NCBI GenBank assembly: GCA_002297185.1
Contig: DBJV01000071.1
Coordinates: 1 to 35,795 of the forward strand
Source: Christensenella sp. UBA767
Lineage (GTDB): Bacteria > Bacillota > Clostridia > Christensenellales > CAG-917
Direction: 5' to 3'
Length of the DNA: 35,795 nucleotides
Shown here: positions 1 through 35,795 of the stretch, one piece after another
Numbering within the stretch: position 1 is the stretch's first letter
How the letters are laid out: every line of letters starts with the position of its first letter
Translations under genes and position numbers: made by a program
Notes under the pieces: model-generated
The model's input: only the letters and a program-made list of their open reading frames with translations
What the model was told of the DNA's origin: nothing
The model's database searches: none

Positions 1-58
1 TAGGCTGTCCGTTCAAGTGGCGCTTCCTTGTTCTTCATCTAAATACTGGCTTATTTCT
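1..58 (+). repeat. Right half of a ~130-bp rod-like inverted-repeat element (copy C), truncated by the window edge
   Basis: cgttcaagtggcgcttccttgttcttcatctaaatac closely matches the right half of the copy at 21005-21052 (cgttcaagtggtgctttcttgttcttcatctaaatat). Confidence 0.5.
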
Positions 59-189
59 ATCGTAAAACTGAACGCTATTGAGCAAATAAATTAATTATTA
101 ACGTCCACTATTCCAAATATTAATTCTAAATAAATTAGTCTATTAAATCTCTTTTGCGGATTTTTTCGGTTTATACTTTATAATTTAAC

Positions 190-218
190 TTGCAAAAATC
201 GGGGGTAGATGATATAAT
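190..218 (+). promoter_or_regulatory. Sigma-70-type promoter of the SRP RNA gene
   Basis: TTGCAA (190-195), 17-nt spacer, TATAAT (213-218). The RNA homology begins about 7 nt downstream. Confidence 0.55.
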
Positions 219-224
219 CATATC

Positions 225-490
225 ACTGTGCTAGACGGGGAGCCAGCGGTGCCCTGTGAACTGCAATCCGCTATAGCAGTGTCGAACACCATCCGAGGTC
301 TTGTTTATGGTTGGCTGCGCAGTGCAAGGAGTGTCGATATCAAGGTCCCGTGCAATGTCATACTGTGAACCGTGTCAGAGCTTGACCGCAGCAGCACTAA
401 GCAGGCGTTGGCGTGTGCCACGGGGAAACTTTGAAGGAGCCACCTACATTGTTTCCGTTTCGGTATTCATTATCGAAGATGGTGCACAGT
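225..490 (+). ncRNA. ffs: Signal recognition particle RNA, large (Bacillus/Clostridia) type with Alu domain
   Basis: Recalled similarity to B. subtilis scRNA over the whole length. 5' GTGCTAGACGGGGAGCCAGCGGTGCCCTGTGAACTGCAATCCGCTATAGCAG; domain IV GAACCGTGTCAG...GCAGCAGCACTAAG; 3' GAAGATGGTGCACAGT. Own promoter and terminator. Ends are approximate (+/-5 nt). Confidence 0.85.
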
Positions 491-502
491 TTTTTGAAAG
501 TG

Positions 503-532
503 AAAGCGCAACTCAACGAGTTGCGCTTTTTC
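503..532 (+). terminator. Rho-independent terminator of the SRP RNA
   Basis: gcgcaac (506-512) / gttgcgc (520-526) stem followed by TTTTT (527-531). Confidence 0.6.
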
Positions 533-615
533 ATATGATTTTAATTGAATTTTATTCAATAATACTGCGTTTTTTTGATTTGCTTACCGAATATAACGGC
601 TATATCGACGTTTGC

Positions 616-708
616 GTTTGAACACGATATCGTTTATCGTTCGCAAATCGATGTTTATGTTTGAACACGATATCGTTTATCGTTCGCAAATCGATGTTTA
701 TGTTTGAA
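616..708. repeat. Tandem direct repeat, 43-bp unit x about 2.2
   Basis: gtttgaacacgatatcgtttatcgttcgcaaatcgatgtttat occurs at 616-658 and is identical at 659-701, with a third partial start at 702-708. Each unit carries the perfect 10-bp palindrome ACGATATCGT (624-633, 667-676). Confidence 0.9.
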
Positions 709-727
709 ACACACAAAAGTGCTTACA

Positions 728-1561
728 TCATTTTATATCGCGAGCGTCAAATGTGAAGTAGCCGACGAGCGTGGATATTGCGGTATATACGACGGGCATA
801 ACGGTTGCGGCGACGATTTGAGTTGACGTAAGTTTGCCGTATGCTCCGGCGATTGCGGATTGTTGCAAGGGCATAAAATACGTCCAAACGTTGCTGTTTT
901 CTTTGCCGTTCATACCGACGATTGAGGTTATCAGGCTTATGACGATATTGAGCAAGATGTAGGAGCAGAGGCTGATTGCAATTGACGAGCCTGTGCTGCG
1001 TGCAAGGTAGGCAATCATAACGAATATGGACACGGTTGCCATGCCGCTAAGGAGTTGCAAACCGAAGTTGCGCATGAGCATGCCGAAGTCTGCGCCAGAA
1101 AAATCGCCGCTTTTGCCGTCAAACGCATAGAATATTCCGCAAAGTAAAAGTGCAAAGCAGGTGTATGCGACGAACAATGTGTAAAGCGTAATCCATTTTG
1201 AGAAATAGTTGTCAATACGCTTTTCGCCGCGAGCGGTCAAAACCGCAACCGAGCCGCAAGAGAAGTCCTTGCCGATAAATATGCAGGCGATTATTGCTAT
1301 AAATAATTCAACTTGAACGGTTGATGCAGAACCGAAGAGGAGCGCCTTGCGCATTTGCGCAATGAGCGCAATTGCCTCTTGTTTGGCGTATTCTTCGCCG
1401 CCGAAGTCGGAATTTGCCACAACGTTTGCGCCAATCCAGTATGCAGCGTAGGAAATGAGTGCAAGTGTAAACATTATAATAAGCACAATCCAGACGCTTT
1501 TGAGTTTTTTGAGTTTGAAGAAATCGCTTGATAGGGTGCATGCAAAACTATTTCTGTTCAT
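728..1561 (-). CDS. ABC-2 family transporter permease
   Basis: Multi-TM hydrophobic protein. Start chosen at MNRNSF, preceded by GGGAGG, which overlaps the upstream ATPase stop by 14 nt (translational coupling). The longer ORF start at 1651 lies inside the ATPase gene. Confidence 0.75.
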   Translation of the reverse strand: MNRNSFACTLSSDFFKLKKLKSVWIVLIIMFTLALISYAAYWIGANVVANSDFGGEEYAKQEAIALIAQMRKALLFGSASTVQVELFIAIIACIFIGKDFSCGSVAVLTARGEKRIDNYFSKWITLYTLFVAYTCFALLLCGIFYAFDGKSGDFSGADFGMLMRNFGLQLLSGMATVSIFVMIAYLARSTGSSIAISLCSYILLNIVISLITSIVGMNGKENSNVWTYFMPLQQSAIAGAYGKLTSTQIVAATVMPVVYTAISTLVGYFTFDARDIK

Positions 1562-2471
1562 TTGAAAGACCTCCCATAAGCGAAATAAACGTTGATTCCA
1601 AATCACCTTGGCATTGCATGATGTTGAGAACGGGTACGTTGGCGTCTGCAAACATCTTGGCGACTTCGGGAATGCCTTTTGACAAGTCGTAAAGCGCGAG
1701 AGTGTTGTAGGGGAGTATCTCGAAATCGTGCGCGTGGTAATTTTCTACCACGACGTTGAGTGCGACTTTCAAATCTCCCACGACGACTTTGATATAAGGG
1801 CGGCAAAGTTCTTCGAGGTCGCTACCACGCATTTCTTTGACGAGTTTTCCGCCTTCGATGACGCCGTAACTGTTGGCAAGCTTTGCAAGTTCGCTCAAAA
1901 TGTGCGAGGAAATGAGGATTGTGACCTTATCTTCACGGTTTAGCCTGCTTAAAAGTTCTCTCACTTCAAAAATGCCCGTGGGATCGAGTCCGTTGACAGG
2001 CTCGTCGAGAATAAGTATTGACGGATTGCCTATGAGCGCAACTGCGATTGCAAGGCGTTGTTTCATGCCAAGCGAATAATTCTTGACTTTGGTCGGGCTG
2101 TCGGGATCGAGTCCGACTTTGTGAAGAAGTTCCTTCAATGCGTTTTCGTCATAAATTCCCAATGCGAAAGCGACCGCTTTCATATTGTCAAGAGCATTCA
2201 TATGCAAGAGCAGGGAAGGGTTGTCGACGATAGAGCCGATTTTCTTGCGTTCGTATGCCAAAGCGTCGGCGGACTGCGAGCCGTTGATTTTCACTTCGCC
2301 TCTGTCTTGTTTTGCAAGACCGAGAAAAATTCTGATAAGTGTGGTTTTGCCTGCGCCGTTTCTGCCGACAAGACCGTATATTTCGCCTTCGCGTACCGTA
2401 AGGTTTACGTCGTCGAGTATGACTTTTTTGCCGTACGATTTGCAAAGATGCGAGGTTTCAAATACGTTCAT
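1548..2471 (-). CDS. ABC transporter ATP-binding protein
   Basis: Walker A GRNGAGKTT, signature YSLGMKQR, Walker B ILILDEP. ATG at 2471 is preceded by GAGGT. Confidence 0.9.
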   Translation of the reverse strand: MNVFETSHLCKSYGKKVILDDVNLTVREGEIYGLVGRNGAGKTTLIRIFLGLAKQDRGEVKINGSQSADALAYERKKIGSIVDNPSLLLHMNALDNMKAVAFALGIYDENALKELLHKVGLDPDSPTKVKNYSLGMKQRLAIAVALIGNPSILILDEPVNGLDPTGIFEVRELLSRLNREDKVTILISSHILSELAKLANSYGVIEGGKLVKEMRGSDLEELCRPYIKVVVGDLKVALNVVVENYHAHDFEILPYNTLALYDLSKGIPEVAKMFADANVPVLNIMQCQGDLESTFISLMGGLSNEQK

Positions 2472-2498
2472 TTTGTACCTCAATGTATTGATATAGAT

Positions 2499-2527
2499 AT
2501 TGTATCACATAAAGAGAAAGAATACAA
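2499..2527 (-). promoter_or_regulatory. Candidate promoter of the ABC operon
   Basis: On the minus strand: TTGTAT, 17 nt, TACAAT with an upstream TG (extended -10). Confidence 0.4.
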
Positions 2528-2587
2528 CTTTCCGTAAAAATCACGCAAAAATATTAAATAATACAAATCGTGTATCGATATTCTACA

Positions 2588-2683
2588 ACACATATCGTGT
2601 TATTTGTCGTTATAAAATACACGAAAAGTGTGCGCAAATGCTAAAACATGTGAAATTTTTGCCGAATAACACACGATAAGTGT
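2588..2683. promoter_or_regulatory. Three ACAC-N5-GTGT inverted-repeat motifs (candidate operator/activator sites)
   Basis: acacatatcgtgt 2588-2600, acacgaaaagtgt 2619-2631, acacgataagtgt 2671-2683. Start-to-start spacing is 31 and 52 bp. Confidence 0.3.
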
Positions 2684-2798
2684 ATTTTTTGCTATAAATA
2701 ATGACGAATGCCTTTTAATAACAGAGTGGCGCAATTTTTAATTATTCAAGCGAAAAAGAAAGAATAAATTTTTGACAGATACGGCTAAATTTGACAAC

Positions 2799-2823
2799 GA
2801 AAAAAGCGACCGTGAATGGTCGT
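2799..2823 (-). terminator. Rho-independent terminator downstream of tRNA-Gly
   Basis: Minus strand reads cgacc-attcac-ggtcg followed by CTTTTTT. Confidence 0.5.
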
Positions 2824-2826
2824 TTG

Positions 2827-2900
2827 TGGAGCGGGCGATGAGAATCGAACTCACGACTAAAGCTTGGGAAGCTTTCGTTTTACCATTAAACTACGCCCGC
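2827..2900 (-). tRNA. tRNA-Gly (anticodon CCC)
   Basis: Reverse complement gcgggcgtagtttaatggtaaaacgaaagcttcccaagctttagtcgtgagttcgattctcatcgcccgctcca. Cloverleaf folds by eye: 7-nt anticodon loop ttCCCaa, GTTCGATTC T-loop, encoded CCA. Confidence 0.9.
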
Positions 2901-2913
2901 AGGTTACGCTATG

Positions 2914-2941
2914 ATTTTAGCACAAGGGCAAAATTTGTCAA
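2914..2941 (-). promoter_or_regulatory. Candidate promoter of tRNA-Gly
   Basis: Minus strand has TTGACA, 16 nt, TAAAAT, ending about 13 nt before the tRNA 5' end. Confidence 0.45.
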
Positions 2942-3036
2942 ACGAATTGAGTAATTTGCCTTTTGGCGTTTTTATCGTTTGGTGCTTGTAACGCATACGG
3001 TTTTTGACGATTGTTTAACAATTGCTCCGTTATCGG

Positions 3037-3065
3037 TTGATTTTTTGTTATTTTGAGTTTATACT
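3037..3065 (+). promoter_or_regulatory. Candidate ileS promoter
   Basis: TTGATT (3037-3042), 17 nt, TATACT (3060-3065). This implies only a ~25-nt leader. Confidence 0.4.
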
Positions 3066-3097
3066 TATTTTATCTTAAGATGATTTTGAGGAATTAT

Positions 3098-6000
3098 ATG
3101 TACAAACCTGTAGAAACAAATCTTAATTTCGTTGACAGAGAAAAAGAAGTTCTCGAATTTTGGAAACAAGAGGACATTTTCAAAAAGAGCGTTGAAAAGA
3201 ATGAGGGCAATCCCGAATTCAGTTTTTACGACGGACCGCCGACGGCAAACGGCAAGCCGCACATCGGGCATATTCTTACCCGTGTTATGAAAGACATTAT
3301 CCCTCGTTACAAGACGATGAAGGGATATCACGTTTTGCGTAAGGCAGGCTGGGACACTCACGGACTTCCCGTAGAACTCGAAGTCGAAAAAATGCTCGGC
3401 ATAGACGGAAAACAAGAGATTGAAAAGTATGGCATCGAGCCTTTTATCAAAAAGTGCAAAGAATCCGTATGGAAATACAGCAACGAATGGCGCAAAATGT
3501 CCGACCGTATAGGTTATTGGGCGGATATGGACAATCCCTACGTCACGTACGATAACAACTACATCGAATCGGTGTGGTGGGCTATCAAGCAAATGGCGGA
3601 CAAGGGACTTATCTACAAAGGCTACAAAATCGTGCCTTATTGTCCTCGTTGCGGAACGGCTCTTTCTTCTCACGAAGTGGCGCAAGGCTACAAGGACGTG
3701 GAAGAGACTTCCGTATTCGTCAAATTTGCGCTCAAAGACGTGGAAAACACTTATTTCCTCGCTTGGACAACGACGCCTTGGACGCTTCCGTCCAACGTTG
3801 CGCTTTGTATGAACGGAAAAGAGGATTATACCAAGATTAAAGTTGGTGACGAGTATTATATACTCGCCGATGCGCTTATTCCGACGTTGTTTGAAGAAGG
3901 CAACTTTGAAAAAGTGGATACCAAGAAGGGCAGCGAGTACGAATACACCGAGTATATTCCGCTTTTCGATTACGAGACGGGCGCAAAGGAAAAGGCGTAC
4001 TATATCGTCAACGATTCTTACGTAACTCTTACCGACGGTACGGGTATCGTTCATATTGCTCCTGCATTCGGCGAGGACGACAGCAAGGTCGGCAAAAAAT
4101 ACAATCTCCCGTTCGTTCAAATGGTTGACGACAGAGGCAGATTCAAAGACGCAGTATATGATTTCAAGGGACTTTTCTGCAAGGACGCGGACAAGTACAT
4201 CATCGAGAAATTGAAGGGTGAAAACAAACTTTTCAAGACGCTCAGATTTACCCACAGTTATCCGTTCTGCTGGCGTTGCGATACTCCGTTGCTTTACTAT
4301 GCACGTTCAAGCTGGTTTGTGAAGATGACGGCGGTCAAAGAACAACTTCTCGTCGCAAACGATTCCGTAAACTGGATGCCCGATACCATCAAAAACGGTC
4401 GTATGGGCAACTTCCTCGAAAACGTCATTGACTGGGGCATTTCCCGTGAAAGATATTGGGGTACTCCGCTCCCGATTTGGGTGTGCAACAAGTGCGGAAA
4501 GATTCACGTTATCGGCTCGAGAGAGGAATTGCGTGAAAAAGCGCATCTCGACCACGACGTTGAATTGCATCGTCCGTATATCGATGAAGTTAAGTGGGAA
4601 TGCGAGTGCGGCGGAGAGATGGTTCGTACTCCCGAAGTGCTTGACTGCTGGTTCGATTCCGGTTCAATGCCGTTTGCACAATGGCATTATCCGTTTGAAA
4701 ATAAGGAAACGTTTGAAAAAGTGTTCCCTGCGGACTTCATTTCCGAGGCTATCGACCAAACGAGAGGCTGGTTCTATACCTTGCTTGCGGTCAATACGGT
4801 GCTTTTCGGACGCGCGCCTTTCAAAAACTGCATAGTTTTGGGACACGTCAACGACAAAGACGGCATCAAAATGTCCAAACATAAGGGCAACGTCGTAGAT
4901 CCGTGGACTGTTCTCGACAAGCAGGGCGCTGACGCTACGAGATGGTATTTCTATACCACCAGCGCGCCGTGGCTCCCGTCACGTTTCCATGCAGACACCG
5001 TAAGCGAGTCTCAACGCAAGTTTATGGGTACGCTTTGGAATACCTATGCGTTCTTCGTTCTCTATGCGGAAATCGATAAATTCAATCCCATGGAGCATAA
5101 ACTCGAAGATCAGCAATTGACGACTATGGACAAGTGGATTTTGTCAGGTCTCAATTCGCTCATCAAGTTCGTTGACGAAGGACTTAACGAATACAAGATC
5201 ACGGAGACTTCTCGTGCAATCGGCGACTTTGTGGATATCCTTTCCAACTGGTATGTACGCCGTTCGCGCGACCGTTTCTGGGGCAGCGATATGTCAAAGA
5301 ACAAAGAGGCGGCTTATACAACGCTTTATACCGTCCTTTCCACGTTGAGCAAGATTATTGCGCCGTACGTTCCGTTTATGGCGGAAGAGATTTATCAAAA
5401 TCTCGTGCGCAACTTCGATAAAGACGCACCCGAAAGCGTGCATCTTTGCTCTTTCCCCGTGGCAGACGAGAAGATGATCGATAAGAAACTCGAGACAGGC
5501 ATGGGCGACGTGCTTAAACTCGTCGTACTCGGCAGAGCCGCAAGGAACAAGTCCAACCTCAAGAACAGACAACCGCTTGCAAAACTCTTCTATAACGGCA
5601 GATACGAACTCCCGCAAAGCCTCAAAGAACTCGTCGAGGACGAACTCAACGTCAAGTCGGTCGAAGTTTCGGATACCAGCGACGGATTTATCAATTACGA
5701 ACTCAAGCCGCAACTTAAGACGCTCGGCCCCAAATACGGCAGTTTGCTCGGCGCAATCAGAAACGTATTGCAAGAGCGTGCTAGCGAAATCGTAGCAGCG
5801 GTCAAGAGAGGCGATTTGTTCAAATTCAACGCAAACGGCAGAGACGTCGAACTTTCGCAAGACGACTTGCTTATCAGCATGAAGAATAAAGAAGGATATT
5901 CCAGCGAAAGTGACGGAGAAACCACCGTTGTTCTCGATACCGCACTCAACGAAGAGCTTATTCTCGAGGGTGTGGAAAGAGAAATTGTATCAAAGATACA

Positions 6001-6205
6001 AAACATGAGAAAAGAGGCTGGTTTCGAGGTCACCGATCATATCGTAATCGGCTACCACGCCGAAGGCATTGCAAAGCAAGTTTTGCAAAAAGCCGACTTC
6101 CTCAAAGACGTCCTTGCAGACGGCATATCCGAGCATTTGGACGGATTTACAAAAGAGTGCGATATCAACGGCGATAACGTCATGATATCCGTTAAGAAAG
6201 CGTAA
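3098..6205 (+). CDS. ileS: Isoleucine--tRNA ligase, long (type 2-like) form
   Basis: HIGH motif PHIGH and KMSKS motif KMSKHKG. About 1035 aa. Start moved to MYKPVE (ATG 3098), which follows GAGGAA. Confidence 0.95.
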   Translation: MYKPVETNLNFVDREKEVLEFWKQEDIFKKSVEKNEGNPEFSFYDGPPTANGKPHIGHILTRVMKDIIPRYKTMKGYHVLRKAGWDTHGLPVELEVEKMLGIDGKQEIEKYGIEPFIKKCKESVWKYSNEWRKMSDRIGYWADMDNPYVTYDNNYIESVWWAIKQMADKGLIYKGYKIVPYCPRCGTALSSHEVAQGYKDVEETSVFVKFALKDVENTYFLAWTTTPWTLPSNVALCMNGKEDYTKIKVGDEYYILADALIPTLFEEGNFEKVDTKKGSEYEYTEYIPLFDYETGAKEKAYYIVNDSYVTLTDGTGIVHIAPAFGEDDSKVGKKYNLPFVQMVDDRGRFKDAVYDFKGLFCKDADKYIIEKLKGENKLFKTLRFTHSYPFCWRCDTPLLYYARSSWFVKMTAVKEQLLVANDSVNWMPDTIKNGRMGNFLENVIDWGISRERYWGTPLPIWVCNKCGKIHVIGSREELREKAHLDHDVELHRPYIDEVKWECECGGEMVRTPEVLDCWFDSGSMPFAQWHYPFENKETFEKVFPADFISEAIDQTRGWFYTLLAVNTVLFGRAPFKNCIVLGHVNDKDGIKMSKHKGNVVDPWTVLDKQGADATRWYFYTTSAPWLPSRFHADTVSESQRKFMGTLWNTYAFFVLYAEIDKFNPMEHKLEDQQLTTMDKWILSGLNSLIKFVDEGLNEYKITETSRAIGDFVDILSNWYVRRSRDRFWGSDMSKNKEAAYTTLYTVLSTLSKIIAPYVPFMAEEIYQNLVRNFDKDAPESVHLCSFPVADEKMIDKKLETGMGDVLKLVVLGRAARNKSNLKNRQPLAKLFYNGRYELPQSLKELVEDELNVKSVEVSDTSDGFINYELKPQLKTLGPKYGSLLGAIRNVLQERASEIVAAVKRGDLFKFNANGRDVELSQDDLLISMKNKEGYSSESDGETTVVLDTALNEELILEGVEREIVSKIQNMRKEAGFEVTDHIVIGYHAEGIAKQVLQKADFLKDVLADGISEHLDGFTKECDINGDNVMISVKKA

Positions 6206-7065
6206 TGAGAGTTGCACCCGATTGGAAAGATTATACCGTCATCGCAACCGGCGACGGCGAAAAACTCGAAAAGTGGGGGGATTATACGCTTTTGCGCCCC
6301 GATCCGCAAGTCATTTGGCACGCAAAGAAACCGCTGCGCTCATACGAGGGCATCGACGCGGTTTACGAGCGTAGCCAGACGGGTGGCGGTATGTGGAAGT
6401 ACAAGAGGAATATTCCGTCCGAATTCGTCATTTCGTGGCGCGATTTGAAGTTCTCGCTCAAATTGATGGGCTTCAAGCATACGGGACTTTTCCCCGAGCA
6501 AGCCGTCAATTGGGACAGAATGATGAATCTCATCTCAAACGCAGGCAGACCTATAAGCGTGCTTAACCTTTTCGGTTACACGGGTGCGGCGTCCGTTGCG
6601 TGCCTCAAAGCAGGTGCGAGCGTGTGCCACGTGGATAGCGCAAAGGCTATGGTGGAGCGTGCAGGCGATAACGTGCGCCTCAGCGGTCTTGATAACAGCG
6701 GAATGCGCTATATAATCGACGATTGCTTTAAGTTCTGCCAAAGGGAAATCAGGCGCGGCAGAAAATACGACGCAATTATCCTCGATCCGCCGAGTTTCGG
6801 AAGAGGTCCAAACGGCGAGAAATGGAAGATCGAAGAGGGAATATCCGAACTTGTGGAACTCGTGGCGAACCTTTTGAGCGATGAACCGTTGTTTGTGTGC
6901 CTCAATAGTTACACGACGGGATTGCAACCCACGGTTATGGCAAATATCCTCAAACTCGCACTCGGAAAAAACGCGATTATCGATGCCGACGAGATTGGTC
7001 TTGCTACGCAAGAAGGGCTTATTCTTCCGCAAGGTTGCACGGCTTTTGCAACTTTCAAAAACTGA
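6205..7065 (+). CDS. Class I SAM-dependent (rRNA-type, RlmI/RlmK-like) methyltransferase
   Basis: Motif I LNLFGYTGAAS and motif IV ILDPPSFG. The ATG overlaps the ileS TAA (TAATG). Confidence 0.75.
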   Translation: MRVAPDWKDYTVIATGDGEKLEKWGDYTLLRPDPQVIWHAKKPLRSYEGIDAVYERSQTGGGMWKYKRNIPSEFVISWRDLKFSLKLMGFKHTGLFPEQAVNWDRMMNLISNAGRPISVLNLFGYTGAASVACLKAGASVCHVDSAKAMVERAGDNVRLSGLDNSGMRYIIDDCFKFCQREIRRGRKYDAIILDPPSFGRGPNGEKWKIEEGISELVELVANLLSDEPLFVCLNSYTTGLQPTVMANILKLALGKNAIIDADEIGLATQEGLILPQGCTAFATFKN

Positions 7066-7120
7066 CGAAAAACCGACGAACAGACGAATAACATCAAAAA
7101 TACACTACGGAAATACAATT

Positions 7121-7837
7121 ATGACTTATAAAGATTTGAAAATCGTATATGAAGACAATCACGTGCTTGTCGTTGTAAAACCCTACGACGTACCTGTGCA
7201 AGCCGACGAAAGCGGCGATCCCGATATGGTCAATATGCTCAAACAATACCTTGTCGAGACTTACAACAAGCCGGGCGAGGCATATCTCGGGCTTGTGCAT
7301 AGACTTGACAGACCTACGGGCGGAGTTATGGTGTTTGCAAAAACGTCCAAAGCGGCGGCTCGCCTTTGCCAAGCCATAAGAGACGGTGAAGTGGAGAAGA
7401 GATACCTTGCAATAGTTGACGGCGCGCCGAGATATAAGGCGGACAAACTCACTTGCTATCTCAAGAAATTTGCAGATACAAACACGGTTAAGGTTGTTCC
7501 TGCACTTTCCGAAGGTGCAAAATATGCCGAACTCGATTACAAAGTGCTTTGCTCCAAGCAAGACGTGAGCCTTTTGCTCGTCAATCTCGTGACGGGACGC
7601 GGACATCAAATCAGAGTGCAACTGTCCAATATGGGCAATCCCATCGTCGGCGACAAGAAGTACGGAAAGAGCGAAAAGAGCAAATATCCGCTTTGTCTGT
7701 GGGCGTGCGAACTCAAATTCAAACACCCTGTATCGGGCAAAGAAATGACTTTCAGAGTGTATCCGCCCGAAGTCGCTCCGTGGACGATTTTCGATATGGA
7801 CGCATACCTCAATATCAGCATCAAAAACTGCTATTGA
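7121..7837 (+). CDS. RluA-family pseudouridine synthase
   Basis: Catalytic motif HRLDRPTGG, also KPYDVPVQ and GRGHQIRVQL. Start trimmed to MTYKDLKIVYED (ATG 7121); the upstream part of the ORF overlaps the previous gene. Confidence 0.85.
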   Translation: MTYKDLKIVYEDNHVLVVVKPYDVPVQADESGDPDMVNMLKQYLVETYNKPGEAYLGLVHRLDRPTGGVMVFAKTSKAAARLCQAIRDGEVEKRYLAIVDGAPRYKADKLTCYLKKFADTNTVKVVPALSEGAKYAELDYKVLCSKQDVSLLLVNLVTGRGHQIRVQLSNMGNPIVGDKKYGKSEKSKYPLCLWACELKFKHPVSGKEMTFRVYPPEVAPWTIFDMDAYLNISIKNCY

Positions 7838-8001
7838 GCCGTTTAGATACTCGATTTACTATTAAAGCCATTGATAAATCGAATATTGAAAACAAACGAA
7901 TAATCGCAAAATTTATATACTAAATTTAAGTGCAAATTTGCATATGAAACGGGTTGAAATTTCGTAAAGATTTGCATAAACTTTTTTAACAATATCAACA
8001 C

Positions 8002-8036
8002 AAAAAAGCGCCTCGAATTTCGAGGCGTTTTTTTGT
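8002..8036. terminator. Bidirectional rho-independent terminator
   Basis: aaaaaagcgcctcgaa/ttcgaggcgttttttt is a GC-rich stem flanked by an A-run and a T-run. It lies between convergent genes. Confidence 0.7.
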
Positions 8037-8144
8037 GTAAAATTATGAAATAAGGGATGAATGTTTGTCATAAACCAACCACAAAAAACCGTGAAAAGGG
8101 TTGGCATTTAATGGTGAAAACAAACAGGATAAGCGCTCGTTTTT

Positions 8145-8179
8145 GAGAAAATGCAAAATTTTCATATTCGATTTTGCAA
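8145..8179 (-). terminator. Possible terminator of the sigma-r4-like gene
   Basis: Minus strand has tgcaaaat...attttgca (8-bp AT-rich stem) followed by TTTTCTC. Confidence 0.3.
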
Positions 8180-8255
8180 AAACGGCAATAGGAAAACACA
8201 CCATGCGCCGTTATGAGTCATAGCTTTCAACAATTTTTACTTTTGTGCGTTGAGA

Positions 8256-8744
8256 TTATAAATTTTTTGCGACGAAATATTTGTCCGTCAGTATTTGTTT
8301 TCTTATCGGCATAATCAGTTTGTCTTTGCCGTATTCTTGCTCGAACCATTGCTCGTCGTAGCCTGCGTTTCGCAGATTCTTTGCGAATGCCTCTTCGGCG
8401 ATTGACACTCGTCTGAATGCCGTTCTTAGCGATATATCGTTGTTTGCCGCAATGTCTTGGAACGTCGTTTTCTTGACGATGCGTTCTATCAGAATATTGC
8501 GATCTTTTTCTTTCATTTGCTTAAGTGCGTTTGAAACGACGTACCTCATATTGACGATTCTTCTTTTCTCGTCAGTAAGCTGTAAAATTTCACCAATTAA
8601 TTGTTCGTTGCTTACACCTATTTTCAAATGTCGGCTTTGAAAACTCGACTTTACCCGACTTTGTACCGCAAAGTCTATCTCTTTTGCGATTTTGGGCAAT
8701 AGGGAATAAGCAACAAGTGCTGTGTTGCTCCAATTTTTTTTCAT
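8256..8744 (-). CDS. Small sigma-70 region-4-like HTH protein, function unknown
   Basis: The C-terminal half KDRNILIERIVKKTTFQDIAANNDISLRTAFRRVSIAEEAFAKNL looks like a sigma region 4 / LuxR-type HTH. Strong GGAGGAAAG RBS. No region 2 is evident. Confidence 0.5.
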   Translation of the reverse strand: MKKNWSNTALVAYSLLPKIAKEIDFAVQSRVKSSFQSRHLKIGVSNEQLIGEILQLTDEKRRIVNMRYVVSNALKQMKEKDRNILIERIVKKTTFQDIAANNDISLRTAFRRVSIAEEAFAKNLRNAGYDEQWFEQEYGKDKLIMPIRKQILTDKYFVAKNL

Positions 8745-8870
8745 ACTTTCCTCCGGATAAATTGTTGAAAATTCAACTCCTATGCCAATACATTACAAAA
8801 TGAAATGCCAAAAAGTCAATATATTATGTCATATTTTATGCAAGAAATTTGCAAGTTTTTTCAATTTTTT

Positions 8871-9926
8871 TCACAAGGCAAATCCGATGAGAAATGCAAT
8901 GAGCATAGATGCGGCGCATTGTGTTATTTTTCTCAAAAGTATTTGTCCGAGATTTTGTCCGCATTTTGACAAAAACGTATAGTTTTGCAGCGTTATCGAC
9001 AGTCCTCCGAAGGATACCGCTCCCGTGCATAGAACGGTGGATAAATGCAAGGACGTGCAGTTTGCGCTTTGAATGCATCCGCGCGTCATTTCGATAAGTC
9101 CATAAATTATTGACGTCAATGCGCTCGAAACGTCGGGGGATTTGATGAGATTTTGAAGTCCCAAAAGTTCTAATGTATCCACGAGCATACCGCAAATCAC
9201 CACGTATCCGCCCACGTACAGCATATTGAGAGTGGCTTTTGAGATTGCCTTTGAAAGTATAGAGTCGGTATCAATGTTTAGGGCAAGCGTGCGGTCGTCT
9301 ATCGAAGATTTGCGTTTGCGGTAAAAAAGTCCGTTGATGAGCGCGCCGAGGTAGTGGGATGCAAGTACTATCCAACCAACTCGAGCGTCGCCGAAAATCG
9401 CTCCGCCTATCGTGCCGATGATAAATATAGGTCCAGAAGTCGAACAAAATGCCGCCGTACTCTTTACGTCGTCACTACTCAGGATGCCTGCGTTGTACAA
9501 TTCCTCGCAAGTGCTTGCGCCGACTGGATATCCGCAAAGCGTGCTTAAAAATAGTGCGTATGCGCTTTCTTTGGGAGTGTTGAAAAGAAGTTTGACGGGT
9601 TTTGCGCCAAGTCCCGATATGCCTTTCACCGCGCCCATGTACGTAAGCATGAGCGAGCAGAAGTAGAAGGGGAAGAGCGAGGGCAGAACGCTCGTTGCAA
9701 ACAGCGTCAGTCCTTTGCGCGCAGAGGTAAGGTAATAGTCGGGTTTTGCCAGCATCAGAGCCATGAACGCAAAAAGAGCGGTGCAGGCAAATACTTTTGA
9801 AAAATCTATCTTCCTTTTCGCGTGAATATCCGTGCTTTTTGCGCGCCTCAAAAACTTGCGGCTTGAAAGCGTATTTTTATTTTTGCGCGCCTTTGGCGCG
9901 ATAGGTTTTTTCGCAACGGTTTCCAC
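8871..9926 (-). CDS. ylbJ: YlbJ-like sporulation integral membrane protein (nucleoside-recognition/Gate domains)
   Basis: Polytopic membrane protein with motifs LFATSVLPSLFPF and STLCGYPVGA. It sits next to the ylbM homologue, as in Bacillus. The GTG start has no visible SD, so the start is uncertain. Confidence 0.7.
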   Translation of the reverse strand: METVAKKPIAPKARKNKNTLSSRKFLRRAKSTDIHAKRKIDFSKVFACTALFAFMALMLAKPDYYLTSARKGLTLFATSVLPSLFPFYFCSLMLTYMGAVKGISGLGAKPVKLLFNTPKESAYALFLSTLCGYPVGASTCEELYNAGILSSDDVKSTAAFCSTSGPIFIIGTIGGAIFGDARVGWIVLASHYLGALINGLFYRKRKSSIDDRTLALNIDTDSILSKAISKATLNMLYVGGYVVICGMLVDTLELLGLQNLIKSPDVSSALTSIIYGLIEMTRGCIQSANCTSLHLSTVLCTGAVSFGGLSITLQNYTFLSKCGQNLGQILLRKITQCAASMLIAFLIGFAL

Positions 9927-9992
9927 GCGAAATATTATGATTTGTCGGCATTATTTATGAGCCACGAGCGGCTTGTATTTTGCCTAAATCAT

Positions 9993-10022
9993 AAAAAACA
10001 ACCCACCGACTATACGGTGGGC
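9993..10022 (-). terminator. Rho-independent terminator after tmcAL
   Basis: Minus strand reads cccacc-gtatagtc-ggtggg followed by TTGTTTTTT. Confidence 0.65.
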
Positions 10023-10030
10023 AAGGTTTG

Positions 10031-11125
10031 TCAATAACAGAGTTTTTGAATTTTGCTCGCTTTCTCGTCCAATTCCACGAGCGGCTTGACGGGACAGTCT
10101 TTTTCGCAATCGCTGTGCTTGAAGAAGAAGTATCCGTCGCCTTGTGCAAGCAAAGAGAACAACGCTTTCTTTTTGGATGGCTTGAACGCAAGCACGGTGC
10201 AGTAGGGCTTTTGCTCTTTGGCAAGTTCCACGAGGTCTTTGCCCAGTCCCAGTGTTGCGCAAGCGGCTATACGCTTGATTGTGGAGCGAGTGTAGCGTTT
10301 GCTCGTAAGTCCCAAAAACTCTTCCATAGAAGTGAAAGAGGCTTGACTTATGCGGTTTTCCATTCCCTCGCTGATGTTGGCAATGTCTTTGAGTTGCGAC
10401 GCGGTCATAGCCTTTATTGCGTACGTAGAAATGGTGTTATATTTTTCGATGTTTATAACGTTTTCGAGGTTGACGAAGGGCGGAATAAACGCCGATACGT
10501 CCATACCTTGCGCAATAAGTTCGCGAATTTTTGTGGAAGAGAGGAATTTTTTGCCGTCGTCGGGCTTGCGCTCCACGGAATGATATTGCACTTTTCCGCC
10601 GTACGCCGCGCCTGCTTTCATATATTCGACCGCCAAAATATTATTTGGCGATTGCAACATATTGGAAATATCGGGGCGTATTTGATCGAGCGCGAGAGTG
10701 CGCGATTTTGCCACGGAATAACCCTCGTTGAGATAGCCTTTGAGAAGATTCGACATATCCTTTGACTCGCTGCGCATAAACTCCGCTGCCATATTCAAGT
10801 CCTCGATTTCGTCGCTTTCCGTGCCGAAAGACAGGGTAAATTCGCCGAGCATAGAGAGCGTTTTGAGTGCGCCCTCGGCAAAGCCTTTTGCGGTTGAGAG
10901 AGAATATACGGTGGGGAGTTCGAGAACGAGGTCTGCGCCTGCCTGAATTGCCCAATTGGCTCTAGTGTATTTGTCACACACGCACAAATCGCCGTGTTGA
11001 GTGAAAGATCCGCTCATAACCACGACCAAAGCGTCCGCGCCCGTTTCGCGTTTTGCCTTTTTGAGTTGTTTGAGATGACCGTTGTGGAATGGATTATATT
11101 CGGCTATAACGGCGGTAATTTTCAA
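10031..11125 (-). CDS. tmcAL: tRNA(Met) cytidine acetate ligase (YlbM/UPF0348 nucleotidyltransferase)
   Basis: N-terminal IAEYNPFHNGH motif and about 364 aa. TTG start 6 nt after GAGGA. Confidence 0.85.
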   Translation of the reverse strand: MKITAVIAEYNPFHNGHLKQLKKAKRETGADALVVVMSGSFTQHGDLCVCDKYTRANWAIQAGADLVLELPTVYSLSTAKGFAEGALKTLSMLGEFTLSFGTESDEIEDLNMAAEFMRSESKDMSNLLKGYLNEGYSVAKSRTLALDQIRPDISNMLQSPNNILAVEYMKAGAAYGGKVQYHSVERKPDDGKKFLSSTKIRELIAQGMDVSAFIPPFVNLENVINIEKYNTISTYAIKAMTASQLKDIANISEGMENRISQASFTSMEEFLGLTSKRYTRSTIKRIAACATLGLGKDLVELAKEQKPYCTVLAFKPSKKKALFSLLAQGDGYFFFKHSDCEKDCPVKPLVELDEKASKIQKLCY

Positions 11126-11143
11126 AATAAGTCCTCATTATTG

Positions 11144-11172
11144 TTGATTTTTGTTTATTTATTATTTATAAT
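11144..11172 (+). promoter_or_regulatory. Candidate pta-ackA promoter
   Basis: TTGATT (11144-11149), 17 nt, TATAAT (11167-11172). Confidence 0.45.
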
Positions 11173-11225
11173 TATACCCGAAAATAAAACAATTGCAATC
11201 AATTGCGACATTTTAGGAGTTTTAT

Positions 11226-12227
11226 ATGACAGATTTTGTTGAAAATCTTATGAGCAGAGCAAGCAAACTCGGCAAGACCATTGCACTTGCGGAAGGCGAC
11301 GACGTCCGTGCGGCTAAAGCTGCGGAAATTCTCACGCAAAAAGGCGTTTGCAAAGTCGTTCTCATCGGCAACGAAGAGCAAATCAAGGCAAAATTCCCCG
11401 AAATCGACTTCACGGGCGTTTCTTTTGACGATCCCAAGACGAGCGAACATCGCGCGGATTATGCAAACACGCTTTACGAACTTCGCAAGGCAAAAGGTAT
11501 GACCGAAGAGCAAGCGCTCAATATCGTCACAAACAACAATATGTTCTACGCATGCGTCGCGCTCAAACGCGGTGACGTTGACGGCGTTGTCGGCGGTGCG
11601 GTGTTCAGTTCCGCAGACGTATCGAGAGCCGCTTTCCAAGTTATCAAAGCAGCCCCCGGCATCAGTTCCGTTTCCAGTTGTTTCGTTATGGTTCCGCCCG
11701 AAGATTTCAAATACAAAAAATATCCTGCATACATCTTCTCGGATTGCGCGGTTATTCCGTATCCGACGAGCGACCAACTTGCAGACATCGTCGTTGCGGC
11801 TGCAGACAGCGCAAAGAAGATTTGCCAAATGGACGCAAAGATTGCAATGCTTTCGTTCTCCACGAAGGGCAGCGCAAATCACGAATCCGTCGAGAAAGTG
11901 CGCACCGCTTACGAGAAAGTCAAAGCAGAACATCCCGAAATCAACGTTGACGGCGAACTTCAACTTGACGCGTCCATCGTCGATAGCGTAGCAAAACAAA
12001 AAGCAGGCGACAGCACTGTTGCAGGTCAGGCAAACGTCCTCGTTTTCCCCAACCTCGACGCAGGCAACATCGGCTACAAGATTGCTCAACGCTTTGGCAA
12101 CTGCATGGCAATCGGACCGATTATGCAAGGTTTGGCATTGCCCGTCAACGATTTGAGCAGAGGCTGCGTTGCAGAAGATATCGCGGCTGTTGCGGCAATC
12201 ACGGCACTTCAATCCGTCAAGGACTAA
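11226..12227 (+). CDS. pta: Phosphate acetyltransferase
   Basis: 333-aa short Pta with KTIALAEGDD...R, SRGCVAEDI and LVFPNLDAGNIGYK. RBS is TAGGAG. Confidence 0.93.
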   Translation: MTDFVENLMSRASKLGKTIALAEGDDVRAAKAAEILTQKGVCKVVLIGNEEQIKAKFPEIDFTGVSFDDPKTSEHRADYANTLYELRKAKGMTEEQALNIVTNNNMFYACVALKRGDVDGVVGGAVFSSADVSRAAFQVIKAAPGISSVSSCFVMVPPEDFKYKKYPAYIFSDCAVIPYPTSDQLADIVVAAADSAKKICQMDAKIAMLSFSTKGSANHESVEKVRTAYEKVKAEHPEINVDGELQLDASIVDSVAKQKAGDSTVAGQANVLVFPNLDAGNIGYKIAQRFGNCMAIGPIMQGLALPVNDLSRGCVAEDIAAVAAITALQSVKD

Positions 12228-12239
12228 TAGGAGAGAGAA

Positions 12240-13430
12240 ATGAAAATACTTGTTATCAACGCAGGCAGTTCTTCACTTAAATATCAACTTATCGATATGC
12301 AAACCGAGCAAGTTATGCTCAAAGGTCTTTGCGAGCGCATTACCCTCGAGGGCGGCGAACTCACTCAAAAGACTTCCGACGGCAGAGCGCTCAATATCAA
12401 GCACGATATGAAAGACCATAAAGAGGCAATCGAACTTGTCCTTAAAGCAATGGTCGATCCCGAATATGGCGCAATCAAATCCACGGACGAGATTAGCGCA
12501 GTCGGACACAGAGTGCTCCATAGCGGCGAAGATTTCAATCAATCCGTGCTTATCGACGACGAAGTTATCCGTATCTGCGAAAAGAATGCGGAACTTGGAC
12601 CGCTCCATATGCCCGGCAACATCGCTTGCATAAAGAGCTGCAGAGAGGTTATGCCCAACGTGCCTATGGTGGCGGTGTTCGATACCACTTTCCACAGCAC
12701 GATGCCTGCAAAGGCGTACATGTACGGCATTCCGTACTCCGTATATGACGAGTACAAAGTGCGCAAATACGGTTTCCACGGCACGTCTCACAAGTTCGTC
12801 AGTGAAGAAACTATCAAACTTCTCGGCAAAAAGGACAGCAAAATCATCGTTTGCCACCTCGGCAACGGCTCGTCCATTTCCGCTGTGAAGGACGGAAAAT
12901 GCGTGGATACGTCTATGGGCTTTACGCCGCTCGAAGGTTTGGTTATGGGTACTCGCTCGGGCGATATCGATCCTGCCGCAAGCGAATATATCCGTGAAAA
13001 ACTCAATCTCACTCCCGAAGATCTCGTTCAATACCTCAACAAAAAATGCGGTATGAAGGGTATAAGCGAATTGAGTTCGGATATGCGTGACCTCGAGGCT
13101 GCTATCAACGAAGGCAACCAAAAGGCAAAACTCGCAGTCGAAGTTGCGGCGTATCGCATCAAAAAGTATATCGGTTCGTACGCAGCGGTGCTTAACGGCG
13201 TTGACGCAATCGTGTTTACGGGCGGTATCGGCGAGCATAGCGACCTTATGCGCAGACTCGTTATGGAAGATATGGATTATCTCGGCGTCGATTTCGACTT
13301 CGAGGCAAACAAGGGCAGAGGCGACGGCGTGAGAGTTATCTCCAAACCCGACAGCAAAGTCAAAGTTATCATTCTTCCCACCAACGAAGAATTGTCTATC
13401 GCAAGAGAGACGCAAGCACTTGCAAAATAA
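12240..13430 (+). CDS. ackA: Acetate kinase
   Basis: MKILVINAGSSSLKYQL, GFHGTSH and FTGGIGE motifs. Confidence 0.95.
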   Translation: MKILVINAGSSSLKYQLIDMQTEQVMLKGLCERITLEGGELTQKTSDGRALNIKHDMKDHKEAIELVLKAMVDPEYGAIKSTDEISAVGHRVLHSGEDFNQSVLIDDEVIRICEKNAELGPLHMPGNIACIKSCREVMPNVPMVAVFDTTFHSTMPAKAYMYGIPYSVYDEYKVRKYGFHGTSHKFVSEETIKLLGKKDSKIIVCHLGNGSSISAVKDGKCVDTSMGFTPLEGLVMGTRSGDIDPAASEYIREKLNLTPEDLVQYLNKKCGMKGISELSSDMRDLEAAINEGNQKAKLAVEVAAYRIKKYIGSYAAVLNGVDAIVFTGGIGEHSDLMRRLVMEDMDYLGVDFDFEANKGRGDGVRVISKPDSKVKVIILPTNEELSIARETQALAK

Positions 13431-13440
13431 TCAAAAATAT

Positions 13441-13494
13441 CGCGCTTTGAGAGGTTAAAAACGCCGTTTGTGCGGAAAAAGCCTCAAAAGCGCG
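13441..13494. other. Long imperfect hairpin downstream of ackA (atypical terminator?)
   Basis: cgcgctttgagagg...cctcaaaagcgcg gives about 12 bp of pairing. The 3' side is followed by A-runs rather than a U-tract, so a terminator role on the + strand is uncertain. Confidence 0.3.
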
Positions 13495-13544
13495 AAAAAA
13501 CGTAAAAAACACATTCAAAAATCAACGCAACTTTGAAAAAGCGT

Positions 13545-13573
13545 TTGACATATCTTTGTTTATTTTATATAAT
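13545..13573 (+). promoter_or_regulatory. rpmF promoter
   Basis: Consensus TTGACA (13545-13550), 17 nt, TATAAT (13568-13573). Confidence 0.6.
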
Positions 13574-13619
13574 CAAAACGCTGTGTAAAGCAAATGTTGC
13601 GAAAATCGGAGGTAAGAAG

Positions 13620-13805
13620 ATGGCAGTACCTAAAAATAAAGTTTCAAAATCAAAAACGAATTCCCGTTTTGCTAACTGGAAACTCACAACTCCGGGCCTT
13701 GTAGAGTGCCCCCAATGCCATGAACTTAAAAAGAGCCACCAAGTATGCCCCAAGTGCGGTTATTATGATGGTGAGCAAGTAGTTCAAAAAAAGAGCGAGA
13801 AGTAA
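13620..13805 (+). CDS. rpmF: 50S ribosomal protein L32
   Basis: MAVPKNKVSKSK...CPQCHE...CPKCGYY zinc-ribbon form. GGAGGT RBS. Start trimmed from the ORF at 13533. Confidence 0.95.
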   Translation: MAVPKNKVSKSKTNSRFANWKLTTPGLVECPQCHELKKSHQVCPKCGYYDGEQVVQKKSEK

Positions 13806-13932
13806 TTTAAGCGCACCAAATAGCGATTAACTTTGTCAGGCACGGCTTGCCCCAAAATCACGTACGTCAGTAAGTTGGGTTTTGGTTCAAGTCGTGCCTT
13901 TCGCGTTACTCATCTATTTGGCGCACTTAAAT
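13805..13932 (+). repeat. Rod-like inverted-repeat element, complete copy A (~128 bp)
   Basis: Outer arms are atttaagcgcaccaaatag (13805-13823) and ctatttggcgcacttaaat (13914-13932). Inner stem is aggcacggcttg (13838-13849) with caagtcgtgcct (13888-13899). Central tcacgtacgtc is shared with copy B. Confidence 0.75.
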
Positions 13933-13933
13933 T

Positions 13934-14042
13934 TATTTCAATATTGTTCAAGAGGCTTTTGATGCGATTGACTTTGTAACAATCGCTATTAAACGCACTC
14001 TTCATCTAAATAGCGCCCTTAAATATTTAAGCGCGCCAAATA
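13934..14042 (+). repeat. Degenerate or partial additional copies of the same element family
   Basis: ttcaagaggctttt, cttcatctaaatagcgcccttaaat (a right end) and atttaagcgcgccaaata (a left end) match family motifs. An internal hairpin gcgattg/caatcgc is present. Confidence 0.5.
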
Positions 14043-14095
14043 ACAACCAAATATATTCACGATAAAAGTGGCAAATTCCAAAATACATTTATTTC

Positions 14096-14124
14096 TTGTA
14101 TTATCCGTTTATATTTGATATAAT
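14096..14124 (+). promoter_or_regulatory. Candidate plsX-rnc promoter
   Basis: TTGTAT (14096-14101), 17 nt, TATAAT (14119-14124). Confidence 0.5.
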
Positions 14125-14153
14125 TTACTCAATAATAACTTTATAGGTGAAGT

Positions 14154-15188
14154 ATGAAAATAATCGTTGACGCAATGGGCGGCGACAATGCTCCCGAGCA
14201 GATCGTTCTCGGTGCAATTGACGCTCTTTGCGAAGATAAACAACTCGAAGTTACGCTTGTCGGCGATACGGACGCAATTTGCAAAGTGCTTGCAGGCAAG
14301 AAATATGACGATAATCGTCTTGAAATCATCGATGCAAAAGACGTTATAACCAACGACGACAGTCCGACGATGGCAATTAAGACCAAGAAGGAAAGTTCTC
14401 TCGTAAAGGCGTTTGAGGCTCTCAACAGAGAAGATGCGGACGGATTTGTATCCGCAGGCTCGACGGGTGCGGTTTTGGTCGGTGCGTTTATGAAAGTCGG
14501 TCGCATTAAGGGCGTATCTCGTCCTGCGCTTGCACCCGTTCTTCCCACGCTCAAAGGTAACGGTGTAGTGCTTTGCGACTGCGGCGCGAACGTAGATTGC
14601 AAACCTGTCAATTTGCAGCATTTTGCCATTATGGCAAGTGCGTATGCAGAGGGTATGCTCAGTGTGAAAAACGCAAGAGTAGGACTTCTCAACAACGGCG
14701 CAGAGGCACACAAGGGCAACGAACTTACGCAAGAGGCGTATAAATTGCTCTCTGAGACCAAAGGTATCAACTTTGTCGGCAACTGCGAGGCGAGAGATAT
14801 TTTGAGCGGCGATTACGACGTTGTCGTATGCGACGGATTTAACGGAAATATTGCGCTCAAATCCGCAGAAGGCACGGCAAATACCATGCTCAAACTCATA
14901 AAAGACGGCGTATATTCGGGCGGACTTAAATCCAAACTCGGCGCGCTTATGCTCAAACCCGTGTTCAAAAACGTCAAGAAAAAGATGGACTACAACGCAC
15001 ACGGCGGCGCATGTTTCCTCGGCGTAAACAAGATTGTCGTCAAGTCGCACGGCGCAAGCAAGAGTAAGTCCATAACCGCAAGTATTTTGCAAGCAAAATC
15101 GCTTGCCGAGGCAAAGGTTTGCGACAAAATCAGGAGCGGAATAACCGAAGTTTTGGCTGTTCAAAACGCAGACGAAAGCGCAAATTGA
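14154..15188 (+). CDS. plsX: Phosphate acyltransferase PlsX
   Basis: MKIIVDAMGGDNAP, SAGSTGA and VKSHG motifs. Confidence 0.95.
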   Translation: MKIIVDAMGGDNAPEQIVLGAIDALCEDKQLEVTLVGDTDAICKVLAGKKYDDNRLEIIDAKDVITNDDSPTMAIKTKKESSLVKAFEALNREDADGFVSAGSTGAVLVGAFMKVGRIKGVSRPALAPVLPTLKGNGVVLCDCGANVDCKPVNLQHFAIMASAYAEGMLSVKNARVGLLNNGAEAHKGNELTQEAYKLLSETKGINFVGNCEARDILSGDYDVVVCDGFNGNIALKSAEGTANTMLKLIKDGVYSGGLKSKLGALMLKPVFKNVKKKMDYNAHGGACFLGVNKIVVKSHGASKSKSITASILQAKSLAEAKVCDKIRSGITEVLAVQNADESAN

Positions 15189-15200
15189 CCTTGTTAGAAT

Positions 15201-15890
15201 ATGAAAAACAACGAAATTGTAGAAATCGAAAAGATAATCGGATACACCTTCAGAGACAAGGCTCTTTTGGAGCGTGCCTTCACGCACGGCTCAAAGGAAA
15301 AGGACGCCACCAAAAACTATCAATCTCTTGAATTTTTGGGCGACAGCATACTTGATTTTATCATTGCAAAACGCCTTATGGAAATCAATCCCAACGCACA
15401 CGAGGGCGCGCTTACGAGACTTCGCGCGCAGATTGTGTCCAGAGAGCCGCTTGCGGACGAAATCGCAAAACTCGGGCTTGAAAACTATCTGATAGTAGGT
15501 AAGGGCGAGAACGCTAAGGCAATAAGCAATCAATCAAAGATTATGTCCGATATATTCGAGGCGGTCATAGGCGCAATATATCTCGACAGCAAGAATATCG
15601 ACCTTGCAGAGAAGTTTATTCTTGACAAACTTGCCGATTTGCTCAACGGAAAATGCAAGCACGTAGGCGTTGACGATTACAAGAGCAAACTCAACGAATT
15701 TGCCTCAAAACACGACTTGCAAGTTGAGTATATCGAGGTGCAAAGAACAGGTCCTGCGCACAATCCCACCTTTAACGTTGAGGTGAAAGTCAACACCTTT
15801 ATCGCAGGTTGCGGAAAGGGAAAAACCAAGCGCGAGGCGGAGCAACTTGCCGCAAAAGAGGCGCTTGAACGCATAAACGTAAAGCAATAA
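15201..15890 (+). CDS. rnc: Ribonuclease III
   Basis: RNase III signature NYQSLEFLGDSILD plus a C-terminal dsRBD (GPAHNPTF...GKTKREAEQLAA). Confidence 0.95.
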   Translation: MKNNEIVEIEKIIGYTFRDKALLERAFTHGSKEKDATKNYQSLEFLGDSILDFIIAKRLMEINPNAHEGALTRLRAQIVSREPLADEIAKLGLENYLIVGKGENAKAISNQSKIMSDIFEAVIGAIYLDSKNIDLAEKFILDKLADLLNGKCKHVGVDDYKSKLNEFASKHDLQVEYIEVQRTGPAHNPTFNVEVKVNTFIAGCGKGKTKREAEQLAAKEALERINVKQ

Positions 15891-15916
15891 GCCGAAAATC
15901 AAAAATGTTTCACACA

Positions 15917-15948
15917 AGTCGCAAACTTAACCGTTTGCGACTTTTTCT
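15917..15948 (+). terminator. Rho-independent terminator after rnc
   Basis: agtcgcaaac / gtttgcgact 10-bp stem followed by TTTTT. Confidence 0.75.
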
Positions 15949-15994
15949 ATATTCTAAACGCCTTAAATGCTTGAAATCTTTATTGAAATTCTAC

Positions 15995-16029
15995 AATGTT
16001 TCACGCGATGTGAAACATTTGTGAAACAT
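15995..16029. promoter_or_regulatory. Perfect 10-bp-arm inverted repeat plus an extra half-site upstream of smc
   Basis: AATGTTTCAC (15995-16004), N5, GTGAAACATT (16010-16019), then GTGAAACAT again (16021-16029). A fourth copy, AATGTTTCAC, lies at 15904-15913. Confidence 0.4.
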
Positions 16030-16041
16030 CGTTAAAACCGC

Positions 16042-16070
16042 TTGAAAAAGAGGTTTATTTATGTTATGAT
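16042..16070 (+). promoter_or_regulatory. Candidate smc promoter
   Basis: TTGAAA (16042-16047), 17 nt, TATGAT (16065-16070). Confidence 0.4.
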
Positions 16071-16102
16071 AATTTAGTATTAAATTAAGGTGGTACAAAA
16101 TT

Positions 16103-19100
16103 TTGTTGAATTTTGTCAAAATCGAGGCGAGAGGTTTCAAATCTTTTGCCGACAAAATCGAAATTCCGTTTCAGGAAGGCGTAACCGCGATTATCGGACC
16201 TAACGGGTGCGGTAAATCTAACGTTGCAGACGCTATCCGCTGGACTTTGGGCGAGCAGAGCGCAAAGTCTTTGCGTGGTAAGAACATGCAGGACGTTATT
16301 TTCGCGGGTACGGAAAAGAGGAAGAGTATGTCGTATTGCGAGGTGTCGCTCACTTTCAACAACTCCGACCAACACATTTTCCCGTCAATGCCTTTCGACG
16401 AAGTGGTTATCACTCGTAAACTTGACAGGAGCGGACTTAGTGAATACTACATAAATCACAATCGCGTTCGTATGCGCGACATCATTTCCCTTTTCCACGA
16501 CACGGGTATCGGTAAGGAAGGCTATTCCATTATCGGACAGGGCAGAGTTGCCGAGATTATGTCGGCAAAGCCGGGCGACCGTCGTCAGATTTTCGAAGAG
16601 GCGGCAGGTATTTCCAAATTCCGCGCGCAACGCACCGAGGCGGAAAGAAAACTTGAAAAAACCGCTCTCAATCTCGAGACGGCAAACCAAGTTATCGAGG
16701 AAATCCAACGCCAAATCAATCCTTTGCGCAAGCAAGCCGAGACCGCTCAAAAGTACTTTGAACTCAAAGAGGAACTCAAAAAGAATGAGGTCAACCTCTA
16801 CATTTACAATTACGAGAACAATCAAAGCATTAAGCAGCGCATTTACGACCGTCTTTCCGTGTGCGAAAAGGACTTGAAAGTCAAGGAAATGCAATTCAAC
16901 GAGTGCGTCAAAAAGTACGACGATTGCATTAGGGAGTCCGCAGGTATCGACCGTATATACGACGAGTGTAACGGCGAATTGCTCACACTCAAAGTCGATG
17001 CTGCAAGGCTGGAAGGCGAGGCAGGCGTTTTGAGAGAGCGTATCAGCCACATTCAAGGCGAAATCACCCGTCTTAACAGCGAACTTCAATCCATCGACAA
17101 CCAACTCGACATCTCCGCGCAACTCATCGCAAAGGCGGAAGAGAAGAAGAACGCCGAGTTCCAAGTCTATCTCGAAACGAGCAAAGAGGCAGAGGCTCTC
17201 CAACAAAAATATTCGCTTATCACCAAGTCGCTCGCAGGTGCGGAAACCGACCTCGAGACGAGAAACAGCGAGTATATCCGCTCAATGGAAGATCTCGGCG
17301 TACTCAAATCCAATCTTTCGGGTTTCATTGCCGAAAAGGGTATAAACGACGAGCGCGCAAAGACGTTGCTTGCTCTTGTCAATCAACAAAAAGCACGTCT
17401 TGACGAGGAATTGACCAATCTTGCCATATACGACGGCAACGTCAAATCCACCAAAGAGCGCATGCGCAATCTTATGACCGAGTACAACGAGGCTTTATCC
17501 ACAAAGCTCGAAAGTCAAGAGGCAATCAAAGGCTATGCGGAAGATATCGTCAGCCTCAACGCAAAACTCGGTTTGGCAAAAGGTAATCTCGACTTGCTCA
17601 CGTCGGTGAAGAACGAATATTCAGGGTATCAAGAGTCTGTAAAACGCCTTATGCAAGACAGCAAACACGATCCCGTGCTTGCGTCCAAGATCTGGGGCGT
17701 TTTGGCGGAAGTCATCACCGTTCCGACGGACTTTGAGGCAGCAATCGAGTATTCTCTGGGCGCAAACATGCAAAACGTACTCGTTGAAAGCGAGCGTGAG
17801 GCAAGCGACCTTATCAACTACCTCAAACAAAAGGGTTACGGGCGCGTTACGTTCCGTCCGCTCACGTCCTGCCGTCCTCGCACGCTTACGCCCGAGAACA
17901 GAGGCATATTGACGGAGCCGGGCTGCTACGGACTTGCAAGCGACCTTGTGAAATGCGATAAGAAGTTTGACAAATTCGTGCAAACGCTTTTGGGTGCAAC
18001 GGTCGTTGTAAACAACATCGACAACGCTATCCGCATTTTCAGAAAATACAACCAATCGGTGAAAATCGTCACTTTGGACGGCGAAATTTTTGCTACGGGC
18101 GGTGAAATCACCGGTGGTTCGAGAAGAACGCAAACCCGAGGTTTGCTCACCCAAGAGGCAAAAATCGAGCAAGCGCAAGCCAACCTCGAGAAAATCAAAA
18201 ACAACATCGCGCTCCTCAACTCTCAACGTGAAGAAAGCGAGCAGGAATTGAGCGATTGCGAGGCAAGAATCGAGGCTCTCAACAAAGAGATGAGCGAATT
18301 GCGCATAGAGAACGGTCTCAACGAGGACAAGGCAAAACAATCCTTTGAAGTCACCGAGTCCTTGAAGGTGGAGATTTCCAAAAACGCCGAAGAGTACGAA
18401 ATCGTCAAAGCGCGTATTAAGGAACTCGAAGAGAAAATAAGTTCTATTGACCAACTTGAAAAAGTCGTGTCCGAGAAGAGAGAAGAGTACAACGCATTAC
18501 TCGCAAGCTCCAAGAGCGTCAGCACCGACCAAAAGAGCGAAAGAGAGCAAATGGCGGAGCAAGTGACGGAAATCAAAGTCAAACTTGCAGGACACAAGAG
18601 CGTCCTTGACGGCATCGACAACGATTTGTTCAGATACAATCGTGACAGAGAGCAGTTGGAGGACGAAAAACTCGACATAATCGCATCCCTCAAGCATGAA
18701 CAACAGAATCTCGACAACATCCACAATGCCCCCGAGAAAACGACGTTCTCCAAAGAGGACGAGGCGCGCATATCCGCACTCGAAAAGCAAATATCCGATT
18801 TGAGCGAGCGCAAACGCACCATATCCGACGAAATCGTTTCTTTAGACCAAGAGAAAACGAGATTGTCCGATGAGCGTTCCGCACTCAACGAAAAGAAAGT
18901 GCGCGACGAGGCTATGCTCGAAAACGTGGATATCGAAATCCGCAACCAACAAACGCACATCCTCGAAGAATACGATTTGACGTACGCAAGCGCCGTTGAA
19001 TTCAAAGATCCCGAATTCAAAGCCTACGGCGCACTCACCGTCATATCCGATTTGAAGAAGTCAATCAACCGTCTCGGCGACGTCAACCCGCTTGCACTTC

Positions 19101-19693
19101 AAACGCTCAAAGAAACAGAGGAAAGATTGCAAGAGCAGACCGTTCAACGCGACGATATCCAAAAGGCATACGACGATATCGTCACCATTATCAACGAGTT
19201 GACGGGCGAGATGCAATCCAAATTCACGGGTGCATTCGACCAAATCAGCGAGAACTTCAAAGAGGTGTTCCAACAACTCTTTGGCGGTGGTAAAGGCGAG
19301 TTGCGCCTCAATATGCAAGACACTGATGACGTGCTTGAGGCAGGTATCGACATCTACGCCCAACCCCCGGGAAAGAAATTGCAAAACATCAGTCTTTTGA
19401 GCGGTGGCGAACAAGCGTTGACGGCTATCTCGATCCTGTTTGCTATCCTCAAACTTAAACCGATGCCGTTCTGCGTGCTTGACGAAATCGAGGCAGCACT
19501 CGACGACGCCAACGTCAACTTGTTTGCGGAATTTCTCAAAAAATTCAGCGACTACACGCAATTTATCGTCATCACGCACAGAAAACCGACCATGCGCCAC
19601 GCAGATACGATTTTCGGCGTTACGATGGAAGAGAAGGGCGTCACCAAGATCGTCTCCATCGAGTTTGAAGAGGCGGCCAAACACGCAAAATAA
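16103..19693 (+). CDS. smc: Chromosome segregation protein SMC
   Basis: Walker A GPNGCGKSN, long coiled coils, hinge, signature LSGGEQALTAI and Walker B FCVLDEIEAALD. TTG start 9 nt after AAGGTGG. Confidence 0.95.
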   Translation: MLNFVKIEARGFKSFADKIEIPFQEGVTAIIGPNGCGKSNVADAIRWTLGEQSAKSLRGKNMQDVIFAGTEKRKSMSYCEVSLTFNNSDQHIFPSMPFDEVVITRKLDRSGLSEYYINHNRVRMRDIISLFHDTGIGKEGYSIIGQGRVAEIMSAKPGDRRQIFEEAAGISKFRAQRTEAERKLEKTALNLETANQVIEEIQRQINPLRKQAETAQKYFELKEELKKNEVNLYIYNYENNQSIKQRIYDRLSVCEKDLKVKEMQFNECVKKYDDCIRESAGIDRIYDECNGELLTLKVDAARLEGEAGVLRERISHIQGEITRLNSELQSIDNQLDISAQLIAKAEEKKNAEFQVYLETSKEAEALQQKYSLITKSLAGAETDLETRNSEYIRSMEDLGVLKSNLSGFIAEKGINDERAKTLLALVNQQKARLDEELTNLAIYDGNVKSTKERMRNLMTEYNEALSTKLESQEAIKGYAEDIVSLNAKLGLAKGNLDLLTSVKNEYSGYQESVKRLMQDSKHDPVLASKIWGVLAEVITVPTDFEAAIEYSLGANMQNVLVESEREASDLINYLKQKGYGRVTFRPLTSCRPRTLTPENRGILTEPGCYGLASDLVKCDKKFDKFVQTLLGATVVVNNIDNAIRIFRKYNQSVKIVTLDGEIFATGGEITGGSRRTQTRGLLTQEAKIEQAQANLEKIKNNIALLNSQREESEQELSDCEARIEALNKEMSELRIENGLNEDKAKQSFEVTESLKVEISKNAEEYEIVKARIKELEEKISSIDQLEKVVSEKREEYNALLASSKSVSTDQKSEREQMAEQVTEIKVKLAGHKSVLDGIDNDLFRYNRDREQLEDEKLDIIASLKHEQQNLDNIHNAPEKTTFSKEDEARISALEKQISDLSERKRTISDEIVSLDQEKTRLSDERSALNEKKVRDEAMLENVDIEIRNQQTHILEEYDLTYASAVEFKDPEFKAYGALTVISDLKKSINRLGDVNPLALQTLKETEERLQEQTVQRDDIQKAYDDIVTIINELTGEMQSKFTGAFDQISENFKEVFQQLFGGGKGELRLNMQDTDDVLEAGIDIYAQPPGKKLQNISLLSGGEQALTAISILFAILKLKPMPFCVLDEIEAALDDANVNLFAEFLKKFSDYTQFIVITHRKPTMRHADTIFGVTMEEKGVTKIVSIEFEEAAKHAK

Positions 19694-19884
19694 TCCTAGA
19701 TTATTTGCGCCGAATGCTAAACACGCAAAATAATCGTTGCATAGGCAACGACATCGCACCGTTCGGTGCAACGTCGAGAGCCTTGCTTGATTATTTTGCC
19801 TCTACCGCGCAACCGATATATGCTATCAGAATAAGACGGATAAAAACTCCTGCCGCAGTTTCGCTATATCGCTTGCTTGGTGTG

Positions 19885-20023
19885 TGCGCACTTCGTGCGT
19901 ATATGGAATATTCCATAACTTGTGCCTTTGGCACAAATATCACTCTCGCTTTGCGAGAATATCACTTGCGCTTTGCGCAAATATCACTGCGACGAAGTCG
20001 CAATATCACTCCCAATAGTGATA
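19885..20023 (+). repeat. Hairpin/AATATCACT phased array 1 (4 exact 9-mers, 22-bp period) with palindromic leader
   Basis: 9-mers start at 19936, 19958, 19980 and 20002. Intervening hairpins are tgtgcc/ggcaca, ctcgc/gcgag, tgcgc/gcgca and gcgac/gtcgc. Leader is TATGGAATATTCCATA (19902-19917). Confidence 0.9.
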
Positions 20024-20036
20024 AAATAGGTGAGTT

Positions 20037-20930
20037 ATGAACTTTTTTCAAAAAATCATACAAGGTATAAAAAAGACCAAAGACGCGTTCTCAAAAAAGT
20101 TGTTCTTTGCGTTTTCCGCAAGGGAACTCGATGACGAGTTCTATGAAAATCTCGAAGAGGCTTTGTTGACGGCAGACGTTGGCGTTACGGCAACGGAAAA
20201 TCTTATCGAAGAACTCAAAAACGAGATTTTTGAAAAGAAAATCAAAAAGCCCGAAGATGCAAAAGAACTGCTTATCAATCTTATGATTGAGGACATCGAT
20301 TACGACATCCCCGAATATGAATATCCGCTCGTCATCCTGCTTTCGGGCGTGAACGGCGTTGGCAAAACCACCGCTATCGGCAAACTTGCGCATTACTTCA
20401 AAGAGCAGGGCAAGAGTGTTGTCGTTGCAGCAGCCGATACCTTCAGAGCCGCCGCAAGCGAGCAACTTGAGGTATGGGGACAACGTGCAGGCGTCAGAGT
20501 CATCCGTCACAACGAGGGCGCAGATCCTGCCGCTGTCGTATTCGATGCAATCTCTTCCGCAAAAGCCAAAGGCAACGACGTCATTTTGGTCGATACCGCA
20601 GGTAGACTCCACAACAAGAAAAACCTCATGGCGGAACTTCAAAAAATCTGTCGTGTCGTTGAGCGTGAATTGCCAAATGCCGACTTCCGCAAATACCTCG
20701 TTCTCGACGCAACGACGGGACAAAACGCCGTTGCGCAAGCGGAAATTTTCAGCGAAGATATCGACACCGACGGCATTATCCTCACCAAACTTGACGGAAC
20801 CGCAAAAGGCGGCGTAGTCCTTGCCATAAGCGAGGAAATCGGCTTGCCTGTGGTGTACGTAGGCGTGGGCGAGGGGATTGATGATCTTATTCCGTTCGAC
20901 GCCAATGACTTTATCCGAGCTTTGTTTTAA
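20037..20930 (+). CDS. ftsY: Signal recognition particle receptor FtsY (short NG-type)
   Basis: GVNGVGKTT, DTAGRL and TKLDGTAKGG motifs. RBS is AGGTGA. Confidence 0.95.
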   Translation: MNFFQKIIQGIKKTKDAFSKKLFFAFSARELDDEFYENLEEALLTADVGVTATENLIEELKNEIFEKKIKKPEDAKELLINLMIEDIDYDIPEYEYPLVILLSGVNGVGKTTAIGKLAHYFKEQGKSVVVAAADTFRAAASEQLEVWGQRAGVRVIRHNEGADPAAVVFDAISSAKAKGNDVILVDTAGRLHNKKNLMAELQKICRVVERELPNADFRKYLVLDATTGQNAVAQAEIFSEDIDTDGIILTKLDGTAKGGVVLAISEEIGLPVVYVGVGEGIDDLIPFDANDFIRALF

Positions 20931-21052
20931 TGTGCTATTTAGCGAATAACTGCGGCAGCACCACTTGCTCGTCCAGTCACGTACGTCTTGTACGTTAGAC
21001 TGTACGTTCAAGTGGTGCTTTCTTGTTCTTCATCTAAATATCGCATTAAAAC
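20924..21052 (+). repeat. Rod-like inverted-repeat element, complete copy B (~129 bp)
   Basis: Outer arms are gttttaatgtgctatttag (20924-20942) and ctaaatatcgcattaaaac (21034-21052). Inner 11-bp perfect stem is agcaccacttg (20957-20967) with caagtggtgct (21009-21019). The loop folds further (cagtc/gactg, acgtac/gtacgt). The left arm overlaps the ftsY stop codon. Confidence 0.8.
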
Positions 21053-21144
21053 GTTTCTCGTGTGGGGTATGGAGTGAAAAAATATTTATTCCATACATTA
21101 TGATAATACAATTTATATTTATATAAAATCAATAAAAATATCAG

Positions 21145-21179
21145 GGTGTCGAGCAAAAACGCTTGACACCTTTGTTTTT
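21145..21179 (+). terminator. Rho-independent terminator after ftsY, overlapping the ylxM -35
   Basis: ggtgtcgag / cttgacacc stem (one G-U pair) followed by TTTGTTTTT. Confidence 0.55.
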
Positions 21180-21191
21180 GAAGAGTATTAT
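21163..21191 (+). promoter_or_regulatory. ylxM-ffh promoter
   Basis: TTGACA (21163-21168), 17 nt, TATTAT (21186-21191). Confidence 0.5.
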
Positions 21192-21222
21192 AGTGTCAAG
21201 CAATGGAGATTGACACTCGATT

Positions 21223-21537
21223 ATGGATAGATTTGAAATTTCGGTTTTGAGAGGGTACTACGGTGCGCTCCTCACTCAAAGACAAAACGATATGCTCGTT
21301 ATGCACTATGACGAAGATTTGTCTTTCGGCGAAATTGCAAACATAGTCGGCGTCTCTCGTCAGGCGGTGCTTGACGGCATCAATAAGGGTGAAAAACACC
21401 TTTGCGAGTATGAGGATGCGCTCGGTCTTGCAAAAAAAGACAGGCAGATTCACTCGCTTTTGGACGAAGTGTCCGTGCATTGCGACGACGAGGGCAAAGC
21501 CGTCGTTGAAAAAATCAAAAAGTTATTGGAGGACTAA
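21223..21537 (+). CDS. ylxM: YlxM/UPF0122 putative HTH protein of the ffh operon
   Basis: LTQRQNDMLVMHYDEDLSFGEIANIVGVSRQAV sequence and the conserved position immediately upstream of ffh. Confidence 0.85.
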   Translation: MDRFEISVLRGYYGALLTQRQNDMLVMHYDEDLSFGEIANIVGVSRQAVLDGINKGEKHLCEYEDALGLAKKDRQIHSLLDEVSVHCDDEGKAVVEKIKKLLED

Positions 21538-22872
21538 ATGGCTCTTTTCGGAAGTTTGGCAGACAGAATGAATCACATATTCTCAAAACTTCGCAACAAA
21601 GGTAAGTTGACCGAACTTGAGATAAAACAAGCCATGCGCGAAATTCGCGTTGCTCTCTTAGAGGCGGACGTCAATTACAACGTTGTCAAAGATTTCACCA
21701 ATAGAGTGAGCGAGAAGGCTCTCGGGGAAGATATCCTCAAATCCCTCACGCCCGCACAACAAATAGTCAAAATCGTCAACGAGGAACTTTGTGCTTTGAT
21801 GGGCAGCACTCATCAAAAACTTGCCGTCAGCGACAAACAACCCACAATCTATATGATGTGTGGTTTGCAAGGCGCAGGCAAAACCACGATGTGTGGAAAA
21901 CTTGCTCAATACCTCAAAAAACAAAGCAAAAAGACGCTCCTTATCGCTTGCGACATTTATAGACCGGCAGCAATCCAACAACTCAAAGTCGTTGCAAAGA
22001 AAGCAGGGACGGAGTGCTTTGAAATGGGACAAATCGATCCCGTCAAGATTGCAAAAGCAGGCATCGAATATGCGCTCAAAAACGGTTACGACACGGTGAT
22101 TATCGATACGGCAGGTCGTTTGCACATAGACGAAAACTTGATGCAAGAGCTTATCAACATCAAGACCGCCGTCAAACCGACGGAAATTTTGCTCGTCGTT
22201 GACAGCATGACGGGACAAGATGCGGTTACGGTTGCGGATATGTTCAATCAAAAACTCGACATCACGGGCGTTATCATGACCAAACTCGACGGCGATACGA
22301 GAGGCGGCGCTGCGCTTTCAATCAAAGCGGTTACCGGCAAGCCGATCAAGTTCAGCGGCACGGGCGAGAAAATAGAAGATATCGAGCCGTTCCATCCCGA
22401 GCGTATGGCGTCTCGTATCCTCGGTATGGGCGACGTGCTTACGCTCATCGAGAAGGCGGAGCAAGCCATATCGCAAGAAGAGGCTCTCAAACTTCAAAAG
22501 AAACTCAAAGAAAACTCCTTCAATCTCGAAGATTATCTCTCTCAACTCGAGAGTATGAAGAAAATGGGCAATCTTCAAGATATGATGGCAATGATTCCGG
22601 GGCTTTCGGGCAAAATGAAAGGCAATCCGCAAATCGACGAAAATCAGATTGCAAGAACAAAGGCGATTATTCAATCAATGACTCCAAAAGAACGCCGCAA
22701 TCCCGAAATCATCAAAGCGTCCCAACGCAAGCGCATTGCAAAGGGTAGCGGAACGTCCATTCAAGAGGTCAATCAACTTCTCAAACAGTTTGAAATGACC
22801 AAAGATATGATGGCGCGTATGCAAAAGGGCGGTATAAAAGGACTTCGCGGTCTCAAAGGCTTGCCTTTCTAA
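21538..22872 (+). CDS. ffh: Signal recognition particle protein Ffh
   Basis: GLQGAGKTT, DTAGRL and TKLDGDTRGG motifs, followed by a Met-rich M domain. Confidence 0.96.
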   Translation: MALFGSLADRMNHIFSKLRNKGKLTELEIKQAMREIRVALLEADVNYNVVKDFTNRVSEKALGEDILKSLTPAQQIVKIVNEELCALMGSTHQKLAVSDKQPTIYMMCGLQGAGKTTMCGKLAQYLKKQSKKTLLIACDIYRPAAIQQLKVVAKKAGTECFEMGQIDPVKIAKAGIEYALKNGYDTVIIDTAGRLHIDENLMQELINIKTAVKPTEILLVVDSMTGQDAVTVADMFNQKLDITGVIMTKLDGDTRGGAALSIKAVTGKPIKFSGTGEKIEDIEPFHPERMASRILGMGDVLTLIEKAEQAISQEEALKLQKKLKENSFNLEDYLSQLESMKKMGNLQDMMAMIPGLSGKMKGNPQIDENQIARTKAIIQSMTPKERRNPEIIKASQRKRIAKGSGTSIQEVNQLLKQFEMTKDMMARMQKGGIKGLRGLKGLPF

Positions 22873-22942
22873 AAAGAAATAATATCGATTATATTAACAA
22901 CTATAATATAAAATAAATTATCACAAATGGAGGCTAACTGTT

Positions 22943-23191
22943 ATGGTTAAACTTAGACTCACCAGAATGGGCTCAACAAAAGCACCTTTCTATCGTATCG
23001 TTGCAATGGATTCTCGCAAAGCGCGTGACGGCAAGTACATCGATCAAATCGGTTACTACAATCCCGTTTCCGAACCCAAGCAAATCGTCATCGACGCCGA
23101 CAAAGCAAAACAATGGCTTGCAAACGGCGCTCAACCGACTGATACGGTTATGGGTTTGCTCATTCAACAAGGTATCGTTGAAAAGAAGTAA
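22943..23191 (+). CDS. rpsP: 30S ribosomal protein S16
   Basis: [21 protein letters not shown]. Confidence 0.95.
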
Positions 23192-23205
23192 TTTGGTGGC
23201 TTTAG

Positions 23206-23445
23206 ATGATTGAATTGGTCGAATATCTTGTTGCCTCGCTCGTTCCGGACGGTGATTACACCGTGGAACAAAGAGACGGTAACGGTGCAAGCGACATCGT
23301 TGTTACAATCGCAAAAAAGGACATCGGCAAAGTGATCGGCAAGCAGGGCAGAATTGCAAAAGCAATCCGCACTCTCGTCAAATCCGCAAGTGCAAAATCC
23401 GGTGCGAAATACAACGTTGTCATCGAAGAAAAAGATGAAATCTGA
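23206..23445 (+). CDS. khpA: KH-domain RNA-binding protein (YlqC/KhpA)
   Basis: IGKVIGKQGRIAKAIRTL (GXXG KH motif) and the conserved rpsP-rimM position. Confidence 0.85.
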   Translation: MIELVEYLVASLVPDGDYTVEQRDGNGASDIVVTIAKKDIGKVIGKQGRIAKAIRTLVKSASAKSGAKYNVVIEEKDEI

Positions 23446-23938
23446 ACTCACGATAGGCAAGGTTTTGAAACCGCGCGGTTTGAAAGGGGAACTCAAGATT
23501 GAGACTTATTCCTCTGATTCCGCACGGTTTTCTCGCCTTAAACAACTCAAAATCGACGGACAAGAGCATAGCGTCAAAAACATCTTGCTCGAAGGCGCAA
23601 TCGGATACGTTACGCTCGACGGTATCGACGACGTATATAAAGCCGAGGCATTGAGAGGCAAGTTTATCACCGCAAAAAGAGACGATTTGCCCAAACTTCC
23701 CGACGGCAAGTACTACATCGTGGATATGATTGGTCTCGACGTGTATGTAAACGGTGAGTGCGTGGGCGAAATCACGGACGTTTTGCAATACGGCTCGGCG
23801 GACGTGTATGTCGTAAGAAACGGCGATGCGAGTTTGAGTTTCCCTGCAATCAACGGACTTATCAAAGAAGTGGATTTGCAAGGCGGAAAAATGATGCTCG
23901 ACGGCACTATATTCAATCGCGTAGTGGTGTTCAACTGA
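23435..23938 (+). CDS. rimM: 16S rRNA processing protein RimM
   Basis: IGKVLKPRGLKGELKI plus a PRC barrel. Start trimmed to MKSELTIG (ATG 23435), which overlaps the khpA end by 11 nt. Confidence 0.9.
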   Translation: MKSELTIGKVLKPRGLKGELKIETYSSDSARFSRLKQLKIDGQEHSVKNILLEGAIGYVTLDGIDDVYKAEALRGKFITAKRDDLPKLPDGKYYIVDMIGLDVYVNGECVGEITDVLQYGSADVYVVRNGDASLSFPAINGLIKEVDLQGGKMMLDGTIFNRVVVFN

Positions 23939-23939
23939 T

Positions 23940-24659
23940 ATGAAATTTGACGTATTGACGATATTTCCGCAATATTTCGACGTCCTCAACGAAAGCCTTT
24001 TGGGAAAGGCAATCGAGGGGGGCAAATTTTGCGTTGACGTCGTAAATATCCGTGATTTTTCAAAGGATAAACACCTCAAAACCGACGATACCCCGTACGG
24101 TGGCGGTGCAGGCATGGTTATGACTCCCGACCCCATCGTAAGCGCGATAGAGGCGGTCGATCCACACCACGAGGCTTGGCGCGTGTATATGTCGCCAAGA
24201 GGCACCGTTCTCAATCAAGCCAAAGTCGAAAGCCTTGCCAAAGAAAAGCGCATTTTGATTTTGTGTGGCGATTACGAGGGCGTTGACCAACGTGCAATCG
24301 ACATCTGCATTGACGAGGAATTGTCCATAGGCGATTACGTGCTTACGGGCGGTGAATTGCCTGCTCTTGTTACGATAAACTGCGTTGCGAGATACATCGA
24401 CGGCGTTCTCGGCTCGGACGAAAGCACCAAGGAAGAAAGTTTCTCCAACGGACTTTTGGAATATCCGCAATACACCCGTCCCGAAGTGTATAGAGGTTAC
24501 GCCGTTCCCGAAGTATTGCTCGGCGGCAACCACAGCGACATTGAAAAATGGCGTCTTGAAAAGTCTCTCGAAGTTACGATGAAACGTCGCCCCGACCTGT
24601 TCCGACATCTCGATTTAGGCAAATTCCTGCCAACCAAGAAAAGAAAACGCAATCGTTAA
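23940..24659 (+). CDS. trmD: tRNA (guanine37-N1)-methyltransferase
   Basis: DDTPYGGGAGMVM and LSIGDYVLTGGELPA motifs. Confidence 0.95.
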   Translation: MKFDVLTIFPQYFDVLNESLLGKAIEGGKFCVDVVNIRDFSKDKHLKTDDTPYGGGAGMVMTPDPIVSAIEAVDPHHEAWRVYMSPRGTVLNQAKVESLAKEKRILILCGDYEGVDQRAIDICIDEELSIGDYVLTGGELPALVTINCVARYIDGVLGSDESTKEESFSNGLLEYPQYTRPEVYRGYAVPEVLLGGNHSDIEKWRLEKSLEVTMKRRPDLFRHLDLGKFLPTKKRKRNR

Positions 24660-24660
24660 A

Positions 24661-24775
24661 CGATATCGGAATTTTCCGCAACTCGCACGAAGTGCGAATA
24701 TCACTTTTAGCCGAAGGCTAAAAATATCACTCTCGCAAAGCGAGAATATCACTTGCGCTTTGTGCAAATATCACT
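24661..24775 (+). repeat. Hairpin/AATATCACT phased array 2 (4 exact 9-mers)
   Basis: Leader is atatCGGAATTTTCCGcaact. 9-mers start at 24697, 24723, 24745 and 24767. Hairpins are cgcac/gtgcg, tttagcc/ggctaaa, ctcgc/gcgag and tgcgc/gtgca. Confidence 0.9.
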
Positions 24776-24849
24776 TTTCTCTAAATTGCCATGAGAAATG
24801 TTTATTTACTCCTCGCAATTATATTGGATAAAAGTAAAAGGATTTCGTT

Positions 24850-25692
24850 TTGAACATACAATGGTTTCCCGGTCATATGACCAAGGCGATAAGAATGATG
24901 GAGGACAATCTCCGTCTTGTCGATGCGCTAATATACGTAATCGACGCAAGGGCAGTTTACTCTTGCGATAACCCTCTTTTCAACAAACTTTTGCAAGGTA
25001 AGAGGGTACTTTACGTATTCAACAAGTGTGATTTGGTGGAAAAATCCGACCTTGACGCATGGTGCGAACTTTTCAAAAAGCAGGGCAAACCGTATGTCAA
25101 AGCAATCGGCACGAGCGGCGACTGCTCACAAATCGTTGCAGGCTTAAAGCAAGTCGTGTCCGACAAGATCGAAAAATACGCCGCAAAAGGCGCGAAAATA
25201 TCCGTTAGAGCAATGGTTGTCGGTGTTCCCAACAGCGGAAAATCCACAATCATCAACTCAATGGTCAAAAAAGCAAAAGCGGTTACGGGCGACCGCCCGG
25301 GCGTTACGAGAGGTAAGCAATGGCTGTCAATCGACAATGTTGACTTTTTGGACACTCCCGGTACGCTCTGGGGCAAATTCGAAGATCAAAAAGTTGCGCA
25401 TCACCTTGCGTACATCGGCTCAATCAGAGACGATATCCTTGACGAAAGCGAACTTGCATACGATTTCCTCGACGAAATGAAATTGCTTTATCCGCAAAAT
25501 TTGCAACAAAGATACAACTTGCCCGAACTTAAAGAGCAAACGATTGATATTTTTGAAGATATCGCAATGTCACGCGGTTTCAAGGTGAAGGGCAACCAAC
25601 CCGACTACGACCGCACGGCACGAATGATAATCGACGAGTTCCGCAAAGGAAAACTGGGAAAAATGATGTTAGAACGCCCCGCCAAATTATAA
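24850..25692 (+). CDS. rbgA: Ribosome biogenesis GTPase A (YlqF)
   Basis: IQWFPGHMTKA, circularly permuted GTPase motifs NKCDL then GVPNSGKST then DTPG. TTG start after AAAGGA. Confidence 0.92.
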   Translation: MNIQWFPGHMTKAIRMMEDNLRLVDALIYVIDARAVYSCDNPLFNKLLQGKRVLYVFNKCDLVEKSDLDAWCELFKKQGKPYVKAIGTSGDCSQIVAGLKQVVSDKIEKYAAKGAKISVRAMVVGVPNSGKSTIINSMVKKAKAVTGDRPGVTRGKQWLSIDNVDFLDTPGTLWGKFEDQKVAHHLAYIGSIRDDILDESELAYDFLDEMKLLYPQNLQQRYNLPELKEQTIDIFEDIAMSRGFKVKGNQPDYDRTARMIIDEFRKGKLGKMMLERPAKL

Positions 25693-25776
25693 GTGGAGTA
25701 TTCCACAATTTGCACGCGCAGTAACGAAATGGTGGGACACCCACACCCAATGTAAATGCTATGGAATATTCCATTT

Positions 25777-25876
25777 GTCATTCCGAGGGAACGAAGTGAC
25801 CGTGGGAATCCAGCGTAGCGTTATGCGCCTACGGCTAGATTGCCACGTCGCAATATGTATTGCTCCTCGCAATGAC
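25777..25876. repeat. Pair of inverted REP-like palindromic units (BIME-like)
   Basis: Unit 1 (+) is gtcattCCgagg-N12-cgtgGGaatc (25777-25810). Unit 2 (-) is gtcattGCgagg-N17-cgtgGCaatc (25838-25876). The CC/GG versus GC/GC difference is compensatory. Confidence 0.7.
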
Positions 25877-25885
25877 ATAAGGAAG

Positions 25886-26022
25886 ATTGAAATATTCCAA
25901 AACTCGCACAAAGTGCGAATATCACTTTTTGTGAAAGCAAAAAATATCACTTGCGCTGAGCGCAAATATCACTCTCGCAACGCGAGAATATCACTGCACG
26001 TTTAGTGCAATATCGTTTCACT
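25886..26022 (+). repeat. Hairpin/AATATCACT phased array 3 (4 exact 9-mers plus 1 degenerate)
   Basis: Leader is TTGAAATATTCCAAaact. 9-mers start at 25918, 25943, 25965 and 25987, with degenerate aatatcgtttcact at 26009. Hairpins are cgcac/gtgcg, ttttgt-gaaa-gcaaaa, tgcgc/gcgca, ctcgc/gcgag and gcac/gtgc. Confidence 0.9.
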
Positions 26023-26023
26023 T

Positions 26024-26632
26024 ATGGTAAAACCTGAAGAACTAATGACGTATGAAAATCAACTTCTCGACAAAGGTTATCGCTATATTTGCGGCGTCGA
26101 TGAAGTGGGCAGAGGACCGCTTGCAGGTCCTGTTACTTGCACTGCCGTGATTATGGATTTGACCGATTTGATTGACGGCGTAAACGACAGCAAAAAGGTG
26201 AGCAAAAAGAAGAGGGAAAAACTCTTCGAAGTCATCAAATCCAAGGCGATTGCGGTATCCACCGTATCGTACGACAATCACAAAATTGATGAGATGAACA
26301 TTCTCAACGCCACAAAAGCGTGCATGGCGGAGGCAATCATGTCTCTCGACGTCAAGCCGGATATCGTAATCGTCGATGCGTTGCAACTCGATATTCCGTA
26401 TAAAACGTTCGGAATTATCCACGGCGACGCACTTTCTTATTCCATCGCGTCCGCATCCATAATCGCAAAAGTCACGAGAGACACGTATATGGAGAAGATG
26501 GCGCTCAAGTATCCTCAATACGACTTTGAACACAATATGGGTTACGGCACGGCAAAGCATATCGCAGCGCTCAAAGAGTTCGGCGCAACGCCCATTCATA
26601 GAAAGAGTTTTATAGGTAATTTCGTCAAATGA
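26024..26632 (+). CDS. rnhB: Ribonuclease HII
   Basis: GVDEVGRGPLAGPV and DSKK motifs. No SD precedes ATG 26024; an in-frame ATG at 26045 is an alternative start. Confidence 0.9.
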   Translation: MVKPEELMTYENQLLDKGYRYICGVDEVGRGPLAGPVTCTAVIMDLTDLIDGVNDSKKVSKKKREKLFEVIKSKAIAVSTVSYDNHKIDEMNILNATKACMAEAIMSLDVKPDIVIVDALQLDIPYKTFGIIHGDALSYSIASASIIAKVTRDTYMEKMALKYPQYDFEHNMGYGTAKHIAALKEFGATPIHRKSFIGNFVK

Positions 26633-27105
26633 ACACAAAGCAAATAGGCGATATAGGCGAGAAAATCGCGCGCGACGTATATAAGGAAAGAGGCTATAAA
26701 ATCCTTGAAACCAACGCCATATATTCGGACTGTGAAGTGGATTTGATTTGCGAATGCTACGTTGACGAAAACGGCAATCTAATCCGCTCGAATGATAAAA
26801 ACCGTATATCTAAATTTCTTGAAAAACTCGGCGCGAAACACACGAAATCCGAGAAAGTCAAAGGCGAAAGAACGATAGTTTTTTGTGAGGTAAAGACGAG
26901 ATACGGCGAGGATATGGGCGCACCCGAAGAGGCGGTTACTCCGTACAAAGTCGGCAGGTACGTTACGGCTGCAAAAGCGTATATATCGTGGCATAAGGCT
27001 ACCGACGCAAACGTGCGTTTCGATATATTCACGGTAGGAGAGCAAGGGTATAATCTCATAGAAAACGCATTCACGGAAAACGACGCAAAATACAAAAGAA
27101 GATGA
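26629..27105 (+). CDS. yraN: YraN-family (UPF0102) endonuclease-like protein with an internal insertion
   Basis: GEKIARDVYKERGYKILETN...EVDLI...VFCEVKTR. Overlaps the rnhB stop (ATGA). 158 aa, versus about 120 typical as I recall it. Confidence 0.75.
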   Translation: MNTKQIGDIGEKIARDVYKERGYKILETNAIYSDCEVDLICECYVDENGNLIRSNDKNRISKFLEKLGAKHTKSEKVKGERTIVFCEVKTRYGEDMGAPEEAVTPYKVGRYVTAAKAYISWHKATDANVRFDIFTVGEQGYNLIENAFTENDAKYKRR

Positions 27106-27162
27106 GAATTGCATAAAATTTCAAAAAAATCATTAAAATCCGCATTTTTATTGTATTTTTGC

Positions 27163-27265
27163 TTGTTTATATATTTATTTTATGTTAATATAACACGCGT
27201 GACTCGGATGTTCCGCTGGCAAGAGAGACTTGTGTAAGAACATTTGGTAAAATTAGGAGGTCAGT
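27163..27265 (+). promoter_or_regulatory. rplS promoter and structured 5' leader (possible L19 autoregulatory leader)
   Basis: TTGTTT, 17 nt, TGTTAATAT (extended -10, 27183-27191). The ~68-nt leader has competing pairings: cgga/tccg, acac/gtgt and atgttc/gaacat. Family assignment was not verified. Confidence 0.3.
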
Positions 27266-27604
27266 ATGAACATTATCGACACAATCGAAAGAGAAGGCAT
27301 GAAACAAAACTTGCCTGTAATCGCAATCGGCGACCAAGTCAAGGTAAACGTCAAGGTCGTTGAAGGAACAAGAGAACGTATTCAAACTTACGAAGGCGTT
27401 GTCATTGCAAAGAAGAACGGCGGTATCCGTGAAACCATCGTCGTACGTCGTGTTACATTCGGCGTTGGCGTTGAAAGAACGTTCCCGATCCATTCACCCA
27501 AGATCGACAGCATCCAAGTTGTCCGTCACGGCAAAGTAAGACGCGCAAAACTTTATTACTTGAAAGAAAGAACCGGTAAAGCCGCAAAACTCAAAGAAGT
27601 CTAA
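27266..27604 (+). CDS. rplS: 50S ribosomal protein L19
   Basis: [28 protein letters not shown]...[19 protein letters not shown] is AGGAGG. Confidence 0.95.
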
Positions 27605-27632
27605 TCGGCAACCGTTTTTCGAGAGGAATAAA

Positions 27633-29750
27633 ATGAAGAAAAAGTTGATTATTATAAGTGCAATGGTGCTAGTTGTTATGCTAGCACTTTTCGCATTTAC
27701 CGCTTGCAACAACGATACGAGCGACGTCGGTGAAGAGCTTATCACCAACGGCAACTTCTCGGCATTCAAAGACAAGAAGTTTGACGGTTGGACGACGTCG
27801 TCCTCAAGCACGGTATTCGGCGCGGCAAACGAGTCGGACGATAGCGACAATCAAACGCTTTACATCGACAACTCTTCCGCAGGATACAACTATCTCAAAC
27901 AAACGGTCAAAGTTTCCACGAACAAGATTTACAAAGTCACCGTCGATTTCAAAATCAATGCGGAATTGTCCAACAAAACGGGCGCATACGTGACTTTCCT
28001 TGAAAACGTTGACTACAAATTCATCGCTCACAGCGAAAAAACGCCGGGATTTGTTACCAGCACTTTCTACGTAAGACCGAAGAATACGGACTACCTCACA
28101 ATCGCCCTCTGCTTGGGTTCCGAGGAAAACAACTGCAAAGGCAAAGTGTATTTCGACAACGTGTCTATGCAAAGAGTTGAAGAGGCTCCGGAAGGTTTCA
28201 CCGTTTATGACTTCAAGAAGGCAAGAACGGTCAACACCAACACCAACGCAAGCGGTATTACGTTTGTCGTGATGCTTACGGTATTCGGCGTGGCAGCACT
28301 TGCTCTCGCTTACATCCTCGTAAGACGCACGTATGCAAGAAAGGACGCATTCGTCGATTTCGGCACGACGTCAGTCTATGACAAGAAAGCAAAGACGACG
28401 GTGAAGTGGTATCAAAACAACTGGTTCATCTTAGTGATGATTTTGCTCGGCGCATTCCTTACAAGACTTGCATTCTTGCTCTCCATGTACGGCATGGGCG
28501 GCGACATGACAAGTGTCATCACTCTTGCAAAGAACACGCTCGCGGCAAAGAACGGTTTGTTCAACTACTACGCAAACAACGCAAGCTCCGCATACGCACC
28601 GGGCGCACTCTATATCCTCACGATTTTGGGCTATGCAAGCAAGAACCTTGACCTTATGTCAACTTCCATCTTGCTCCGCTTTATCAACGTGATTGCGGAT
28701 ATGGCTGTTGTCGCAATGATTTTCTGCTACGGTAAGAAATACGTCGGCAACAAACTCGCAACGATTTATGCAGGACTTTACGCACTCCTTCCGTTCGCGC
28801 TCCTCTCAAGCAGTATCAGCGCAACGTTTGAAAGTGTGCTTATCGCACTCATCATCGCGTCTCTCATTTTGATGATAGAGAAGAAGTACATCTCCACGTA
28901 TTTCGTTATGACGCTTGCGGCAGTCCTCGACATCAGAGCGCTTGCAATTGCACCTATCATCGTCGGCTACTTTGTGTATATGTACATCAAAGACAACGAC
29001 AACAAGAAGAAATTCACTTCCAACAGAGCGAAAATCGTCTTTGGTCTTGTGGCAACTATCGTTTTGGCATACTTGCTCACACTTCCGGCGGCTATCAACC
29101 AAGTCAAGGCAGGGGACGCATTCTTCGGCTTTAAGGTTATGGTCAACGAGATGACCAACACCTTGTATTTCACAAGAGACGCATTCAACCTCTACGGTAT
29201 GGTTGCGATGAACGGCAAGTACTCACAACAAAGCGTCAACATCCTCAACCTCATCTTCTTGCTCGTACTCGAGGCATACGTTATCTCGCTTTATTTCAAG
29301 AATCGCAACAAACAAGAACTCTTGTTGCTCGCGTCCTTCACACTTGCGGTTATCGCAGTGTTCACAATCAAAGTGACATACACGTATCTCTATTTGTCAC
29401 TCGCTCTCGCACTCATGTACACCATGGTAAGCGGCGACAAGAGAATGTTCCTCGTCTCCGGCGGTATCGCGACGCTTGGCTTTATCAACTATGGTCAACT
29501 TATGAACCAAAGCGGTTTTGTCAAACTCGGTCAAGTTACAAGCGCAGTTATGAGCTTTGAGACGACAAGCCCGTTCTACATCGTGTTCAGCGTGGCGGCA
29601 GTACTCCTCATCGGCTACTATGCTTACGTGACGTACTCCATCACCAACAACACCAAGATTGTGGATATCAAAGCAATGCCTCAATCTCTCACAGCGACGT
29701 TAAAGAACTTCTTTATGACAAAAGTAGAGAAGAAGAAAGACGTTGAATAA
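27633..29750 (+). CDS. Membrane protein with signal/lipobox-like N-terminus, CBM_4_9-like beta-sandwich domain and polytopic GT-C-like (PMT_2/GT87-like) glycosyltransferase domain
   Basis: MKKKLIIISAMVLVVMLALFAFTAC, then NGNFS...W...KVYFDNVSMQRV (CBM4/9-type pattern), then roughly 12 or more TM segments. The first outside loop carries GGDM...YAPGALYIL. Function is inferred from pattern only. Confidence 0.45.
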   Translation: MKKKLIIISAMVLVVMLALFAFTACNNDTSDVGEELITNGNFSAFKDKKFDGWTTSSSSTVFGAANESDDSDNQTLYIDNSSAGYNYLKQTVKVSTNKIYKVTVDFKINAELSNKTGAYVTFLENVDYKFIAHSEKTPGFVTSTFYVRPKNTDYLTIALCLGSEENNCKGKVYFDNVSMQRVEEAPEGFTVYDFKKARTVNTNTNASGITFVVMLTVFGVAALALAYILVRRTYARKDAFVDFGTTSVYDKKAKTTVKWYQNNWFILVMILLGAFLTRLAFLLSMYGMGGDMTSVITLAKNTLAAKNGLFNYYANNASSAYAPGALYILTILGYASKNLDLMSTSILLRFINVIADMAVVAMIFCYGKKYVGNKLATIYAGLYALLPFALLSSSISATFESVLIALIIASLILMIEKKYISTYFVMTLAAVLDIRALAIAPIIVGYFVYMYIKDNDNKKKFTSNRAKIVFGLVATIVLAYLLTLPAAINQVKAGDAFFGFKVMVNEMTNTLYFTRDAFNLYGMVAMNGKYSQQSVNILNLIFLLVLEAYVISLYFKNRNKQELLLLASFTLAVIAVFTIKVTYTYLYLSLALALMYTMVSGDKRMFLVSGGIATLGFINYGQLMNQSGFVKLGQVTSAVMSFETTSPFYIVFSVAAVLLIGYYAYVTYSITNNTKIVDIKAMPQSLTATLKNFFMTKVEKKKDVE

Positions 29751-29768
29751 TTCAAACAAATCAAATGT

Positions 29769-29798
29769 TAAAAGCGACGCTCATTGAGCGTCGCTTTT
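29769..29798. terminator. Bidirectional rho-independent terminator
   Basis: aaaagcgacgctca-t-tgagcgtcgctttt is a 10-bp GC-rich stem with flanking A and T runs. It lies between convergent genes. Confidence 0.75.
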
Positions 29799-29805
29799 AT
29801 ATAAA

Positions 29806-30051
29806 TCAATCTAAATCTAAATTGCTTGGGTCAAACGAACTATCGTTCAAGAACTCGCTTACCGAAATTCCTAAACCACTTGCCAACATAATTACTGTCT
29901 TGCGTGTAATATTCTTTGTGCGACGTTGCATAATGCTTTTTATTGTCGCAAAGGGGATACCGCTCAATGCCGAAAGGCGATATTGAGTAATCTTTTGCTC
30001 ATCCATATAATGATACAGACGATTTACAACGACATCATTTATATTGTCCAT
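29806..30051 (-). CDS. XRE-family (Cro/C1-type) HTH transcriptional regulator
   Basis: 81 aa. ITQYRLSALSGIPFATIKSIM matches the helix-turn-helix pattern. Confidence 0.8.
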   Translation of the reverse strand: MDNINDVVVNRLYHYMDEQKITQYRLSALSGIPFATIKSIMQRRTKNITRKTVIMLASGLGISVSEFLNDSSFDPSNLDLD

Positions 30052-30172
30052 AGTTTTATTCTATATTATGAAATAAAATAGATAGGATGATACATCATTC
30101 TTTTGGTTGACAAATCATCCCAATTTCAATAAAATAGGATTACAAATAGTCCTAAATAAGGGGAACTGCATT

Positions 30173-30532
30173 ATGGAAAACGAACATGAGATTGAACAAG
30201 AGAATGAACAAGGCAATGAGCAAGTGTTGAAACTTAACACTAAGAGAGTTGCAGCGGTAATAATCGTAGCAATCGTTCTATTGACTATTATTCTTGTAAT
30301 TTTAGCAATTGCAACGAAGGTAACGAAATCAAATTATGACCAAATTGAAATGGGAATGTATATGTGTGATGTTGTTGATATTTTAGGATCAAATTACTCG
30401 GTGCAATCATCAAGTGAAGTCGCATCACATACTTCGGATATTTTGGTATGGACGAACAACTATAAAAATAAATCGATAGTTATTACATTTGTGGATGGGA
30501 AAGTAATTTCAAAGGCACAATCAGGTTTATAA
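30173..30532 (+). CDS. Small membrane-anchored protein, DUF3862/SmpA-OmlA-like C-terminal domain
   Basis: Acidic N-terminus, one TM (VAAVIIVAIVLLTIILVILAIA), then SNYDQIEMGMYMCDVVDILG. Start is ATG 30173 after AAGGGG. Promoter is TTGACA, 17 nt, TAAAAT at 30108-30136. Confidence 0.55.
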   Translation: MENEHEIEQENEQGNEQVLKLNTKRVAAVIIVAIVLLTIILVILAIATKVTKSNYDQIEMGMYMCDVVDILGSNYSVQSSSEVASHTSDILVWTNNYKNKSIVITFVDGKVISKAQSGL

Positions 30533-30562
30533 AAAAATAACGGCACGAGCCGTTATTTTTTA
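30531..30562. terminator. Bidirectional rho-independent terminator
   Basis: aaaaaaataacggc-acga-gccgttatttttt. Confidence 0.7.
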
Positions 30563-30576
30563 TAGCAAATATTATT

Positions 30577-31392
30577 TTATTTTTTCTTCGGTAAGTTCTT
30601 TTCGGGACATTTGAAGGGCATAAACTTGCCTGCGAGTGAGTCAACGTATTCAGCATCCAAGTTCTCAAAGATTATGTTGTTGGCGTATTTCGTTGCGTCC
30701 TCGATGCGTTCCTTGCTGTTGATTGTCCACATTAAAATCGGCACTTTTTTGCCCCATTTCACGATATATTTGTTTTCGGGAAGTACGCGATCCACCGCAC
30801 GCACGTCGTATGCGATAAAGTCGGGCTTTGTAATCTTGTTTATCCAAAGTTTGCCCATAAAGTCGGTTGCCCACCATCTGTTGCGCTTTCCGTCGGGGGA
30901 GCACCAAGTGCAAAGTTCGCCAACGGCGTATTTGCTATGGCGTTTTGCATACAGAACTGCGCCGAAGTCAAAGGATTGAAGTGCAATGTTGCCTTTGTAG
31001 CCGACTTCGTTGAGAACTTTGATCGTTTCTCTCACGATTGTGTGATTGAAAGGATTGATACCTTTAATCTCGCACAAAATGCCTACTTGACCGTTGACAA
31101 GTTCCAAAAATTCCTTGAAAGTCGGCATAACGTACTCGGAATTTGCAAGCGGATACGTCTTAAGTTCTGCAAGAGTGCAGTCCTTGATAAGTTTGTCAAC
31201 GCCGCACACACGTTTGAGACTATCGTCGTGGAAAACCACCACTTCGCCGTCTTTTGTTACATGCACGTCGATTTCGATATTGAACCCGTGTTTAATAGCC
31301 TCTGCGTATGCAGGCATGCTGTTTTCGGGGTATCTATCGTCGTGAAGTCCGCGGTGTGCTATCGGTCTATCGAAAAGCCATTGAAAATCCAT
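30577..31392 (-). CDS. Glycerophosphodiester phosphodiesterase family protein
   Basis: IAHRGL...ENS...E.D (GDPD N-terminal catalytic motifs) and [11 protein letters not shown] is AAGGAAG. Confidence 0.85.
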
Positions 31393-31522
31393 AAGAAACT
31401 TCCTTTATATTATTTCATTCTTGTTGATAAAATTCTATATTTCATTTATAATAAAGTCAATAGTTTTGAAAATTTTATCAAAATTTTTGCGTAATTGCAA
31501 AGTTTTGGTGAGTGAGGACGCT

Positions 31523-33325
31523 TTGAGCAAAAAACACATCCGCAATTTTTCCATAATCGCGCACATCGACCACGGCAAGAGTACGCTTGCCGATCGCCTC
31601 ATTGAAAAAACAGGCACGGTATCCGAGCGTGATATGTCCGAGCAACTTTTGGACAATATGGAGATTGAAAAAGAGCGCGGCATCACCATCAAATTGCAAA
31701 CTTGCAGACTCTATTACAAATACAAAGGCGAGGAATATATCCTCAACCTTATAGACACTCCCGGTCACGTCGATTTCACCTACGAAGTATCACGCTCGCT
31801 CGCAGCATGCGAGGGCGCATTGCTCGTCGTCGATGCAACGCAAGGCGTAGAGGCTCAAACGCTCTCCAACGTCTATCTTGCGCTTGAAAACGACTTGACA
31901 ATTTTGCCCGTAATCAACAAAATCGACCTTGCATCCGCCGACGTCGATGCCGTGAAACTGGAAATCGAGGACATAATCGGTCTCGATACCGAGGGCTGTC
32001 CGCTCGTATCGGCAAAAGAGGGCATAGGCGTTGACAATTTGATTGCTCAAATCATCGAAAAACTGCCTGCTCCAACGGGCGATGACGACGCACCCCTCAA
32101 AGCACTCATTTTCGACAGTTTTTACGACAACTACCGCGGCGCAATTTCAATGGTTCGTATTATGGACGGCACCGTAAAGGTTGGCGACAAAATCAAGATG
32201 ATGGCGACGGGCAAGAGCTTTGAAGTTGTGGAAGTCGGCTATTTCTCACCCGGTATGCGCCCTTGCGACAAACTCTCGAGCGGTGAAGTAGGCTATATCG
32301 CTGCAAGCATCAAGAACGTAAGCGATACCGCAGTCGGCGATACCGTAACTAATGCGGAAAATCCTGCAAAAGAGGCACTTCCCGGCTATAAAAAGGCAAC
32401 TCCGATGGTCTATACGGGCGTTTTCCCTGCGGATGGTGCAAGATACGACGATTTGAAAGAGGCTCTCTTAAAACTCCAACTCAACGACGCCTCGCTCAGT
32501 TTCGATCCCGAAGTATCCACGGCGCTCGGCTTTGGATTCAGATGCGGATTCCTCGGTCTTTTGCATATGGAAATCATCGAGGAAAGGCTTGAAAGAGAGT
32601 TCGACCTCGACCTTATCACCACCGCGCCCAGCGTTTCGTATATCGTCACAAAGACCAACGGCGAGAAACTCACCATCGACAATCCCACCGCTTTGCCCAA
32701 TCCCAGCGAAATCGCGTATATCGAAGAGCCAATCGTCAAAGCCACGCTTTATACGCCGCCCGAATACGTCGGACCTATTATGGAATTGTGCCAAGGCAAG
32801 AGAGGCGTATTTATCGATATGTCGTATATCGATCCCACGCGCGTGCAAATCATCTATCGCATGCCGCTCAACGAGATTATTTACGACTTTTTCGACAGCC
32901 TCAAATCACGCACAAGAGGTTACGCCTCACTCGATTACGAAATGGACGGCTACGAAAAGAGCGACCTCGTGCGCCTCGACATGATGATAAACGGCGAGAT
33001 GTGCGACGCACTCTCCATAATCGTACACAAAGACAACGCCTACGCCCGTGGCAGAGGCATTGCGGAGAAACTCAAAGACGTTATCCCGAGGCAACTTTTC
33101 GAAGTGCCTATCCAAGCCACCGTCGGCGGCAAAATCATTGCGCGCGAGACGGTAAAAGCAATGCGAAAAGACGTCTTGGCAAAGTGCTACGGCGGCGACA
33201 TCACGCGCAAAAAGAAACTTCTCGAAAAGCAAAAAGAGGGCAAAAAACGTATGCGCAAAGTGGGCAGTGTAGAAGTGCCTAGCGAGGCGTTTATCTCCAT
33301 CCTCAAGGTGGATCCCAACAAGTAA
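31523..33325 (+). CDS. lepA: Elongation factor 4 (LepA)
   Basis: [28 protein letters not shown] and NKID motifs plus the LepA C-terminal region. Start is uncertain: TTG 31523 follows GAGGA, with in-frame GTG 31508 and TTG 31505 as alternatives. Confidence 0.93.
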
Positions 33326-33329
33326 AATC

Positions 33330-33362
33330 ATACCCCGAAAACCATTGTGTCTTTCGGGGTAT
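33330..33362 (+). terminator. Hairpin after lepA (weak terminator)
   Basis: ataccccgaaa...tttcggggtat is an 11-bp stem. The trailing sequence is TATATATATT rather than a clean U-tract. Confidence 0.4.
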
Positions 33363-33375
33363 ATATATTGAAAAA

Positions 33376-34500
33376 ATGCAACTGTACGTCCATATTCCGT
33401 TCTGCAAATCGAAGTGTCGCTATTGCGATTTCAACTCGTATGTCTGCTTTGACAATACGACTATTTTGCGGTATCTAAACGCCTTAAATAAAGAAATCGC
33501 TCTTGCAGGCAACAAATATTGCCATGCAAAAATCGATACGATTTATATAGGCGGTGGCACTCCGAGTGTTTTGAATGAAAACGACGTAAAAAGCATTGCA
33601 GATACAATCAAAAATCACTTCGATTTATCGTCGCTTACGGAGTGGACGATAGAGTGCAATCCCGAGAGCATAACGGAGAGTAAACTCAAAGCCTATGGGG
33701 ATATCGGTATCAACCGCATAAGCATAGGCGTGCAAAGCCTCGACGACAGAAATTTGAAGGCAATCGGGCGCATACACTCGAGCGCCGTCGCACTTGACAA
33801 AATCAAACTCGCAAACGAATATTTTGACAACGTATCTTGCGATTTGATTATAGGATTGCCCTATGATGACGAAAATAGTGTAAGAGAAGAGGTTTTGACG
33901 CTTGCGCCTCTCGTCAAACATATCTCTATGTACGAACTTATCGTCGAGGACGGAACTCCGCTTAAAAGCATGGTCGAGCGTGGGGAAATTAAACTTCCTT
34001 GCGATGACGATACTCAATCGCTGTTCGAGGCGGCAATCGACGAGGCAAAAAAGTGTGGGCTTGAAAGATACGAAGTCTCCAATTTTGCCAAAAACGGACT
34101 CATATCGAGGCACAATTTCGGCTATTGGACAAGGGAAGAGTACCTTGGTTTAGGCGCAGGCGCATATTCGCTTGTAAAAACCTCGGACGGATGCAAAACG
34201 CTTGACAAAGAAACGCGTTTTGCCAACGTAAAAGACGTAAATCAATATATAAAATATATTGAAGATTCGCAGAATTTCGACGATATCTGCAGAGTTGACG
34301 TCGAATATTTGAGCGAAAAAGACGTGAAGAACGAGGCAATTATGCTCGGACTTCGCACCACGAGGGGCGTTGAAAGCAATCTTTTGACAATCCCGAACAA
34401 CTTGAAAATCTTTTTTGAAGAGGCAGACGGTTTAACACGGCTTAACGCAAGGGGGATGGCTGTGATGAATTCGGTGCTAACCGAAATATTGGATATATAA
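33376..34500 (+). CDS. hemW: Radical SAM heme chaperone HemW (HemN-like)
   Basis: HIPFCKSKCRYCDF (CxxxCxxC), GGGTPS, and the conserved lepA-hemW synteny. Confidence 0.9.
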   Translation: MQLYVHIPFCKSKCRYCDFNSYVCFDNTTILRYLNALNKEIALAGNKYCHAKIDTIYIGGGTPSVLNENDVKSIADTIKNHFDLSSLTEWTIECNPESITESKLKAYGDIGINRISIGVQSLDDRNLKAIGRIHSSAVALDKIKLANEYFDNVSCDLIIGLPYDDENSVREEVLTLAPLVKHISMYELIVEDGTPLKSMVERGEIKLPCDDDTQSLFEAAIDEAKKCGLERYEVSNFAKNGLISRHNFGYWTREEYLGLGAGAYSLVKTSDGCKTLDKETRFANVKDVNQYIKYIEDSQNFDDICRVDVEYLSEKDVKNEAIMLGLRTTRGVESNLLTIPNNLKIFFEEADGLTRLNARGMAVMNSVLTEILDI

Positions 34501-34617
34501 TTTTGCGCCACAATAGTTTGCTTTTGCGTGCGTATAAGTTTTATATTTATATTTAGGCGAATATGATTGTCAATTCAAAAATTGTTTGATATACTTTCAT
34601 TATCTCGGAGGACACAA

Positions 34618-35766
34618 ATGACACCGGACTTTTCTGTTTACGGGGAAACCCCCAGCGCACCTATCGCCATCATCGCGACTCCTGGTGCGGAAGAACTTGC
34701 AACCCTCATAGACAAAAGACTAATCACGCTGTTTAGCGAATCACACCTCGGCAAAAAACTACACAAAGACACGTTTATCTTGAAGTCGGATTGTCCGCGT
34801 TTCACCAACGGTGACGCAAAAGGCATAATCTATGAGACTGTAAGAGGAAAGGACTTGTACATCATTTGCGACCCGGGGAACCACGGCGTAACCTATCCCT
34901 TCTTCGGGAAAATGATTCCGCTCACGCCCGACGAGCATTTTGAGAACTTAAAGCGCATAATATGTGCTTGTAACGGCAAACCCGAGCGTATAACGGTAGT
35001 TATGCCAATGCTTTACGGCGGACGCCAACATCGCAGAAGTGCAAGAGAATCTCTTGACTGCGCACAAATGTTGCAAGAACTTCAAAATATGGGCGTAAGC
35101 GACATCATCACCTTCGACGCACACGACCCGAGAGTGCAAAACGCCGTTCCGCTTATGGGATTTGACAACTACTTCGTGCATTATCAAATCCTCAAATGCC
35201 TCACGAGGAATTTCCCCGACGTGCGCCTCAATAAAGACAGCCTCATGGTCATTTCACCCGACGAGGGCGCAATCCCCAGAAACGTGTATTACGCCTCCGT
35301 ACTCGGACTTGACCTCGGCATGTTCTACAAACGCCGCGACTATTCCACGATAATCAACGGTCGCAATCCCATCATCGCGCACGAATATATCGGCTCATCG
35401 GTTGAAGGGAAGAACGTATTTGTGGCAGACGATATGATTGCCACGGGCGATTCAATCCTCCACCTCGCAAAAGAAATCAAGGCAAAGGGCGCAAAAAAGG
35501 TGTTCCTTGCCGCAACTTTCTCGCTCTTCACGGAAGGCATCGAGAAATTCAACAAAGCATATGAAGAAGGCGTATTCGACGCAGTCCTCTCAACGAACCT
35601 CACTTATCGCATTCCCGAACTTAAGGATTGCAAGTGGTTTATTGAGGCGGACTTGTCCAAATACATCTCGTATATAATCGCAGCCGCCAACGTCAACGAA
35701 TCGGTGTCCAACTTGCTCGATCCGTCCCAAAAGATCAGAGAGCTTGTTGCTCGCCTCGGCGAATAA
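34618..35766 (+). CDS. Ribose-phosphate diphosphokinase family protein (long, divergent Prs-like)
   Basis: RFTNGDAKGIIYETVRGKDLYII, YGGRQHRR and VADDMIATGDSI (PRPP-binding loop). Start is ATG 34618 after GGAGGA. Promoter is TTGTCA, 17 nt, TATACT. Confidence 0.75.
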   Translation: MTPDFSVYGETPSAPIAIIATPGAEELATLIDKRLITLFSESHLGKKLHKDTFILKSDCPRFTNGDAKGIIYETVRGKDLYIICDPGNHGVTYPFFGKMIPLTPDEHFENLKRIICACNGKPERITVVMPMLYGGRQHRRSARESLDCAQMLQELQNMGVSDIITFDAHDPRVQNAVPLMGFDNYFVHYQILKCLTRNFPDVRLNKDSLMVISPDEGAIPRNVYYASVLGLDLGMFYKRRDYSTIINGRNPIIAHEYIGSSVEGKNVFVADDMIATGDSILHLAKEIKAKGAKKVFLAATFSLFTEGIEKFNKAYEEGVFDAVLSTNLTYRIPELKDCKWFIEADLSKYISYIIAAANVNESVSNLLDPSQKIRELVARLGE

Positions 35767-35795
35767 GGCTGCACAAAGGAGTAAAAAATGAAAAT

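Follow-up and report, generated by a model that had tools for sequence, protein, structure and literature searches.

Gut-1 (RF01706) is an orphan RNA motif that was described in 2010 from human-gut metagenomes only, where its covariation marked it as a likely non-coding RNA of unknown function (Weinberg et al. 2010, PMC2864571). It consists of three tandem short hairpins with a conserved GUGAWAU(U) between and around them. The published seed contains AGUGAUAUU repeats, and AAUAUCAC repeats, which belong to the long arm described below, lie unannotated in its 3′ flanks (PMC2864571). The Rfam model does not include an inverted arm, a P0 hairpin or a P1 helix, and it records neither gene association nor mobility. 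The description of Gut-1 was not found to mention a second arm, P0 or P1, placement at terminator hairpins, strain turnover or an Avd-like gene (Weinberg et al. 2010, PMC2864571).

Gut-1 is the closest described relative of three repeat arrays in the window, by which is meant the whole 35.8-kb stretch of DNA analyzed (35,795 nt). The window contains 12 exact copies of the 9-mer AATATCACT, all on the + (coding) strand and in three clusters, as the initial annotation had counted. In dinucleotide shuffles the mean expectation is 0.27 copies, and 12 copies were reached in 0 of 100 shuffles. In each cluster the 9-mers alternate with GC-rich palindromes of 13-17 nt (Table 1). Their spacing is exactly 22 bp in array 1, 26, 22 and 22 bp in array 2, and 25, 22 and 22 bp in array 3. 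Every array opens with a common leader, GGAATATTCCNNAACT. Its three copies, at 19905, 24668 and 25889, show 0-1 mismatch.

The gene order around the arrays, from NCBIfam assignments, is smc, ftsY, ylxM, ffh, rpsP, rimM, trmD, ylqF, rnhB and yraN. The three arrays have the same orientation as these genes and end 27-75 nt short of start codons. The three array-bearing spacers have no detected promoter or terminator on the + strand, so that passive co-transcription with the operon is probable for the arrays; on the minus strand beside them, no promoter was detected either. Elsewhere in the window, the ftsY/ylxM gap holds a strong intrinsic terminator (12-bp stem and T-run) that overlaps a near-consensus sigma-70 promoter (TTGACA-17-TATTAT; 21143-21191), and therefore ftsY and ylxM-ffh are probably separate transcription units. 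A 43-bp tandem repeat (604-708; 2.4 copies, 95% identical) lies just 3′ of the large SRP RNA gene (226-489) and has no further copy among the loci compared.

Array 1, between smc and ftsY, is the equivalent of the long arm of the Gut-1 composite. Its anatomy had been read correctly from the letters of the DNA, namely an invariant 9-mer in 22-bp phase with hairpins that change in sequence and conserve structure, a 16-nt palindrome, four stems (tgtgcc/ggcaca, ctcgc/gcgag, tgcgc/gcgca and gcgac/gtcgc) and an AGTGATA shortly before the ftsY ATG. Only the limits of the first hairpin, cgcac-ttc-gtgcg, had to be moved, to 19887-19899 from 19886-19900. The leader of array 1 is probably the centre of a composite element followed by a degenerate first 9-mer, to judge from centres elsewhere in which GGCGAATAT directly precedes AATATCACT. 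AGTGATA is probably incidental, because it is not conserved in two of the closest relatives (L121 and L122). Array 2 has a G.T pair in one of its stems (tgcgc/gtgca), and array 3 ends in an extra hairpin and a degenerate 9-mer, AATATCGTT (26009-26017), 6 nt from the rnhB ATG. At the position that matches the decayed leader copy listed in Table 1, L121 has atattccgcaact and a hairpin-like sequence.

Table 1. Arrays, leader copies and neighbouring genes in the window
Feature	Position	Strand	Remark
AATATCACT starts, array 1	19936/19958/19980/20002	+	cluster 19936-20010
AATATCACT starts, array 2	24697/24723/24745/24767	+	cluster 24697-24775
AATATCACT starts, array 3	25918/25943/25965/25987	+	cluster 25918-25995
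Array 1 leader GGAATATTCCATAACT	19905-19920	+	within palindrome TATGGAATATTCCATA (19902-19917)
Array 1, four units	19921-20010	+	each a 5-6 bp GC hairpin with 3-nt loop, then AATATCACT
AGTGATA	20017-20023	+	complement of last array 1 9-mer; 13 nt 5′ of ftsY ATG (20037)
Array 2	24668-24775	+	trmD-ylqF spacer; leader GGAATTTTCCGCAACT, hairpin cgcac-gaa-gtgcg, then 4x AATATCACT
Array 3	25889-26017	+	ylqF-rnhB spacer; leader GAAATATTCCAAAACT, hairpin cgcac-aaa-gtgcg, then 4x AATATCACT
Decayed leader copy GGAGTATTCCACAATT	25695-25710	+	directly 3′ of ylqF stop codon
smc	16103-19693		
ftsY	20037-20930		
trmD	23940-24659		
ylqF/rbgA	24850-25692		
rnhB	26024-26632		

All three arrays align to the full 77-position RF01706 model in a relaxed Rfam search (cmscan), each on the minus strand. 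Array 3 scores 49.2 bits (25939-26018, E=1.1e-7), array 2 45.7 bits (24693-24776, E=8.5e-7) and array 1 35.5 bits (19954-20029, E=3.2e-4). The gathering threshold of the family is 50 bits, so that all three fall just below it, a borderline result. In these alignments the three hairpins and four repeats of each array fall on the P1-P3 and the linkers of the model, and the arrays have the tandem hairpins and the GUGAWAU(U) spacing of Gut-1. Homologous arms in related loci exceed the gathering score (50.3-66.8 bits), and in one element (L012) both arms do so, the short arm on the + strand with 59.2 bits and the long arm on the minus strand with 52.0 bits. The hairpins are also homologous slot by slot: slot 1 holds AGCCGNAAGGCT and the last slot CGACGAAGTCG, both in the window and in distant composites. 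A literature search for the 9-mer sequence returned only irrelevant primer and oligonucleotide matches.

By their alignment to the model, the window arrays are sub-threshold members of the Gut-1 repeat family and no new kind of system. They share with Gut-1 the tandem short GC hairpins split by (A)GUGAWAUU and hosts among gut Clostridia metagenomes. They differ in that they score just below the gathering threshold, lie on the strand opposite to that called by Rfam, and represent the unannotated long arm, not the published motif. The strand call itself is arbitrary, because a single model matches the two arms of an element in opposite directions. It had been suspected from the window's sequence that the repeat is REP-like or selfish, and this suspicion was well placed; what had gone unrecognized is that the repeat is one arm of a bipartite inverted element of a catalogued family.

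Several other families of repeats resemble the arrays in part. The REP elements and BIMEs of the REP/BIME and RAYT system in Enterobacteria and Pseudomonas are likewise short palindromic units with a constant flank, extragenic and found after 3′ ends or within operons, in tandem and inverted arrangements of strain-variable copy number that may fold in mRNA. However, the units here are 22 bp instead of about 35 bp, and their stems are very diverse. REPs are imperfect palindromes of about 20-40 nt with a 5′ GTAG-type tetranucleotide, whereas the palindromes here are 13-17 nt long and are flanked by AATATCACT. No RAYT was seen among 1459 ORFs from the 119 matches listed, where PF05635 genes alone recur as neighbours. 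The BOX elements of Streptococcus pneumoniae and other modular repeats of Firmicutes are also intergenic and modular, differ in how many internal units they hold, are predicted to form strong secondary structure and have no established mechanism of mobilization. BOX has no sequence similarity to the arrays, however, and its modules of 45-59 bp contain no short invariant spacer in alternation with covarying hairpins.

As in MITEs such as Correia and RUP, the composite element has defined ends, which can be read as inverted repeats (AGTTNTATT ... AATATCACT), and copies are polymorphic for presence and occupy non-orthologous sites. No target-site duplication or parent transposase was found with them, however, and the window copies are single-armed. 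Plasmid iterons are direct repeats of 17-22 bp and share the 22-bp phase, but smc, ftsY, trmD, ylqF and rnhB offer neither a rep gene nor the setting of an origin, and the spacers between the 9-mers are palindromic and variable. The arrays had also been called the reverse of CRISPR architecture. This holds as a description and has no mechanistic support. The repeat is 9 bp (23-47 bp in CRISPR), and the "spacers" are palindromes of 13-17 nt from a small recurring set instead of unique, non-palindromic sequences.

The complete Gut-1 element is larger than either its Rfam model or the arrays of the window. A scan of GTDB, with one genome per species, for two phased 9-mers returned at least 119 matching stretches (L001-L119), nearly all of them in metagenome-assembled genomes of gut or rumen Clostridia (Acutalibacteraceae, Oscillospiraceae and 'Eubacteriales'). 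Most of the matches listed contain a composite element of about 170 bp, in which a terminator-like GC hairpin (P0) is followed by a short arm, a short centre and an inverted long arm. The short arm is the Gut-1 motif and has about four AGTNATATT 9-mers with small hairpins between them, at spacings of 21, 16 and 21. The long arm has four AATATCACT 9-mers with hairpins of 13-17 nt between them, at spacings of 25, 22-23 and 22-25. Among the matches listed the polarity is constant, with [AGTGATATT]n preceding [AATATCACT]n. The window arrays have the long-arm spacing and consist of a short leader and the long arm alone; a search of the window for short-arm or P1 sequence found nothing above chance.

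Composite elements are found in many settings. Their left edge adjoins P0, a variable but compensated GC hairpin of 10-13 bp that is often a textbook terminator. Among the matches listed, 10 of 50 composites lie 35-52 nt (mostly 35-37) 3′ of a co-oriented tRNA or tmRNA gene. The flanks of the composites hold ordinary housekeeping genes that are unrelated from locus to locus, many copies lie at contig ends, and the contexts of Gut-1 family copies are many and unrelated, with both orientations represented (all among the matches listed). By crude ORF calls on the same matches, the orientation of composites relative to the upstream gene is 60 against 26.

The composites that adjoin tRNA or tmRNA genes (L012, L014, L026, L033, L034, L040, L059, L061, L068 and L105) follow many tRNA specificities, and the sole separator between gene and composite is a hairpin of the form AAAAAA-stem-TTTTTTC. 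On the other side, a few conserved types of right-flank module, 80-170 nt long, recur 3′ of the long arm in different species, next to dissimilar genes (L024, L029, L113, L039, L056, L072 and L080; L047, L067, L078 and L118; L013, L093, L115 and L119). Some of these modules are AAAAAGAGAGAG...CTCTCTCTTTTT hairpins, and in those scanned with Rfam (L013, L029 and L056) there was no match at gathering scores. A transposon that carries genes between two arms was considered and rejected, since the candidates (L063 and L042) enclose housekeeping genes only (PNP, an amidohydrolase, an RluA-type synthase and ClpP/ClpX). A phage-borne element was likewise rejected. Among 54 pattern matches in IMG/VR, only one (L203) has palindromic spacers and the hairpin architecture, and the others are unrelated tandem repeats.

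The hairpins of the family are under structural constraint. In a set of 244 distinct hairpins, 90% of the outer five pairs are Watson-Crick, compared to 32% (maximum 37%) when the 3′ halves are shuffled. There are 103 distinct 5-nt stems family-wide, and all four pair types are present at each position. The stems of Gut-1 thus vary in a compensatory manner, and the covariation that had been proposed from the window is real at the level of the family. The caveat attached to it, that few stem types recur, holds within the lineage of the window, which has about 8 stem types among 26 distinct spacers and loops that vary freely. Because few stem types carry many different loops in this lineage, selection on the stems, not mere recent copying, is the likely cause of the pattern. 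The invariant 9-mers and intact stems beside variable loops indicate purifying selection, which may also reflect a host function.

A further helix, P1, closes the composite at long range. The first 9-mer, AGTT[N]TATTCGCC, covaries with the centre, GGCGAATA[N′]AA. In 57 distinct elements, drawn from the 119 matches, from loci on viral contigs (L200-L253) and from PF05635 contexts (L254-L263), the variable pair is T-A in 22, A-T in 19, C-G in 14 and G.T in 2, which amounts to 55 of 57 Watson-Crick pairs with three-state covariation. P1 encloses the Rfam motif. It overlaps the first of the local hairpins in the Rfam model for Gut-1 and is in competition with it. Stem mismatches carry no strand signal, with G.T against A.C at 4 against 8 in the short arm and 9 against 11 in the long arm. 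Because the two kinds of mismatch are about equally frequent, the hairpins reveal neither the functional strand nor whether they fold as RNA or as single-stranded DNA. Nested pairing between short-arm and long-arm 9-mer variants was dropped, since some cases are complementary (L267 and L095) and the overall picture, by eye, is inconsistent.

Orthologous loci were recovered from human-gut metagenomes by means of YlqF; a look-up of the exact YlqF protein of the window returned no record. The arrays are present only in the three closest relatives (L120, L121 and L122, with 100%, 96% and 97% YlqF identity) and are absent at 92% identity or less (L123-L161), so that orthologous sites are polymorphic for their presence. 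Even these three relatives differ in how many units they have and in which hairpins (ctcgc/tgcgc compared to gttgc/gcgac/tgtgc), and array 1 is degenerate in L121 and missing from L122. The arrays entered the three spacers recently, in one narrow lineage, and units of hairpin and 9-mer have been gained, lost and swapped. The smc-ftsY spacer, which measures 15-24 nt in relatives at 71-73% identity, is 327-969 nt long in the clade of the window, and the expansion consists of several different small repeats.

Other repeats share these spacers. Most of the smc-ftsY spacer of the window is occupied by a repeat of about 165 nt (19735-19900), with 23 matches in 14 related loci; it is in tandem in L127, L130 and L132, and L122 has a second copy 3′ of ylqF. 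A MITE-like element of 100 bp (25777-25876) has 12-bp terminal inverted repeats, GTCATTCCGAGG / CCTCGCAATGAC. L120 has this same 100-bp copy at the matching site, and related copies lie elsewhere and in other orientations in the spacers of L121-L123. Further repeats of this type (gtcattc[c/a]gag... / gtcattgcgag...) are found in spacers of L125, L127, L136 and L158.

Comparison of close relatives had been named beforehand as the test that could refute a dedicated function, and its outcome is refuting. The roles in mRNA processing, translational coupling or a dedicated iteron array that the initial annotation had suggested for this operon fail on the missing arrays of close relatives, on the differences in units at 96-97% YlqF identity with the loss of array 1 from L122, and on the many unrelated contexts and both orientations of the family. 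Since they are strain-variable copies of a catalogued repeat that is spreading through intergenic DNA, the arrays are unlikely to be dedicated regulators of smc or ftsY. The same results bear on the broader proposal that the arrays are cis-acting RNA of benefit to the host, which as transcribed stem-loops would stabilize, process or tune ftsY, ylqF and rnhB like the REP hairpins of E. coli operons. Their place on the coding strand close to start codons, in spacers with no detected promoter or terminator, suits this proposal. So do the folding of the region, far better than that of shuffles (z = -6.1), the loops that drift as stems are kept, and the G.T pair of array 2, a G.U wobble in the mRNA sense. 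Against these stand the spacers of relatives that lack the arrays or vary in them, the lack of conservation of the 9-mer/AGTGATA pairing near the ftsY ribosome-binding site, the presence of the same element after terminators and tRNA genes and beside unrelated genes, and the lack of a family-wide G.U excess over A.C among mismatches; we regard such a role as improbable. An independent small RNA gene, the type that Rfam assigns to Gut-1 ('Gene; sRNA'), would run antisense to the operon in the window. It draws on the minus-strand match of the model, the published covariation (Weinberg et al. 2010, PMC2864571), some minus-strand units that are weakly terminator-like and the two exceptions in P1, both of which are G.T in the Rfam sense. 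But composites leave no room for a promoter between P0 and the motif, no minus-strand promoter was detected beside the window arrays, the strand call is arbitrary, a G.U excess is again missing and the arrays vary between strains, all of which makes this reading very improbable indeed.

At the level of DNA, the arrays could be a phased binding site on duplex DNA, similar to iterons or operators, which a protein occupies on one helix face every 22 bp. That protein might be the Avd-like product of the neighbouring gene, regulating its own promoter, or else, on the model of BIMEs, a topoisomerase or a nucleoid-associated protein. The exact 22-bp phase of about two helical turns speaks for such a site, as do the use of the same 9-mer in both orientations within one element, the strand symmetry of the mismatches, the location of elements between an upstream terminator and the next gene, and the promoter that lies over the last 9-mer in the PF05635 modules described below. 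Duplex binding would not explain why more than 240 different spacers are all palindromic, nor the long-range covariation of P1, both of which point to a single-stranded fold, and the spacing of the short arm is not constant; it is on balance unlikely. A single-stranded substrate is the premise of another proposal, in which, as with REP/RAYT or IS200/IS605, a Y1 HUH nuclease recognizes the hairpin, cuts the adjacent 9-mer on single-stranded DNA, and excises and pastes units of hairpin and 9-mer. The layout of a hairpin with a constant flank fits this, turnover between strains involves whole 22-bp units and leaves the phase intact, and the composites are biased in their orientation to upstream genes. 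As a lead only, AGTG/ATATT resembles the CTTG/ATA(TT) nick sites of HUH Rep proteins of the phiX174/pC194 type, a resemblance of 7 bases. Yet no HUH or RAYT gene recurs beside the elements in the approximately 758 kb of loci from the 119 matches listed, the GTAG-type signature of REPs is absent and the units are far shorter than REPs, and we regard this mechanism as improbable.

The most recurrent neighbour of the elements in those loci, from clustering of the 1459 ORFs, is a PF05635 protein of 118-134 aa. In a published analysis, PF05635 (23S rRNA intervening-sequence protein) resembles the DGR accessory protein Avd. All eight PF05635 genes found among the 119 matches listed (L008, L010, L019, L032, L087, L090, L095 and L114) lie directly 3′ of the long arm and are co-oriented with it, and a TTGACT-17-TATAAT promoter usually overlaps the last 9-mer. 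With the exception of one orthologous pair, the flanks of these eight modules are unrelated. In the reverse direction, homologues of the L087 protein (>91% identity) were traced to metagenome contigs (L254-L276) in unrelated contexts. A full element lies upstream of the PF05635 gene in 6 of 6 complete, independent contexts, whose neighbours are GH31, glycosyltransferase, PhoU_div, Iso_dh, Big_3 and one further locus, and several short contigs end inside the element.

This arrangement recalls the intervening sequences of 23S rRNA with PF05635 (S23p/Avd-like) ORFs, in which an Avd-like ORF is also tied to a strongly self-complementary non-coding element. Here, too, the ORF can be present or absent within the same frame. 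L104 (5400-5800) is the L087 module (2330-3120) without the PF05635 ORF, and the two agree in the promoter region and in a conserved stretch of some 60 nt on the 3′ side, AGGGGTATGGGCTTYGCCCGAAGC.TTTGTAATACAAAGGCGAAACT. The differences are that the element lies outside rRNA, that the ORF is 3′ of the inverted arrays and not within them, and that no reverse transcriptase or DGR components were found near the PF05635 modules. There is no PF05635 gene in the window or its orthologous loci. A tentative and rather unlikely reading of the link is that Gut-1 arrays are the cis-acting, single-strand-folded platform of an unrecognized mobile cassette, whose sole protein, PF05635, would bind the hairpin and 9-mer. 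Solo arrays would then be non-autonomous derivatives, spread and remodelled in trans unit by unit.

The explanation that we consider fairly probable is that the arrays are recent, strain-variable, long-arm-only copies of Gut-1, a dispersed, modular and probably mobile intergenic repeat of uncultured gut and rumen Clostridia, and that any effect on the operon is probably incidental. The family may propagate as a selfish or non-autonomous repeat, in which the unit recognized on single-stranded nucleic acid would be a 9-mer adjacent to an extruded hairpin, and the repeated 9-mers could supply microhomology for the turnover of units. In the window, the arrays would be co-transcribed with the operon and fold as stem-loop arrays in its mRNA, and an effect on the stability or translation of ftsY, ylqF or rnhB, if any, would be a by-product. 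The best lead for a trans-acting factor may be the PF05635 Avd-like four-helix-bundle protein encoded 3′ of some full elements. The analysis turned up neither a transposase nor a target-site duplication nor a clean empty site, and by inspection no direct repeat flanks the boundaries of 52 oriented composites among the matches listed, so mobility is deduced only from presence/absence and non-orthologous contexts. Also against this explanation count the orientation bias of the composites, which a purely neutral repeat does not need, the co-orientation of the window arrays with the genes so near their start codons, the purifying selection on 9-mers and stems, and the lack of a PF05635 gene in the window and its orthologous loci.

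As regards the window, the analysis does away with an attractive but mistaken view of the arrays, that of a regulator peculiar to the operon for smc-ftsY and ribosome biogenesis. For the Gut-1 motif, it provides an anatomy and a natural history, which include an inverted bipartite element, a covarying closing helix, a position just behind terminator-like hairpins, some of which follow a tRNA or tmRNA gene, and turnover between strains. It also provides a concrete candidate protein partner in PF05635. Stand-alone PF05635 (Avd-like) proteins are abundant and, like Gut-1, have no known function. A fixed link between Gut-1 and PF05635 makes both functions experimentally approachable.

Follow-up and report, generated by a model that had tools for sequence, protein, structure and literature searches.

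A hairpin array at the trmD-rbgA junction of Christensenella sp. UBA767 as a probable member of a dispersed Gut-1-type repeat family linked to an S23p protein gene

RESULTS

A four-unit array of hairpins and 9-mers lies between trmD and rbgA

The window analyzed here is the whole 35,795-nucleotide stretch of contig DBJV01000071.1 from Christensenella sp. UBA767. Between trmD and an rbgA/ylqF-like GTPase gene, it carries an array (array 2) composed of a palindromic leader and four units, each with a hairpin followed by an exact copy of the 9-mer AATATCACT (Table 1). The original prediction, which was made from the sequence alone, had placed a leader and four such units at these positions, and all of them were present. 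As it had also described, the array starts 2 nt past the trmD stop codon and ends 74 nt before the TTG start of rbgA, which has an AGGA ribosome-binding site. The units of array 2 are spaced at 26, 22, and 22 nt, and the gene order and start context of rbgA are conserved in relatives. In a promoter/terminator scan, we did not detect any plus-strand terminator or promoter between trmD and rbgA, nor any convincing promoter or terminator belonging to the arrays on either strand; minus-strand "terminator-like" matches at the arrays were the array hairpins themselves and nothing else.

Table 1. Positions of array 2, the two related arrays, and neighboring genes in the window
Feature	Position	Strand	Description
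Array 1, smc-ftsY spacer	19900..20010	+	Leader GGAATATTCC at 19905-19914; 9-mers at 19936, 19958, 19980, 20002
trmD, 5' neighbor of array 2	23940..24659 (stop codon 24657-24659)	+	Pfam tRNA_m1G_MT, E=1e-59
Array 2 leader	24661..24683	+	Palindrome CGGAATTTTCCG at 24667-24678, then caACT at 24679-24683
Array 2 proper	24684..24775	+	Four units: 5-7 bp hairpin (C-G closed, 3-nt loop) plus AATATCACT
Array 2 hairpin 1	24684-24696	+	cgcac-gaa-gtgcg
Array 2 hairpin 2	24706-24722	+	tttagcc-gaa-ggctaaa
Array 2 hairpin 3	24732-24744	+	ctcgc-aaa-gcgag
Array 2 hairpin 4	24754-24766	+	tgcgc-ttt-gtgca, one G-T pair
Array 2 9-mers, exact AATATCACT	24697, 24723, 24745, 24767	+	One after each hairpin
Gut-1 (RF01706) match, array 2	24693-24776	-	45.7 bits, with E=4e-8 in a 300-nt search and E=8.6e-7 in a 6.5-kb search
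rbgA/ylqF-like GTPase gene, 3' neighbor of array 2	24850..25692	+	Pfam MMR_HSR1; TTG start at 24850
Array 3, rbgA-rnhB spacer	25889..26022	+	Leader GAAATATTCCAAAACT; 9-mers at 25918, 25943, 25965, 25987
rplS	27266..27604	+	Pfam Ribosomal_L19, E=1e-46; context only, outside the element

Array 2 is of the same family as two further arrays in the window, and all three share one orientation, with 12 of 12 9-mers on the plus strand. The first hairpin is common to arrays 2 and 3, and a degenerate fifth unit of array 3 (gcacgtttagtgc plus AATATCgtttCACT) abuts the rnhB ATG. Exact AATATCACT occurs 12 times in the window, four times in each of the three arrays and nowhere outside them. With at most one mismatch allowed, the 9-mer was found 18 times versus 7.7 +/- 2.9 times in shuffled sequence, and none of 100 shuffles reached 18. 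Tandem Repeats Finder reported part of array 1 only because the units are too divergent. We rejected a CRISPR array due to the 9-nt repeat, the hairpin spacers drawn from a shared repertoire, and the absence of cas genes from the window.

Array presence does not track the position of rplS

In B. subtilis-type genomes, rplS sits directly after trmD. The original prediction was right that the junction occupied here by array 2 is the site of rplS in those genomes and that rplS lies farther downstream in the window, and it had proposed that the array is linked to this relocation. Our synteny comparison of 67 trmD loci did not bear out this link. About 40 species in the clade, with TrmD identity as low as 58% (L123-L161), share the order trmD-rbgA-rnhB-yraN-rplS, and in the synteny map the position after yraN is clade-typical for rplS. 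Nearly all of these species lack an array after trmD and often have a plain terminator instead, which is the pattern that the prediction itself had named as a sign of coincidence. Furthermore, one species (L121) inside the array-bearing group has lost array 2 and kept the gene order, without visible consequence. With arrays that are a genome-wide repeat and nothing in favor but positional coincidence in this window, we rejected the rplS link on this synteny, and a mechanistic tie between the array and displacement of rplS from the trmD junction is next to inconceivable.

The stems of the arrays covary around conserved 9-mers

To describe the units of the family, we considered 376 spacers between 9-mers from the window and its relatives. 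Terminal stems of 4 bp or longer were present in 304 of them versus 8 of 376 after shuffling, and 287 distinct stems occurred. The spacers are 9 to 18 nt long, so the period varies from 18 to 27 bp, which argues for looped-out hairpins over phased double-stranded DNA sites. The array stems covary: in a 30-module alignment, 99.2% of cells were paired versus 78.1% when shuffled (0 of 500 shuffles reached 99.2%), with changes on both sides in 9 of 16 pairs and 87 compensatory cells.

The loop-closing pair was C-G in 87 of 90 hairpins. GNRA loops lay on the AATATCACT strand in right and isolated arms (29:0) and were mirrored in left arms (0:24), and G-T mismatches outnumbered A-C mismatches by 12:1 in isolated arms. 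C-GNA-G triloops are classic hyperstable DNA mini-hairpins; UNCG loops did not occur in the modules. In 160 of 161 modules, the complementary strand, which is the one modeled by Gut-1 (see below), was more stable as RNA by 6 to 7 kcal/mol, owing to pairing between its linker halves via two G-U pairs. The strand signals thus conflict, with linker G-U pairs and minimum free energy pointing to the Gut-1 strand and GNRA/GNA loops and stem wobbles pointing to the opposite strand.

Array 2 belongs to a dispersed intergenic family

Matches to the module included 86 distinct modules among those listed, and strict-pattern copies numbered at least 32 in UBA7571 (the closest genome), at least 22 in CAVANK01, and at least 15 in UMGS1366. 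A module consists of a half-palindromic leader, AACT, and usually four units, each with a C-G-closed hairpin with a GNA or GNRA loop and a 9-mer; arrays cap at about four units, with tens of arrays per genome. The family has a position-specific consensus for the leader, U1, U2, and U3, and its linker variants include AATATCACT, AATATAACT, AATAACACT, ACATCAC, and ATGTAAT. The consensus leader, TATGGAATATTCCACAACT, equals two half-leaders, AGTTGAGGAATATT and GAGTATTCCACAACT, joined, and in two loci (L193 and L286) these halves flank the protein gene described below; likewise, the leader palindrome in the window is the sum of the two half-leaders of gene-flanking arms. In our first scan, 113 of 148 arrays had an inverted partner arm.

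All copies seen were intergenic, and modules occurred at dozens of unrelated loci, for example, 5' of a thioredoxin-like gene or between convergent genes. Orphan copies favored convergent intergenic regions (30 versus 10 divergent). No tie of orientation to transcription or replication was found with either tandem gene pairs (20 sense and 12 antisense) or GC skew (45:33); since orientation is random, not all copies can have a sense-RNA role. After clustering 629 neighboring ORFs, we did not find any transposase or RAYT enriched near modules, and the genes between inverted module pairs were ordinary. Neither a target-site duplication nor an empty/filled site pair was found for the module. Carriage by phages or plasmids was rejected, as 18 of 19 viral matches, in which the 9-mer occurred in tandem without hairpins, were unrelated tandem repeats and no plasmid match to the modules was found.

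Orthologs of array 1 were found in one related genome (L120), of array 2 in two (L120 and L122), and of array 3 in three (L120, L121, and L122). The genes flanking the arrays are 86 to 91% identical in nucleotide sequence between the compared genomes, which therefore represent different species, and 37 to 42% of 4-fold degenerate sites in flanking genes differ between the window and these three relatives. Orthologous 9-mers differ at only about 2% of sites and are strongly conserved. Such near-perfect 9-mers at orthologous sites over about 40% neutral divergence suggest constraint at each locus, which gene conversion between copies could mimic. Array 2 is old at the trmD-rbgA junction yet dispensable. 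Between sister species, we observed that modules are gained and lost, that units are shuffled, and that modules nest with two other families of repeats; the 74-nt gap after array 2 is a product of such lineage-specific turnover, as the array in L120 abuts the rbgA ribosome-binding site.

The window arrays are related to the Gut-1 motif

Gut-1 (RF01706) was previously known from just 43 human-gut metagenome reads and has been in Rfam since 2010 without an organism, copy number, gene link, or function (PMC2864571). At the gathering threshold, Rfam detected only the SRP RNA and one tRNA in the whole window and did not detect Gut-1. Minus-strand matches to Gut-1 at array 1 (35.5 bits), array 2 (Table 1), and array 3 (49.2 bits) had E-values of 1e-7 to 3e-4, and all three arrays, at 35 to 49 bits, fall short of the gathering score of 50 bits; the Gut-1 family is thus seen here only via E-value thresholds and the full elements of relatives. 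In these full elements, the left arms score 58 to 64 bits, over the gathering score, and the right arms of these elements share the 9-mer and unit design of the window arrays, indicating homology to true Gut-1 members. The flanks of the original Gut-1 seed alignment have the same two-arm layout, with a right arm as in the window family. Read as their reverse complement, the window arrays have at least three covarying hairpins and GUGAWAU-type linkers, as Gut-1 requires. Our analysis newly assigns Gut-1 to Christensenellales and Oscillospirales genomes, where it occurs as a directional repeat in dispersed copies and has a link to a protein gene.

The repeat family is tightly linked to an S23p/IVP gene

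The gene linked to the family encodes a 114- to 117-aa S23p/23S-IVS/Avd-family protein, here called IVP (PF05635, 97 bits; TIGR02436, 107 bits), which matches PDB entry 2RLD (E=2e-29), a structure crystallized with five chains. S23p forms a homopentameric toroid, and its gene lies in IVS elements whose borders are complementary arms (PMC4990558). PF05635 is similar to Avd (PMC10053308), a positively charged barrel of five subunits with a structured RNA element as its binding partner (bioRxiv 10.1101/2023.10.23.563531).

We collected 80 IVP loci by protein similarity alone, 77 of which had enough upstream sequence for analysis. The repeat family is tightly linked to this gene: 76 of the 77 species had either a full element no more than 260 nt upstream of the gene or two arms flanking it, and module density was 1.87/kb within 300 nt of the IVP gene versus 0.031/kb elsewhere in the same loci. 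Curated Gut-1 matches end 35 to 165 nt upstream of the IVP start on the sense strand of IVP. In UBA7571-type cassettes (L193, L254, L264, and L286), two inverted arms flank the IVP ORF, which for the 117-aa protein of UBA7571 lies at 3058-3411 of L193, and diverged IVP paralogs carry diverged linkers (L292 and L264). In Oscillospirales, a conserved TGnTATAAT promoter of the IVP gene is located downstream of the whole element, which is therefore outside the IVP mRNA; a TATAAT in the center of these elements has no usable -35 and is absent altogether from the window leaders.

The context of the IVP cassette is variable: the largest shared flank cluster comprises 2 of 80 loci, and a tRNA or tmRNA gene adjoins 16 of the 80. 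We did not find a conserved neighbor of the IVP gene, such as a reverse transcriptase, in the 80 loci, and a diversity-generating retroelement (DGR) was rejected on this basis. A defense system was likewise rejected, as the IVP protein had no PADLOC match. The window does not contain an IVP gene, and array 2 is therefore gene-less.

DISCUSSION

Array 2 very probably belongs to a dispersed Gut-1-type repeat family and has no link to the position of rplS. Regarding what it does, we give about an even chance to a model in which array 2 is a solitary gene-less arm, or "orphan module," that represents a copy of the nucleic acid partner of the pentameric IVP protein. The canonical family copy is the one tied to the IVP gene, and Rfam Gut-1 is the mirror-image arm of the same element. 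The repeated 9-mers, spaced by hairpins of arbitrary sequence, may serve as a multivalent ligand of the ring-shaped pentamer and would be read single-stranded, which at this locus would mean a trmD-rbgA read-through transcript with AAUAUCACU linkers. Gene-less arrays 1 to 3 may have arisen by IVS/MITE-like spread with unit shuffling between copies. The likelihood that IVP is the trans-acting partner of the arrays falls a little below even, and the proposal that RNA is the active form at the trmD-rbgA locus is more doubtful. The IVP protein could instead be mere cargo or could use the element solely for its own regulation. The conflicting strand signals, the random orientation of modules, the position of the Oscillospirales element outside the IVP mRNA, the absence of an IVP gene from the window, the loss of array 2 from L121, and the four exact 9-mers per arm versus five subunits in the pentameric protein all count against the model. 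Any effect of array 2 on trmD or rbgA expression is probably modest since a sister species has lost the array.

A more specific proposal, which we advance only tentatively, is that a stand-alone Avd-like (S23p) pentameric toroid has the arrays as its specific multivalent single-stranded ligand, binds one 9-mer with each subunit, and forms with the arrays a previously unrecognized repeat-protein system. An IVS-like element would have moved out of the rRNA genes and spread tens of binding platforms over operon spacers and intergenic regions, with trmD-rbgA among them.

Several other explanations compete with a ligand of IVP. The arrays may be purely selfish REP/MITE-like DNA, consisting of nonautonomous IVS-type remnants with no host role; we consider this unlikely, though worthy of serious weight. 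The hairpins and strand-specific loops would then be traces of an intermediate of transposition or repair in single-stranded DNA, or of quasi-palindrome correction, with the IVP gene as cargo or a mobilization factor. Tens of copies per genome with a common consensus fit selfish DNA well, as do orientation that is random relative to genes and replication, enrichment in convergent 3' regions, turnover by gain, loss, shuffling, and nesting, and the variable context of IVP cassettes, many beside tRNA or tmRNA genes. The hyperstability of C-GNA-G triloops in DNA and the absence of UNCG loops point the same way. IVSs themselves have been described as selfish or mobile elements (PMC4990558). However, the modules are not associated with a transposase or RAYT, they lack a detected target-site duplication or empty/filled pair, and orphan arrays persist at orthologous sites, a pattern that suggests constraint unless gene conversion mimics it. 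Weinberg et al. graded Gut-1 as a likely noncoding RNA (PMC2864571), which would make array 2 a trans-acting small RNA produced from the minus strand, in AGUGAUAUU sense, and antisense to the trmD-rbgA spacer. Although the Rfam model matches this strand, which also folds better as RNA and has conserved linker G-U pairs, we found no minus-strand promoter at the arrays, and terminator-like matches there were only hairpins. The GNRA/GNA loops and stem wobbles favor the other strand, the window scores are below the gathering threshold, and sRNA genes do not typically occur as tens of differing copies, randomly oriented and at 3' ends; an sRNA is improbable.

Considering that the three window arrays are sense oriented, lie 26 to 74 nt 5' of start codons in one transcription-compatible block, and are kept at these junctions in four species, with array 2 of L120 abutting the rbgA ribosome-binding site, each could be a locus-specific cis-regulatory RNA within the ribosome-biogenesis operon, serving rbgA, ftsY, or rnhB as an attenuator, a processing or stabilizer cassette, or a ribosome standby site. 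Such a role is quite improbable, as modules also occur between convergent genes, antisense in operons, and beside unrelated genes, about 40 relatives have the same operon without arrays, and L121 has lost array 2. Alternatively, four phased 9-bp protein sites could form a double-stranded DNA iteron or operator regulating adjacent promoters, much as the canonical copy would act on the IVP promoter, and the exact 9-mers, the modal period of 22 bp (about two helical turns), and the canonical element directly 5' of the IVP core promoter are consistent with this idea. Phasing is not constant, however, because spacing of 18 to 27 bp destroys it; covarying palindromic spacers and strand-specific loops are left unexplained, and convergent 3' regions, rather than promoter regions, are the preferred sites of orphan copies. 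An iteron is thus highly improbable.

To our knowledge, S23p/23S-IVS proteins, for which crystal structures have existed since 2006, have no function outside that of Avd in DGRs. If true, our ligand proposal would give both stand-alone S23p proteins and the orphan Gut-1 motif their first function. The link between the motif and the S23p gene merges these two orphans into one testable binding hypothesis, with a 115-nt array and a 117-aa protein as its substrates. Some Rfam "structured sRNA" families may likewise be one-strand models of repeat-element arms. For annotation, such arrays in core operons are best treated as family repeats rather than as locus-specific regulators or rearrangement scars.

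Comparison with known systems

The likeness to CRISPR is superficial, as both have a short exact repeat alternating with variable segments at a regular period. CRISPR repeats of 23 to 50 nt are separated by unique nonpalindromic spacers and accompanied by cas genes or a leader, whereas the repeats here are 9 nt, separated by 9- to 18-nt self-complementary hairpins, and lack cas genes.

REP/BIME and REPIN-RAYT systems are closer, as they also are multicopy intergenic hairpins enriched at 3' ends and between convergent genes and occur as singlets and inverted doublets. Like REPIN-RAYT, the family has one gene-linked copy per genome, many gene-less copies, and a hairpin/linker mosaic. In REPs, however, the hairpin is conserved and linkers vary, whereas here the linker is conserved and stems vary. 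The flanked gene in REPIN-RAYT encodes a Y1/HUH transposase, and the one here encodes a four-helix-bundle protein without known catalytic activity; with variable stems and no RAYT gene flanked, the family falls outside RAYT systems.

Reverse complementing AATATCACT gives the Gut-1 linker (A)GUGA(A/U)AU(U), and hairpins that vary and covary are present in both. The Rfam model covers just the left arm, in the opposite sense, whereas the window contains solitary right-type arms with another leader (GGAATATTCC).

The 23S IVSs of Leptospira, Coxiella, and Xanthomonas share the PF05635/TIGR02436 protein family with the elements described here (PMC4990558), and complementary arms border their ORF just as they do in UBA7571-type cassettes, a likeness that concerns these cassettes and not the solitary window arm. 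The Coxiella IVS also has short tandem repeats just 5' of its ORF, as here (PMC4990558). In contrast, 23S IVSs sit inside the 23S rRNA gene and have a simple 28-bp stem, whereas the elements here are intergenic, often just past a tRNA, tmRNA, or 5S gene, have modular arms of hairpins and 9-mers, and include many gene-less copies dispersed in the genome. Of the features that define an IVS, which include excision by RNase III, insertion in helix 25 or 45 of the 23S rRNA gene was not seen, the copies being intergenic, and a PF05635/TIGR02436 ORF is absent from array 2 and present in the canonical family copy.

Unlike Avd loci in DGRs, the 80 IVP loci have no reverse transcriptase or template/variable repeats nearby, and the Avd ligand is a single stem-loop, whereas the one proposed here is a repeated array. 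What Avd offers is a homologous pentameric barrel that recognizes a structured, cis-encoded nucleic acid beside its own gene, the kind of recognition that we propose for IVP and its arrays.

Array 2 does not account for the displacement of rplS

Direct inspection of the sequence bore out exactly the original description of array 2 at 24661-24775, one of three hairpin and 9-mer arrays in the smc-ftsY, trmD-rbgA, and rbgA-rnhB spacers (arrays 1, 2, and 3). The 9-mer AATATCACT is present in 12 exact copies, all on the + strand and four in each array, and a scan of the whole window found no exact copy outside these junctions. Shuffled controls fold far less well than any of the three array regions (z = -5.3 to -6.1).

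Features of array 2 and other elements in the window
Feature	Position	Strand	Basis or comment
Large SRP RNA, bacterial	226-489	+	160.7 bits
tRNA	2830-2900	-	
17-nt direct repeat AAACACGCAAAATAATC	19679-19695, 19719-19735		first copy holds smc stop codon; second 40 nt downstream
Third repeated segment ctaccgcgcaaccgatatatgctatcag...cgctatatcgcttgcttggtgtgtgcgc	~19802-19889		upstream of array 1
Intrinsic terminator	21143-21172		overlaps promoter; between ftsY and ylxM-ffh
Near-consensus promoter TTGACA-17-TATTAT	21163-21191		
trmD stop codon	24657-24659	+	Pfam tRNA_m1G_MT
Array 2 leader palindrome CGGAATTTTCCG, then caACT	24667-24678	+	sequence
Array 2 hairpins, in order: cgcac-gaa-gtgcg, tttagcc-gaa-ggctaaa, ctcgc-aaa-gcgag, tgcgc-ttt-gtgca		+	sequence
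Exact AATATCACT 3' of each array 2 hairpin	24697, 24723, 24745, 24767	+	
rbgA/ylqF-type GTPase, TTG start	24850	+	74-nt gap from array 2
Second repeat family TGTCATTCCGAGGGAACGAAGTGACCGTGGGAATC...GATTGCCACG...CCTCGCAATGACA	25776-25877		imperfect terminal inverted repeats, ~13 nt
rplS	27266-27604	+	Pfam L19; downstream of rnhB and yraN
705-aa ORF	27633-29750		directly after rplS; no Pfam match

The original prediction linked array 2, filling the junction where rplS normally sits, to the relocation of rplS, and this link was not borne out. We mapped trmD, rbgA, rnhB, yraN, and rplS in 67 trmD loci from species-level genomes, among which the MAG "Christensenella sp. UBA7571" is closest, with 99% identity in TrmD. 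About 40 species of the Christensenellales clade, down to 58% TrmD identity (locus L159), have the order trmD-rbgA-rnhB-yraN-rplS, and the trmD-rplS order occurs in outgroups (Elusimicrobia, Actinomycetota, and one Clostridiales MAG, L158). Exact-motif arrays at the compared trmD loci are limited to the three closest genomes (L120, L121, and L122); the remaining relatives have unrelated trmD-rbgA spacers, often with a terminator overlapping the trmD stop. Array presence therefore does not track rplS displacement across these junctions, and rplS was displaced long before the arrays arose and independently of them. The original prediction had itself named displacement without arrays as evidence that the link is coincidental. 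In six relatives without array 2 (L126, L127, L134, L139, L160, and L161), the trmD stop lies inside an intrinsic-terminator stem (aaaaaacaccgtcgaTAAtcgacggctttttt), so that trmD and rbgA are probably separate transcription units there, unlike in the window. The 705-aa ORF keeps its position throughout the clade, where relatives have 26-93% identity.

Flanking genes of the window and L120-L122 share 86-91% nucleotide identity and differ at 37-42% of fourfold-degenerate sites, and by these measures they are different species. Arrays occupy the same three junctions in this group with 9-mers about 98% identical, and loops, stems, and unit content differ between orthologous arrays. Array 2 stems, for example, are cgcac, tttagcc, ctcgc, and tgcgc in the window versus cgcac, tttagcc, gttgc, gcgac, and tgtgc in L120, and L122 has six units. 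Hairpin cassettes such as gcgac-GAA-gtcgc reappear in further arrays, and array evolution therefore involves shuffling of units or gene conversion among copies. L121 lacks array 2, keeping only the last hairpin beside the rbgA ribosome-binding site, with another repeat in the spacer.

Array 2 belongs to a dispersed Gut-1 family as a conserved orphan arm

In a scan of 185,579 species genomes, at least 119 loci had two 9-mers at a distance of 11-19 nt. Among the matches listed, nearly all were from gut or rumen Clostridia (Acutalibacteraceae, Oscillospiraceae, Ruminococcus, and Christensenellaceae), and the four-unit array was usually the right half of a two-arm element of ~190 nt. In order, this element consists of a strong hairpin or terminator, AGTTATATTCGCC, a series of hairpins and AGTGATATT (to which the 9-mer is reverse complementary) in alternation, the center AGTT...GGCGAATAT, and then AATATCACT in four copies alternating with hairpins. 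A permissive Rfam search identified the element as the Gut-1 motif (RF01706), whose consensus of three hairpins between four (A)GUGA(A/U)AU(U) linkers is the mirror image of the window units. Scores are 58-64 bits for left arms, exceeding the gathering score of 50, and 31-48 bits for right arms, which match on the opposite strand; window arrays 3, 2, and 1 match on the minus strand at 49.2, 45.7, and 35.5 bits, respectively. The sole paper describing Gut-1 reports 43 human-gut metagenomic examples and gives no organism or function (PMC2864571); the unmodelled AAUAUCAC arm is present in the flanks of the published alignment. Array 2 is best filed as the solitary opposite arm, below the Rfam threshold and with a distinct leader, of this known but uncharacterized family.

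The family is a dispersed repeat rather than one specific to this locus. Searching exhaustively for the leader plus two units gave 83 stretches with 86 distinct modules (arms of leader and hairpin/9-mer units), and these cluster in a small group of related genomes (UBA7571, at least 32; CAVANK01, 22; UMGS1366, 15; CAKQUV01, 8). The position-specific consensus of the modules is TATGGAATATTCCACAACT, CGCAC-RAA-GTGCG, TTTGGC-GCAA-GCCAAA, CTCGC-NNN-GCGAG, and a variable fourth unit. Modules favor 3'-end regions and avoid promoter regions, lying between convergent genes (30), in tandem pairs in the sense (20) or antisense (12) orientation, or between divergent genes (10). Module orientation showed no bias relative to transcription (P = 0.2) and was random relative to GC skew (45:33), and a search of phage and plasmid sequences indicated that neither carries the family. 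Of the full elements examined from the first scan (Oscillospirales), about one-third lie directly after tRNA, tmRNA, or 5S genes.

Gut-1 elements accompany stand-alone S23p genes

Examining ORFs between neighboring module pairs, we found a 117-aa ORF exactly between two outward-facing modules in loci L193 and L254. It encodes a 23S_rRNA_IVP protein (PF05635, 97 bits; NCBIfam TIGR02436, "four helix bundle protein"), with 2RLD, five chains in the crystal, as the nearest solved structure (E = 2e-29). The IVP family was also the top, though weak, neighbor cluster in the first scan (7 loci). We then gathered IVP relatives by protein patterns alone. Among the best 80 of 582 relatives, one per species, an element lies ≤260 nt upstream of the IVP start codon in 76 of 77 loci whose upstream sequence was long enough, and module density is 1.87 per kb beside the IVP gene versus 0.031 per kb elsewhere in the same loci. 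This linkage of Gut-1 to stand-alone Avd-like S23p genes is near-universal and previously unreported; we found no published link between the two, and the Weinberg supplements are silent on the IVP/S23p family.

The usual layout is a hairpin or terminator, left arm, center, right arm, 15-25 nt, TGnTATAAT, a short or absent leader, and ATG, with the AATATCACT strand as the sense strand of the IVP gene. Curated Gut-1 matches above threshold share the sense strand of the IVP gene, with their ends 35-165 nt before the start (loci L286, L309, and L322). In cassettes of the UBA7571 type, the ORF lies between the arms (module, AGTTGAGGAATATT, ORF, GAGTATTCCACAACT, module), and the two half-leaders joined form GGAATATTCC, the leader palindrome of the window arrays. 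Across the 80 loci, flanking genes were not conserved between species (largest shared cluster, 2 loci), and we found no reverse transcriptase or other partner beside the IVP gene; 16 cassettes directly follow a tRNA or tmRNA gene. A diverged paralogue in L292 (1200-2180) accompanies a hairpin array with other linkers (GTGATGTA/ACATCAC), and a 38%-identical paralogue in L264 (reverse strand, 5374-5718) one with the linker ATGTAAT, which hints that the pairing extends beyond the AATATCACT subfamily. Because a search of the window found no IVP-type protein gene, its arrays are orphan copies.

Paired stems and directional loops in the arms

Terminal stems of ≥4 bp are present in 304 of 376 spacers, versus 8 after shuffling, and 287 spacer sequences are distinct. 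Arm size tops out at four 9-mers (72 arrays of four and one of five). In an unambiguous alignment of 30 equal-length modules, 99.2% of cells are paired versus 78.1% after shuffling, a value reached by 0 of 500 shuffles. Both-sided changes affect 9 of 16 pairs (87 compensatory cells), and sliding the register drops pairing to 25-52%. C-G closes the loop in 87 of 90 hairpins. The spread of spacer lengths, 9-18 nt, points to hairpins looped out of a single-stranded nucleic acid.

GNRA tetraloops are found 29:0 on the AATATCACT strand in right and isolated arms and mirrored, 0:24, in left arms; triloops of GAA, GCA, and GTA share this directionality, and our loop census of the arms found no UNCG loops. 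Non-Watson-Crick positions in the variable stems of isolated arms are G-T over A-C by 12:1. The directional loops and G-T bias together indicate that the full element consists of two directional modules in a head-to-head arrangement. Against this stands the pairing of the 9-mer halves around each hairpin (..UAUU/AGUG..), which is possible only on the complementary Gut-1 strand (U-A, U-G, A-U, and U-G); as RNA, that strand is more stable by 6-7 kcal/mol in 160 of 161 modules, and with DNA parameters both strands are equal in stability. The AAUAUCACU strand leaves the 9-mers no choice but to be single stranded between short, well-capped hairpins, and on the other strand they are largely taken up into longer stems. 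Either strand, as RNA or as single-stranded DNA, may be the one that folds.

Repeats and signals around the arrays

The second repeat is inserted in the array 3 leader palindrome (flanks 25763-25773 and 25889-25899), with GGAATATTCCA and GAAATATTCCA on either side resembling a target duplication. Further copies take the place of array 2 in L121, lie 5' of array 1 in L120, and are present in L031 and L264; array 2 of L122 contains a 66-nt fragment between duplicated GGAATTTTCCGCAACT. The leader palindrome may be an insertion target of this element. The third segment is found again between rbgA and rnhB in L121 and L122 and between smc and ftsY in L120, and the 17-nt direct repeat could be a duplication scar at the smc 3' end.

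In array 1, the final 9-mer (TATCACT) and AGTGATA (20017-20023) are complementary and can form a 7-bp hairpin (20004-20023); this "anti-repeat" hairpin lies directly upstream of the ftsY ribosome-binding site and has no counterpart in arrays 2 and 3. Within 25996-26026, the rnhB ATG (26024) lacks a recognizable Shine-Dalgarno sequence, and hairpin-AATATCGTTTCACTT-ATGG at the rnhB start is a degenerate fifth unit kept in all four array-bearing species. The one-mismatch 9-mer CATATCACT (219-227) overlapping the SRP RNA 5' end is probably due to chance. The three orphan modules fall in one 6-kb stretch (19900-26022) of translation- and SRP-related genes, versus about one per 50 kb genome-wide in UBA7571; with the elements and IVP cassettes that follow tRNA, tmRNA, or 5S genes, this amounts to a preference for stable-RNA and translation loci. 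The terminator and promoter between ftsY and ylxM-ffh split the block into at least two transcription units.

The 9-mers as a possible multivalent ligand

PF05635 is similar to Avd, the accessory protein of diversity-generating retroelements (PMC10053308), which is a pentameric, positively charged barrel in contact with a dedicated structured RNA element (bioRxiv 10.1101/2023.10.23.563531). Other family members (S23p) are encoded within 23S rRNA intervening sequences, selfish elements with complementary arms at their borders that are cut by RNase III; the Xanthomonas S23p is a homopentameric toroid (PMC4990558). We tentatively propose, at slightly less than an even chance, that the 9-mer repeats, with hairpins of arbitrary sequence between them, would form a multivalent ligand of the pentameric IVP protein. 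At trmD-rbgA the 9-mers would be presented in the trmD-rbgA transcript, since we detected neither a terminator nor a promoter on the + strand between these genes. Because L121 has lost array 2, the effect of the array on trmD or rbgA expression is probably small.

The main rival, a purely selfish IVS- or MITE-like repeat whose hairpins serve a single-stranded DNA step, appears less likely to us. Double-stranded DNA iterons are a weaker explanation, as spacers of 9-18 nt rule out helical phasing. Also weaker is a minus-strand sRNA, as Rfam curates Gut-1. An operon-specific cis-regulator is likewise weaker for a family with such varied gene contexts.

The Gut-1/S23p gene linkage makes two old open questions experimentally tractable. 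The Coxiella IVS carries tandem heptamer repeats directly upstream of its S23p ORF (PMC4990558), and at the IVP loci described here a hairpin/9-mer element lies upstream of the ORF.

Follow-up and report, generated by a model that had tools for sequence, protein, structure and literature searches.

The spacer between rbgA and rnhB in Christensenella sp. UBA767 contains a run of short hairpins that stops one nucleotide before the annotated start codon of rnhB, which raises the questions of what this array is, how it came to be there and whether rnhB relies on it for translation. The window considered here is the whole stretch of DNA analysed, 35,795 nucleotides in length, and contains two further arrays of the same kind. 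The reading that we favour, with a probability of about 0.45, is that the array (array 3) is a secondarily acquired copy of a modular, high-copy intergenic mosaic repeat resembling REP/BIME elements and transcribed as part of the operon.

Organization of the arrays

Positions 25887-26022 open with a palindromic leader and the tetranucleotide AACT, after which five short hairpins alternate with linkers, four of them exact copies of AATATCACT and the fifth degenerate. The hairpins, the exact linkers and the degenerate copy 1 nt before ATG 26024 are as the first-pass annotation had described them, to the base. Further samples of this species (L145-L148) have the degenerate linker in unchanged form.

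25887-25900, + strand: leader of array 3, palindrome TTGAAATATTCCAA (GGAATATTCC type), read directly from the sequence
25901-25904, + strand: AACT half-linker between leader and hairpin 1, present in all three window arrays
25905-26008, + strand: hairpin block with five hairpins and four AATATCACT linkers (sequence reading, folding and Rfam match)
25905-25917, + strand: hairpin 1, CGCAC-AAA-GTGCG
25927-25942, + strand: hairpin 2, TTTTGT-GAAA-GCAAAA
25952-25964, + strand: hairpin 3, TGCGC-TGA-GCGCA
25974-25986, + strand: hairpin 4, CTCGC-AAC-GCGAG
25996-26008, + strand: hairpin 5, GCAC-GTTTA-GTGC
starts at 25918, 25943, 25965 and 25987, + strand: exact AATATCACT linkers
26009-26022, + strand: degenerate final linker AATATCGTTTCACT (AATATC + GTTT + CACT), followed by T 26023 and ATG 26024
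26024-26632, + strand: rnhB (RNase HII, 202 amino acids; Pfam PF01351, E = 2.3e-36), no Shine-Dalgarno sequence

The two sister arrays, and the modules that precede array 3 in its spacer, are as follows.

19902-20010, + strand: array 1, leader TATGGAATATTCCAT, AACT, four hairpins and four exact linkers, upstream of ftsY (ATG 20037)
24668-24775, + strand: array 2, leader GGAATTTTCC, AACT, four hairpins and four exact linkers, between the trmD stop (24659) and the TTG start of rbgA (24850)
25694-25705 and 25762-25773, no strand assigned: two further GGAATATTCC-type palindromes, bracketing a GTGGG-ACA-CCCAC hairpin at 25732-25744
25777-25876, no strand assigned: MITE-like module of 100 nt with 12-nt inverted ends GTCATTCCGAGG and CCTCGCAATGAC, immediately ahead of the array 3 leader

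Reading all three arrays bears out the earlier proposal that they belong to a single family, alike in strand and in the order from leader to units. Exact AATATCACT occurs 12 times in the window, always on the + strand and always inside the arrays; allowing one mismatch gives 18 matches against 7.7 expected, a count reached by none of 100 shuffles. The leader core TGGAATATTCCA is found at four sites with at most one mismatch (19904, 25694, 25762 and 25888) and seven times with at most two, which no shuffle equalled. The shuffle statistics, together with the family-wide covariation described below, rule out chance or simple tandem slippage as the origin of the arrays, and the suggestion that they are not a random accumulation therefore stands.

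The spacer upstream of array 3 is itself a mosaic, of which the GGAATATTCC-type palindromes in 25694-25773 are the module junctions. The palindrome and hairpin modules of this segment also stand ahead of arrays at other loci, and relatives of the MITE-like module, a fragment of which lies at 24806-24824 in the window, adjoin array leaders in three further sequences (L049, L106 and L145) and at many metagenomic loci. The first 59 nt of array 2 are 78% identical to array 3, the 5' half of array 1 differs in another strain of the same species (L145), and the last linker of array 1 is able to pair with AGTGATA at 20017-20023. Comparison of the copies shows that arrays exchange units.

Relationship to the Gut-1 motif

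All three window arrays match the Rfam family RF01706 (Gut-1 RNA) on the minus strand when scanned with cmscan, covering model positions 1-77.

25939-26018, - strand: array 3, 49.2 bits, E = 1.2e-7
24693-24776, - strand: array 2, 45.7 bits, E = 8.9e-7
19954-20029, - strand: array 1, 35.5 bits, E = 3.3e-4

The three scores lie under the gathering score of the family (50 bits), and no match is returned for the window arrays in gathering mode. Relatives elsewhere exceed it (L086 with 62.5 bits, L005 with 59.2 and 52.0 bits, and L067 with 50.9 bits), all with the linker AGTGATATT, and the RF01706 seed sequences share with the relatives collected here a layout of terminator, left half, centre and right half. 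The window arrays also display the Gut-1 trait of at least three short hairpins separated by a conserved linker of the GUGA(A/U)AU type; the Rfam consensus is GUGAAAU, and the form found here is GUGAUAU, the reverse complement of AUAUCAC. Rfam members and the relatives of the arrays both come from uncultured gut bacteria. The window copies differ in that each starts with a GGAATATTCC leader, has four or five hairpins and lacks an inverted partner half, and the Rfam model describes the strand opposite to that on which the arrays run from leader to units. Array 3 is related to the Gut-1 motif, its closest described relative.

Gut-1 was classed as a non-coding RNA on the basis of covariation, in a description that is silent on organism, function, copy number and bipartite or mosaic architecture (Weinberg et al., 2010, PMC2864571). 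Its Rfam entry gives a small RNA of unknown function, from metagenomes only, and a literature search on Gut-1 and on the 9-mer found nothing relevant besides the 2010 paper. Membership in Gut-1 had escaped the first-pass annotation.

Distribution and genomic context

The family is common in uncultured gut and rumen Clostridia, with carriers among Christensenellales-like bacteria, Acutalibacteraceae and Oscillospiraceae. Arrays were located at at least 120 genome loci, and a further 81 were found in metagenomes, scanned with the pattern ATTCCnnAACT for leader and half-linker; a single 184-kb contig holds at least ten strict copies. The TGGAATATTCCA-type leader motif stands ahead of all 81 metagenomic arrays, 65 of which have exactly four linkers, and the size is about 100 nt. 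The spacing from linker to linker drifts between 20 and 27 bp, and the linker itself is conserved exactly across orders.

All copies are intergenic except for a few artefacts of ORF calling, for which a dicodon model was used after comparison with called genes. Element and upstream gene share their orientation at 40 loci and oppose each other at 17 (p = 0.003), and convergent contexts outnumber divergent ones by 17 to 4 (p = 0.007); the elements keep away from regions of divergent promoters and mostly follow the direction of the gene upstream. In most copies elsewhere, a normal Shine-Dalgarno sequence lies between the element and the next gene. Bipartite elements occur at the ends of tRNA operons at 11 loci, the right array beginning 124-132 nt after the last tRNA and always co-oriented with it; this association is irrelevant to the window arrays, the sole tRNA of the window being at 2827-2900.

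Two familiar classes of element can be set aside. CRISPR arrays have a leader, cas genes nearby and repeats 23-50 nt long, separated by unique spacers that are about as long and not palindromic, whereas the repeat here is only 9 nt and the spacers are palindromes of 11-17 nt that recur between arrays; no cas gene was detected among the nine window ORFs scanned beside the arrays, and no family of neighbouring proteins, cas included, occurs at more than 12 of the 120 array loci listed. A phage origin is rejected because 2.9 million viral contigs yielded one true element, the other 14 matches being unrelated tandem repeats.

Structure and strand

Folding, which the first-pass annotation had proposed for the spacer RNA, shows the array 3 region to be far more stable than shuffled sequences (z = -3.7 for the plus-strand RNA, -4.1 for the minus-strand RNA and -4.6 for the plus strand as DNA). 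In a family-wide set of 59 distinct spacers, each 13 nt long, 98% of the stem positions are paired compared with 59% in shuffles (0 of 500 as high), with 118 double-sided pair changes against 30 expected and such changes at four of the five pairs; in 246 unique spacers, 94% of the pairs are Watson-Crick (27% in shuffles). This covariation argues that the hairpin structure is under selection.

Which strand, and which nucleic acid, carries the structure is signalled less consistently. The minus-strand RNA is predicted to be the more stable (-51 versus -42.5 kcal/mol), and on the Rfam strand each hairpin is extended by U-A, U.G and A-U pairs derived from the linker. This G.U extension favours the Rfam strand, whereas gene orientation and loop types favour the other; in tandem gene contexts, sense elements exceed antisense elements by 18 to 11, which is not significant. 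G.U pairs make up about 2% of the stems, and G.T against A.C counts stand at 26:13, or 20:12 once the loop-closing position is removed. Triloops of the C(GNA)G type occur among the hairpins, as does a conserved GCGAAGC unit, and both would suit hairpins of single-stranded DNA.

The start of rnhB and the history of its spacer

No GGAGG-like purine run occurs in the 20 nt upstream of ATG 26024, in agreement with the earlier observation that a Shine-Dalgarno sequence is missing there. That observation had led to the in-frame ATG 26045, codon 8, being offered as an alternative start. In 16 RnhB homologues with 78-96% identity, however, Met1 hardly varies and conservation extends over residues 2-7, whereas two of the 16 have leucine at position 8; this N-terminal conservation places the start at ATG 26024, and the alternative is rejected.

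Array-free spacers between rbgA and rnhB, 24-100 nt in length (24 nt in L143) and with a normal Shine-Dalgarno sequence, are found in seven relatives (L121, L122, L123, L125, L126, L143 and L144). Two others (L124 and L127) keep an array remnant of one or two units before rnhB and, like the window, have no Shine-Dalgarno sequence there, and the arrangement with the array in front of rnhB recurs unchanged in four further samples of the species. Since the array-free relatives have short spacers and normal Shine-Dalgarno sequences, array 3 is seen as a secondary acquisition rather than a conserved regulator of rnhB. The comparison shows that the array was ancestrally absent and arrived together with other repeat modules, and that it took the place of the rnhB ribosome-binding site in this lineage. 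Among the orthologous spacers compared, there is no clean pair of empty and filled sites with a target duplication.

A proposed transcribed mosaic repeat

The unit of the repeat is a short hairpin, variable in sequence but covarying, followed by the invariant 9-nt linker, and a typical element consists of a GGAATATTCC-type leader, AACT and four such units in about 100 nt. A promoter search returned no promoter-like site in the spacer and no promoter inside the window arrays, and the sole plus-strand terminator-like site in the spacer is a weak one with a 5-bp stem, formed by the last hairpin of array 3 (25995-26009). An intrinsic terminator requires a GC-rich hairpin with a U-tract immediately behind it on the transcribed strand; such a role for array 3 is rejected on the same grounds, the hairpins being followed by AAUAUCACU. 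Given a spacer with no convincing promoter or terminator, the array is presumably transcribed within the ffh...trmD-rbgA-rnhB operon mRNA, which would carry it as hairpins linked by AAUAUCACU; its transcription, its processing and any effect on stability are thus what we infer from the sequence. It may act as REP/BIME or BOX elements do, as a structured intercistronic or 3'-UTR module that could stop exonucleases or expose AU-rich single-stranded sites to cleavage. The array would not be a dedicated regulator of rnhB, which may instead initiate without a Shine-Dalgarno sequence from the unstructured AU-rich tail.

The likeness to the REP/BIME elements of enterobacteria lies in high-copy extragenic palindromic units assembled into mosaics with conserved linking motifs, located after genes or inside operons and rarely between divergent genes; inverted doublets and turnover between relatives are further features shared with REP/REPIN elements. 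The units of the arrays are, however, all direct repeats rather than alternating ones, with inversion only between bipartite halves, and their hairpins are only 11-17 nt long and variable in sequence, whereas the linker is invariant. With the BOX elements of Streptococcus pneumoniae, boxA-(boxB)n-boxC, the arrays share a head module, tandem internal units and a tail, as well as an intergenic location, a predicted high degree of structure, frequent proximity to start codons and a suspected effect on the expression of neighbours; there is no sequence relationship, BOX units measure 45-59 nt compared with 22 nt here, and BOX elements vary in the number of internal units while array copies are mostly fixed at four. 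The Neisseria NIMEs, flanked by dRS3, have the junction ATTCCC-N8-GGGAAT, and the GGAATATTCC palindrome of the arrays similarly separates interchangeable modules; the sequences and taxa are different, and the array junction is not linked to a recombinase or phage.

Exact conservation of the linker across orders, unlike typical REP sequences, points to a host function more specific than that of a generic stabilizer, and suggests a putative trans-acting partner that would read the linker together with the hairpin.

Small-RNA, DNA and translational alternatives

One alternative, which we regard as unlikely, takes the arrays to be trans-acting small RNAs, or modules cut from operon transcripts, in which the 9-mer, displayed four or five times in identical single-stranded form and flanked by stable hairpins, would form a multivalent platform. 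Such a platform might be a sponge for an RNA-binding protein, as are CsrB or CrcZ, or might offer several copies of a seed for pairing to ribosome-binding regions of the AGUGAUAUU type; in other genomes, each half of a bipartite element would be its own transcription unit. The classification of Gut-1 by Weinberg et al., the invariance of the linker and the intrinsic terminators that follow many arrays are in keeping with this. So are the centres of 84 bipartite elements, in which the strand leading into the left array carries a sigma-A-like promoter composed of pieces of the element (TTGAAA/G, 16-17 nt, TGaTATTnT), with the TG present in 81 of the 84 and at least four of six matches to the -35 element in 55 of the 84, against a background of 12%. 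Two overlapping -10 hexamers in these centres pair A(-11) with T(-7) reciprocally, in the 18-bp geometry described for bidirectional promoters (PMC10268837). The window arrays, however, are without that promoter, their homologous hexamers (TGGAAT, TGAAAT and CGGAAT) having no A at position 2, and on the strand leading into the left array the enrichment of terminator-like sites past the left half is weak (16 of 79 elements, with 9.5% as background). A 9-bp long-range complementarity, NTATTCGCC/GGCGAATAN', which covaries in three states with 69 of 71 cases concordant, would have its 5' arm upstream of the predicted start site, which also speaks against this reading. As for targets, the start codons of the window show no excess of AGUGAUAUU-like sites, and the AUCAC common to the linker and the 16S 3' end (...GGAUCACCUCC) is a resemblance of 5 nt that we estimate to arise by chance in about 4% of cases. 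The arrays resemble CsrB/RsmZ and CrcZ in repeating an identical short motif within a hairpin scaffold, but here the motif lies between hairpins rather than in loops, and there is no GGA or A-rich Hfq motif.

A further proposal, likewise unlikely, treats Gut-1 elements not as simple small RNAs but as a conserved modular platform that would show an invariant single-stranded 9-nt word, between covarying hairpins, to a putative trans-acting factor spanning orders. The full form would be two arrays diverging from a symmetric, bidirectional, repeat-built promoter, with the left array closed by the covarying 9-bp long-range helix in competition with a local hairpin. Single arrays that lack a promoter, the window arrays among them, would have been co-opted into operons, one of them replacing a Shine-Dalgarno sequence and leaving rnhB translation independent of it.

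It is likewise improbable, although several features would agree with it, that the element works as single-stranded DNA, as a selfish or domesticated REP/REPIN-like repeat for which RNA structure is incidental and whose hairpin-plus-linker units are recognized and moved by an HUH enzyme (Y1/RAYT type) or by a site-specific recombinase acting at the GGAATATTCC junction. Presence/absence polymorphism, shuffling of units between arrays and tandem duplication would be expected of such a repeat; inverted array pairs look like REPIN doublets, different modules are joined to arrays at one and the same palindrome, and the stems are almost perfectly Watson-Crick, G.U pairs being few. The arrays also contain the d(GCGAAGC) mini-hairpin and triloops of the C(GAA)G and C(GTA)G kinds, all of which are extra-stable in DNA. 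A tblastn search of 1.07 Mb of array-bearing sequence, using approximate Y1 and RAYT queries, found a RAYT-like ORF in one carrier genome (L045, 3-470; NF047646, E = 7.8e-17), but this match scores 61.5 bits against a curated cut-off of 80, is 7 kb away from the array and has no arrays flanking it, and one such match in 1.07 Mb is what chance placement predicts. A cognate RAYT gene flanked by arrays, as in the REP/RAYT system, was not found in the sequence searched. Nor is any protein family enriched beside the arrays: all-against-all clustering of 1709 ORFs from the 120 loci listed gave none in more than 12 loci. The lack of a clean empty/filled pair at the orthologous loci compared and the single true copy in viral contigs also count against mobility of this kind. 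REP families are usually variable between species, whereas this linker is conserved across orders, and at orthologous ends of tRNA operons the elements have been retained, their changes being compensatory.

The first-pass annotation had also raised the possibility that rnhB initiation depends on the array context or that rnhB is poorly translated, and a control device of this kind, setting the start context by folding or holding rnhB low, is distinctly improbable. The part of that proposal that holds is positional: the array abuts the ATG with no Shine-Dalgarno sequence, this arrangement is retained with the array remnants of L124 and L127 and in the four other samples of the species, and the last hairpin with AUAUCGUUUC makes up the weak terminator-like site. 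The regulatory part is weakened, as most orthologous spacers have no array, the element stands at dozens of unrelated sites in both orientations and mostly with a normal Shine-Dalgarno sequence after it, and only weak pairing, without conservation, is predicted near the AUG. Most improbable of all are iteron-like double-stranded binding sites for a transcription factor or nucleoid protein, recognized as direct repeats of 22-25 bp: exact 9-bp repeats recur about two helical turns apart and many arrays of other genomes directly adjoin the -35 hexamer of the promoter that follows, but a duplex binder would not select for palindromic spacers whose arms covary as their sequence changes, the spacing drifts, and the arrays are located within operons and 3' UTRs and shun regions where promoters diverge.

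Implications for annotation

The window and its relatives assign the orphan Gut-1 motif to identifiable lineages. Relative to the 2010 description, the motif emerges as a high-copy, modular and recombining repeat of defined size with a junction palindrome, and as having a bipartite form with a covarying long-range helix and a promoter-like centre. For rnhB, the array explains the missing Shine-Dalgarno sequence and the annotated start is confirmed. Assemblies are prone to break at these repeats, as they do at the array leader in two samples of the species (L146 and L148).

Array 3 and the start of rnhB

Array 3, located in the spacer between rbgA and rnhB, proved on re-reading to be built as the first-pass annotation had described it, with a palindromic leader, the half-linker AACT, five hairpins joined by a 9-nt linker and a degenerate last copy; the lack of a purine-rich Shine–Dalgarno (SD) sequence 5' of ATG 26024 and the genes flanking the arrays (SMC, FtsY, TrmD, an RbgA-like GTPase, RNase HII and UPF0102) were likewise confirmed.

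Features of array 3 (sequence reading) and linker-bearing spans of the three arrays (exact 9-mer search)
25887-25900, + strand: leader TTGAAATATTCCAA
25901-25904, + strand: AACT
25905-17, 25927-42, 25952-64, 25974-86 and 25996-26008, + strand: five hairpins
25918, 25943, 25965 and 25987 (starts), + strand: exact linker AATATCACT
26009-26022, + strand: degenerate copy AATATCGTTTCACT, then T, then ATG 26024
19936-20010, 24697-24775 and 25918-25995, + strand: linker-bearing spans of arrays 1 (before ftsY), 2 (trmD–rbgA) and 3

The exact linker occurs 12 times in 35.8 kb, always on the + strand and inside the three arrays; when one mismatch is allowed the window contains 18 matches versus 7.7 expected, a number reached by none of 100 shuffles. 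All three arrays fold far better than their shuffled counterparts on the + strand (z from -3.7 to -6.3). The string ATATCGTTT of the degenerate last linker recurs, probably by coincidence, in a tandem repeat at 604-708 (period 43, 2.4 copies, 95% identical), located ~115 nt past the SRP RNA (226-489) and beyond the terminator-like hairpin of that RNA.

The alternative start at ATG 26045, raised on account of the missing SD, does not hold. Across 16 aligned homologues Met1 hardly varies and residues 2-7 are conserved as V/I-K/D/R-P/A-E/K/Q-E/D-L, with Leu at residue 8 in the homologues P0064 and P0069, a pattern of conservation that places the start at ATG 26024. Where RnhB is called longer (209-234 aa), the call has been extended upstream into sequence that is not homologous. 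Since no promoter-like site was found in the rbgA–rnhB spacer, and its single terminator-like site (25995-26009, + strand) is weak, rnhB most likely shares a transcript with rbgA and has the array in its 5' region. Upstream of ylxM/ffh, a strong promoter-like site (21163-21191; TTGACA, 17 nt, TATTAT) shares part of its sequence with a terminator-like hairpin (21143-21172), and the pair is likely to mark the start of the operon holding arrays 2 and 3. Within it, the probable rbgA start is TTG 24850, which has AAAGGA in front of it; at the aligned position relatives carry an ATG (L124: ATGaacattcaatggtttccc), and some gene calls begin 27 nt later. The L19 leader (RF00556) has a match at 27207-27246, shortly before rplS (27266-27604), that stays below threshold (28.5 bits versus 36).

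Secondary acquisition and mosaic structure

The order smc-ftsY-ylxM-ffh-rpsP-KH-rimM-trmD-rbgA-rnhB-yraN-rplS is kept in relatives with 80-90% identical RnhB (their loci carry L-numbers), and the rbgA–rnhB spacer varies among them.

The rbgA–rnhB spacer in relatives
L143 and L144: 24 nt, SD AAAGGTGA
L125: 35 nt, SD GAAGGTGA
L126: 73 nt, SD AAAGGA
L121, L122 and L123: ~95-245 nt, without array, with SD
L124 and L127: 1-2-unit remnant AAATCACT-CTCGCagtGCGAG-AATATAGG-TGCATCtttGATGCA, without SD

On this comparison the array is not ancestral to the spacer and was acquired secondarily. Among the relatives compared, the trmD–rbgA array was seen in the species of the window only, and the smc–ftsY spacer carries arrays in the window, L121, L126 and L035 and none in other lineages. 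Arrays 2 and 3 are unchanged in four other samples of this species. Array 1 differs in its 5' half in L145 (1-291, compared with window 19860-20036), which has an identical RnhB and belongs to the same species: there, the same 3' units are joined to a MITE-like module, the leader GGAATTATCC and two units resembling those of array 3. This is evidence of recombination between arrays, among which units are thus exchanged. The assemblies of L146 and L148 stop exactly at the leader, as expected of a repeat.

The spacer itself (331 nt) is a mosaic, in which three GGAATATTCC-type palindromes (25694, 25762 and 25888) part a GTGGG-ACA-CCCAC module, a 100-nt MITE-like module and the array.

Repeat modules accompanying the arrays
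25732-25744: GTGGG-ACA-CCCAC hairpin (gggacacccacaccc)
25777-25876: MITE-like module, 100 nt, 12-nt inverted ends GTCATTCCGAGG / CCTCGCAATGAC
24806-24824: fragment of the MITE-like module

With at most one mismatch, the palindrome TGGAATATTCCA occurs four times in the window (19904, 25694, 25762 and 25888), in array-bearing spacers only; it joins different repeat modules to one another and may serve for recombination or insertion. Both modules also precede arrays at many other loci: copies or ends of the MITE-like module (…gggaatccagcgtagcg… / …cctcgcaatgacataagg…) lie directly 5' of leaders at many unrelated loci (L049, L106, L145, L150, L159, L178 and others), and the GTGGG-ACA-CCCAC hairpin, a third repeat family in these genomes, also adjoins the junction palindrome in L106, L122, L145, L159, L171 and L187. 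Near array 1, a direct repeat GC(C/T)AAACACGCAAAATAATC spans the smc stop (19676-19735), and the spacer upstream of ftsY holds conserved blocks (…ctgccgcagtttcgc…cgcttgcttgg…), duplicated in L121, L122 and L124 among L121-L127.

Relationship to Gut-1 RNA

A gathering-mode Rfam search of the window matched the SRP RNA and one tRNA only. A scan of one genome per species, requiring three linkers in a row, returned at least 120 loci, and nearly all of those listed are MAGs of Clostridia from gut or rumen (Acutalibacteraceae, Oscillospiraceae, Faecousia and Christensenellaceae among them). Three of these loci matched Gut-1 (RF01706) at 62.5, 59.2, 52.0 and 50.9 bits (gathering score 50). In an E-value threshold search the three window arrays covered the whole model on the minus strand, at 49.2, 45.7 and 35.5 bits (E = 1.2e-7, 8.9e-7 and 3.3e-4). 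These matches make the window copies a near-threshold variant of an orphan motif already described. Gut-1 was first described from 43 human-gut metagenome sequences and rated a probable non-coding RNA from covariation, with no organism or function given (Weinberg et al., 2010; PMC2864571); our literature search found no later paper on it.

As to the host, the window comes from a gut bacterium that is Christensenellales-like: an RnhB 85% identical to that of the window carries the name Christensenellales, and the gene order is shared with GCA_019973095.1. Contigs L035 and L049 (CAVANK01, labelled Butyrivibrio crossotus) have the smc–ftsY spacer and the repeat modules in common with the Christensenellales-like lineage of the window, and their bin may be mislabelled.

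Elsewhere the element is bipartite in most genomes, a layout also seen in the 2010 Gut-1 seed alignment. An upstream gene or tRNA operon and a terminator or long hairpin are followed by a left half of hairpins on AGTGATATT-type linkers, which is the part modelled by Rfam, a centre AGTTnnnnGGCGAATAN and a right half whose hairpins are linked by AATATCACT. Across ~71 nt, the left end NTATTCGCC is complementary over 9 nt to the central GGCGAATAN' (L003-L115, e.g. L007 7422-7514), and the two covary through three states (A:T 30, T:A 22 and C:G 17; 69/71 concordant, 2/71 discordant); this pairing is absent from the Rfam model and excludes its first local hairpin.

On the bottom strand, the centre and the first right-hand unit match a sigma-A-like promoter consensus, TTGAAA/G, 16-17 nt, TGaTATTnT (e.g. 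L007 7513-7541, minus strand: TTGAAA, 17 nt, TGaTATTAT), so that the predicted promoter would be made of the repeat's own linker and first hairpin. The TG is present in 81 of 84 bipartite centres, and the -35 hexamer scores at least 4/6 in 55/84 versus a background of 12%. On its top strand this centre has TA(T/A/G)AAT, the overlap pairing A(-11) with T(-7) reciprocally, as in the 18-bp geometry of bidirectional promoters (PMC10268837). The window arrays lack these hexamers, the homologous ones being TGGAAT, TGAAAT and CGGAAT. At eleven loci (L005, L007, L011, L015, L022, L023, L026, L051, L052, L075 and L093) the bipartite element directly follows, always co-oriented, the bidirectional terminator of a tRNA operon, whose T-run joins straight to CAGTTATATTCGCC; these operons end in different tRNAs (Thr, Tyr, Glu, Asn, Cys, Gln, Arg and Leu).

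Hairpin selection, copy number and genomic distribution

In 246 unique spacers, Watson–Crick pairs make up 94% of the first five stem positions, versus 27% after shuffling, and in 59 distinct 13-nt spacers 98% of stem cells are paired, versus 59% in shuffles. Changes on both sides occurred at four of five stem pairs (118 such cells versus 30 expected; reached by none of 500 shuffles), and pairing falls to at most 41% when the partner column is slid. It follows that the hairpins are under selection as single-strand structures, the linker being invariant; duplex binding sites are accordingly very improbable.

A metagenome scan requiring a window-type leader and two linkers yielded 81 arrays at ~66 distinct loci, of which 65 arrays had exactly four linkers, giving an element of ~100 nt; a single 184-kb contig held at least ten arrays. 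These are defined elements in high copy number, as opposed to open-ended arrays. At the 66 window-type loci, with genes called by a dicodon model checked against called genes, the AATATCACT strand runs the same way as the gene upstream of the leader in 40 cases versus 17 (p = 0.003), and convergent contexts outnumber divergent ones (17 versus 4; p = 0.007); tandem contexts show no significant bias (sense 18, antisense 11). Frequently a start codon comes 24-33 nt after the last linker, with an ordinary SD between the two, or a convergent gene ends, or has its terminator, within ~50 nt of that linker. As for the bipartite elements, 57 versus 17 are placed after a co-oriented gene or tRNA operon, typically ~40 nt past its 3' end. 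REP/BIME elements occupy transcribed extragenic space after genes and not promoter regions, and the array loci have the same distribution. No protein family is enriched beside the arrays, and viral contigs are essentially free of the repeat.

Working strand and possible function

Three observations favour the AAUAUCACU strand, which in the window is that of the mRNA, as the working one: the orientation bias relative to upstream genes, the C(GAA)G, C(GTA)G, C(GCA)G and GNRA-type loops that it carries in both halves and a weak excess of G.T over A.C (26:13; 20:12 without the loop-closing position). In favour of the Rfam strand, each hairpin can be extended by U-A, U.G and A-U pairs that the linkers supply with their invariant ends, the 3 nt left over as a junction being exactly the linker's variable part, and the minus-strand RNA of array 3 is predicted to be more stable (-51 versus -42.5 kcal/mol). 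Single-stranded DNA as the working molecule is favoured by the very few wobble pairs in the stems, the GNA triloops closed by C-G and the conserved GCGAAGC unit; such triloops and GCGAAGC are especially stable in DNA.

The reading we favour, at a probability of about 0.45, is that array 3 is a Gut-1-type mosaic repeat, similar to REP, BIME and BOX elements, which entered the rbgA–rnhB spacer secondarily, displaced the SD and would be transcribed within the operon mRNA. If it acts at all, it would do so as a structured intercistronic module, with hairpins as exonuclease barriers and AU-rich single-stranded linkers as possible endonuclease sites; any effect on RNA stability or translation, and a factor reading the linker, are inferred. 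Starting at 26024, rnhB would be initiated without an SD from an unstructured AU-rich tail.

Two other readings seem unlikely, to a similar degree. One is a multivalent RNA acting in trans, the other a mobile element at the level of single-stranded DNA. A single RAYT-like (REP-associated tyrosine transposase) ORF was found (L045 3-470; NF047646, E = 7.8e-17, 61.5 bits versus a cut-off of 80), in a genome carrying Gut-1 elements, 7 kb from an array and not flanked by arrays. A translational device specific to rnhB, suggested by the SD-less start, is less probable still, given the secondary arrival of the array; under the mosaic-repeat reading array 3 would not be a dedicated regulator of rnhB.

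The kind of element is thus already known as Gut-1, and the window copies are sub-threshold members with a distinct leader and a single-array form. The finding makes this orphan motif approachable by experiment and reveals no mechanism. New for the family, and not for the window copy, are the host lineages, the high copy number and fixed size, the exchange of units between copies, the palindrome at the mosaic junctions, the long-range helix with its covariation and the symmetric, promoter-like centre.
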